Below, piece by piece: positions 1 through 64,000 of a stretch of 64,000 nucleotides of DNA (the stretch's first letter is position 1; every line of letters begins with the position of its first letter). A program made the position numbers and the translations under genes. The notes below the pieces were generated by a model. The model made no database searches, was not told the origin of the DNA, and was given only the letters and a program-made list of their open reading frames with translations. Source of the stretch: Moniliella sp. 'wahieum' (taxonomy: Eukaryota); assembly GCA_003971905.1 (NCBI GenBank), contig RSEE01000067.1, positions 124,001 through 188,000 on the forward strand, read 5' to 3'.

Positions 1-2858
1 TGTTCAAATCGCATATTCATCTAGGTGTCTTGCATTTACCCCAGTTTGTAGAAGCTCAGTGTGTTGAGCGAGGAGAATTGGCAAAACCCAGGGGCGCAAT
101 AATAAGAAACAGGAGAAACGTCTTGGCCGGCAGGCACGCCCATCCGACGTTTGCCACAACTTGAGCCCATCTAATTAGAAGGCAAAAGCCATCGCCAGCA
201 GGCCAGATAAGCGCAAGAAAAAAAACTCTATACTGCAACCATATCATTGACAGAGCTTAAGGCTGTGTGAGCCAAAGAAACGCTGCGCCTAAATCAACCC
301 GTTCATCCTGCGTGTGCTCCTTGTTAGCGCCAGCCCCGGAACCAGGAGAATTGCCAGGAGGTAAGTAACCTCTGGTGCCCGCCATCCGTTTACCAGAGGA
401 AGCATGTATGTGTGGGCACGGCTGAACGTGATAAAAACATCCGAGCGAGGGGCCATATCTCCGTTGAGAGTCAGTAGTCAACTCCTTCCAGTGCCCTAGC
501 ATCTTGCCCGCTGTCTTGGTGTGCTGTAGTTTACTGGCATGTCAAAACCAGGGGGAAAAACGGCTCTTGATGGGTGCGTCCCTGGTACTTGGCGTTCTTG
601 TCGCATTCTGCTTGCTCCAGCAGCCACAAGTAGCTCCTTCTCCGGCGTTCCAAAGGCGTCGCGGTGTGCTCTCATGTACCGCCTTACTACAACAGGACAT
701 GGAGAGGAGGAAAGGATGAGGATCATATTCATCGAGTGGAAAGAAAGAGAGGTATATATGCCTCGGAGAAGAAGAGACATGCGAGCTGATAAGTCACACG
801 GAGGGGAAGAGGGAACACAATCCAAAGGGAAAAAAAACAGGGTATAGAACAAATCAAGGGGGCCAGACAACTTGGTGACAAAACGAGATCTTATCCCGAC
901 ACTTATGGTAGGCGATCGGCGCCTGCTGCGTTCCTGAGTCGCGCAGCGGGTGGTCCACCTCCATTCCTGTGGTCCTCCGATTGCTCTAGGCCCCATCACG
1001 CGGTAGCAAGTACGTATGCAAATACTATACGAATTCGTTTTTGTTTGCATCTCCGGCATGTCACAAACAAAATGGGGCAAACAAGTAATTGTAATAAGGG
1101 TCCGAAGCGACAATGCATGGTGAAGGACGAAAGAGTGAAGAGCAAACAAACTATAGTAGTACAGCGGTAGATTGCATGTTATACTGCGAGGTTAACGTTT
1201 AACCGGGGCTTTTATAATAGCTGTTGACCTTTTAATGTGTGATGTGGCTGCAGTCAACCGTAAGAGTTTGTTGGGGGGGGGTCTCTAACTCTATAAGAGA
1301 GTTACTAAGATTATGAGAGAGGATGTATGCGTTTTGTAAGCCTATGTGGGGATTAGTCGGAGAGTGGGTTCAAAGTCGTGAAGCTTGAAGTGCGGGTATA
1401 TGCGATGTTGCTAAAACCCTAACCCGAGTAGCCGAGAGCAAAAAATGTCCGGAATCGAGAGAGTTCGTCTTTCTTTAACCGGGGTATTGACAACCCCTTC
1501 ATAAGAGACGGCCATTGGGGGGTTGTTGGCCCAGCAGGCCACGGGAACGTAGGTGCTGAGATGATTCTGTGTGGGAGCATGCCTTAATAGTGGGCTAAAT
1601 ACGTATGGAACAAGGGGGGGGGGCAGAAAAGAAAAGGGGCAGGATGCTAATAACAGCTTCAGTCCTCAACAAGCCTTTGTGGGAAAACTACTAACATATG
1701 TTTCGTCTCTCCACACCCATAGTCATTGGATTAAAACCGTCTCGCCACAGCCGGTGTTGAATATTGCGCACGTACAGTTGCAAAAGAGAAAGCTGCAAGG
1801 CATGAGGTGAAAGCAGCGTTGTGCCGTAGTATCTGTGCCCGGAAATACCGTCCATCCGTTCAGAGAGCAAAAGGGGGGAAGAGCGAGCTTAGCGCTTAGG
1901 ATTGATGTTGCTGATGGTGACGGTAGGTGAAAAGGATGAGAGATATACTCCATAGATACATCTCGGGCCGTCTCGGCGACAGGCCTCCTCTGATATCATA
2001 GTGTGGCACCTTCATGTCACCGGCTTCCTCGGCCCCTACTGGACCTAATCACTATTACTTACTATAGTCACTTGAAGCTTGAGACTAGTAGTCACTAGTC
2101 ACAATATGAATATTGACATGTGTGGGAGCAGCTGCATCTCAGTGTGCGTTACCTAACTGTGAACTTGAACGTGTGTGAACCTATGTGAACTCCGCAGTCT
2201 CGCAACCCGGCCAAACACTCAGTCATCGGTCATCAATCTCACCCCCAGTATGGCGCGGCTACTCTATAGCTCTATCATACTGTACTAGACCTTTTGTGCT
2301 ATGATATGCCACTCACATCTCATTATCTCAACTTCTCAAGCTTCAAGCTTCAAGGCCCGCCTACCACTCGCTGTACTCACTGCTCAAGACCCTATATCGT
2401 GTAGGCGTGCAGAGTAGGCACGGTGGTGCTCTCACCGGCTCACCGGCCGTCCCTAGCGTCACTATACAATCACATTAATCCCCGATACAAACAGTCGGCG
2501 CTTCGGGGGTGATCTTGGCGCGTGATATGTGCTCTTCGATGGTGGACCCTCCCTTGTAATCGCACACATCGCGTCAGCGCTCAGCCTGCCGGCAGAGAGC
2601 TTTCCTTACAAACGCAGCGCATCAATGCCATTCCACATGGTTCTCTTCTCCCTACGTCCTCCAAATACTTCAAAACTTCCTCAACCGCTTTGACATTTGA
2701 CACACCGTTGGTGAGAAGCATTCTGTTCTAGTTTTTTCCTCCTCTCACCGTCCTCCTTTTCTTCACAGCTACTCTTTTCCTCAACACCCGTTTATGTGTA
2801 TGTTCATCCAGCCAAGCAGGCCTAGCCTTAATCGCTGAGAGGAACAGCAGGTTAGCAT

Positions 2859-4698
2859 ATGGCTGCTATTCACTTGCCCACTGATGGCCCCAGCGAGAGC
2901 CTGGCGTCGAAGTTTGAGCCGGTGCGACCTTTGGGCGATGGATCATTTGGAACTGTTTTCCTGGCACGCCGGCTTCCCTCCAATGATCAAGCCGCCGAAC
3001 CCATGGTGGCAATCAAAAGAATGAAGCGCACCTACGAAACGTGGGAAGACTGCCTACGGCTGCGGGAGCTACGAGCGCTGCTCGCAATTCCGAGGCACCA
3101 GAATCTCGTTGCTCTTTTCGACGCTTTCCTTTCTTCTTCTCACCAACTCCACCTGGTATTCGAGTTGCTCGAAGGAACCCTGCTTCAATTTACCAAATCT
3201 CGCCGTGGACGTCCTATCGCACTGGGATTGATTCGAGAGATGTTTCGCCAAAGCCTGAGTGGACTGGGGCATCTCCACACCCATGGCTTTTTCCATCGCG
3301 ACATCAAGCCCGAAAATTTACTTATCACTACGACGGGACTGGAAGAGTACGATGGGGTCAATGGCACCGAGATGGATGTTAAGTTGGTGATCAAAATCGC
3401 TGACTTGGGGCTGGCACGCGAAGTGTTTTCCCCCCACCCTATTCGACCTATGTGTCCACCCGGTGGTACCGCGGGCCTGAGATGCTATTACACTCGACAA
3501 GGTATTCCCCTGCTGTCGACATCTGGGCATTAGCTGTAGTGATGGCTGAGGTGGTGAACCTCGCCCCTCTTCCCAGGAGCCAACGAGGCAGCGCAAATGG
3601 TGTTGATTTGCGAGACGCTTGGATCGCCTCTTGTCGATTGGGGAACGGACGATATGGGGAGGGTTCGCGGGGGAGGGCTCTGGTCCGATGCTGCTATTTT
3701 AGCGCAACAAATTCGCTTTTCCTTCCCCGCATTGCCTCCAATCGAGTTTGCCAGTTTGTTCGGGGCAAAAATCCCACGTGCCTTGGTGGGTTTGCTGCAG
3801 GATATGCTACGATACGACCCGCAGCGGAGACCATCAACACAAACGTGTCTTCTGTATCCGTTCTTCTGGAGCAGTGTTGGCGGCCCCAACTGGCTCTTTG
3901 AACCGAGGAAAGAGACGGCGTCTGAGAAAGCAGCCCTTCCCGGTCCACCCTCTTCCTTCGTCCCCTGCTGCGTATCTACCCCTTCGACACCGCTCCCGCC
4001 TCTCCCTGCCAACACCCATTCGACAGCCTCGCTCCCCCTTCAGCTTCACTTCCCACACTCTGACCTTGTTTCATCACAACCCCATTCCACCGCCTTGCTC
4101 CCTCAACCCGCTCCAAAGTTGCCAAGCACAGGTTCCAACACATCCCTCCCTGCCTACCCATCGACCGTAAGGGAGATCCTCAAACCTCGTTACCCTTCTA
4201 AGAACCCTTCTGTGCCGTACCACCTTTCCGAAGGGGGTGAGAAGGCCTCGCTCCCTTCTCCACAAGCGAGAAGAGGACCTGCGCCAATCCGCCTCGTCCA
4301 GTAGCCACTCTCCCCGCGGTCTGCCGTACCGCCGCGTAAGAGCGACGACCCTTGCTTCAGACTGGGTGGAACGAAGCCCGTTTCTTAAAGCTCCCTCTTC
4401 TTCCGCAGCAACCCTTCCCTGGCTATGTAACGTGTCCGTTCCCCCCTCGTCATCTACAGTGCCCAGCCCCGTTGGGCACGGAACGGCTTCTCAACGCGGC
4501 TCGAGTGACACGCCTCCTCTTCTTGACCCCTTGTTGGCGAGGATCGATCCCAACATGCTGATATCCCCTTTCAGCAATCTTTTCTTCCCGTGGATGAGGA
4601 ACGGCAGAAGCCAAGGGAGTGAGCGATACGAAATGATACCATCAGACGATTACCATTCATATTCAGCATGCTCCCTCAGCGCATCTACCAGTAGGTAG
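2859..4698 (+). CDS. IME2: Ime2/MAK/ICK-like (RCK family) Ser/Thr kinase, frameshifted in assembly; Pro/Ser-rich C-terminal tail, end uncertain (4304 or 4698)
   Basis: [60 protein letters not shown], spread over ORFs 2859-3533, 3452-3901 and 3597-4304. Confidence 0.85.
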
Positions 4699-5689
4699 GT
4701 CGTGATATGGCGCGTGTGGGATAAAAGATAATAGTAGAGCGCGAGAAGAGTATTGCCAAATGTCATGGTCCTCTTAGAAAGCCAGGTAAATCTTCTCACT
4801 GCTCTTCGCCGATCCTGTTCTCCTTTCCCCCACCGGTGCGCCATCCTTTGCTTAATTCCCTTAGTGGTACTTGGTGGTCTCACTCGTATTGCCCGACTCT
4901 TACACGAAATTCGGTAATTACTTCTTCAGTGTACAACATTCTAGTCTCTCTGTCATTTCTGTCCATCTGTGGCACCTGTGGGGAATGGGCGTGTGCACGC
5001 AACTTGTATGGTCAGTCATTTTATCATAAGAGCGAGTCATGATAGTCCCTTTAGAGAGTCCTTTCTTTTGCAGTGAATACATTAATGGCAAAAACAAAAC
5101 TCGTTATATGATGTGCGCAGAGTCTTCTCTGAGTACGTTGAGTGATGCTCATCTTGCAATGGACTGAAGCTACTAGTACTGAAGGGGGAGGATCATGACG
5201 CAGGGGAGGGGAGGAGAGGCAAGAGCGTGAGCGCCGGAACACATGCCCAGCTCTCAAAAGCGTCAGATATCGGATCTCAGATGATCGAGATCGATGATCA
5301 ATGATGCATGATGCATGATGCATGATGTGCTTGATGTGATGGGCACGTGATGCCCGGCCGAACCAGTCTTCGCGGGCTGACTAGTGACTAGGACTGCCGT
5401 ACAGTGCTGAGCCAGGCTCGGGGGCTGTGTACGTGTAGTTCAGCTGGCATGTGGCCAGTGGTTGAGAAGCGTACGAGACAGCGCGCAGTCTGCCTTTCTT
5501 CGCCCACCTTTCGTATTGCCCAAGGCCCAAGTCTACCAACAGACTTCTCTCCCTCCCCCCCCCGGTCGGCCCCTAACCCCTACTGTGGCCTTGCCTCTTC
5601 TCCCAAAGTTACTCTCCTCATTGTCTTCTCGCCGACTCCTTATGTTCTTAGTCGACCCCACAACACGATACGACAAAGGTCAACCGACG

Positions 5690-7267
5690 ATGTCTCATAC
5701 CCCGCCTCCTTCATGTGCCCATACGCCCGTACCCGTCCCGATCTCTCGGCCTCTCATGAAGAGTGGGATCGCTACTTCCGTGATCAAGAGATTTACCGTT
5801 GGCAACAAGAACAACTGGCCGCTCAGGCGGAGAACCAGCGTGACGCTCGCTTGGCCGAATACGAGATCGTGACAGAGGCACCGAAGCATGTCGCCGCTCT
5901 GATCTTCTACTTCTCTGGCGCAGATCCGTGGAAGTGTGCTCAGTGGATCGAGGGTCGAGACCTCGGTGACTGAACACTTGGCAGTTCTCGCTCCGGATGC
6001 TGAGAACGAGAGTTTCGTTCACCCGTCGCACGGCAAGGTGTGCACACGTGTGGCCATTGAGCGCTTGAGTGGCGATGCCTTGGCCGCTGTTGAGACGGCG
6101 GTGGCATTTCCACGCGGCTGGCAGTGCAGTGAAGGAAGTGCTTGAGACTTACTACCCCCCCAGCGTGGGTCTCGCCGAGCTGCGGGCGGCGATGAAGGAT
6201 AGCGCACACCGGTATGGTGGGCACCCACTTCTTGGTGCCGTTGGTCTCGCCATGCAGGATCTGGACCAGCTGGGCGCTTATCACGCCAACGATCTCACCC
6301 TCGAACTCGCTATCGTTCGGTCCATTGCCGATCGTTTCCCCAAGGATGGACAGTGGGCGGGGATGTTCGAACGCGCCATGGAGGACCGCACTGCCCAGGA
6401 AGCCCTGCTCTTCCTCCGGAATGAAGTGGTGCGGGCTCGCAAGAGCGTGGACGGTGCCCGTGGTGGACTGAATATTTGCCCTGGGTTACCACCACGGTCT
6501 TGACGTCGGATCCTGCTCAAGGCAAAAAGGGAAAGGGTAAGAACAGCGCGGCCCGCTCACCTGCAAGCAAGCTTCCTGAGGCCGCAATCACTTGGACACA
6601 GGTACGCCTCCCCGGTGGGGCGGTGGTGGTTGCTGTGGTCGATCCTTCAGCGGCGCAGGGGTCCATTTTGCGCGATATGCGCACCCGTCATGGACTCGTG
6701 ATTGACGTGTCGCATACCGAGCCCTTTGAGACTGCTTCGGCCCGGCATCAACTCCCTGCCCGCAGACGACACCGAAGGAAGGGGGACAGAAACAGGATCA
6801 ACCGAAGGCAGAGGCGGACAGGTCAAAGAGGGGAAGACGCAACGGAGACCGCGTCAACGTCCACATCCCCCCCAAGGCCAGCACCAGTCTCAGGAAGATC
6901 GCCCCCGGCAGCTGGACGGGGAACAGACCGCGGCAACGAGATCTGACCCGAACGGGGAGGCAAGTCGATGGGCGCGTGGGCGACGTAAGTCCCCAGGAAA
7001 TGGCAGTGAACGACCCCAGGCACTCAAACGTCCTGCAGCGTTTCCAGGACGTACGACGACTCAAGGTTCTCGCCTCGCAATGCGGTAGGGCCCCTTGACC
7101 GCCATCCGATCCCCCTTGGGCGACCCCGGCGCCACCATCGTAACGAGCATGTGGTCAGGGAACCTGGTACCGACTGACCGAGTCAAAGTATGGTTGAAGT
7201 TCCGTGTCGGGAGCGTCAGGCTCCGAGCCGTGGTGACCAGATATAGAGTAGGTACGATAACAACGTA
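5690..7267 (+). mobile_element. Gag-like plus retropepsin-like ORF (possible LTR-retrotransposon remnant or domesticated gag-pro); no RT/integrase/LTR seen
   Basis: FYFSGADPWKCAQWIE resembles the Gag capsid F-x-G-x-D...W motif, followed by a helical region; WTQVRLPGGAVVVAVVDPSA resembles the retropepsin (A/C)-(L/V)-(I/V)-D-(S/T)-G-A context; no introns seen. Confidence 0.4.
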
Positions 7268-7547
7268 GAGCACCTTATCGTTAACTGATCTCATCGACAT
7301 CGAGCATCCCATGTGGTGGCCTGGGCCCTCTGCCCTTGAGGCCTGAGGATAGACACAGGCGCCAGGCCCGATATCTCCAGCATCACACATCACCCGTCAC
7401 CGGCACGCAGGCCTTTCAGATAGGCGGCGTTAAACGAGAAACGCTTGCAACCCAAAGCCTAATACAGGTTGCAGGTGCTTGTAACAGCTTGTTGGCGTGC
7501 GGGTATCGAGGGCCACACCCCTCCCCTTCTTTCTCCTCCCACCAACG

Positions 7548-9269
7548 ATGGCGCCCTGCAAACAGTGCTGCTTGCTGCTGCCGTGCCAGGGCTGCCGCTG
7601 GACCTGCCACACGCCCCTCCCAGGCTCGCTGCCGTGCACCCCACCCCCCCGGCCCACCATGGGCTTCAATAACTGGGCTCGCTTCCAATGCGACTGTCCC
7701 AGTCGCTGTTTGAGCAGACAATGAGAGCTGGTAGGCACCGGCCTGCGCGACCACGGCTACACCCATGTCAACATCGACGACTGCTGGATGGAGCGGCAGC
7801 GTGACCCTCGTTCCAACGAGCTGCGGTGGAACACCACCTCTTCCCTCAGGGCTTGCCACATCTGGTCCACTATGCAAAGGAGCGAGGACTCACTCTCGGG
7901 ATTTATGAGGACGCAGGCACCCAGACGTGCGGGGGGTACCCTGGGTCGTTGGGATATGAAAGCCTGGATGCCAGCACGTTTGCCTCGTGTGTATTCTTCC
8001 AATCCTTTGCCGTTACCTGCCCGGTGTGAGTCGAGCAGCAGGCTGACCTACATGCAGAGGGGTGTGGATTTTGTCAAGCTGGACGGATGTCATGTCCCCA
8101 CCAGACAAGCCACGTCGGAAGCAAGTTACCACCAGCTGTATGCCCAGTGGCACAGTCTCTTAGCTTCCCCCCACTCGTTGGGGATGATCTTCTCCGAGTC
8201 AGCCCGCCTACTTTTGCTGTCGCGCCAACTTGACCGATTGGTTTAGTGTGATGGATTGGGTCCCGTATCACGGCCAGACGGCACGCCATTCGGACGACAT
8301 CAAAAATTTCGGGGTCAAGAAGGACTGGATACCTGGACGAGCGTGATGGACAATTATGAGAATCAGCTGCGGGTCGCTGTCTATGCCAACGCCCACCCCA
8401 CCTTTATCAACGACCCAGACTTCTCATCCCCGGCTGGGGGATGACATTGGAAGAGGAGAAAGCACAGTTTGCACTCTGGTGCCTGACCAAGAGCCCGCTT
8501 CTGCTCTCGGCCGACCTGGGGCGCTGACACCAGACCAAGTGGCCTATCTCAGTAATGATCGACTCATCTCTGTGGACCAAGATGCAGCGGGGAACAAGCC
8601 ACGCCAGTGCTGCGCAGCCCAGACTGGGATGTGCTGAGCAAGAGTCTGCAGAATGGCGATCGGGTTTTGCTCGTGCTCAACAAACGCCCACATCCCGCTA
8701 CCCTTCATCTCCCTGGGCGTACACTGGCGCCGAACGGGCACGTATCGCCTCACAGACCTGGACTGGCCACCAAGCTGATCACCATGGACCTTTGCACCTC
8801 CACCTCCCGCTCACGGCACCCACGTCCAGTTCGCCCCTGGGCTCGTCACGCCCACGGGGGCACTTCTGAATAGCAATTCCCTTACATGCTTGGCCAATGC
8901 GGCCGAGCTGTCCATGCGACCCTGCACTGGCACCCCTGAAGAAGTTGGACCTTTGCCCACGGTACCATTGCCCTCCTGGGTACGGACCAGTGTCTTACGA
9001 CAGCGGGGACGTCAGCCATACTGCGCACATGCGACGGGAGTGCACAGCAAAAGTGGACGTACACATCACAGGGCAGGGTGGTACACAATTCGGGCCAATG
9101 TCTGGTTGCTCCTGACCGCGGGGCCGGGCAGGTGAAGGTACAGCCGTGCGGAGGCGTGAGGGACGACGAGACGTTTAGCCTGCCAGTGGGCGTGAAAATC
9201 CAGGTGTGTGAAGTACCAAGGCATGAATCAGAAGGTGCAACAAATGTAACGTCGTCGATGCCACGCTGA
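7548..9269 (+). CDS. Secreted GH27 alpha-galactosidase/alpha-N-acetylgalactosaminidase (AglA-type) with C-terminal ricin-B (CBM13) lectin domain
   Basis: [53 protein letters not shown] (nucleophile), ARHSDDI, FINDPDF; C-terminal QKWTY/SGQCLV/VQPC lectin motifs; one intron at ~7990-8058. Confidence 0.85.
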
Positions 9270-9515
9270 GCAGATCTGAGTGGGGGGAGGTAGGCTACGT
9301 TGTGGGGGTCCCAAGTGCGCTGCTGCGTTCCAGGGCATGGCCGGGAGGGGCACTGGTGGCTGTCTGTCCAGAGAGGGTCAGATGTATTTGCCCCAGTCGG
9401 ACGATAGGAGGATGACATAATGCCCGCCAGGGAGGCTCGATACGGCTGACGTCATCTTGTCGCCGCCATAACGGTGCTGGGGCGGCTGGATGCTGCCGCG
9501 CCAGCTGGCCACCAC

Positions 9516-10748
9516 ATGCCCTCCTCCCCCTCCGCCCTCGCCGCCCCGGCCAGCGCCGCCCCGTCCCGGCATCCGCACTCGCGCTGGATGCGACCGAGTC
9601 AGACAAGCGCGTGCGCGAGTCGTACGCCAAGCTGGCCAAGATTGGCGAGGGTGCCTATGCCGCCGTCTTTCTCGGGCGGCATGAGCCGACGGGCGAGGCG
9701 GTGGCGATCAAGAAGATCAAGGTGGTCTCTGGTCATGACGGGCTGGACGTGACGGCGTTGCGGGAGATCAAGTTTCTTCGCGATCTGATCCATCCCAACA
9801 TTGTGCTGTTGCGCGATGTGTTCTCTTCTCCCGCGGCTGGCACGCCGGCGTTCAACATGGTCCTCGAGTTCCTCGGCGCCAGCTTGGAAGACATTATCCG
9901 TGACACCCAGACTACCATCACCCCGCCCGATACCAAGTCCTGGCTCGGCATGACATTACGTGGTGTCGCTTATTTGCACAGCCGCGGCGTGCTGCACCGC
10001 GACTTGAAACCCAACAACCTCCTCCTCTCGGCCCAGGGCGTGCTGAAAATTGCCGACTTTGGCTTGGCACGCGACGTGCCTGCCCCGTCCCCGGGAGCAC
10101 GGCCGATGAGTACCGAGGTGATCACACTCTGGTACCGCCCACCCGAGCTGTTGCTCGGGCGGGGTGGTACGGCGACCGGGTCGACATGTGGTCGGTGGGG
10201 TGCATCTTTGCCGAGCTACTCCTGCGCAAACCCTACTTGCCCGGCATGTCCGACATGCATCAATTCGAGCTCATCTGTCGCGCGCGCGGCATGCCGCGCG
10301 AAGCCACCTGGCCTGGACTCGGCAGTCTGCGCGGCTGGAAGGCCACTCGGCCGCGGTAGTGCAAGCGCTGGGCGAGAGCATTGCCCAGACCCCGCCCCCG
10401 CCTTTAGCTGGCACCTTTCTCGCGGCACGGGAAGAGGACTTATCGCTACTGGCGGGGTTGCTGGCGGTGAACCCGGCAGACCGCATCTCGGCGCAGGCGG
10501 CACTGGAGCATGCGTACTTTTCTGCCTGGCCCGCACCTACTCATCCATCCTTGTTGCCAGGCAAGCCGGGCGCGCCGGCAGTGCGCACCGGCGCCACAGC
10601 CCGGACACCGCAAATCGTAGGGCGCAAACGGTCCCAGGCTCCAGCTTCGCCTCGAACCCAACTGCCATCCCGCAAGCACGGTACTCTCTCCGCCCGGGAC
10701 CTGGCCGAACGACGACGAATCGCACGCAAGCTCGCGTTTGGGAATTGA
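9516..10748 (+). CDS. KIN28: TFIIH kinase Kin28/CDK7
   Basis: KIGEGAYAAV, VAIKKIK, DGLDVTALREIKFL, LHRDLKPNNLL, DFGLAR, MSTEVITLWYRPPELL, C-terminal ARKLAF. Confidence 0.85.
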
Positions 10749-10847
10749 TTCTTAACAGAAGAACACAAAAGAGGGGAAGGGGATCAGAAAGTCCGGTAGT
10801 AGCAGAGAGGAATGAATCGACAGGCAAGGGTGGGAAGCAGAAGCGAG

Positions 10848-13829
10848 TTAGGTAGGCAGGGATTCGGAAGAGACATAACGAATGTGGCCCCGTGCGGACC
10901 GGGGGTGCGGGGAGGGAATGTAGTGGGGCGAAACAGGTGGTCGGCGGTCGCTGGAAACGAGCGAAAGACGTTTGAGGCCCGAAGCACGGCGGGTGGCGAG
11001 ACCAGCGCCCCCGCCGGCGGTCGAGCCAGGACTAAGACTATCGACACTGCCTGCCGCGCTCAAGTTGGCAGGAGAGGGTGGGCTCGGGTCCAAGTGGGGC
11101 GTGGAGGCGCTGCGGTCGCGCAGCCGGAGTGGCGGTAAGGGGTCCCGTTCCTTACTGTACACGGTCTGCAGCTTGCGCAGCTCGTCTTTGACTTGTTTGT
11201 AGGCAGAGAGGATATGAGCTTCCTTGGTTCGGTGTTCCGTCTCCTTGGTCTGTTGCGTCAGAGGGGGTTGGGTTAGGTTCAGAGGCCGAGCCGCGCAACA
11301 CACAGACAGAGAGGGAAGAGAAGACGAAACGTACCATATTGGATTCGGCGGGCACCAGTGCTCGCAACCGTTCAATCTCGCGCCGCATCTCCTCCTTTTC
11401 CACGTTCATCTGGTGCAACGCCTTTTCTTGCCCGCGCGTCTTTTCTCGTTCTTGCACCAGCAGCGCTTGCAGATCCGCTTCCTTGCCCCGACGAGTGGGG
11501 GGGAGGTAGCTCTCCTCCAATTCGGCTTCGAGTTGCGTCACCTCGGTCTGCCACAGCTCCAGCTCCTCTTCATGCGTCGAGGCCATGAGCAACATGGTCT
11601 CGCTCTGCTGGTCCAGGAGGGATAGCAACTGTGCTCGTTCAGCCTCCTGCGCTTCCTTTCGCATACGGCGCAGGTGCAGGTACCGTGTCGGCAGTTCGCC
11701 CAGCTCGGGCGCCGAGCCAGGCTCGGGCAAACTGCCATCGTCCAGCTCAAACAGGTACGCCAACAATTTCTGTTCATGCAACGTCTTTTTGAATGCTTGT
11801 GCCACCCCTGTCATATGGGTTCGTTAGTCATCCTAGTCTACCTCTCGACCCCCACACACCAAGGAAAAACGGACAGACACGTACCTTGAAAGGCGCCGGA
11901 CAAGTTGGGAGGGTCACCACTGGCGAGCGGAGTCCAGCGTGGCCCAGCGGGCGGAGACGCTTCGCTGGAAGGAAGGGTGAGTCCATGCTTGGTCGGAGTT
12001 CGGTCGCCCACGAGGGAGGGCGAACTACTGGGGAAGGGGGGGCTGCAGAGCGAGCTACGGCGTGCCGGGCTGTCGTCATGCTGATGTACCGGCGACGAGG
12101 GGGGCGAGAGAATGCGTACGGGCGGCAGAGGCGTGAGCGTAGTGCGAACAAAAGGCGAAGGCAAAAAGGAGGGTTGACCGAGTCGAGTTGGATCGTTTTC
12201 ATCATACTCCTCTTGCTCTTCTTGTTGCTCTTGTTGCTCGCCTTGTTGTCGCTCATCTTGGTATTCAAAGTCGTCTTCATTCTCATTTCCATTTTCATCT
12301 TCGTTTTCGTTTTCGTCTTCCTCCTCCGGCTCGTCCTCCTCGTCCTCAGGGTCCGACAGGGGGCTGTCACGATCGGTATCGTGGCTGGCATGGCTGCCAT
12401 AGATTGGCAGGCTGGTGTCGGCCGCGGCGGGGCTGGGCAAGAGCCAGGAACGACGGTGGGGGCTGAGATCGTTTGGCTTGCGACCGGGGAAGGCGCCAAA
12501 GGTGCTGGTATGAATTTCTTGTGGCAACCCGTGGTGCACCGACAGGCCCGGGGAAGCAGCGAGCCGATTCGAAGGCGCAAGGGCGGCGAGCCGACGGCCA
12601 AGGTTAGACCCAAACTACGATGCGGAGAAGTGGTCGTGGCCCGGTTCGGGGGGGAGGCGAAGCAGGCTGATGGGGGTCTGGGTCGAGCAGCGCGGCGGGC
12701 GACGGCAGCGCATCGGATGAGAGACTTCGTTTGTGCGGAGCAGGCACCGGCGAGTGCGGGGGCAGGCTGTGTCGCGCATACGGCTTGACACCCGACGGTA
12801 AAGGCGGGAGCGGAATGGTGGGCGGTGGGGTGAGCGGAGGGGGGCTGCGGTTCGGCTGGCAGGGGGAGAGCAGGCCCGGGGATACCGATTGGGGCAAGGG
12901 GCTGAGACGAGGCGCGAGCGGCGAGCGATTGGGGGGGCGGTGCTCGCCTGACCACCGCTGAGGACCAGCGAAGAACGAGTGAGGCGCTCAAATGCCGAGG
13001 CGCGCCCGAGCTGGAGCGGAGGGACTTGTTTCCGCGGGGCTCCGGGATAGCGCGTGGGAGGCCGGCCGGGCTCGCCCAAAGAAGGAGACAAGGTGGAAGG
13101 CAGGAACGAGAGCGGCGACGCGGGCGAGACCTGCTGTTGCTGCTTCTGTTGCGGCGGCGGCGGCGGTGGCGGTTGAGGCAGCTGAGGCAGCTGCAGCGCA
13201 CGGTCTGCCTCGAGCTCCATCTCCATTTCGAGGCGAATCAGGTCTTGCGCCTGCTGCTCCTCCGAGTCGGGGCTGGGCGGGCCAGTGACGCGGGATAGGC
13301 CGGAGAGGGAGGAGAGGCGGAGCGCTCCGCCCGGGAGTAAGTGCCAGGGCGGACGGCTGGGCGGTGGGGACGGCGAAAAGGGGACACTGGCGGGAGAGGT
13401 GACCGAGTCCGGCACAATGCGTGGGTCGGGCGAGGGGCGCGGAGACACGGCACTGTTGCGCTCCGACTGGGGCACGTCGGGCGGGGAGCCAGCCGAAGGC
13501 GGAAGTAGCCGGACCTCTTTGGGGCCTGGGATGGCACGGGAGTGGAAGTGAATGTGGTCACCACTGCCTTCTTGGTCGTTGTCGTCATCGTCAACATCAA
13601 CGTCGTCGTCGTCGTCGTCGTCGTCGTCCTCTTGGTCATCTCCTGACCCGTTATAGTAATAGTCGGCGTAGTCGTCGCCCTCGTCGTCGTCATCCTCATT
13701 GTCAGGGCCGAGGGGATGGTGGCTTTGAGGACGAGGGGAACGGCCGGTGGAGATGTAGCTGCGACGGGCCACCTGGATGCCAGCCAGGATGGCGTTGGCC
13801 GAGTCGATCTGGTTCTCCCAGCGGTGCAT
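10848..13829 (-). CDS. Hypothetical low-complexity (poly-Asp, Pro/Ser, acidic) protein with C-terminal coiled coil
   Basis: Long ORFs 12615-13988, 11838-12539, 11152-11814 and 10848-11375; heptad-like EEELELWQTEVTQLEAELEE and AYKQVKDELRKLQ; GT-AG introns near 11810-11884 and 11250-11333. Confidence 0.6.
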
Positions 13830-14056
13830 GAGCAGCTGGGGTGAGGAAGGGCGACTAGTGAGTGGAGGGAAGGACCGCTGCCGACGGCGGGTGGTGTTGG
13901 TGTTGGTTGGTGCCTGGTGGCCGCCCGAGTGCAAGCCCAGGTGTGGCTTGCTAGCGCGGCGGCGCCACCAAGTAAGCGCTATGTTCATGCATCATGCATC
14001 ACCATCAGCCACCAATGTATACTACGTACTCGATCGTTTCTATCCATTTTACCGCC

Positions 14057-14146
14057 TCCTCGATGGTCCAACGGCTATGATGTGACGCTCTCAACTGCCC
14101 AATGGGGAGGACCGTCAAGACCCGGGTTCGACTCCCGGTCGGGGAA
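14057..14146 (+). tRNA. tRNA-Glu(CTC) with ~18 nt intron
   Basis: Acceptor TCCTCGA/TCGGGGA, anticodon stem TGACG/CGTCA around CT-CTC-A, T-arm CCGGG-TTCGACT-CCCGG, T-rich terminator downstream. Confidence 0.9.
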
Positions 14147-15046
14147 TTTCCTTTTGCTGGGAACAGGATGGGTGGTGATATCCACTGGACTATATCGAGT
14201 AGGCATGCACAACTGCAGACGATAATGGATTGGAGGATTAGATCAGGGTCATGCGTCATGCATCATGTAAGGGTTGTGTATGGATGGGATGGATCTTGAG
14301 CAAAATGGAAGATTAGGCGACGGCTACACAGTCGACACAGTCGTCACTCGTTCGCCACGGGATGATTCAGCCACGTATACCCCACCTGATGCCTGAAAAG
14401 GTTATTGAAGCTTGAAGCTTGAAGACGGACGGAGAGCAATTAGCAACAAGGGAGTAGGGATTAAGTCTGTAACACTCCTGATGGCGTCAACGGGGGGGGG
14501 GCAATAAGCAATAGCGCCCACTGCGCAACGGCCACAGGGGTTGTGGAGCAGGCTACATAGCAAAAAGGCTGTTCGGCAACATAGAGGGTTGGGTGGGAGA
14601 GGGTATCTGGGCGGAATGGGCCGGATGTGCAAGAGAATGGGGTGTCTGGAGGCGTGGTGGGTGGTGGGTGGAGGCGGAGGCGGCATGGAGCAGCACACAG
14701 CGCATGCCAGGAGGGCGGCAAGAAGCTTTGCCGAGCGGTGCGTACAGGCTAATGCGACCCGCCCTATGCACGGAGGTGGGGGGGACCACGCGCACCTGCG
14801 CTTTCTGGCTCTGCTTTTTGCCTGCCAGTCCAGCCAGCCGAGGCGAAGAGCCGCCCCATCGTCAGGGGTGTTGGGCGGGGGGCACGGGGCGAGTGGGCTG
14901 GTGCTCCTCCAGCGGTGCGTTCTCCGCAGCGCCGGTGGGCGCACGTCCATCCTCCAGCCTGCCTGAACACCGCCCGTCGGATGGCGCCCGGCTGTCTCAG
15001 GCGGCAGGACACCGCTGTCATACTCCAATGTCATGGCAGCTCCGCT

Positions 15047-15055
15047 GATATATAT
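15047..15055 (+). promoter_or_regulatory. Putative TATA element of the giant DLC-repeat gene
   Basis: ATATATAT ~115 bp upstream of ATG 15167, followed by a C-rich leader. Confidence 0.35.
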
Positions 15056-15166
15056 CCCCTGCCTCTCCCCTTTGCCCGCCGGCCGCACCCCACCCCCACC
15101 ATCCCCCTTTCCCTAGCCTTTTCCCAGCCCCCCAGCCCCCCAGCCCCCCCAGCCCCCACCATCAGC

Positions 15167-18100
15167 ATGTCCACTCCCAACGCAGCTGGCCAAGCCACGC
15201 TGGACGCCGGCGTGCAGCAAGTCGTTGACGCCACGCTGTCCAACGGCGCAGCCGCCACCGCCAAGGCCCTCGACCACGCCTACGGCCCTCACTGGTCGGT
15301 CCTCTCTGCCTCCGGCACACGCATCGTCCACGCCGACGCCGGCACCCTCCTCACCCTCCCCACCGCCTTTGGCGAGGTGACAGTGTGGAAGACGGCCGTG
15401 CTAGCCCAGGACGCAGACCACTTTGCTGCCACGCCCGCCACGCCGGGAATCCATACCGACGTTGCCGCCTCGCTGGAGCAAGTGTCGCTGGCAATGAGAA
15501 CCGAAGTGTATGCCCTGGCTGGCTCGGCCCTGGCGCTTTATGGAAGCTCCGCCATCCAAGTCGCCAATTACATCCAGGACAAGATCGCCCTCTCTCCGCT
15601 CTTTGCCGAGGGTTGGCACATCCACACTGGAACGTCATTTTCCCTCCTCCCCTTTAGCACCGCCAACAAGGTGGTTGACTTTGTTGTGGCCGGGCAGTGT
15701 TTTACCCTCTACTTTGGCCATGTTGCTGCGCCTGCTTTGCCTGACACTGCGGGCTCCAAGGAAGCGGCGACGACCATTGGCACCGCCATTGTGGAGGAGG
15801 AAGGCTTCGGAATCCAAGGCAGCGCACAACTCAACACCCCTATTACTCCCGTCTTGGCCGCAGGCCAGACCGTTGTCCAGACCTCCAACCAGGTCGACGT
15901 CAACGAAATCAGCACTGCCGAGGGCAGCACCATCGAGGTTGCCCCGCAAGTTGCTGATGAGAAGAAGAGCATCACGAACATTACCACCACTGAACAAAGC
16001 CGTACGCTGCCTGCCCACAGCACCACAGCGGCCATCGTGGAAGAGACCTCGGGCAGCGCCGCGGCCGTCGGCCCGGTCGTTGGGTCGACGACAACAACAA
16101 CAACCAAGGAGTAGTAACCAGCGTTCCTGCCTCCGAGACCGTCGTGGTACAGCTTCCATCGAAAGAAGTGGTGGAAACAGTGCAAGTTCAGCACCAAGCC
16201 CAGCCCACGGTGACAGAGACGCAGGAGGCGCATGTGGTCGAGGTCGGTGGCGCTGGCGCTGCGCTCCCAATCACCACGCGTGAAGTCCGCGACGTCACCA
16301 CAGGCTCCACCGCCACGTCATCTACCAACACCACCGTTCATACCACCACCAGTCCTACGGCCCAGCCTGGAAAGTCGGTGTTCACAACGGTGACCACCGT
16401 CACAGAGGAAACTACCTATGTGATCGGACCCAATGGGGAGCTAATCCCTCAGTCAACGTCGCAAGTGACAGAAGTAACTCCCAGCGAAACGTACCAGGTG
16501 GAAGGTACAGCGTCGGCTGGGCCGTCTGGCAAACCGAGCAGTACGTCGTCTCAACCACGACTGTGGGGGAAGACACCACGTCTCCCCGTGGACAGCCCAG
16601 CACGGAAACCAAGCGGGCCGAGAGCCAAATGCGTTCGCTGGCCCAAGACTGGCTTGGCCTGGGCGTTGTGGCTGGCACGGTTGGGCTAGTGCATTCGCTT
16701 CGGCCCGAGGTTCGGAGTGCCTCACGCGAACAATTGTTGTCCACCAGTGAGGTGACCCGCACCTCGCTCACTTCCCTGCCGGAGGCGGAGGTGCAGACAA
16801 TTTTGGTAGACGCCATCCACACCTCCACTTCCACCGCCGAGCTGGCTCAGTTGGTCCAAGATTCGCTCACGACCAAAACGGGCAAAAGGGATGGTACCTA
16901 TTGGTCGGTGAGGTGGAACTGGGTCCCAAGGTGCTCGAGGTTTACCGTATCAAGTTGGCTTCCGAGACGTTCACTGTCGTTCGGATCGATCGGGAGCAAA
17001 GCACGGTCAAGAAGCAGATCCCTATCCCCCAACCTCCCGTGAATAAAGAGACTATTATTAGCCTGCCTCATCAAGAGACGGGAACCAAACAAAGTACGTA
17101 TTTCATCCTTCTTGTTCTTTTTGCATGCACGTGTACAGAACTAACACTATTCCGCGACCTCTTGTCAAGTTGAAGAGGAGGCCAAGGCGAGGCACAGAAG
17201 TGGTTGTAGCTTTGCCCACCCTTTCCGGTCCTCCGACAACGAATACTACATCGATCCAAGACCTGGTTGAGGAAACGCGTGGTGTGACTCTGACGACCGA
17301 GACGTCAAACACATCGGATGTCCAGACCAAGGAACAACAGATCGTGGCCCTGCCTTCGGTCGAACAGACCGTTGTCCAGGTGCAACCAGAAGAGAAACTA
17401 AGGAGCAGAAGAGTGGATTGTCAATCGAACATGAGACCGAGGTCTACCAGAAACCTGCTACGGAAACTGCGATTGAGGTCGTGAATACTGAGGCTTCAGA
17501 CACCGCCACAAAGACCGAGGTGGATGTCCAAGAGAAGCAGTCAAATCAACCTCAAGTCGAAGTTGAAAAAACTGTGCAATCGTCTGCGGATCAGATTAAC
17601 GAGTCTGTTGATGTGACCGAGACAACGCAGACGACGCAAGTCCGAGAAATCCAGTCGATCCAACCTGAATCCGAGACTCAAAAGTCTGTGGCCTCTGTGG
17701 TTCAAGTGGTGGACACGGAGGCAGAAACGACCCCGGATACGAAGACGGAAGCCATGTGGATCCAGCCCAAAGAGGAGGTGAAAACGCCGGCGCTGGAGTC
17801 TGCAATTGAGAATGTTGAGGAGGCGGAGGCAGTGGAAACTGCCAAGGTGGAAACGTCCACGGTTGTCCAAACCACTACTGAAGCCAAGGAGACTACGGCC
17901 GTGGCGCAAGAGACGAAGCCCGAGGAGACTATCATCGTCGAGAAAGAGATCCCGGTCGTCGAAGAGGCCAAGGTGGAGGAAGATGCGAAAACAACGGAAA
18001 CAACGGATGTTGGCGCAGTGACCAATCTCGAAAGCACATCCGAGGCCAAGGTGAAGGAGCAGACCAGGGAGGTGGAGGCAGCGGCGGTTGTTGCGGCTGG

Positions 18101-21100
18101 CGTGGTCGCGGCGCATGAGACTGCTGAAGAGGTCACCAGTACTTTGGCCGAGCGAAGTCTCCCAGCCGTCGAGCAGAGCAGCACAGTCGAGGAGCATGAG
18201 ACCAAGGCGGTTGAGGTGGAAGAGAGCGAGGTGGTTAACAATGAGACCACGAAGGAGGAGGTCAAGTCCGTCGAAGAGAAGGTTACACCTGATGTTCCCA
18301 TTGCCTCTGTGGTGGAGTCGAAGGAGACCGAGGTGGAGGTGGAAGTGCCTGCGCCCGTCAGCGCGCCGGCTCCTCGCGGGATTGAAAGCAGCACAATCCA
18401 GACCCAGGTTCAAGGGACTGAGAGTGTTACCACCCAAGAGATTCGCGAGACCAAGCAGGTGGAAACGACGGAGAGTACCGAGGAAAGTGTTGCCGTTGAC
18501 GTCGCTGCCCAACCGGAGGAGACCGGTCCCCTTCCAGCTCGGGAATTACCAGCTGAAGTCACGGAAGTGGTGACTGAGGTCGAAGTACCTGCCCCGCGTG
18601 AACTCCCAGCGAAAGAGACGGCGCCACAAGAGCTTCCGGCCGTGGTGTCAACTACGCGTGAGATTCCACAGCAGGGAGCACCAACCCGTGAGGTGGGCCA
18701 GACGAGTGCAGCGGAAGAAACCACGGTGCAAGAGACGACGGTCGAATCATCTCAGATTACCACCCAAGAGATTCGCCAGGAACAGCATGCCGTGCCGACC
18801 ACCCAAGTGACCGAGGTGGACGTGGTGGAATTGCCCACTCGCGAAACGAAAGATCTGACCAAAACCTTGACCGAAGTGGTGGGGGGAGAAACGGTCGTAC
18901 AAGCGCCGAAAGAAATCTCCACGGGCGAGGTGACCACCTCCCGGGAACTGCCCGCTCCACGGGAAGTGCAACCGGTGCAGCCGGCAACGACCAGCCGCTG
19001 GGGATTCCGGCAGTGGCTGCACGGCTTGGGCAGCAAGGCGGCAGAACACGGTGCGAGCGTAGCCACCGTCGCGGGCGGCGCGGTTGCGACGGCGATCGCG
19101 GGCGTGGCGGTGGCCAAGACGGTGTCTGCGGCGGCTAAAGACAAGACGGCAGAGCAGCTGCGCTCGATGGCCCAGCTCGGTGCGTCCAAGGGTGCGTCGG
19201 AGCACGAGTCGCAGCTGGTGCTCGACTCGGTCACGCAGGCCATCACGACCACGACGTCGACCGACGAAGTGGCTGACGCGGTGGCCCAGACGCTGGAGGA
19301 CCAGACGGGCCAGACGGGATGGCACGTGGTGGTGGCCGAGGACAAGTATGCGGACGTGGGGGCGGCAGAGGATGTGGCGGCGTACCAGACGCTCGAGGGG
19401 GCGGACAGTACTACACGGTGTACCGGACGGTGACGACGATCACGCCGGAGACGCGCACGCAGCTGGTGCAGTCGCTGCAGTCGCCGACGGCGGTGAGTGG
19501 GACGACGCTGTCGGAGGCGGAGACGAAGACGGTGCTGGGCGCGGTTGTTAGCTCGGTGGAGACGGCCACGTCGGCGGAGGACATTGGGACGGTTGCTGTT
19601 CAGAAGCTCGAGGCCGAGACGGGCAAGGTGGGTTGGCACGTTGCGCCAGCCTCTAGCGTCGAGGTGGGCACGCTCACTCAGTACACGATCCTCAGTACGT
19701 CTCACCGGTTCCCCCCCTGATTTTGCATGTGAAAACTAACAGCTTCTTTGTTTTGTTCCACCGCCAGCGCTGGGAGGTCAGCCGACCGTGGTGTACTATG
19801 AGGGTATCGAATCAGCTGCCGAGCAGGTGGCGGAGACCCAAGAGACCCAAGAGACCCAAGAGACACAAGAGACAGTCGAAACGCGCTCTGTGCATGAACA
19901 CCGGGACCAGCTCAAGGAGAAGGTTGATGATGTGAAGGAGAAGGTGGACGAGGCGAAGGAGCACGCGAAGGACAAGGCGAAGGACGCGCTGGGCCTGGGC
20001 GCGGTGCTGGCCGGCGTGGTGGTGCTGCACGAGATTGAGAAGCACACGCGCGAAAAGACGGAGGCGGAGCTGGTCAAGGACGCCCAGGTCGACTCCCACA
20101 CGCAGTCAGTGTCGGACGAGGTGGTGGTGGACACGATTGCCAAAGCCATCCGCGCGCACGGCGAGTCGTCCGAGGAGGTGGCGCAGTATGTGACGTCGGC
20201 GCTGGAGAAGCAAACGGGCCAGACGGGCTGGCAGCTGGTGGTGGGCGACCGGCGGCTGCTGTGAGCGAGGCGGGCGCGGCCGAGTATTCGACAGTGACGA
20301 TTGACAAGCACGTCTTTACTGTGTACCGCATCGTCACCACCACCACTACGACCGTCACTACCACGACCACTGCCGAGACGGGCGCGGAGGCGACGACGAC
20401 GGAATCGGTCGCCCGCACGCAGGAGACGGAGGTGGTTGCGCCCAAGCGCCGCGGGGGGTGGGGTCTTGGCAAGCTGATCCGGTCGCTGGGGGCGAGTGCA
20501 GCCGAGCATGGCGCAGCGGTTGCGGGCGGCGCAGTTGCGACGGCGATCGCGGGCGTGGCGGTGGCCAAGACGGTGTCTGCGGCGGCTAAAGACAAGACGG
20601 CAGAGCAGCTGCGCTCGATGGCCCAGCTCGGTGCGTCCAAGGGTGCGTCGGAGCACGAGTCGCAGCTGGTGCTCGACTCGGTCACGCAGGCCATCACGAC
20701 CACGACGTCGACCGACGAAGTGGCTGACGCGGTGGCCCAGACGCTGGAGGACCAGACGGGCCAGACGGGATGGCACGTGGTGGTGGCCGAGGACAAGTAT
20801 GCGGACGTGGGGGCGGCAGAGGATGTGGCGGCGTACCAGACGCTCGAGGTGGGCGGACAGTACTACACGGTGTACCGGACGGTGACGACGATCACGCCGG
20901 AGACGCGCACGCAGCTGGTGCAGTCGCTGCAGTCGCCGACGGCGGTGAGTGGGACGACGCTGTCGGAGGCGGAGACGAAGACGGTGCTGGGCGCGGTTGT
21001 TAGCTCGGTGGAGACGGCCACGTCGGCGGAGGACATTGGGACGGTTGCTGTTCAGAAGCTCGAGGCCGAGACGGGCAAGGTGGGTTGGCACGTTGCGCCA

Positions 21101-24100
21101 GCCTCTAGCGTCGAGGTGGGCACGCTCACTCAGTACACGATCCTCAGTACGTCTCACCGGTTCCCCCCTGATTTTGCATGTGAAAACTAACAGCTTCTTT
21201 GTTTTGTTCCACCGCCAGCGCTGGGAGGTCAGCCGACCGTGGTGTACTATGAGGGTATCGAATCAGCTGCCGAGCAGGTGGCGGAGACCCAAGAGACCCA
21301 AGAGACCCAAGAGACACAGAGACAGTCGAAACGCGCTCTGTGCATGAACACCGGGACCAGCTCAAGGAGAAGGTTGATGGTGAAGGAGAAGGTGGACGAG
21401 GCGAAGGAGCACGCGAAGGACAAGGCGAAGGACGCGCTGGGCCTGGGCGCGGTGCTGGCCGGCGTGGTGGTGCTGCACGAGATTGAGAAGCACACGCGCG
21501 AAAAGACGGAGGCGGAGCTGGTCAAGGACGCCCAGGTCGACTCCCACACGCAGTCAGTGTCGGACGAGGTGGTGGTGGACACGATTGCCAAAGCCATCCG
21601 CGCGCACGGCGAGTCGTCCGAGGAGGTGGCGCAGTATGTGACGTCGGCGCTGGAGAAGCAAACGGGCCAGACGGGCTGGCAGCTGGTGGTGGGCGACCGG
21701 GCGGCTGCTGTGAGCGAGGCGGGCGCGGCCGAGTATTCGACAGTGACGATTGACAAGCACGTCTTTACTGTGTACCGCATCGTCACCACCACCACTACGA
21801 CCGTCACTACCACGACCACTGCCGAGACGGGCGCGGAGGCGACGACGACGGAATCGGTCGCCCGCACGCAGGAGACGGAGGTGGTTGCGCCCAAGCGCCG
21901 GGGGGTGGGGTCTTGGCAAGCTGATCCGGTCGCTGGGGGCGAGTGCAGCCGAGCATGGCGCAGCGGTTGCGGGCGGCGCAGTTGCGACGGCGATCGCGGG
22001 CGTGGCGGTGGCCAAGACGGTGTCTGCGGCGGCTAAAGACAAGACGGCAGAGCAGCTGCGCTCGATGGCCCAGCTCGGTGCGTCCAAGGGTGCGTCGGAG
22101 CACGAGTCGCAGCTGGTGCTCGACTCGGTCACGCAGGCCATCACGACCACGACGTCGACCGACGAAGTGGCTGACGCGGTGGCCCAGACGCTGGAGGACC
22201 AGACGGGCCAGACGGGATGGCACGTGGTGGTGGCCGAGGACAAGTATGCGGACGTGGGGCGGCAGAGGATGTGGCGGCGTACCAGACGCTCGAGGTGGGC
22301 GGACAGTACTACACGGTGTACCGGACGGTGACGACGATCACGCCGGAGACGCGCACGCAGCTGGTGCAGTCGCTGCAGTCGCCGACGCGGCGGTGAGTGG
22401 GACGACGCTGTCGGAGGCGGAGAGAGACGGTGCTGGGCGCGGTTGTTAGCTCGGTGGAGACGGCCACGTCGGCGGAGGACATTGGGACGGTTGCTGTTCA
22501 GAAGCTCGAGGCCGAGACGGGCAAGGTGGGTTGGCACGTTGCGCCAGCCTCTAGCGTCGAGGTGGGCACGCTCACTCAGTACACGATCCTCAGTACGTCT
22601 CACCGGTTCCCCCCTGATTTTGCATGTGAAAACTAACAGCTTCTTTGTTTTGTTCCACCGCCAGCGCTGGGAGGTCAGCCGACCGTGGTGTACTATGAGG
22701 GTATCGAATCAGCTGCCGAGCAGGTGGCGGAGACCCAAGAGACCCAAGAGACCCAAGAGACACAAGAGACAGTCGAAACGCGCTCTGTGCATGAACACCG
22801 GGACCAGCTCAAGGAGAAGGTTGATGATGTGAAGGAGAAGGTGGACGAGGCGAAGGAGCACGCGAAGGACAAGGCGAAGGACGCGCTGGGCCTGGGCGCG
22901 GTGCTGGCCGGCGTGGTGGTGCTGCACGAGATTGAGAAGCACACGCGCGAAAAGACGGAGGCGGAGCTGGTCAAGGACGCCCAGGTCGACTCCCACACGC
23001 AGTCAGTGTCGGACGAGGTGGTGGTGGACACGATTGCCAAAGCCATCCGCGCGCACGGCGAGTCGTCCGAGGAGGTGGCGCAGTATGTGACGTCGGCGCT
23101 GGAGAAGCAAACGGGCCAGACGGGCTGGCAGCTGGTGGTGGGCGACCGGGCGGCTGCTGTGAGCGAGGCGGGCGCGGCCGAGTATTCGACAGTGACGATT
23201 GACAAGCACGTCTTTACTGTGTACCGCATCGTCACCACCACCACTACGACCGTCACTACCACGACCACTGCCGAGACGGGCGCGGAGGCGACGACGACGG
23301 AATCGGTCGCCCGCACGCAGGAGACGGAGGTGGTTGCGCCCAAGCGCCGCGGGGGGTGGGGTCTTGGCAAGCTGATCCGGTCGCTGGGGGCGAGTGCAGC
23401 CGAGCATGGCGCAGCGGTTGCGGGCGGCGCAGTTGCGACGGCGATCGCGGGCGTGGCGGTGGCCAAGACGGTGTCTGCGGCGGCTAAAGACAAGACGGCA
23501 GAGCAGCTGCGCTCGATGGCCCAGCTCGGTGCGTCCAAGGGTGCGTCGGAGCACGAGTCGCAGCTGGTGCTCGACTCGGTCACGCAGGCCATCACGACCA
23601 CGACGTCGACCGACGAAGTGGCTGACGCGGTGGCCCAGACGCTGGAGGACCAGACGGGCCAGACGGGATGGCACGTGGTGGTGGCCGAGGACAAGTATGC
23701 GGACGTGGGGGCGGCAGAGGATGTGGCGGCGTACCAGACGCTCGAGGTGGGCGGACAGTACTACACGGTGTACCGGACGGTGACGACGATCACGCCGGAG
23801 ACGCGCACGCAGCTGGTGCAGTCGCTGCAGTCGCCGACGGCGGTGAGTGGGACGACGCTGTCGGAGGCGGAGACGAAGACGGTGCTGGGCGCGGTTGTTA
23901 GCTCGGTGGAGACGGCCACGTCGCGGAGGACATTGGGACGGTTGCTGTTCAGAAGCTCGAGGCCGAGACGGGCAAGGTGGGTTGGCACGTTGCGCCAGCC
24001 TCTAGCGTCGAGGTGAGCAAGCTCACTCGGTACATCATCATTGGTTCGTCCATCCCCCTCCCCCCTCATTTGGCTTTGCTAACCTCCTATAACAGTGTTG

Positions 24101-25772
24101 GGCGGCCAACGTATGATTGTTTATTACCTGGGCGGGGGGTCCGAGACTACCGCTCGTCTCTCTGCTCCTGAACTTCATCACTCCGCATCATCTACTTCTG
24201 TATTGGGTGTTGGCTCTTCTGGCTGGTGTCTCTCTACTGCACACTCTTTCTGACCGCTGGTCTACTGCTTCGACTGTGGAGTTGTGGCAAGCAACGACCA
24301 TCGACTCGGATCAATCCAATGTCCCCAAGGCTGAGGCTAAGGAGATGGTCGAGATAACATTGTCGTCGATTCGCCAATACGGAACGGACACGACCAAGCT
24401 GAGCGAGGTGGTGGCGGCCAAAGCTGAACGAGAGTCATGGTGGGAGCGACGGTCACTGGATTGTGCTCGTGGCCAATGGGTTTGCCCAGCAGGTGGAGTC
24501 ACACGCCACACGTTGGCTCCTTTTCAATGTTGACACTGTTTACTTTACTCTGTTCTATACGGTGAACCACTCGTGGCGTGCGGGCTTCAGCCGATGGCTC
24601 TCCCGCCGGGTCAATGATGCGCATGACCGGATCGCTGCGGTTAGTGAGACGCTGACCGGGATGACGTCTGGCCTGACACTCTGGCACCAAATTGGGGACG
24701 ATACCCGCAGTTTGTCTGTCGAAGAACTTCGTAAGGCGACGACGTTCGAGGGAAGCACACTGGGCGGTGACGAAGCCGAGATGGTATACACGCTTACCTA
24801 CCAAGCCATCCGTGAACACGGCGAGTCGAAGCAAGCGCTAGACGGCTGGCTTATCGCTCAACTTAACCAGCACAGTGGCGGGTGGGAGGTGATTGTCGCG
24901 GACAAGTATGCCGATGCGGTGAAGCAAGCGGATACGGTGGCAGGCTACACATTTTTCCGGGTAGCGGCCTACTACTTCACCATCTATCGCCTAGTTTCGG
25001 TTCACCATGCCACGATCGCACCTGAGGCGGTGGGAGAGTTTGGCCTGGCCAACACAATAAGGTCCAAGACACTGCGCGAGTTGACGGCGCACTCAGAGTT
25101 TGTCGAGGTGGCATCTCCTTTGGACGAGGCGGACCGCACGTTGGCTCTCGATCTGGCTACCCGCAGCATTCATGCTCACGGCGAGTCCAACCTAGAGATG
25201 AGCAAGGCGATGGTGCGCAATCTGACCCAACGCACGGGGCGCGAAGGCTGGCTGGTCTGGGTGAGTCAGTCGAGCTTTGTGGCACCCCCAGCAGGAGCAC
25301 GCTATGTCTACTTTGTTATCTTTGGGTACTACTTTACCGTGTGTGTACTCTACGGAGCCGGCGCCGCCTCGGACGTTGCGCGCGGAAAGCTCGAACTCCT
25401 CCCTCTCCAGTCTGTCCCTCGCCGAGCTCCCTGCTTCCTTGCAGGGGGTGGGACTGCAAGAGTTGAAGACCTACATTGAATTGCACGAATCGACGCTGAG
25501 CACATCGTACCGCGACGCGGTGCTGGAGACGGTGGTCCAGGCGTTTGCACCAGCACCATGCATCTCCAACGAAGGTGCGCAGCTTCACTACAACCTATCT
25601 TGACAAGACCACCAAGCCCGGGTGGCACCTCCATATGGGCTCTACTTTCACGCCACATGAACAGCTCAGCGCCGAGCACGTTCTCTTCGTTCTACACGGC
25701 GTTCACTTCTCTGTTTGGCGCACTGACCCCAAGAAGCACCACCACAGAGGATGGCTTCACAAGTTTATCTGA
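15167..25772 (+). CDS. Giant multi-domain protein with ~18 tandem dynein light chain (LC8/DLC1)-like domains and an acidic Thr/Val/Glu-rich spacer
   Basis: Repeated helix-helix-GW(H/Q/E/L)xx(V/T/M)-beta-beta units such as TEVYALAGSALALYGSSAIQVANYIQDKIALSPLFAEGWHIHTGTSFS..VDFVVAGQCFTLYF, paralleling LC8 ([61 protein letters not shown]); ORFs join via 1-nt indels and GT-AG introns (~17094-17169, 19695-19767 and its copies, ~24044-24095). Confidence 0.7.
19071..24015 (+). repeat. Near-identical intragenic tandem repeat, unit ~1.45 kb, ~3.4 copies
   Basis: Unit starts at 19071, 20522, 21969 and 23420 (periods 1451, 1447, 1451); each unit holds three DLC-like domains and a ~72 nt intron. Confidence 0.95.
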
Positions 25773-26279
25773 TTTCCAAACCTGATTCATCTTTCCACTA
25801 CATCACCTAGGAAAAGCCGTGACCAATGGGATATATACTAGGGTACTTGTGGGCTTGCTACATGGCAGCGAATGTTGTGATACAAAGCTCCGAAAAGTGG
25901 GTGGGTTAGTGAGATGAGGAACGGGAGTGTGTACACATCGTGCTCTCAGGCCTCAGGGAACCTCAGGCTAATAGCTACGGGGTGGAGTGGGGTTCCTAGG
26001 GCTCGCTCACCTTAGTATAGATGGTAGGACGAAGCGCGCACTAATGGGACCCCGCTCCGAGGTCGCCACCGCACACAGGCTCAAAAGCTTGAGTTTACAC
26101 GCCACAACAATAACCCAAATACGGCAGCGTCCACCTGACTACTCTCGATCTATGTAGGTGTCATGTTCCTGCGACACACGAGGCCAGCCTTGCCACCACC
26201 TCACCATTCCTACACTGCGCCATATCTGATAGCTTCACGGTGACCCACCAACCACATTGACCACACATCTTCGACACAT

Positions 26280-27600
26280 ATGAACAGCATCACGTCGGCA
26301 GCGGAGGAACCCGCACCAAAGGGCGTCATTGTCCACCTTTCCTCTATCATCCCAACGAACTGTTCGTCTACATGATCAACGAGACCATGTATGGGGCCTC
26401 TGCGTTCGCTCTGCTTGCGTGGGAGTACGTGCACTTGTGATGACCCATATATTCTCGTGTGCTCGTTTTTGGGGTGGGAATTTCGTTGACTCGAGTGGGA
26501 CTGGACACAGTACGTTGGTCACCTGGCCTACTGAACTCAAGATGTACCACGAGCGAGGGTGGAAGTTTCCCGTCACCCCTCGTTCCTCGTCGCACGGTAC
26601 TCTTTTGGTGTGTTAATATCTCCTCTCTTCGTCTCTCCATATGACTCCTCTCATTTTTGTCTTTCGCTCTCTATTAACAGTTGGTGGTGTGGGTGTGCTT
26701 GGACGGCACAGTGGCCATCTCCTTGCACTTATACGTCGAAATCAACCCGAATTGGACCTCGAAGCGGTGCTTTTACTCGGGTCGCATAGGTGTCATCACC
26801 GGCGCGGTGGTCACCTCGGCGGCGTCGTTGATATTTGCCACCCGCACATGGGTTCTGTGGGACCGCAAGTGGTGGGCTCTAGGGGTGCTGGCTGCTCTCT
26901 GGTCAGCCCAACTGATCTTCAACATGGTGGTATCAAACTGGGTCTCGCCCGTCGTGAATGAGATGGGGCTGTGTCTGTTGTCCATGTCTCCGCCACACCA
27001 GACAACTTACTGGTGAGTCAAAACCCTTCATCAGTGTGTTTTCTTCATTTACGCGTATGTGCATTGTATGCCAGTACAGGACTAACGCGATCCCAGGTTC
27101 TACTATGCCTGTAACATCATTTACGATACCCTTATCACTATCGTAGCGCTAGCGGCTATGGTACGGGAAGGGCGGACAACAGGACACTGGATCAACATGT
27201 TCCAACACAGTCTCCTCTCGGACGGCATTATCTACTTTATCTTAGCCTTGGGCATCAACCTGATCAACACACTCTTTCTTGTCGTCCGTCCCGGGTGGTC
27301 GTACGGTGGAATGAACAGCGACATGGCTGTCGCCGTCACATCCATTGTGTCGTGCCGGTTGGTTATGCGCAAGCTGGGTGTCGGCCTCGAAGTGGGCCGT
27401 ACTTGAAGAAGACTATTAACAAGAAAGACGACACTATTAATGCTGCTATACTACCTACACATGCCGTCCTGCCCCCACCTTCATAACCTTCCCGGTGCAG
27501 CAATACGGAGCAGAGGACAGCACTGCTGCAACGACATCCTGGCCGTCGAGCGTCTCATTGATGCCGGACACAGGTGTGGCAGACACATCCAAGTGAGGGA
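26280..27600 (+). CDS. Multi-pass membrane protein (basidiomycete DUF6533-like / 7TM-like family)
   Basis: Hydrophobic helices with IFATRTWVLWDRKWW, NIIYDTLITIV, LLSDGIIYFIL and TSIVSCRLVM patterns; several short introns; C-terminal end uncertain. Confidence 0.6.
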
Positions 27601-28314
27601 CGTGTCTAGCAGGCCCCCTTCCCGTGGTTATACGTGTATGGCTCTTTTTCTCGTCGGTTCCGTTTCGCCCTCTTTTGTTTCGATTCTCGTTTCTCTTCCT
27701 ACCCCAACACTGGATGTTGCGAGGTATGGAGCCCTTAGAACAACTGATTTTATCAGGCTCAACTACAAACCATGTTGTCCGAAGCTAGCCCAAGGGAGGA
27801 CAAAATAAGGGGTACAAATATATATAGCGGCTGTGCCCGACACGCGTCGTCTGCTGAGTAGGAGGAGCGATACGTATGAGCCCACAACCCAGCAGCCTCG
27901 CAGGAGGGGGGCAGTGTTGGCGGATGCGCGTCCCAGCACTGGCCCGTGCCTGCCTGGCCCTGCGCCGTCCACAGCCGGTGGCTCCGCGCGGCGGGAGGCT
28001 GCCGGCCACGTGACCGCAGGGCACAGGCGCTGTGGGCAGATCGGCAGGCGGTGCCGTTAGGGTTGCCACGTGCCCGCGCGGCGCCAGTTGTTGCGGCCGC
28101 CCCCACTGCCCCCCGCCCGCCCGGTGCCGCTCGCGGGTGGGGGGAGGGGCGGCGCGCCAATCCTTCAATCCTTCTCGGGTCCGGCGTGTTCGCAGGAGCT
28201 CTCTGGACACGAGCGGTGGCGAACTCTGGCAGATCCCACCAGACCAGACCCAACCCAGCACCAAAAGGACGCCAGCCGCGTCGTCTTCCGTCCCCCCTCC
28301 CGCCTCTCCTCGCC

Positions 28315-29412
28315 ATGGCCCGCAACTCGGCTGCCCTGCCCGCCCCCGCCCACGTCGGCCCCCGCGACGCCGTCCAAGTCCAAGTCCAAGTCCAAGTCCA
28401 AGGCGGCAAGAAAACCAGCAACAAGGCCCAGAAAGAGCCATCCCCATCCTGCGCTGCGCTGGTCCAGTTTGTCGAGCGCGAGGGCCACTTTAGCTTGGTC
28501 CGCAACTTCCATTGGCCGATGCGTTACTCTCATGAACGGCTTCTGTGGCGCCCAGAGCATTTTTGCCTCGGGCCGCTATTTGCTCACTCGGACCCCATCC
28601 ATGCCTGGCACGCCCTTTGGTTCCCACTCATGGGTGCCGTCTTCGATTTGCTTGACGGCCGTGTCGCGCGCTGGCGCCGCTCCTCCTCCCTTCTGGGCCA
28701 GGAGCTGGATTCGCTGGCGGACTCGGTGAGCTTTGGCATGGCACCCGCGTTTGCGGCGTATGCGTTGGGGATGCGCACCTACCTCGACTCGATGGTGCTC
28801 ATTATCTTTGTCTGCTGCGGCATTGCCCGCCTCGCTCGCTTCAACGTTACTGCCGCCTCCATTCCTCACGACAAGAGTGGCAAGGCCATACTTTGAAGGC
28901 TTGCCCATTCCCTCCTCGCTCATCCTCGTTGGCGGCATGGCCCTTTCGCTGCGCTATGGCGCCGTCGATGCTGGGCCAGTTGGACCAATTGAGAGCCACC
29001 ATACCCAGCTCTTTTCCGAGCAGCCTTCGCGTCTGCTCCGCTGGGCTACTCACACCTCATCGGCACCGACCCCAATCCCAATGCTGTAGGTTGGTGTGGC
29101 GCGCTGGCCTCCCCCGCGGCTCAGGCTGCTCGGGAAAGCAAGCGCGCCCTTGGCCTCTCCGTTGTGCCAGGGGGCACCGTGGAGCTTGATCCGGCTCCAG
29201 TGGTGGTCGCATTGTTTGGGGTACTAGAACAGGTCAAAGCATTGGTTGCGCTCAAGGTGCCGCAGGTGGCCCAATGGCCTGCCCTGCCCAGCCCGGACAG
29301 CGTCACATCCTGGACCCAGTCCCACCTTTACACCACCGTTCACGTCATGTCCTTCTTGTGGCTCGCATGGGCTATGGCCCTGGTGTCCAACGCTCAAGTG
29401 CCCAAGCCCTAA
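28315..29412 (+). CDS. CHO1: CDP-diacylglycerol--serine O-phosphatidyltransferase (phosphatidylserine synthase)
   Basis: GHFSLVRNFH, TLMNGFCG, FDLLDGRVARWRRSSSLLGQELDSLADSVSFG (CDP-alcohol phosphotransferase motif), RLARFNVT, YFEGLPIPSS. Confidence 0.92.
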
Positions 29413-29596
29413 TGGGCTGGATGCCGGTAACGGCGGACTGGAACCGCCATGGCGTCCACCCGTGGTAACCCAGTCTACTAGCTCCTGGTTATATTCGGTT
29501 GAATCTCATCAACCTTCCCTCGCCCCCCCCATCCTCGCTGCCGTATAGCTGGTTTCAGTGCTGCTCCTTAGGTACCCAGCGCCATAGATTTCCGTG

Positions 29597-31883
29597 CTAT
29601 AAATCATGTTCCAGTTCTAGCTCGAGATCGTCTGCAAACGCATCAAGATCCACGCTGTCCCCTGCTTCGCTCTGCGTCCGACTGGGACGCACACTTGAGC
29701 TCGACAGGCGACGTACAACCGGAGAGGCGGCCTGCGTGGAGCGACTTCGTGGCTCTTCCTCCTCCTCTTCTTCCGCCGCTACTGTCTCATCCAGGGTGAG
29801 CGAATGCTTCAGCCTGGACTGGCCCTTCCGTGCCTCAGCCATCTTACGCCGCTTGCTCAGGGGCGAGAGACTGGCCTCATCCGGATCAGGGGTGTATCTC
29901 CTTTTGGGCGAGAGTGGAGGCGCCGAGGGAGCTACCGACGATGCTCGACTCTCCTCCTCCTCATCCTCCTCTGACTCATCATCCTCATCCTCGAGAAATG
30001 CATCAATCTCATCTGCCGCCACGCCCCAGTCCATGTGGGAGATAGACAAGTCAGGATTGGGCGCGGGTGTGCTGGCACGGGAACGGGGCTCAAGCGGCAG
30101 ACTGTACGCCCGTTCGGGCAAGCGCGTCCAGTGGGCCACACTGGCATGCAACCAATCGGGATAGACAATGTGGGGAACACCGGCTCGTTGGGCTAGTCGG
30201 ATCTTCTCGGTGCCTGGGCGGGCGGCAACAAGGTGGGTGACAAGCGGCGTAACTTCACTCTGGACGTGGGCACCGAATTCTTGCGCGGCACGCACGAGCG
30301 GTTGAGCAAACGGGTCCGTGTCGAGAGGGACTCCGCTGAAAACGATGGTGCAGCCGTCCAAGACACGCGCTTTGATCCCGGCAATGATTTCCTCCACTTG
30401 GGGTTTGCCTTCCGTCCCGCCAGGGACGTGGTGGGTGGCATCCCATTGCGCATACCACGCAGCATGGATCGATCCTAGCACCTCAGCCACTCTCGGTAGC
30501 TCCTCATCGTCGTCCCTTAGCACACGGGGCCGAACCAAATCCGAATCCGAGTCATGTTCAGCCTCGGCATCTTGTTCTTGCAAATCCTCTGCCTCCACCA
30601 AGCCAAGACCAAGACCAAACTTATCCCCCTCTTGCAACGTCTGCCCACTCGGCGTCACCTCCATCTGGCTCAGCGACGCTGTCTCATGAGTTGGCTCGGT
30701 CCGATCTTGCTCGAGTGCATGCTGCATCTTAGCCAAGGGGCGGTCGTCCATCTGCGCCACAAGGGCCGCTTGCACCGCTTTCTCCGGCGCATTCTCGTCT
30801 ACCCCGTCACCTGCACCTTCCTCCTCAGGAGCAGGCACAGGTACAGGCACAGGCGCAGAATCAGGATTGGTCGTTGTCTCCGCGGTCTGCTCAGGATGCG
30901 GCTCAGTCTCTTCGTCCGTCACATCGTCGTCCTGTTGGTCCGCAGTGCCAGGGGCCGGGGGAAGGAAGGAGGCATTAATGTCGCCAATGCCAACAAAGAA
31001 TTCGTACGGGATCACCTTGACCAAGTTGGGACTCCACTTCCATACATCGGCTCGGTCGTCAATAACGACAACCATGCTCGTGTCCATAGGAAACAGGCGG
31101 GAAAGCGACTTTTGCAACATCGTTCCGTTTTCGTCACGGGAGAGGATGCGAGCCCCAAAGAGCGTGCCGGTGGGGTCGACTAGTTGGCACACGCAGTCGG
31201 CGTAGGAGCGCGTGCCCATCGTGTACACGTGTAGCTCGTACTTTTTCGCCATGGCGGAGAGAAAAGACTGGAGGCCCTTGCGAGGCTTTACATAGTACCA
31301 GCATCCCTCGGGGCCTTCGTCCCACTCGTCGTCGGTGCCCGAGTTGGAGTCAGAGGCATGGGTGTGCGGCGGAGTGTGGCCGGAGACGTGGCGCTGGGCC
31401 CGGGCGGCGAGAACGGAGTAGGGCTCGACGCGCAGGACAGTGTGGCCATCGCTGGCCAGCTTAAACCGACCCACGCCTTCGAGAGCGGGGTAGTTGGGGT
31501 TGGTCGGGTCGCCCATCCATTCGCCTACGGTAGGGTCGACAGTGGCGTGGATGACGGTCTGGTCGAGGTCGATGATGAGAGCCAGGCGGCGCTGGTCGAG
31601 CAGCTGCTGGGTGGCCTCGGTGTCGAGCCGTTTGGCCTCGGAGCGGCTGACTTTAGCCGGCGCTGCTGTGGGCCATGGCGATCGACGTCTGGCTCAGCCC
31701 GGCCGGGTCGAGCTCCTGGCCGCACACGGCCACAGGCCGGCGACCTGGACGGGGTGCGTGCACGCGTCGCCGCGGGCGCGCCAGAGGAGGGGCGGCGGCG
31801 CCGGGCGGGCGGAAGCCAGAGCGGGCGGCGTGTGCGCGCGGAGCCCCGGGACGGAAGGTGCGGGGAGGCGGCGGTGGTGGCAT
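29597..31883 (-). CDS. FCP1: RNA polymerase II CTD phosphatase Fcp1 (FCPH + BRCT)
   Basis: LIIDLDQTVIHAT (DxDxT), WYYVKPRKGL, YELHVYTMGTRSYA, MVVVIDDRADVW, BRCT VTHLVAARPGTEK..VYPDWL. Confidence 0.93.
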
Positions 31884-34800
31884 GGCGGAGATGCGACGGG
31901 ATGGGTCTGGGCTGGACCGGGGGCGCCCAAGGGTGGTAGTGGTGTGGCAGACGAGCGATGGCACACGTGACCGGGTCCAGCCCTCGGATTTGCATTTTGC
32001 ATTTTGTTTTGTTTTGTTTTTTCTTTTTTCTTTGCGTGTCTCAGGCTGCGTCTGCGTTTCCTGATTGGCACAGCTATTCGGAAGAGGGTGCACGTGCCAG
32101 CCGCCCCCGTTGCGTCTGGGGCCCCACACGCTGTCCTCCTGTTACTAGGGTCTTCACGCTTCCAGCGTTCACCATCAAGCTCTAGCTTCCTTGTCGGCCC
32201 TACGAGTGTTAAATCGGCCTCGGAAAACTGAGTGACGGATCGATCGATCAAGTCAAGATCAAGGTTCAACACATTCAAGTACAAGCGAAGATGAAGTAAA
32301 AGAAAGGCCGCGGAGTAACTACAAAAAATTGCCTCTTGGCCGAATCGAACGACCGATCTTCTCATTACTAGTGAGATGCTTTACCACTGAGCCAAAGAGG
32401 CTTGCTGTTTATGGGTTGTTTGCATGGTGTCCAAGCATGCACAATGAAAAGTGAGCCACGAGCAGGTTAGGAACCCCTGGCGCCCTCCCCCATCCAAACC
32501 GGATGTAGCGCACGTGGGTACGAATGAGCGTAGCAGACATCTGAGCGATGAACCGTCTCCACAATGTGACACAGACTCATCTCGACCGGTTAACTCTCAC
32601 AAGTGCCCAGCCATCTCCTTCATCGCCTTGGTAGCATAGTGTCCTCAGAGGAAGAAGGGTTCTTGGGTGCGTCCGTGGCACTTGGAAGTTCTTGTCGCAT
32701 TCTGCTTCTTGTCCCAATAGTAAAAGCAGCTCCTTCTTCCGGCATTCCAAAAGGCAATTCTGTGGTTCTTTGGCCTCTGTACCGCGCTCCCATACGCGGA
32801 CATCGCCTCTATTGTGTCCGGACCCGCAACTACGTATAATGTCCTGAACTTTGTTGGGTTGCAGGGATGAGATCTCCCAAAAGGGAAATGAGGATAGAAG
32901 GAGAGCCTTTTGCGACGGCCCACTCAGGAGGTTTTGTACATAAAGATTCGAGTCTTATTAGGTAGTGCATAAAAAGGAGACATTTATAGGCCTCTGTAAG
33001 CCTGTGGTGATCGGTGAATGTTGAGCCACCGGGTGGCTCGAGTGTTTGACCAAGACCCCTTGAAGCTCTCCTCCGGCCTCTAAGGCCTAGGAGTTCCGTT
33101 GTTTTCTCCCTTCCTTTCCCTGTTCCGCAGCCGACACTTACATATAGCCCCTATGGTGGCGACTGATATTGGCTGCTTGTGATGTTCATTTGTTAGGTGT
33201 TGTTGGTTGGGTTCGACTATACCACCGCCGCCACTATAGTGTGCAACTGCATCCCCATCTCGACGACCACAATACTGGACACCGGACTCCAAGCTCCAAG
33301 TCTCAGATCTCATCATACATCAGTGAAGCCGTGACGGAACTGTGCGGCGGTTGTCCGATGATTTCGATAAGTAGACCGAGAGTGTGTTACGGGCTGGACC
33401 GGCCCCGTGGCAGGGTGAGATGACATGGAACGCCGCACAAGTGTTACAGGGACGCACCTGCGAGATCTCTGCTCTTGCCCTGTGTCCACACACATGATGT
33501 GCATGATGAGATGATGCGAGAGCGCTTCAGAGTCCTTCCCGCTATAGATCCGTTCTGTGAGAACAAAGAACGTCAATGGTGGAGAGAGTCTCTGAAGATC
33601 TGAAGCTTGAAGCTTGATGCATGCACTTGATGGTCGATGGTTCGCCTATCTCCATTCGGTGTGTTCTCAGGTCTCACTGGCTCACCACCACCCCTTTTTG
33701 TCGTCACATGTCACATGCATGTCACACATGCCATGCATGGAGGGGTTCTCTACGTTCTTGTGTGACATGTGAGATCGGAGATCCGCCCAATGTGACCTAG
33801 TGACGCCGTGACATGGGACGTGTGACCTGTGACCTGTGATGCCGAGCATGTGGTTGAGAAGCGAGAGCAGGGAAGCATGGATTGTAAACGCTGGGAACGT
33901 TGCATATGAGCTTGCCGGTTACCGGTTCCCAGGTTGAACACATCTCAACGTTTGTTTGTGGCCATAATGCAATCAATGGCCGATCATATGATCAAGCACA
34001 TCGTGCACAGCACGAGGCTGAAGGAAGCTTGAAGCGCTCAGGCTGAGCCTTCAGCCGCTGAATGAAGGAAGGCTGAAGCACACTGAAGTACTTTTGATTA
34101 TACTGATGTACTGATGGCACTGCGTTGATGATCGATGTCGATGAGTACTCAGTGAGTACTGAGATCGATGAGACCGAGTACTCAGTTACTCAGTACTCAG
34201 TCTGAGTACTGAGACTCAGTACTTAATCCTCACAGTACTCAGTATATTCAACACTCCCTCCCAACAGTAAAAAAACTCAACACTCAACACGTACTCAGTT
34301 ACTCAAAGTTCAACGTTCAACGTCCCCTAGTAACTAGTAACTAGTAACGGAGTATTCTCAGAGACGCCAAGCGCTTCATCTTGAAGCGGGAGATCTGGGC
34401 TTGATCGATGATTGATGATTGAATATTGATGCCCAAGCGCTCACGCTTCCAGTCGACCTGGCTTTGACAGCCCAGCAGGAGCGCCTGAGCCCTTTTTGAG
34501 CGTAATAGAGCTCTGCTTTGCATTCATATCATTCATGGCAAAACGCACGTATAAGACAGAGGGACAAAAATATAGATGCTGTTGACAGGCTGATGCGCTG
34601 GCGCCCTCCAAGGGCGAGAGTAATCTTCAGACCTTGGTACTGTTGCAGTGTTTTAAACCAGTATGACCTTACGTGGCCCGTAGCGCGTGCATCCGTGGAG
34701 GGGGAGCGTCTGGGTGGGTAAGAGGGGTGCGGGCTGGTGATGCAGAGACCTACCACATATGATGTCACATGGCACACGGGATGGCTCGATGGCAGCATCG

Positions 34801-35676
34801 CCTCAAGCTTCAAGTTGAAGCTTCAAGCTCTTCAAGCCCAATCGCCCTGGGCCTGGGCCTGGAAAGGGAAGCGCCATCTGGGCTATTCAGGAAATAAGGA
34901 GACCAGTGCGCCAGAGCAGCCTGGACAGCCTGGGCGCGCCGCAGATGGGGGTGCAGCAGGGTGCAAGGCAGCGTAGCGCGCGAGGCCTAGGATGCGTGGT
35001 GAGAGGGCACGTGACATGGCTTCGGCTTTGCCCGGCGACGCGCCGGACAGAGCGCACTGAGTACTGAGCGCACTGAGCGCCTGAGCGCCTGAGCAGCACT
35101 GTGCGCGCGTCTGGACAGGCGGCACCTGCGCTGTGCTGCGGCTGCCCCCCGGCCCAGGTGGATACACCCATGGCATCCCGCATGGGGGCAGCGTTCGGGC
35201 GTGCCCTGGTGGGAGTCGGTGGGTGCGTGCTGGCCCGCGGCACTGGCGCCGTGCCTGCCCCCCGTGGGTCTGGCTGGTCTGAGATCGGGACGGTGTGAGA
35301 TCTGACCGGTGACGGTGCGCAGAGGAGTATGGCGTTGTTGTACATGCAAGCGCCACAGTGCCCGCCGGCTTCCCAGCAGCGAGCAGCTCTCATGCGCATG
35401 CGTCTCACCCAGTGTACAACACCCTGGCTGCAGCGCCTGCGACTGCCCCCTGCTGCGCCCGCGGCGAGCAGCGCACGCGCTGGGCTGGCCAGGGACCGAC
35501 TGTCTCCTTCCAGGGTGTCTTTCTTCTCGGTCACCTAGCCATCACTCTTCTTTCCGTTTCCACCGGCCCTCCATCTCCTGTTCTTGCTCTTCCTCCTGCT
35601 CCTTGCTCCTGCTGCTCCTGCTGCTCCTGCTGCTCCTCCTCCTCCTCCTCCGCCCTCCTATTCTCCCCCCATCGCC

Positions 35677-38442
<2,766 letters not shown>

Positions 38443-39155
38443 GCCCTGCGCCCTGCTCCTAGCGCCCTAAGCGCCTAAACCGGCTTCCTTCCTGCTGCTG
38501 CGCTGGCATGCTTGCCTGACCAACCTAACCCACTCTCGGGCGTGTTTCTCTCATTAGGCTGATTCTCACTGCCTATTCCGTGTCCCTTTTCAGTAACCTT
38601 GGCACCTCCCCCTCCTACCCCCGTGCCACTTGCCCGTTTTGTTCCGATACCATCTCATCCATACCGCACATTGCCTGGTCTCGCTTGTTAAAACGGCCAG
38701 AGCAAACAGCACCTTAGTTCTCACCTTTTCAGAAGCTGTAGAGGAAAACTGACCATGGTGCTATTAGGGCATTCAAATATGGGCATGCACGTCCATCCCG
38801 GCTGTGCATCATGACCTCACAGTGAGAGGGTTGTCTGTTGAGCGGAAGACTCTCTAAAATGATCGTATAGGATAGCTGGAAGAACGAAGAGAGAGAATGA
38901 TGGTACAGGGGTTACCCAATAACAGCGGTATAATCGCAGGGCAAAGAGTATGGGCGAAATCAACGCTGAGGCGTTGACCGTTACTTTGAAGTCTGGTACG
39001 AGACAGATGGGCTGCCAAGCCAGCTGGACTTGGCTCTGCTCTCAATGGACTGGCGTCTTCAATCGCCATGCTCTTCCATGGTGCAGGAGGAAAAGGGGAG
39101 GAAAGACGATACGCATCATTATTGGTGAAAAAATGTAAGGTCACCGTTTATATAA

Positions 39156-39240
39156 GCTTCAATGGGTTAGTGGTATTCTATATCGTTGCCATCACGAAGT
39201 GTGCGTCGATATGACAGGGGTTCGATTCCCCTTTGAAGCA
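39156..39240 (+). tRNA. tRNA-Gly(GCC) with ~14 nt intron
   Basis: Acceptor GCTTCAA/TTGAAGC, anticodon stem TATCG/CGATA around TT-GCC-A, T-arm AGGGG-TTCGATT-CCCCT, followed by TTTTTT. Confidence 0.92.
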
Positions 39241-40438
39241 TTTTTTGGCTCATGAACATGCATTAAACGTGCGAGTGGACAGCCCGTATCCTCCCATTCG
39301 AAGAGGGTAAGCTCATGAGCATGTTAAAGTGATTTCCCTTCGTATAGGTATAACTTGGCAATAAAAACGTGCTTCTCGATCTCGGGGTTTTTGGAGTCAA
39401 CAGTATGTTATATGGCTCTGCCGCGTCACTTCTAGATTCCTTTTAGTACCACGGGGACCACATTGTTTTAATGGACCTATAATAGGGTGCCTGCTGGACA
39501 GAAAGATGAGAAGGTGAGGGATTGGAGCCCGAGTTGGGTCTGGGTGCAGAGGTATCTATATAGGAGGCCGGCCTAGACACAGGGCCAGTGGTGAGGCACA
39601 CAGGACAGAATCATGCCACAGAGGGAACAGGGGCAGTGTCTCACGCTGGCGCGATACCCGCAGCGTGATGGAAGCCGATGGAACCGAGGTGAACCTGGTC
39701 TACCGCCTGGGAGCCGGAAAGGACCGCAGTCTACATGCATAGATGATGGACAGGTATGCGCTTTGTTCTGTCACTTCCGTGGTTGAGGGGGTGCCGAGTG
39801 CGAAGTCGAGAGAGAAGAAATCCCGAGCTTCCGCAATCGCGGGTTATCGACGATTGTTGTCTCGATCCAAGCTTGGTGCGGGGCCCCACACACGTGACGT
39901 GCACATCACACACCAGAGAGAGGAGACGGCTACTGATTAATGATGGACGCGAGACACCCTTTCATCGGAAAGAATAGGAGGTTTGATTGGGTGGTTGCGT
40001 GTGTTCGCTGTCCCCAATGCTCTCTCAGAGGAGTCACTAGTCACTAGTCATGGGGCGGTGGTGGTGGTGCCCAAAGGAACTTGCAAACCAAAGCGCGGAG
40101 GCCCCGTAACTAGCGTGACTACATAGGAGTGACTATAAACAAAACGTACGCGGCGGCTGCGCCGCTTTTTTAATAGGAGTCACTGACTAGTACTGGCCGG
40201 CTGGCTGCCATGACAGGCTGACAGCTTTCAATTCCACGACATGCTCGCATCACCCTCCACCACCTCCGCCATCGGCATTGCTGCCTTTGCTTTTCTTGCC
40301 TCGTCCCTGTCGCAGCGCAGAGGCTTAGTCCGCACCAAGTCGACCTCCGCGTGCATCGTGTATCGCTCTGCTCTCTGTGGGTGTGCGCTGCGCGCCTATC
40401 GGTCTCCTTGCCGCGCCGGCTGTGGCGCATTCTCCGCC

Positions 40439-42780
40439 ATGGCGCCATTTCACACTGGACACAAGCGCAAGCACGTTCACAACCCCTCCTGCCCACCTCC
40501 TCCGCGCTTCGGTGTCCATTGCCAACCCACGCACTCTCCACAGCAGCAGCAGCAGCAGCCGCAACTGCAACCACAACCACAACCACAACTGCAACAGCCG
40601 CAGCAGCAACCACAGCAGCAGCAGCAGCAGCAACCCACGCAACAACAAACAACAACAACAACAGCAGCAGCAGCAGCCCCATTGCTGCCCACGCCTCACC
40701 CACACCAGACACTCCCGCAAAACACCTTGCCCCCATGGCGTACCCCACTCCAGGGGCAGGATATGGCACGCAACAGATTGTCTATGCCTCTCCCGCGCCA
40801 ATGTACCTTCGTTTTGTCCCTGGGACTGCCTACATGGCTCCTACCCTGGGTCCACACCCGCCCCCTATTACGCCTTCCACCCCCCAGCCCCCGGCTTCCC
40901 CTGCAGCCCCTTCCCACCCACTCTCAATCCCATCGTACCCCTCCCGGTGCCGGTGCCGGTGCCAGTGCCAGTGGCCATGCCTGCGCCCGCAGCCCCACTC
41001 GTACATGCTCAGCAGCCTATGACCACTGATGCTCCAGCCAGCTCCGCCCCGGTCTCGCACCGCAACCGGCTGCAGATCCTCAAGCGCCGCACGTCAAAGG
41101 GCACGCCTTGCCCAGCATCTGGAGTCTCATCAACACCAGCGGCTTCTTCCATGTCTCATCCTCGCCCCATCCCCTCCTCGCCAACCTGAACCGAGTTCGA
41201 CCCCGGCACTGCATCCTGCGCCGACCCTGGCATCTTCCCATGCTTCGGACACCTCCACGCCCCACGCAACCGTAACCCCCCTGCCTCGCGCCTCTGCTCC
41301 ATAGTATGCGAATGCGAGATCTGCAGCTTCCCTCCACTCATGCCACCCAGGGGTGACTCCACCGCCCCTGCAACCTCCACCCAAGCATCCGCAAGAGCCG
41401 GCGCCTCGGCTCTCCAGACCGAACCTGTGCGTTCCTCTCCCACAACTTCGGAGCCGGCTGCGGAGCTCCAAGGCGCCCCAACACCCTCGGCAATCCCAGC
41501 CTCAGAGCCCGAGCCCGCGCCGGGGGCCGGGGACCAGCCAACGCCGCAGCCCAGTTCTATACCCGAACTAGCCGGCTCGGTTGCAAATATGGATTTGACG
41601 CTGCGGCCGCCGCCTTGGCTCGAACCAGCGTCCTGGAATGCTCGAACTCCTTGGATGGGCCCGACGACGCGTGCCAGATGCCGCACCGGCCGTGGACCCC
41701 AGGGTCGTCGCCGAGCCTCCGCCTGAGCTCCAAGGCCGTTCCTTCTCGTGCGCCATTCTGGATGTAGCACCTGACATGGGGCCGTGCGAGATCCCCTCCG
41801 CCTTCGGACGATGCGGACCCCATCGGCCCTTGGGCAACCTTGTCTACCGCCTTCCTGACCCACCTCAGCCATTGGTCATTCCTTGCCCTCCGAGCCGCTT
41901 GATCCGCCACCCCCTCTCTCCTGTTTTGCCCACCCAACCTATATGGCATGTAGGCGTATGGCAAACCCCCGAGTACCAGCGATGGACAACCCGCCACTTG
42001 TACGTCACCCCCGCCCCTGTTTTCAAGAGTTAAGTATATAGCAGAACTGACGCAGTCTACTCTTTTCTTTTAGGTACCCACCCGAGCCCCCTGCGACTTG
42101 GACTTGTACCCCTCGGCGAATGCTAAGGAAGACGACGAGAATGCGTACAATGAAGGTTCAGCTGCTGCCAACATTCCTTTTTATCGCCGCGGCTTTGACC
42201 CTGAAACGGGAGAAAGCACTTCTCTGCTCCCCCCTCCTCCTCTAGAGGAGAGATGGCGACGCTGAGCCCAGCACTCTCCGCGGACATGGCACGGGAAAAA
42301 ACGAAATGTGAGCAGCATGTCTTCCATCTTCGGGTGGCGGGCACCAAGCACATCGGCAACGCCATCATCTGGAGGCAAAATGTGGCTCTCAACCAGCAGC
42401 TTTTACTCTCTCCCTGTGCCGCCGTCTGTAGCGCCTGTACTGCGGTGGCATCGCGGGGGCGCCAACCGTTAGTCCGCTCCGTTTCGTTCCTACCGGGTCT
42501 TCCACGTCGCAGGCCCACCGTCTTCTCTCCGACTGGTGGAAACAGCGGCCTCGGACATTTCAGGCGCACCTGAGTCCATTGAATTCCCCCCGGCCCCCAT
42601 GACAGCTCCCCCGCATACTCTGGAATGCACACGGTCGGATACGGGGGGCGATCGGTTGAGTGAGGCTCTGACACTTCCATCGTGGCCCAAGTCGAGACGC
42701 GCCCCGTCACGGCGAGCGCTGTGCCGGGCCGAACCTTTAAGAGCGGTGTTGGCGTGAACCCATTGCGGATAAACGGGCAC
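40439..42780 (+). CDS. Hypothetical Gln/Pro-rich protein with a possibly Cys/His-containing C-terminal domain
   Basis: ATG 40439, poly-Q/P tract, Pro/Ser-rich region, clear intron 42000-42073 (GTACGT..CTGAC..TAG); heavily frameshifted, family not recognised. Confidence 0.5.
40541..40678 (+). repeat. CAG/CAA/CCACAA microsatellite encoding poly-Gln/Pro
   Basis: Direct inspection of trinucleotide and hexanucleotide runs. Confidence 0.85.
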
Positions 42781-43579
42781 TAGCGCAATCAGGCCGCACC
42801 TTCGCATTAGGTTGACCAAATGCGCCCCCCCCCCTCCCCTCTGTTTCCTTGAATACGGGGTTCCCTTCCACGTACATACGCTTGTTTCTCCCTTTTGTTT
42901 TGGACTGTTCTCTTGGTTGTCCTTTTTTTGACCGACACCTCTCTGCATGCCCAGCCTAGCCTTGATTGGGCCTCGTGACTCTCGCACTCGCACGCCTTCC
43001 ATTCTGTCCCGTTCTGTCCCATTCTGTCCTCGCTTCCTGTGGGCTGATACCCCCACACGTTTTTCTTTCCCCGTGCGCATTGGCGTTCGTCTCGGTCGCC
43101 CCTACAAGCTTGGGGGTCTGTACTCCCTCTTCCATTGTTGATGCAGCGCTGCCATGAGTAGATGTGGGGGCTGTGGGAGGGGGGCAGGAGTGAGCTTCGC
43201 CTCGAATACCATTCTGGTAAACCGTAACTGTGAATGTCGCGCGTTTACTGGCATACTTCCACAGATCCCCCATATTAGAGTTGTCAGAGTTCCATAGCAA
43301 AGTGGAGATCGGACGAAACCAAACGCTTCTTCCTCTACAGCTGAGCTCCGAGTCCTTGCACCATGGCTGGCTGTGGCTCCAATGGCCGCACTGCTCAGCT
43401 AGGCAGCGGAGGGAGAGAGCGTACAAAGTGCCGGTGTGCTGCCGTCATGTGCTGTTGCGCCTATGCTGGCTTCCGCTCCCAAGTCCCCAAGCTGCCTTGC
43501 ACGCAGATGGGGCTGCTCTGGGGGATGCGAAACCCATGTGCATGATCTGGAAAAGAGGATGAATTGGGGATTCAATAGC

Positions 43580-46500
43580 CCACTACTGAACATACAGACC
43601 ATTCCCCTCGACTCGGCGGGAGACCGCTTCCTCCCCAGCCGCGTTAAGCCAGTGTTTCTCCACTTGGCGTACATATGCATCGACCCCACCTCAAGTACTT
43701 GATCCGGCCTTGGTGCCACATACACTCGGCCGCGTCGGTAGAGTGGGTCAGCAGCCTGCTCCGCCGTAGCGGTTCCACCATCAACACGCGCCAGTACGCG
43801 ACGAGCTTCGTCGATCGTATGGCGCGTAGCAGGGTCGGGGTCTTCCTCGTTTGCCCCCTCCAGGCCTAACCGATCGGCCAGAGCCACTTCAGGTTGCATC
43901 AACCGCTTGACAGCTGCCCGGTCATGGGAAACGAGCAGCACAGCACCCGGGAACGCACATAGCGCCTCGCCCAGCGCTCGCCGAATCCGAATCCAGATGC
44001 TGCGCGTCGCTTGTCAGCACGAGGAGGTGGGGACCGTACCACGTCACGGCCGCCAACCCCACACGCACTTTTTGACCTCCACTCAGCGACGCAAGTGGCT
44101 GTGCATCAACCGTGCGCCACGCAGACCAAAGCGAGCCAAGTGGCACGCAACTGGTGCGTCATGTCCTTGCCCGTCCCCGCCGCAGCTGCGGCCGAAGGGT
44201 CGTCCTGTACCTGCTGCGCTAGCCAGGAGAGGGCAGTGGGCGCGTCCCGACCCGTGCTGGCCAGACGCGACAGACTCTCAATCGTGTCTTGGTCGTACAC
44301 GGCAATCCGGGCACGTGCATGTCGCTCCACTCGCCCCGTATCCGCACTCACTGCCCCCATGATCAATTTGACCAACGTTGATTTCCCCTGCCCATTCTGC
44401 CCCACTAGCGCATCCGTTCCCCAGCCCCAATCGTCAGCGACACATCGCTCAGCGCGGCAAGTTTGGCGCCTGGATAGGTAAAGGTGGCATGGTCCACATG
44501 GACCATGGCGCCGGGGAACCGAAGGTCGTTCGGTTCGGGGAAGGCAAAACTAATTTCGTCGTCGGCCGTGTCCTGCTCAATCTCACCACGCGTGGTCAAG
44601 TGGAACCCGGCCAGATCGCGGTTCAGCTTGAAACGGGTGCCCTTGGCGCTCCGTTCCAGCCCCCAGCGGTCGTCCAGCTTGTGCTGCTTCATTTGATTTG
44701 TTTCATGCGCCTGTCATCGTGCGAAGCCTTGGCCCGCTTGTACCCCTCAGCAATCGATTTGGTCATGGCCTCCTTCTTCTTATCGAGCGAGGCCTGTTGT
44801 CGAGCCGAGGCAAGGCGGCGGCGAGCGAGATCACTTTCGTAGGCAGTCAAGTTGCCTTCGAAATAGGTCAACTTTTGGTGCCGTAGAATGATCACTTCCT
44901 CCGCCACACTGTCCACAAACGCACGGTCATGGCTCACCACCACCACTGTCGCCGTTGCTTCGGAGATGAAGCGTTCGAGCCACAGGACCGCAGGCAGATC
45001 CAGGTAATTCGTCGGCTCATCCAGCAACAGAATATCACTTGGTTTGAGCAGCGCGGATGCCAGCGCCGCACGAGCCTTCCAGCCTCCAGACAAGTTAGCG
45101 TACGGTCCAGTGATTTGGGTTTGGCTAAAGCCAAGACCATGAAGCAGTTCGGCTGCACGCGCTTCCGCACTGGCCACATCAAACGTTTCCTCCAAAAGCG
45201 TCACCAAGCTCGTGTACGTCGTCGCTGCGTCTTCCCGCCACGGCCGCTTTTTCAGCTGCTGCTCCAGTGTCCCACTGCCCGGTTGCAACGCGCTGACTTG
45301 GGCCATCGCCGCGTCCAACTCAGCTTCCGCCGCATTCAGCTCACGCCGAGCCTCACTCCCCCGTGCACCGGTACGTTGGAGTGCGTGCCGTTTAGCTTCG
45401 GCCAGCGCATGCCGAGCTTGTTGCACGTCATACTGGGCCTGCGCACGTGCTACTTGGCCTTCGTCCGTGCCATCCAGTGCGGCAGCCAAGGATGCAGCGG
45501 AAGCCTCGAGACGCACCCGTTCCGATCGGCCAGGAGCACGGTAGATAAAGTGGAGAGAGGGGCAGATGTGGCTGTGTCGCCGCTGTCGCTGGTGGAGGGT
45601 TGACCAACAGATCATGCTCTACCTGGGAAACAAGGAGGATTCGCAAAGTACGTGGTACGGCGGGGATTAAACGATCGGCAATGCTTTTGAGCAAGGTGGA
45701 TTTGCCCGTGCCATTGCGGCGTACATGACATAGTGCACGCCTTGCTTTAAACGCAAATGGGCACCCGCCAAGATTTCGTGCCCCGCAATAGCCAAGTTGA
45801 CGTCCTTCAAGTCAAGCTAGCGTTCTCATCCGTGTCAGTAGGCCGATTCCAATCGGTCTCGTTCCCCGCCCAAATTACAACCAAAGGAAACGGAGGACAC
45901 ACGCACCTCGCGCGACGCCGTGTCAGTGGCATCCAGGGCAAAACGAGATACTTGGCTCGTAGCGATAATCTTTGGTCCGCTCCCGAGCCAGGAAGAGCAC
46001 GACCAGCTCGGATAGGTCCAAGTCGACAGCAGCGGAGACTGGCGCCTGTCTCTTGTACAGCAGATGATACCGAGGCTGGAGGGGCGGGGGCCGAGGCGGC
46101 GGATGCCTTGGGCGGCTTGGGCTTGGTCGGAGGCGAAGGGCCGGGGCGAGGCGGCGAGGCAGGGGGCGGTGGAGAGGGGGGCTGTAGCACTGGCTGCAGG
46201 AGAGGCTAGTTGGTCCTTCCATGCGTCCAGGAGGTCGTTGGCAACCCGCTTCCCAGACCCAGCATCCGACAAGATGGGACGAGCCTTGGTGGTAAGCACG
46301 GCAAAGGCTTGGGTGGGGTCCGAAGCTGAGGCCTGGACGTAGGTGGCTAGGACGGTGCGGAGTGAGGCGTCGGTGCGCAAGGCGCGTAGGGTGCTCAGCA
46401 ATGTAGCGTCAATCCCACCCATCAGCGTCTCCACCTTGGCTGCAACCTGGTCGGGTGGCAAAGGCGGGGTTGGAGCGGCGGTCGCAGGCGTCAGGGGTAC

Positions 46501-46862
46501 GCCCGCGGGAGGGACATCGGGGCCCGAAGGTAGCCGCTCCGAGACGATCGTTTTCCACTTGGCCATCAGCTCCTCGCCGCACGCTTTCCTGCGCCGGCAT
46601 CGGCAAGGATAGGACGGGCAGCCTTGGTAAGCTGGTCAAAGGAGCGCCCTCGGCCGAGCCCGAGGTGGCTGCGGCGTGGGCGTAGGCAGCGAGCACCTTG
46701 CGCAGCGCGGGCTCGCGGCCGAGGGCAGTGAGGGTGGAGCGCAGCACAGCGTCGACGGCAGCCAGCAGAGCGTCGACGCGCGTATCCATCGTGTCCATCG
46801 CAGCTCACACGGCCAGGAAGCGCGGACGAGGGCGGGCGCAGCAGGGCGGAGGAGGGCGGCAT
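43580..46862 (-). CDS. Soluble ABC-F family ATPase (two NBDs, no TMDs)
   Basis: NGTGKSTLL, LSGGWKARAALA, LLLDEPTNYLD, VVVSHDRAF, second NBD GQNGQGKSTLVK, LSGGQKVRV, LLVSHDR. Confidence 0.88.
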
Positions 46863-47749
46863 AAGTAGTGGTGCCTGTATGGTACAGCCTGGCCTTGGCA
46901 GCGGTGGCCCGTCCTGCTAGTTGCTAGCTACTATTACTGGCGACCAGTTCCCAGCCAGCGCCGCCTCATCGCATGGCTCCGCCCAGAACATTCAAAACGC
47001 AGCGACGTGGTCGAGTCACTCGCTAGTCCCTGAATATCTGAATGCAGCTGCATGACTCGATCGACGTCATATGCGTCACATCCGCCCCACCAGCGCTCCG
47101 CACCCATCGGCCAGCGAGCATTCAATGGCCGCCTCAACCACCCTCACCACGCCGCACTTGCTGCCCCAACCCAGACGGACTCTCCCGAGGCAGGCACGCT
47201 GCCTCCCGAGCACCAGCGTCCCGTCTCATCGCCATTGTTCACGGCCCCTCTCTGACATGCCATGTGAGCATGTGCGATGTGAGATGTGATATCTGAGATC
47301 GCATCGACAGATATAGGGCAAGGCCAGACGCATCCATCGTCATATCGTTACAGTACTGCCTGTGGAGGACTTTATACAAACCATCACTATGCTGAGCTAC
47401 GAAGGCTAGGGAACATTCTTGCTCTTTCAGGAAACGCAATACGGCCCTGGCTCTGCCTGCTCCAGCCCAAGTGCACTCTGCAAATGACCAGACGGAATGC
47501 CAAGGTATGTGGATGGATTGCATGCTGGTCCGCCTCTGGTGCTGGCTACATGAGGCGACAAGGGAGGAAACGAATGAACGAGAAAGATGCAGTGCACGCG
47601 CCCCTGTGCAACACCGCATCAGCAAGCGGTGCAAAAGGCGAAGAAGCGAATGGCGACTCCTGGTGTAGGTGTTGGGTGGATACAGAGGAGGTGATAATGG
47701 AGTGGATAATGGATAAATGGATAGCAGCAAAAAAATGTCCAGTGTCGTT

Positions 47750-49934
47750 TCCAGCGCTTGGAGACTTGGAGAGAAGATGGCCGAGAGCAGATAGGAGAGC
47801 AGAACGAATGCGAGTGGGCTGGGCACGGGAGACAGCGTTGCATTGGGGTTTCCTACCTGTCCACCGTCTTGGTCAGGAGTAGAGTTTAGAGTAGCAACCG
47901 GATTGCCATGCCAATGCCCGCCGCGGTGGCTGCCAGCTCCAAGCGCGGGCGGCGCGCCTCCGAAGCTGAATTCGGCTTGCCATGCAGGATCATCGACGCG
48001 CCGCTGCCCGGTCCGAGTTGGCAAACCCTTGCGGGGACGACAGACCTGATGGCCAGTACACTCGTGTCCCACTTGCCCCCGTCGCCTTGACCGAGACCGA
48101 GGTAAAGGGCGCAGTGGAGGAGGCGAACAGACTGCCATCTGAGGCGGTTGCCAGGATACTGCCACTACCAACAGAGAGAGAGGTAGAGAGGATAGGGAGG
48201 TGGCATCCTGGGCCAGTACGTACCCGCCGCCGCTACTGGTGTGGCAACACTTGTCGTTTGTGTCGTCGACTGGTAGCAAGCCCGTCGTGCGGGCGCACCG
48301 AGACAGCTCCCTCGGCCGCACCGGTAGACGTGGGAGTCGCGGTGGCCTGGCCCAGTCCTGGACCCGAAGGTTGATCGGAGGTAACGGTGGCAAACTGCGT
48401 CGTCAGCACACTCGACGTGGACGGGCGCAGACCAATGGACGAGCTGGACACGGGCCCCGTATGGGAAAGTGTGCTGGTGGTGGGCGTCATTGCCGTCGAG
48501 GCGGTGACGATGGTGGTATTGGGAACGTCGGTGGCCACTGCTTGGGCCTACCACCTTTGAGTCGGGCCAGCGCCACAGAAGGAGCCGACAGGTGCCGGCG
48601 AAAAACACATTTTCTTCAAAAAGGTCGCACCAATGATAAAGGAAGGAGCGTTGGACGGCGAAAGGAAAGACCACTGGAAGCAAAGAAGGCACCGAGCAAT
48701 CGGTGCCATTGTTGATCGTGCCCCCATTAAAGTCGGTTGCGTTGATAGGATATTCTACCCCACCAAAGGTCAGGTCAAGTTGACTTTCGTGTCACAGGGG
48801 AAGGAATACCGGCCTGGCGCAAATCGTCTTGCGTGCACTTCCGTCAATCTGAGCATAAAACCGCTCGACAAAGTCGGGGGGGCCGCAAGATAGGTGGTAC
48901 CAAAGGTCAAGACACGCGATCAAGTCGATCGTTTCAGCTGTCCCATTCAGTCGTATCTGCTGCAGCGGGACACTCATAGCCCATACTCGTCGTTCGAGCC
49001 GGAACGTCAATCCAGTTGAGCTGCCGTCATATTGGCTCGATCGAGGAACCAAGCGTAAAGATTCCGCCCAAGAGGTCCTCCTGCTGGGCCGTCCATCCGC
49101 CTGGGCGGAAGTAGAGAGGGAGGTATTGGCCCATTTCGTCGTGTCACCAGCCCGGCCGACCTGGATGCTGAACACGGCTCCACGCAGTACGTTTTCCTTG
49201 GCCAGAACCTGGGCAAAGGCGTTACTCGGCTGCTGAGCTGCTGTAGCCAGCCCCAGGCCAAAGATGCCCGATGTGGGGGCAGAAACGGTGCCAGAGAGCA
49301 ATTGATCGATCAGCGCAAGCCCTGATTTACCACGGTATATCCACCAACAGAGATCACGTCCGACGCCATCGTTCCCGTTGCTCCGCCCGAGCCATAGGTA
49401 ATGGAAAATGCTTGGGTGCTGTTTTGGAGCGACGACGACTGGGCCGGAAGAATTTGGTTAGGCCCGCACGGCAGCGGTGTGGGCAGGCTTCTGTGGCGAT
49501 GATGATGTCGGCGCTTGCAGTGTCGCACAAGAGGGAGACGGTCTGTGGAGGCGTGCCGACCTCAATGTCCATGACGTAAAAGCTTGATACGGTCCAGCAG
49601 GGGGATGGTCAGTGTTGCCCGGAACCAGACAGTAGGGAAAGCCAGGGCCTGCCCTCCTGGGGAGGGGGTGGAGGGGGGGGGGGCAAACGTACCTATCCCT
49701 GGAAAGATCGTAGAGCTGCGCTTGGGATCGCGGTGCCAGTCCAGACGCAGGGGGGGGGGGAGGATCCGAAGCGGGCCTGGTGCGATGGCCTCGCGCACCA
49801 GCGACCGCGCAGCTGCGGGTCAGCATTGGTATTGGCGTCGAGAAGGGGGGATTGGTGAGCCGGAGGGGGATGGTGGTGGTTGCTGCGGCGACGGCACCGC
49901 CAGCCAGGATGGCAGCGACGACCGGGGCACGCAT
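47750..49934 (-). CDS. Secreted pepsin-family (A1) aspartic protease-like protein with Ser/Thr-rich tail (yapsin-like architecture)
   Basis: Signal peptide MRAPVVAAILAGGAVAA, IEVGTPPQTVSLLCDTASAD, FSITYGSG, SGIFGLG, PCDTKVNLTLTFGG, IIGATF; intron ~49593-49692; C-terminal end uncertain. Confidence 0.8.
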
Positions 49935-52660
49935 CCTGGCAGGGAGATGGTGGTGGGGAGGAGGAAGGAGAGAGCACGCGCTATGGACTGCGCAAACGAC
50001 AGGTGGGATGGGTGTGTGGCAGACACAGGGGCCGTGCGTTGCGCAACGGGAAACGGTACTAAATGATTAATGATGGCGCAAAGGTTGTGTCAGGTGGGTG
50101 GCCAATGTGTGTGCCTGCAAGTGCTGCCTCCGCGGCGGCCGGGGGATGGTATGGATGAGAACAGATGAGGGACGATCGGGATCGATGACCGTCCGATCAC
50201 CCCACGGACGCTCTCTACTTGTGCCGCGCGCAGGCGCTCAGGCCGTTGGCTGAGCTGCCCTTTTGAGTCGACGGCTCTTCGGGCGCACAGCGCCAAGGAA
50301 GGCAAACGCCTGCCTGCCGGTACGCAAGCCGCAGAGGAGCAACCGGAACAACCTGCCACAACTCACACCACTCACCACAACCCACCACAACCCACCACAT
50401 GCGCAGCACACAAAAAAGCCCCAGGGCCACCCAGCCACTAGTCACGAGTCACTAGTCACCGCCAGTCACCGCGCCCACCAAGGATGCCGCCTGCCGTGCA
50501 GCTGCAGCACACGGCAGGCTGCTGCGTACCGCGCTCAGCTTCGCTCTTCTTACTTGGGTGGGGGGGCTTTGCGTCGTCTTGAAGAGCTCCATTCGCTTCC
50601 CTCGCCGGCTCCTCGATCAGATCGATCATGAATCATCGATCATCGATCATCAATCATCCCCTGCCCGCGCCAGTGCCCCAAACACTGTCGGCGTGCTGGG
50701 TGGGCGTGCTGGCGAGCGAAACAGGCGCCGACACTGGCTTGGTGCGGTGTGCGCCACCCAGTGATCTGCTGTGGCGGCGGCGATCTCGGCTGGATTTTAT
50801 TTGGCAGCTTGAGTACTGCAGTACAGAGTCTCAGTACTGATTAATTACTGATGGCTTTGCTTTGCTCGCCTCGCCTTGTGCATGGCCCGCCGTGTCGGCC
50901 GCCTGGCAGACGCGGGCCTCAGGCTGAGGCCTGAGATCAGGCGACGGCTGCGTAGCCGCCGGGGCCGGTAAGAGTGGGAGGCACAGCAGATGCCGGGTAC
51001 CTAGTAGCTGGCAAGGCACCAATACTCGTGCTGATGCGTGATAGTATGATGCACTACCAATGGATGGCACATGCGCCCTGCGCACCGGCACAGCACTCTA
51101 GAAGGCGGCAGATCTCCACGGTGAGATGCGAGACAGGATGCATGAAGCACATAGGCTAGTAGTTCATCGTAGATGTTGGTCAAGTCGAAGATCAACAACG
51201 GTCACCCGGTCCCCTCCTTCATCTGCACCACCACCCCTACCCAGTACCAATCAAACACTCCGGCGGTTTGGGTGTAGCATGTAGTTGGCTGTCGAAACGC
51301 TGGCGCTGACCACCGTGGTGGCGGTTCGATGTTGGTTGGTGGGTGCATCTTCTGTGGGTGATTATGTGATTGGGAACATCAGCAAGCTGGACATTGCGAC
51401 AGAGAGCCTCTCACCGGCGTGTCTCTTTTGGTTGTCGTTTCTATATACATGGCCGTGACATAATGTGACACTGCTAGTTCATCACATGTCACATGCATGA
51501 TCTGCGTCATTGCTACTACTGGAACGGCCGATCTGGAGAATATGAGGATCAGGAATACTTTGCCGCTGTTGGCATCTCTGTCCTTGAAGGAGGACAGACA
51601 ACAAGACGAGGGTCCGGATTTACCTCGCGGCGGGGGATACACTATGTTGGTAGGCATCAAGCTTGTCCACCTTCTCCAAGCCTGCGTACCAGGTGGACAC
51701 GAGGCGGAATGGGGGGAAATTGGCAAGTAGCTCTCTCATGGACAAGCGGGCAGAACAAAGAGAAAGAGCTCATCATGCATCACTCCCCTCAAGGTCTCCA
51801 GGTACCTGCTACAGCCAGGTCACGCACTGACTGTTCAATATTCAGTACTCAGTCTCAATCCCAATCCCATCTGCACAGCCATGGTTCGGAGGAATGCAAC
51901 AGGCAAGGTGGTTCCACCAACCCCAGCTGTCCCCGGCCATTGCCACTCCAGCTGTCCCCGGCGGCCATCGGCAAGGGCATGCTTGCCTCGTCAGGCAAAA
52001 AGTCCCTCGAGTTCATATTATAAGCCAAAACGGTGAAGGGGGCACGCAAGGTCACGCACCACCGCAGGCCATGTGATCCCAAGAGAGCCCCCGCCATGCC
52101 AAGAGAAAGGTGGTGCAAGTATGTGGGCTGGCTGCAGCCGTTACATGCATGGTGTGCAGGAGGCAAGGCAAGACAGCAGGCCGCGAGCACTAGGCACGGC
52201 GGAATGACCCTGGAGTCACGGTTGACCGCTCCACAGTGACGCAATCGCGCTACTTGTGGTGGTGGTGATAGCAGTGGCGCGTGTGGTGGTGGTGTACGGC
52301 AGTGGACATCTGCGGGTCAGTAGGCCAGGCACTCTCCCTGAGTGCGTGTGCCTCTGCTCCACTCTCCGCCCTCCGTTCCGCTTGGTTCGGCCCCCTTCCG
52401 CCTCGTTCGCTCCATTCGGCATTTGAAACTTGGTGTGGCAGGTTGCTATGTCAAAGTTTTTTCTTTCAGCGGTCCGCAGCCTGTTACCTAATCACGACAA
52501 AACCTGCCATCCATCCGGCCACGTGGAATCGGGCCGCGTGGAGGATGCCCACAGTTAAATTGCTGGCGCGCCACGTGGCTTCCGGCGGCTTCGGGGATAA
52601 ATAGATTTTTGGCTAGCCCCGACATCCTACTCGCACCTGCCTCCGCCACCATCCAGCGCC

Positions 52661-54517
52661 ATGGCATCCAGAGCACCAATGTTCCCCACGCGTAGGTCTT
52701 GGGCCGCGCTGGCGATGGGGATCGGGGGCTGTCGTCTTGTCTTTTCTTCTCTCGTTTGCTGTGGGCGGCGACGCACAGTCTCATCTGCCTTCAGTACTAT
52801 CGGACGCGTTGCTAGCTACGCCACCAGGCAACTTGCGGACCGCGGCAACCGAGGACCTGTTCGAGGGGCCCTTGTCCAACTGTACCTTGCGCGGGCCCAT
52901 CGAGAACGCTGAGTGCAATTACGAGCAGGTCGACCAAATCAACGACGACTTCTTCACCCAGCTCCAAGCCATTGTCGCCACTCCCTATTTCCGCTATTAC
53001 AAGACCGACCTGGACAAGGCCTGTCCCTTTTGGCCCGCCAACTCGTTCTGCACCAACGAAAACTGTGCTGTTCAGACCCTTGACGAGGTTCGTATCTACT
53101 TTCCTCGCTGGTCGCTTCTCCCTCTGACTCTTGCCCTTTTCCTTCTCCCCACCTCTCGTTTTCTCTGTCACCCACAGTCGGACGTACCAGAAAAATACCG
53201 GACCAGCACGCTTTCTGCTGTTTCTACCACCCCGGACGAAGTTGTTGCCCACCTAAGTGGGGGCACGGGAGCGTCTTCTTGTCAATGTGACGAGACCAAC
53301 TTTTGTCACTGGGACGACGTGAACTCCCCCGATGCTGTTTTTGTTGACCTGCAACAAAACCCCGAACGCTTCACGGGCTACAGTGGGCCTTCAGCGGCGC
53401 AAGTGTGGCACAGCATTTACGAGGAGAACTGTTTTGGGGTGCCAGGTAAGGCAGTAGGGGTGCCTGTTTTGGCGTCGCCCCCCTCGGGCACAGGCTTCAA
53501 CTCCGACATGTCCCTTAACCCAGCTGCTTCACAAGCATTTGCCTCCTTCCTCTCGGCCATGCAGCCTGACCCGGTTGAAGTCAGCCCCGAGACGGAGAGC
53601 GACACGTGTTTGGAAAAGCGCGTATTTTACCGGATCATCAGTGGTCTTCATGCCTCCATCTCGATCCACATTTGTGATGACTATCTGGACAAGGAGACGG
53701 GCCAATGGGGGCCCAACGAGCAATGCTTCCGGTCTCGGATCGCCAACTTTCCCGAGCGGTTGCAGAACCTGTACTTTGATTATGTCCTGTTTTTACGTGC
53801 GCTTGCACGGGTCGGCGAACAGGCTGCGCTCCAACCCAACTTTACCATCACCACCGCCGGAAACGAGATGGATGACGAGGCGAGCAAAACGGCGTTTGAC
53901 CAGCTCCTCCGTTCGGCGACCAAGCTCAAACCCACGTTTGATGAACGAACGATGTTTTCGGGACCGGATGCGGGGGGCTGCGGGAAGAATTCAAGCACCG
54001 CTTCCGCAACGTGACGGCGATCATGGACTGTGTCGGGTGCGACAAGTGCCGGTTGTGGGGCAAGGTGCAGACGAGCGGAGTGGCAACAGCGCTTAAGATC
54101 TTGTTTGCCTACGATGACCAGGAGACGGCACATGGTACCCATCGTTTCCTCCAGCGATCCGAATTGGTCGCCTTGGTAAATACGGCGAATCGACTTGCTG
54201 AAAGCCTCAAAGCGGTTGAACGTTTCCGTGCCATGTACCAACAAACGCTCAACGTTGAGCAGCCCATCCAGCCTCAGTCCAGTACTGCCCGGGACGTTCA
54301 CCATCCCTTGGCCAACCCACCTTTACCCCCAAAGGAGAAGGACTTCCAAAATGCCCAAACCTCTCCTCCTCCTCTTCTTCACCACCAGCGAGTGCAACTG
54401 AGTACTTGCAAGCACATGAAGACCTGTAATAACAATCCGTGTACTAATGGGAAACTACTTTACGGCCGAGAACGCGGCAATGACACTCCTTCTAACCACC
54501 CACATGCTAAGGTATAG
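52661..54517 (+). CDS. ERO1: ER oxidoreductin Ero1
   Basis: PYFRYYKTDLDKACPFW, VDLQQNPERFTGYSG, IYEENCF, CLEKRVFYRIISGLHASIS, IMDCVGCDKCRLWGKVQ (CxxCxxC); intron 53088-53177. Confidence 0.95.
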
Positions 54518-55136
54518 ATCCCCTGAGTTTCATGCCAACGTGTAAAGGCACGGTACATGGCTGTGGTTTGGTCGCACGAGGTAATGCGTTAGCCCTCGGC
54601 ACAGACTGTGAACAAATTGCACAGTCAACCGTGGCGCTTGGTTCAGGTAGTAATCCACACTGACAAGGCTGGAAAAGATAGGATTACCAGGCTTTCCTTC
54701 GCCGCTTTTTTGTGTGGGTACCAGGCTATACGAGGACAGTAGCCGTCATTTAAGAGGCAATTGGACGTTGCAGGTGCAGATCCACACGCTACGTTTCGAA
54801 TAAGGCGCCACATCCGGAGCTTTTGACTGAAAAAGTTGGCTGTACTAGAGGCTGTGCCCACGAGATAGCTGTTACGCTGTGTGGCAAAAGAAAAGCGCGG
54901 CGAACTGCCCAGAGCGTTAGCTCCATTTCGATGTGTGAAGTAACACCGTGTGGCGAGCACCAAGGAATAAATGACCAGCCATTGGCAGGGGCCCTCTATA
55001 TGGGGCCTTGGCTCGCAAAATTCGAACAGTTCATTTTTCGCTCTTACGTATGCACCTTTTTTGCTGCTAGGCCCGCCAAACAACCATCGCCAGAGTCGGT
55101 CGTCCTCGCGCCACCACCACCGCATCCTTCTTCCCC

Positions 55137-56457
55137 ATGAGCGGCTCAACGCACACGACGACAAGCTCGTCTTTGAGTCGTCTCACGGTGTAAAAGTCGT
55201 CCCCACTTCGATCGCTTGGCCTCAAAGATGACCTGCTGCGCGGCATCTACGCCTACAACTTTGAACGGCCCTCTGCCATTCAGCAACGCGCCATTCTCCC
55301 TATCGTGCGGGGCCGCGATGTGATCGCCCAAGCACAAAGCGGGACGGGTAAAACGGCAACTTTTTCCATTGCCATGCTTCAGTCCATCGATACTTCCATC
55401 CGCGACCCCCAGGCGCTCATCCTCGCGCCCACTCGCGAACTGGCAACGCAGATCCAGTCTGTCATCCTCGCCCTCGGCGACTACATGAACGTGTCGTGCC
55501 ATGCTTGCATTGGTGGCACGTCAGTGGGTGAGGACATCCGTAAGCTTGAGGCGGGTGTGCAGGTCGTGACGGGTACCCTGGACGTGTATTTGACATGATC
55601 CGCCGCCGCTTCTCAAGACCAAAAACCTCAAGATGCTCATTATGGACGAGAGCGATACTCTGCTTGACTATGGGTTTAAGACCAGATTTACGACATTTAC
55701 CGCTACCTTCCTCCGGCTACCCAGGTGTATGTCACGCTCCCTTTCTTTGCTTCCACACTTGCTTACTAACCTTTCCCGTTTGGGGGCTGGGGTGTAGTGC
55801 TTCTGTCCGCCACGTTGCCGCACGACGTGCTGGAGATGACGAGCAAGTTCATGACCGACCCGATCCGCATCTTGGTCAAGCGCGATGAGTTGACACTTGA
55901 AGGCATCAAGCAGTTCTTTGTTGCGGTCGAAAAAGAAGAGTGGAAGTTTGACACGTTGTGTGACTTGTATGACACCTTGACCATCACGCAAGCTGTCATC
56001 TTTTGCAACACCCGCAACAAGGTCGATTGGCTTACCGAAAAAATGCGCGAGAACAACTTCCAAGTATCAGCCATGCATGGGGAGATGGCGCAAAAGGAGC
56101 GGGACGCCATCATGTCCGAGTTCCGCCAAGGCCAGACCCGGGTACTGATCACGACAGATGTATGGGCACGCGGTATTGACGTACAAAATGTGTCGCTGGT
56201 GATCAACTACGATCTGCCCAACAACCGTGAAACTACTTGCATCGCATTGGCCGTTCTGGTCGCTTTGGGCGAAAAGGTGTGGCGATCAATTTTGTCACGT
56301 TGGACGATGTCAAGATCTTGCGCGATATCGAGCAGTACTACTCGACGCAGATGTACGTGCCCCACGTCCTCTTGTTGGCTTGCTGCCTGATCAAACTGAC
56401 CCTCCCATTTTTCGTTGCAGCGACGAGATGCCTACGCGGGTTGAAGACTTGCTCTAA
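55137..56457 (+). CDS. FAL1: DEAD-box helicase eIF4AIII/Fal1 (DDX48)
   Basis: [88 protein letters not shown]; two introns. Confidence 0.93.
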
Positions 56458-57384
56458 TCCGATCCTGATCCTGCTCCACGGGTGCGTCTTGTTGGATACG
56501 TAGGCACGGAATGCGGGTTACAGATGCAAGCGGTGGGGGAATGGAAAGCAAATGTGGAAGCAGACGTGGTAACAGAGCACATGTACTTATGAGAGGCCTC
56601 GCTGCCGGCTGGATTATGATTAGCTTCTCCGTCTTTGTGTCTGACCGAGAAGAGGCAGGACCCGGAGCGCATGATCCGAGCCACCTAGGCGGGCTTTAGG
56701 CCTGATGGCACCTCGTTTTCCTGTAGGCTCGCCTCCTTGACTCTGGGCGTGCCTGCCATGCTCCAGTTGACCACCGACCATTTGGCCGAGCCACAGGCAT
56801 TCGCCCTCCCCCGAAAACTGAAGAGGACCGACGCTGAAATGAGCTAGTGGATGAAACGTGGGGGATGTAGGAGCAAAGACTGTGCGCCCTGCCACGTTGC
56901 CAGTCCTTCACACGACGCCAAGGGATAGGTTTTGCTATCCCCACCAAGCCAACCATTGGCTCGCGAAGACTGTCGACGCAGCGCTTCACCAACCCATCGA
57001 ACTGTTGCTCCTGAGATGCAGGACGTAGTATATCCTTCTTTTCATGTGCTTGGGGGATATGCTGGCTTGGTGGTTTGATGGAGGCGGAGGTGGAGCTGGG
57101 GGAGCCGGCGGAGCGCTGGCATGGACATCGTCCCATTGTGCATCACGTGATGTGCCGTCGATGCGATCGATCCGCGCTCAGCCTGAGCGCATAGCCGGTG
57201 GCGTGTGTGGATTGCCGATTGCGCTTAAAGCTTAACGTGCTTGACGCTAAGTTGAAATTGGGCGCTGCGCCACAAGTATAGGTGTGTGTGCCCTGCGGAG
57301 CCACCGCACCCACCCCACCCGTCGTTGATAGGAGAGGGGCCAAAGGGAGGAAAAACAGCGGACGATTATCCCACCTCCACCACA

Positions 57385-60118
57385 ATGGGTCTCGTCGAAA
57401 GTACGACAAGCTCGGCCTTGTCAACCTCATCAAGAAGAACACCGACCCCGCCGAGCTGCGCGCCAACCTGGACCGCTGGACGGTCAGTGTGCAGTCCACC
57501 CTCAACCCCAACCACCGCCACGACGAGCCGTGGGAGAAGAGCTGGATGCCCAGCGCGAGGCCGTGTGTGAATCGCATCGGATGCGCAGCTTTGCCCCCGT
57601 GCGCTCTGGCAATCATGTCCACTGGTACTCGATGGATGCGACTACTTTTGGGCGCTGAGCGAGATGATCGAGCAGGCTACCAGCCACATCTTCATCCTCG
57701 ACTGGTGGCTTTCCCCCGAACTCTATCTTCGCCGTCCACCGCACCTGTTTGAGGGCTATCGCCTGGACCGTCTGCTCCAGCGAAAGGCCGAGCAGGGCGT
57801 CCGCATCTTCATTGTCGTCTACAAGGAGGTGCCACAGACCATGACCATGGCCTCTGTTTGGACCAAGCACTATCTCGAGGACCTCCACCCCAACATCCAA
57901 GTCTACCGTCACCCGGATCATCTGGGAGGCGAGGTTACCCTCATGTGGTCCCACCACGAAAAGGCATGTATCCATCTTCCTTTTCACATGCGTTTCAAGA
58001 CTGACATTGTCCGGGTCCACCAGCTCGTTGTCGTTGATACGACCGTCTGTGCCGTGGGGGGCTGGATATTTGTTATGGCCGCTGGGACACTCAGTCGCAC
58101 CCACTGGCAGATGTGCACCTGGCGATGCATCGCGCACCCTCTTTCCAGGCCAGGATACAACAATGCTCGTATCGAGGACTTCCACAACGTCAAGGACTAC
58201 CTCGGCAACCATCAAAGCCGCACGCTAATTGGTCGCATGCCGTGGCACGATGTGCATGTCACCATCTATGGAACCGCGGTGCTAGACGTGGCAGCGCACT
58301 TTATTCACCGCTGGAACTTTCTCAAGATGTTCAAGTACAAGAATGATCGAAGGATCAGCTACATTGCTCTGCCTTCCGGTCCAGACCCACATCTTCTCGA
58401 CCCGCACTTTGCCTTCCTCCAAGCCCATCCGCGTTTAGCCGCGATGGCCCAGACCGGCGAGGTAATTCGCCACCCGTTTCACTCGAATTACGGAGGCGGC
58501 TACAATGCACAGGGAGGAATGCCACCTCCACCGATTGTTGGGCCTGGCAGCTGCTCCGTTCAAGTCTCCGCTCCAGCGCCGATTGGAGCCTGGGATCCTC
58601 ACCGAGCATTCTATCCAGAACGCCTATCTCAGGCTCATTACCGAAGCTGAACACTACATCTATATTGAGAATCAGGTGTGTCTGTTTTCCCGTCTGTTTT
58701 TTTTTGACTGTGGAGGGTGATAATCGACTAACGTTGTTGCAATGGCCACTACAGTTTTTCATTACCTCCACTCAGACCACGGGCACGGTCAAGAACCGGA
58801 TCGGAATGGCGCTTGTCGCCCGCATTCTCCGCGCTCATCAAGAAGGCAAGAAATTCAAGGTGGTTGTCATCATGCCCACCATCCCATGTTTCGCCGGTGA
58901 ACTGGATAAGGCAGCGGGAATCCGTGCGATTATGGGGTACCAATTCCTCTCCATCAGTCGCGGGGAAAACAGTATCTTTGGCAGATTGCGACAGGCCGGA
59001 GTGATCCCAGAAGACTACATATCCTTTTACCATCTGCGTGGATTTGACCGCATCAACTTCCCCCTAGAGCAAGTGCGGGAGGTGGAACGGCGAAGCGGGG
59101 TGTCCTACCACCAAAGCCAACTCGCCCTCGCCCGCCTCTTCAACGGAGATGCGTATGTCGACATGGGCATTGACGCCCGAGGCCAAGCCCAGGGCCCACT
59201 CCATGGCACGAGCTTCAAGCTATACAATCCGGCTGCAGCGCCTCCGATCAAGGGTACCGTTCCCCCCTCGTTTTCGGGCACCGAAGAATCGATTCCGGCG
59301 AGCACGATGCCTCCCAGCGTAAGGGAGGCCGAATCATCTTGGCCCGTTCCAGGCTGCGGCACGCGAAGTGCTGGATCCCAAAGTGAAAGACACGGTGGAA
59401 AACATGCAGGATGCGCACTGGTCCGGCCATCCGGTGGAAGAAGTGTCGCTGTGGGTTACGGAGGAGATCTACGTACACTCCAAGCTGATGATCGTGGATG
59501 ATCGTCGGGTGCTGATAGGCTCAGCCAATTTGAACGACCGTAGCCAGCTGGGCGACCGCGACAGCGAGATTGCAGTCCTGATTGAAGATGGAGAAACGGT
59601 CGCGTCAACATGGATGGCCAACCGTACCAGGCAGCCAAATTTGCTGCCTCCTTCCGTCGCCATCTGTGGCAACAACACCTCGGCCTCCTTCCACCACAAC
59701 TTGTTACCCCGAAACGGCAGCTACCTTCCCCACACCAGCAATGAAGCCGCTCCCGCACCAAACCCTCCGCCCCTGGCTGCTGGAGCCGGGGAGAGTGAAA
59801 GCTTGGTGATTGACCCTTTGGGCGAGGTGGAAAGCTTGTGGAAGACCCGAGCGCGAACGAATACCCAAGCTTGGACGATGTCTTTCGCCCAGTCCCGTCG
59901 GACCGGGTGGCATCGTGGCAGGTACCATACTACTACCCTGCTAATGTCATTACGGGTCATGTGGCGACTTGCATGCAGACCCAGCTTGGGTGCGTGCGCG
60001 ACTGGGAGCGGTCCAAGGTTCCCTGGTCTGCTTTGCCCATCATTTTCTCCAGGAGGAGAACTTGGTCGCTGCGGATTCGGCCGAGGTCAACCAGTTGACA
60101 CTGGACATATACCTATGA
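57385..60118 (+). CDS. Phospholipase D lacking PX/PH domains (fungal PldA-like type)
   Basis: [28 protein letters not shown] (HKD1), [46 protein letters not shown] (HKD2). Confidence 0.92.
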
Positions 60119-61871
60119 CATCAATCCCTCTACTGTTCACTGTTTCTCGTTAGCGGTGCAGAGCAAGGCCGCCTCGACCCCCCCCCCAACGTTTGTCTCT
60201 GTTCCGGATGGTTCGCCCCCCATCTTTTCTTCTTTTGGCTCTCCCCATTTTTTTATTCTTTGCTTCTGGGGAGGCAGTCATGCAGTACGACCCTAATGAT
60301 CTCTCTCCAAGTTGTCTCTCTACGTCTGTATCCGTCGTAGCATTTGCAAAACTTGGGCAGGGACGTGCAAATCGCTTTGCCCCACCAGGCTCGCTCTCAC
60401 TTGGCGATGCATAGCATTTTCTCCCCTTGATTGTTTCTCACTCCACATTACTCTTCTTGACCAATTACATGGATTACAGGGCAAAGGCTAGGTTCAGGAT
60501 GAGAGAGAGACGGGGCCGCACACAGCTTCCTGTGGGAGGTGTGGGTTCGCGAAATGGAGACACCATGTAAAATCCACAAGCACTTGGAGGGATCCTTTCC
60601 ATCTCCGATTGGCCTATCCGGCCTCTCGAGATCTAAGCCATCTTTTACGTCAAACGCGTTAAACGCAGGACTAGTGACTTGCAGATCTCAGATCTCACTA
60701 GCTCCCTAGTCTCCCTAGCTCATAGCCCTGGCTTTGAGCGCTGCTGGTCACTTTAACCCCGCCGGTGCAACGTCGGTTGAAATCGCATCACGCGTCACGC
60801 GCCACGTGCCACGCACGTCAGTCGCCTATCTCGGGTTGGTCCGGGTTGCCAACCGCGCAACACGCGGCACAGCAGGGCACAGTGTGACGCGTTGAGGCAG
60901 TGGAGGCAGTGAGTTTTGAGCCCAAGAGAGGCCCTGTGCCTCAGGCTTCCTCGGCTAATAGTAGCGACGTTGGGGAGCGGAACCTTAGGGTTACACGGAT
61001 CACTAATCGATCGATGATCAACGATCCAGACATCCTGGTCCGGAATCTCCCGTCCCGCGTCCCGCCCGACGCGCCCACCGGCTGCTCCACAGCCTGCTCC
61101 AGCCTGTTGCTAACCCCGGCTTAGAACCTCTTGCTGGGGCACAGGGCAGACGTCGGGTCCGCCCGGAAGGCGCTGTTGTTGGAGGACAGACGTGGCTGCC
61201 GCGCGCATACGCTTGTCCGCCCCCCTGTTTCTTCGGAAAAGACGCAAGCAGGGCGGTGTTTGCAGGCTGGAGCTATTGGGCTGAACAAGTCCGTTGGCTG
61301 TCTTCTCCGCTCCTTCAGGGCACATCTCCGCTCGCCTCAGCGAATGATTAATGACTCCCAGCGCCCACACTTCCATGCCTGCTTGTCGAGGTGAGCTTGA
61401 CGACGTCGACAATGGCGACGACGAAAGCAACGATGAGATGGACGCGCCTCGACGGGCTGGTAGCACCCGAGTTGAAGGCGAAAGCACCGCAGAAGTGGCC
61501 AAATTAACCGCCGTGGCAAGTTTGTCACGAACCAAAAAACAGAGGAGTGGCCGAGTCGAGCTGCTCCACCTCCGCTTGTGCCCGACGAAAGTTTGGCGTT
61601 TGACGCGTGACGCATTGACGCCGCGCAACACTGCCGCCGTGCGGCGATTCTAGTCCGAACGGTTTATATCGATAGAGTCCGTTTTTTTATTAACGCCGCT
61701 GCCAGGTGGAAGATGGCTGCCTGTTTATAACCAACCGTGTTGGGTGAGCGGGGAGCTCCGTTTGTGTATATTCTTTCCTCCCATCTTTGCCTCTTCCTCC
61801 TGCCTTTACGCCGGTAGAAAGGCCGCGATCGACTCGACTCCCTCCCCACCACTTTCAACCGGGCCGACACC

Positions 61872-64000
61872 ATGCTCTTCCAACGTCTCGCCCCCCCATC
61901 GCGTGTCCTTCTCGGCTGTCGCTCACTAGCCACCGAGGCCTCGCCGGCTCACCCAAAACCGACTGTGCCCTTGACCCCCCCATCGCCCAGCCCCCAGCCC
62001 TATGGCCCGTCGCGCCGTGCACGGCCTACCCAACCACGCCGGGCACCGCGAGGGAACGTACAGTGCACCCGAGCAATCCCCCTGGCTCACCGCCGCTGCC
62101 GGTGCTGTACGTGCACAAGCGCGGAGGGGAGGTGCTGGAGGATCCAATCACCAATTACGGTGCAGCCCACAGCCAAAAGGAGCGTGACCTGTTGGGTCTC
62201 TCACCCTTTTTGCCTAGCAGCGTCCACTCCCTTGCTACCCAGGTGGAGCGTGCCTACACTCAATTTATGCTGCGGCAGCGGATTGCCGTCTCAAGCGACG
62301 AAGACGATGGCGAGCTGATGCAGTATACCTTTCTCCGCTCCCTCAAGGACCAAAATTCCGTCTTGTACTATGCTTTGTTGCAGCGCAACCTAAAGGAGAC
62401 GTTACGGATCATCTATACGCCTGTTGTGGGCACCGCGATCCAAAACTACTCGCGCATCTTCCGTCGGCCCGATGGTACTTTCCTCTCCTATCCTGCATAC
62501 AAGGCAGCCATCGATGCCGCTCGTGGTGATCGCCAGGCTGGGCGGCGATACATCCGTGACGCCATCAGCCACTACGGTCATTTGGATCAGGAAGATGTGG
62601 ACTTGCTCACATGTACTGATTCCGAAGGTATCCTCGGCATTGGTGACCAAGGTATGTCTTCCTTCCATCCCCCCCCCTTTTCTCCCTTACAAGCATTTTC
62701 TGACGCGCTTTCTTCAGGTGTGGGCGGGATCAACATTGCGATTGGCAAGAACACGATCTATGCGGTTGGGGGTGGGTTTGACCCACAGCGCGCCCTGAGC
62801 ATCGGATTAGATGTCGGAACCAACAATGCGTCGCTACTGGCCGACCCAATGTACCTTGGTTGGCGCCACCCGCGCCTGCGCGGGGAAGAGTACGACGCAT
62901 TTATGGACGACTATGTGAGTGTGGCCAGTCAAACGTTCCCCCCCCTTCTGCACTTTGAGGACTTTGGCACGCACAATGCCCATCGTCTCATGGAGCGGTA
63001 CCACCAGCAGGGCCGCCGTGCGTTTTGGGACGATGCTGAGGGCACCGCTGCCGTCACCCTGGCTGCGGTCCTTTCGGCCGTCAAGGTGACCCGCTCTACG
63101 CTGCTGGACCAACGGTACGTGATCTTTGGTGCAGGCACCGCCGGCGTTGGGATTGCCACCCAAATCCGGGACGCCATTGCCATTCGTCAAGGGGTCAGCC
63201 AGGAGGAGGCTAGCAAACGGCTCTACCTCATCGATCGTGAGGGTCTCCTGGTTGAGGGTGCACAGGAGCTGCGTGCGGCGCAAGAACCGTTTGCCCGCAC
63301 TCATGAGGAGGTAGCGTCGTGGGCACCAGCTAAGCGGGGCAAGGTTTCTCCCTCCTGGACGTTGTCCGGAACGTGAAGCCTACCGTACTCATTGGCGTAT
63401 CGGGGCAAGGTGCGCGTTTACTGAAGAGGTGGTGAAGGAGATGAGTCGTCATTGCTCAGCCAGCCATCTTCCCCCTGTCCAATCCATCCCGCCTTGCCGA
63501 AGCGCGACCGGACGACATCAATCGTTGGACTGAAGGCAAAGCACTGATCGCCACGGGATCCCCATTCCCGGCCGTACGTCTGCCCAACTCGGACGAGACT
63601 ACCCCATTGCCGAATCGAACAATGCGCTCGCTTTCCCCGGCTTGGCCGGCGGTGTGATCCTCCCCGTTCGCCTCGCTTGAGCAAGAAGATGATTGTGGCT
63701 GGTGTGGATGCGATTGCCTCGCTCTCGCCGGCGTTGGAGAACCCTCGGGCGGCACTCTTGCCTGACCTGGTGGCCGTACGAGACATCAGTATGAAGGTAT
63801 CTGCTGCGGTGGCCCTAGCAGCCAAACACGAAGGCTTGGCCACCGCTCCGCTTCCCGATACCTTGGAAGAAATGGAGAAACTGGCGAGGCATCGGGCATG
63901 GGAACCACTGTATCGCGAGCTCGCCCAGCCGAGGGGGCAGAGCAATGGTCGTGATTCAGGTCGGATGCCTAGTTCAGTCCCTGCAGTGGCCGCGCCTCCT
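61872..64000 (+). CDS. MAE1: Malic enzyme, mitochondrial-type (runs to window end)
   Basis: Presequence-like [74 protein letters not shown]; intron 62652-62717. Confidence 0.9.

Follow-up and report, generated by a model that had tools for sequence, protein, structure and literature searches.

A predicted gene from Moniliella sp. 'wahieum' encoding eighteen diverged LC8-like units in one chain

LC8 is among the most conserved and best-studied hub proteins of eukaryotes, a stand-alone protein of ~89 aa with the hallmark WHCIVGxxF. All characterised LC8/DLC-like domains pair, the edges of two copies meeting in one common beta-sheet; in LC8, a partner strand is captured at the dimer interface. 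To our knowledge, LC8 acts only as a small free dimer or, within a small fusion, as a single domain.

The consulted part of PMC12347358 describes DLC-domain dimers as sharing one interface, through which the DLC-like domain of trematode TAL/CaBP proteins still dimerises, and the consulted part of PMC6607443 places the binding pocket at the LC8 dimer interface. Multivalent clients gather numerous free LC8 dimers in ladder- or rod-like assemblies, according to the consulted parts of PMC5963919, PMC10046861, 10.1101/2025.07.16.665182 and PMC4315244.

Here, a locus with 18 LC8-like units was analysed within a window of 64,000 nucleotides (the whole stretch of DNA under analysis). An 18-unit chain of the LC8 fold is an arrangement that we did not find described: full-text literature searches returned no paper with such a multi-LC8 architecture, in keeping with the original prediction, which knew of no described fungal protein of this kind. 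Our preferred reading, to which we give a probability of about 0.6, is that the locus is one protein-coding gene with an acidic product of ~3,420 aa, about half of it 18 diverged LC8-fold copies, and that these units would, by analogy with characterised LC8 domains, be the pairing modules of a self-associating scaffold or tether.

Gene model and unit inventory

The predicted gene runs on the forward strand from an ATG (15167) to a stop (25770-25772), opening with the residues MSTPNAAGQ and closing, in its last frame, with GWLHKFI. The neighbouring genes of the window are eukaryotic. Reading the gene in a single frame required the removal of five short introns, all of the fungal-type form GT...CTAAC...AG, and ~18 small frame corrections in 10.3 kb. 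The spliced and mended path then contained no stop over 3,420 codons, close to the ~3,400 aa first proposed for the joined frame.

15167..25772, forward strand: whole gene; conceptual product of 3,420 aa, 5 introns removed, ~18 small frame changes mended
17094..17169, forward strand: intron 1, 76 nt, GTACGT...CTAAC...AG
19695-19767, forward strand: intron within unit c1
21147-21218, forward strand: intron within unit c2, 72 nt, with an in-frame stop inside
22593-22664, forward strand: intron within unit c3
~24044-24095, forward strand: intron within unit c4, GTTCGT...CTAAC...AG

Anchor motifs around an invariant Trp gave 18 units of ~100 aa: 3 N-terminal, 11 in a tandem array (4 b, 4 c and 3 a) and 4 C-terminal. 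A unit HMM (A2) built from 13 unit pieces found exactly 18 near-full-length units on the 3,420-aa conceptual protein (i-E 5.5e-19 to 2.2e-36), and the count of ~18 originally predicted was reproduced by both routes, its division into 3, 11 and 4 copies by the anchor motifs; the two peptide strings quoted for C-terminal copies are likewise present in the sequence. The units occupy 1,803 of the 3,420 residues, and linkers make up ~47% of the chain. When the window was translated in six frames and every one of the 1,683 segments scanned with the HMM, no unit was found outside the gene: all lay on the forward strand at 15167-25742, and the best match elsewhere had an i-E of 1.2. As the HMM was trained on these very units, the scan serves to check for copies elsewhere and does not bear on significance.

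15167..15409, forward strand: unit u1, HWSVL; starts at the initiator Met; i-E 2.1e-17
15425..15730, forward strand: unit u2, GWHIHTGTSF; 15 nt past u1; Dynein_light E 3.6e-4, profile 10-84/86
15731..16703, forward strand: linker u2-u3, ~325 aa, T/V/E/S-rich; frame changes near 16109 and 16510
16704..17002, forward strand: unit u3, GWYLLVGE; frame change near 16886-16908
17170..19124, forward strand: linker u3-b1, acidic, T/E/V/Q-rich; 682 aa in all, part of it upstream of intron 1
about 19083-24074, forward strand: tandem array, period 1,446-1,452 nt (~1,449), ~3.5 periods, order b c a b c a b c a b c
19125..19441, forward strand: unit b1, GWHVVVAEDKY; frame change near 19398-19404
19439..19797 (end approximate), forward strand: unit c1, GWHVAPAS; intron-split
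20034..20347, forward strand: unit a1, GWQLVVGD; frame change near 20247-20250
20576..20893, forward strand: unit b2, intact in one frame; i-E 3e-33
20891..21248 (end approximate), forward strand: unit c2, intron-split
21482..21796, forward strand: unit a2, intact; i-E 1.8e-34; the unit modelled with AlphaFold2
22023..22339, forward strand: unit b3; frame change near 22254
22337..22694 (end approximate), forward strand: unit c3, intron-split; frame changes near 22376-22386 and 22420
22931..23245, forward strand: unit a3, intact; i-E 4.8e-34
23474..23791, forward strand: unit b4, intact; i-E 4.2e-33
23789..24131 (end approximate), forward strand: unit c4, diverged last copy, intron-split; frame change near 23918-23922
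24261..24573, forward strand: unit C1, HWIVLVANGF; frame change near 24425-24444; orthologous to P0001 51-159
24691..25008, forward strand: unit C2, GWEVIVADKY; intact; orthologous to P0001 199-305
25051..25344, forward strand: unit C3, GWLVWVSQ; intact; orthologous to P0001 318-425
25451..25742, forward strand: unit C4, GWHLHMGSTF; frame change near 25544; orthologue in P0001 (Pfam best stretch 459-542)

The elements of a unit follow in the order short helix, beta1, alpha1, alpha2, beta2, a variable beta3 region, beta4 and beta5. A full unit spans ~95-106 aa rather than the 75-85 aa first proposed, because the two long helices come after the short helix and beta1; a second correction is that unit c contains an intron. 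The Trp is kept in all nine unit types, as WH in b, c, u2 and C4 only and as WQ, WE, WL, WY, WS or WI in the others. Compared with the hallmark WHCIVGxxF, which is seen in the LC8-type protein P0006, a G..F-like continuation after the Trp is found in u2, C4 and C1. Unit u2 is among the most LC8-like, and u1, which lacks the N-terminal extension, is the most diverged. Identity is ~20-37% between unit types and 12-23% to a canonical LC8 member.

The linkers are T/E/V/Q-rich overall; K/E-rich helical repeats occur in them, as do (ETQ)n runs. In a charge-hydropathy plot, the u3-b1 linker lies on the disordered side; its aromatic content is 0.7%. Acidic residues outnumber basic ones in the product (D+E 486 vs K+R 250), Thr reaches 14% with poly-T runs, and Cys accounts for 0.1%. 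Built-in ligand motifs of the TQT-like form [TIV]Q[TV] were not enriched in the protein's own linkers relative to composition (9 observed vs 6.3 +/- 2.4; 347 of 2,000 shuffles reach 9). By eye, there was no N-terminal signal peptide, nor was there a convincing membrane segment.

Homology and predicted fold of the units

Dynein_light (PF01221) was the top Pfam family for the gene pieces, being listed for six of nine frame-broken ORF pieces and for 4/10 single units. None of the nine window pieces attained the curated gathering cut-off of 29.1 bits, the best scoring 28.5 (E 2e-6); P0001, a protein from a relative, scored well above it (56.5 bits, E 3.7e-15, profile 2-86/86, within the C4 orthologue). 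A second protein, P0002, scored only 14.5 bits, below the cut-off. No EF-hand family appeared in Pfam scans of gene pieces, single units and orthologues.

A profile of the units run against PDB sequences gave 35 matches, 28 of them, including the best nine, to dynein light chains (best E 0.003). In a profile search of 1.84 billion proteins, the canonical LC8-type proteins P0005 (E 2.9e-4) and P0006 (E 5.3e-4) were recovered, both of them genuine members of Dynein_light (81 and 206 bits), and hhalign aligned A2 with P0005 over 74 columns at 94.5% probability (E 7.6e-8). Language-model neighbours of unit a also carry PF01221 (score 0.92; 21/30 matches in that set).

AlphaFold2 modelled unit a (a2) with the LC8 order of strands and helices (pLDDT 88, pTM 0.83). 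All 34 Foldseek matches listed for this model in the PDB were LC8/DLC-like domains or chains of dynein/axoneme complexes, at target-normalised TM 0.61-0.78, consistent with the LC8 topology that had been predicted. In the model of P0001, units C1-C3 reached pLDDT 70-90, and its top nine Foldseek matches were dynein-light-chain entries or dynein/axoneme-complex chains (TM 0.70-0.83). The beta3 region varies in length and sequence between units and was the lowest-confidence part of the model (pLDDT ~65). No confident inter-unit arrangement emerged from the four-unit P0001 model (pTM 0.29), for which a shallow alignment of 5 rows is sufficient explanation. Taken together, Pfam, the PDB-sequence profile, hhalign, the search of 1.84 billion proteins, AlphaFold2 with Foldseek and the language-model neighbours agree that the units are LC8/DLC-like; their place in the LC8/dynein-light-chain lineage is supported, and the models support an LC8 fold.

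Relatives, amplification and frame changes

Among the 1.84 billion proteins, only two true relatives were found, P0002 (674 aa) and P0001 (557 aa), both partial gene models called as separate proteins in one divergent relative, which fits the earlier description of the protein as lineage-specific. The end of P0002 reads into the intron splitting unit c, and P0001 opens just past it, on the final strand of unit c; since they meet at this intron, the two are truncated models of one gene. Units matched those of the relative one-to-one, C1-C4 and c with support of 90-100 and b weakly at 86/18. Unit types are 55-67% identical to their own orthologues vs ~20-37% to one another, indicating that units are individually constrained. 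Judging from these sequences, the ancestor shared with this relative already had the b, c and C1-C4 units, if not more. The periods of the array differ by small indels only, and their number is hence assembly-dependent. The a-b-c period appears to have been amplified very recently in this lineage, a domain-array expansion giving three identical 1.45-kb periods vs apparently one in the relative.

Array copies B, C and D show zero substitutions and ~10 small indels, which lie within CG repeats or runs of G/C. Three other genes of the window, for ERO1, malic enzyme and a Kin28/CDK7-like kinase, shift frame inside their Pfam domains with no space for an intron, and P0001 is colinear with 24225-25769 at 57-67% identity across four window frames. 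Because the array copies differ by indels only, housekeeping neighbours are frameshifted too and the relative's protein is unbroken, the frame breaks are probably assembly errors. On account of its frame errors and repeats, the gene is missing from protein sets, where only the two fragments from a relative are present, and this serves as a warning for annotation.

Proposed function and comparison with known systems

The units are most likely pairing modules, by analogy, since every characterised LC8/DLC-like domain pairs. Adjacent units without a spacer (u1-u2, b-c) could pair within one chain, or two chains could pair in register through their identical units; both modes would yield a long multivalent self-associating scaffold or tether with its units held apart by flexible acidic spacers. 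Given the variable, low-confidence beta3, which in LC8 is the swapped strand and contributes the ligand groove, pairing or ligand capture may have been lost in some or all units. A bolder proposal, which we consider doubtful, is that of a covalent LC8-fold polymer, an unseen class of structural protein in which two or more chains would zip in register through up to 18 LC8-type interfaces, or form out-of-register cross-links, and serve this fungal lineage as a tether at the cortex, the septum or organelles. Such a polymer would be a long ladder, a cable or a gel, with acidic spacers acting as entropic springs, its length tuned by the recent a-b-c amplification; if true, evolution would have turned the LC8 'dimerisation hub' principle inside out.

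The ~18 frame changes within 10.3 kb, and array periods so alike that a mis-assembled repeat could also appear this way, would suit a decaying pseudogene or an artefactual array, with the 18-unit protein nonexistent as such. We regard this as quite improbable, as the copies differ by indels in homopolymer or CG contexts without substitutions, essential-type neighbours (ERO1 and the Kin28-like kinase) carry comparable breaks, and, minus the array, 3 + 4 flanking units and at least one b-c pair still remain, as in the relative. That the relative's homologous sequence was called as two proteins could point to several smaller genes with a few LC8-like domains each. This too is improbable: the boundary between P0002 and P0001 is an intron within unit c, both being truncated models of one gene, the corrected window path is stop-free throughout, and a purine-rich strand skew runs unbroken from 16 kb to 24 kb.

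Two further readings accept the gene and differ over its role. The LC8-derived units may no longer pair or bind, serving as inert folded beads in a long acidic protein, elastic or protective (hydrophilin-like), in which the linkers would carry the function. The share of the chain given to linkers, with their helical repeats and (ETQ)n runs, would fit this, as would the unconserved beta3/groove region and the lack of predicted inter-unit packing; against it, the shallow alignment suffices to account for the weak multi-unit model, the core Trp persists in all nine unit types, and the higher identity between orthologous units argues for individual constraint. We consider inert beads unlikely. Far less credible is a secreted or cell-wall Thr-rich glycoprotein with the repeats as wall-anchoring modules: the Thr-rich, Cys-poor composition would suit it, but the first unit begins at the initiator Met without a hydrophobic leader (by eye), A/G/V-rich stretches attain Kyte-Doolittle 1.85-1.96 solely ahead of unit b, those of the relative being weaker, and all LC8-fold proteins known to us are intracellular. 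The preferred reading thus remains one gene for a chain of pairing modules. A natural 18-module chain would offer a system for studying how multivalent LC8-type pairing affects a long disordered chain, both its mechanics and its assembly, and would bear on how far the LC8 fold can diverge and still work.

Among described systems, P0006 (210 aa) also holds tandem LC8 domains in one polypeptide, with two Dynein_light stretches, but these are two canonical copies without long linkers or further repeats; a word-index search, which is a weak one, found no longer relatives of it (369-2,000 aa). Trematode TAL/CaBP proteins (PDB 5fwz, 5fx0, 9voa, 5x2d) gave the best Foldseek matches among those listed (E 3.1e-4, TM 0.67) and likewise carry a diverged DLC-like domain fused within a larger protein; theirs is an EF-hand pair with a single such domain in ~190 aa, specific to flatworms, whereas 18 domains are present here. 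With LC8 itself (DYNLL1-2, yeast Dyn2), the units share the fold, the order of secondary structure, detectable homology and the core Trp. They differ in an extra N-terminal helix, a conserved [KS][TS]xxEL motif and the unconserved beta3/groove region, and in being fused as 18 copies where LC8 stands alone. Finally, the multivalent LC8 clients (ASCIZ, Nup159, KANK1) resemble this protein in setting many LC8-fold modules along a disordered chain. Their LC8 modules are separate proteins held non-covalently on TQT motifs, whereas here TQT-like motifs are unenriched and the modules lie in the chain itself, an arrangement that would be the covalent inverse of the ladders built by free LC8 dimers on multivalent disordered clients.

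Gene model and frame breaks

The gene starts with an ATG at 15167 on the + strand and stops at 25770-25772, and the raw sequence of 15167-25772 is not a single open frame. With five introns taken out first, a codon-usage dynamic programme yielded a path of 3,420 codons and zero stops, for which 18 small frame changes were required. The introns (GT[AG]xGT...CTAAC...AG, 52-76 nt) are of fungal type; four of them interrupt copies of unit c, one of the three unit types (a, b and c) of the tandem array.

17094-17169, + strand: intron
19695-19767, + strand: intron splitting a c unit
21147-21218, + strand: intron splitting a c unit
22593-22664, + strand: intron splitting a c unit
about 24044-24095, + strand: intron in the last c unit

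The gene is regarded as putatively fungal on the basis of this intron style. No leader peptide was apparent by eye, and the predicted protein is large and acidic.

The window is eukaryotic. Neighbours of the gene include a Kin28/CDK7-like kinase, an Fcp1-type phosphatase (NIF plus BRCT), ERO1, a malic enzyme and an ABC ATPase. The tRNA-Trp(CCA) gene probably carries an intron, because it is 85 nt long.

9416-10852: Kin28/CDK7-like kinase, frame changes inside the Pfam domain, no space for an intron
11828-13991, - strand: two long open frames that overlap each other (469 and 458 aa), upstream of the gene, 65% GC, neither with a Pfam match
32330-32401, - strand: tRNA-Thr(AGT)
39156-39240, + strand: tRNA-Trp(CCA), 85 nt
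52617-54514: ERO1, frame changes inside the Pfam domain, no space for an intron
61748-64000: malic enzyme, frame changes inside the Pfam domain, no space for an intron

The frame breaks could belong to a decaying gene or to an indel-prone assembly. Array copies B, C and D (period 1,449 nt) show 0 substitutions between them and differ by about ten 1-2-nt indels, located in G/C runs or CG repeats. The same kind of interruption affects the neighbouring genes: in ERO1, Pfam profile positions 273 and 276 sit 5 nt apart in different frames, and the Kin28-like kinase and malic enzyme also jump frame within their Pfam domains. Moreover, P0001, a partial protein from a divergent relative, shows a colinear match of 57-67% identity to 24225-25769, a segment in which the window crosses four frames. 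Since the array copies differ by indels only, conserved neighbours are frameshifted and P0001 remains colinear, the breaks are probably not real and the pattern is probably that of an indel-prone assembly rather than of gene decay. Indel errors, as are typical of unpolished long-read assemblies, seem to run through the entire window.

The repeated units and their relation to LC8

Anchoring on the conserved Trp placed 18 units in the protein: three (u1-u3) lie N-terminally, four (C1-C4) C-terminally, and between them is the array b c a b c a b c a b c. The corrected protein likewise gave 18 near-full-length profile matches, in agreement with the roughly 18 units of the original prediction; they cover 1,803 of its 3,420 residues, and about half of the protein falls outside the units. 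The units are about 95-106 aa in length, however, and not ~75-85 aa as had been proposed. Across the window's 1,683 six-frame segments, the unit profile detected no further units (best outside match i-E 1.2). Each unit begins with a short helix bearing a recurrent [KS][TS]xxEL motif and continues through beta1 and two long helices to beta2 ('G-W-x-V-x-V'), followed by a variable stretch and two aromatic strands ending 'FTVYR'.

Units u1-u2 and b-c adjoin without a spacer. The linkers are of four kinds. Two are single stretches, one rich in T/V/E/S (325 aa) and one strongly acidic (682 aa); the other two recur once per period, in one case as an (ETQ)n run leading into a K/E-rich helical repeat and in the other as a poly-Thr run leading into an A/G/V-rich stretch. 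In every period the (ETQ)n run is encoded by 4.6 copies of a 9-nt microrepeat (GAGACCCAA), and a 21-nt repeat is present as well; in this part copy B has small indels relative to A and C that shift the frame locally.

19833-19873, + strand: 9-nt microrepeat
21284-21323, + strand: 9-nt microrepeat
22730-22770, + strand: 9-nt microrepeat
19914-19961, + strand: 21-nt repeat encoding KEKVD(D/E)x, c-to-a linker
22811-22858, + strand: 21-nt repeat encoding KEKVD(D/E)x, c-to-a linker

The proposal that the units resemble LC8 was borne out by all of the comparisons made. Pfam gave Dynein_light (PF01221) as the family for six of nine ORF pieces, the best reaching 28.5 bits and all falling below the 29.1-bit cut-off, and for 4 of 10 single units; unit C4 of P0001, an orthologue with an unbroken frame, matched it across the full profile span (56.5 bits, E 3.7e-15). 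Against PDB sequences the unit profile produced 35 matches at E<=10, among which dynein light chains accounted for 28, including the best nine (best E 0.003), with the helices and the Trp in register. Among 1.84 billion representative sequences a profile of this kind matched six proteins, namely two true relatives, two spurious matches and two canonical LC8-type proteins (P0005, E 2.9e-4; P0006, E 5.3e-4). When the unit alignment was compared with P0005 in hhalign, the probability was 94.5% (E 7.6e-8). An AlphaFold2 model of unit a, computed from 12 paralogous rows only and no LC8 sequence, showed the LC8 element order (pLDDT 88, pTM 0.83), with beta3 as a loop of lower confidence. Every Foldseek match listed for this model was either an LC8/DLC-like domain or a chain from a dynein/axoneme complex, with Fasciola CaBP2, through its DLC-like domain, ranking first (E 3.1e-4); TM normalised to the target was 0.61-0.78, and the P0001 model behaved likewise (TM up to 0.83). 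Language-model neighbours of unit a were clusters with PF01221 (score 0.92). Judged by homology and by predicted fold, the domain belongs to the Dynein_light superfamily as a diverged member. That a single gene encodes a tandem LC8-fold protein is, in our estimation, very probable.

Relatives and history of the array

The two true relatives are partial proteins. P0002 (674 aa) covers the region downstream of intron 1, followed by an additional unit, unit b and the exon of c that precedes its intron, and its C-terminus continues into that c intron; P0001 (557 aa) starts with the strand just after that intron and comprises the end of c plus C1-C4. Because one stops in the c intron and the other starts just past it, they are most likely the halves of one mis-called gene with a single b-c period. 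If so, the 3.5-period array in the window would be a lineage-specific expansion. Either the identical a-b-c periods arose by a very recent expansion or their number is doubtful.

In a unit tree computed without the identical array copies (b2-b4, c2, c3, a2, a3), C1, C2, C3, C4 and c each paired with the relative's counterpart with support of 90-100, and b paired weakly (86/18). The multi-unit architecture is therefore older than the split from the relative. P0003 and P0004, also matched by the profile, were rejected as relatives: they are unrelated internal-repeat proteins in which Pfam shows weak families, HEAT-type among them, but not Dynein_light, and they were excluded from every alignment and from the tree.

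The extra unit of P0002 (residues 181-280) is LC8-like and lies opposite an A/V/G-rich stretch (AAAVVAAGVVAAHE) of the 682-aa acidic linker, at about 18078-18257 in the window, with a weak local alignment (score 43). This stretch is like the hydrophobic segments preceding real units and may be the remnant of a lost unit.

A search at lengths near that of P0001 returned P0001 as the sole match, from one source and on a 4,762-nt contig, and an Atlas search with P0001 matched only one cluster (0.82). No longer relatives turned up for the C-terminal ORF at lengths of 628-2,000 aa or for P0006 at 369-2,000 aa; each blank is weak evidence. No annotated protein of the tandem-LC8 kind was found in searches covering proteins of up to 2,000 aa. 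The original prediction knew of no described fungal protein with this architecture, and a full-text literature search, with subscription-only papers outside its scope, similarly found no tandem-LC8 protein.

A possible pairing scaffold and known LC8 systems

As described in PMC12347358, PMC6607443 and PMC10886578, LC8 and DLC-like domains are edge-to-edge dimers, and the dimer interface is where LC8 captures partner strands. Since the family forms dimers, the likeliest role for the 18 individually conserved LC8-fold modules would be as pairing sites, giving a multivalent chain that associates with itself as a scaffold or tether. This remains a tentative proposal, somewhat less probable than not; for the combined reading, one gene with a tandem LC8-fold protein plus a pairing scaffold, we estimate a probability of about 0.6. 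Several observations count against pairing or limit it: the beta3/groove region is not the same from unit to unit, the linkers show no enrichment of TQT-like motifs, and the AlphaFold2 model of four-unit P0001 (5-row alignment; pTM 0.29, mean pLDDT 56.7) gives no inter-unit arrangement. That model is uninformative on inter-unit packing.

Two other ideas were considered and rejected. If the linkers supplied ligands for the modules themselves, [TIV]Q[TV] should be enriched; it occurs 9 times in 856 linker residues against 6.3 +/- 2.4 expected, a count reached by 347 of 2,000 shuffles, and strict TQT occurs once. A membrane anchor in the A/G/V-rich stretches before b, which reach Kyte-Doolittle values of 1.85-1.96, is not convincing: their P0002 equivalents reach 1.5-1.6, the P0001 stretch before C1 stays below 1.4, and the hydropathy peak at 24153-24248 lies partly in a wrongly read frame. 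The membrane-like character of these stretches is not conserved.

The protein is no canonical LC8 hub, because its units are not stand-alone and keep the hallmark motif only in part, and no TAL/CaBP protein, because it lacks EF-hands. The nearest functional picture in the literature is the ladder of LC8 on multivalent clients such as ASCIZ, Nup159 and KANK1, with the difference that here the modules are built into the chain.
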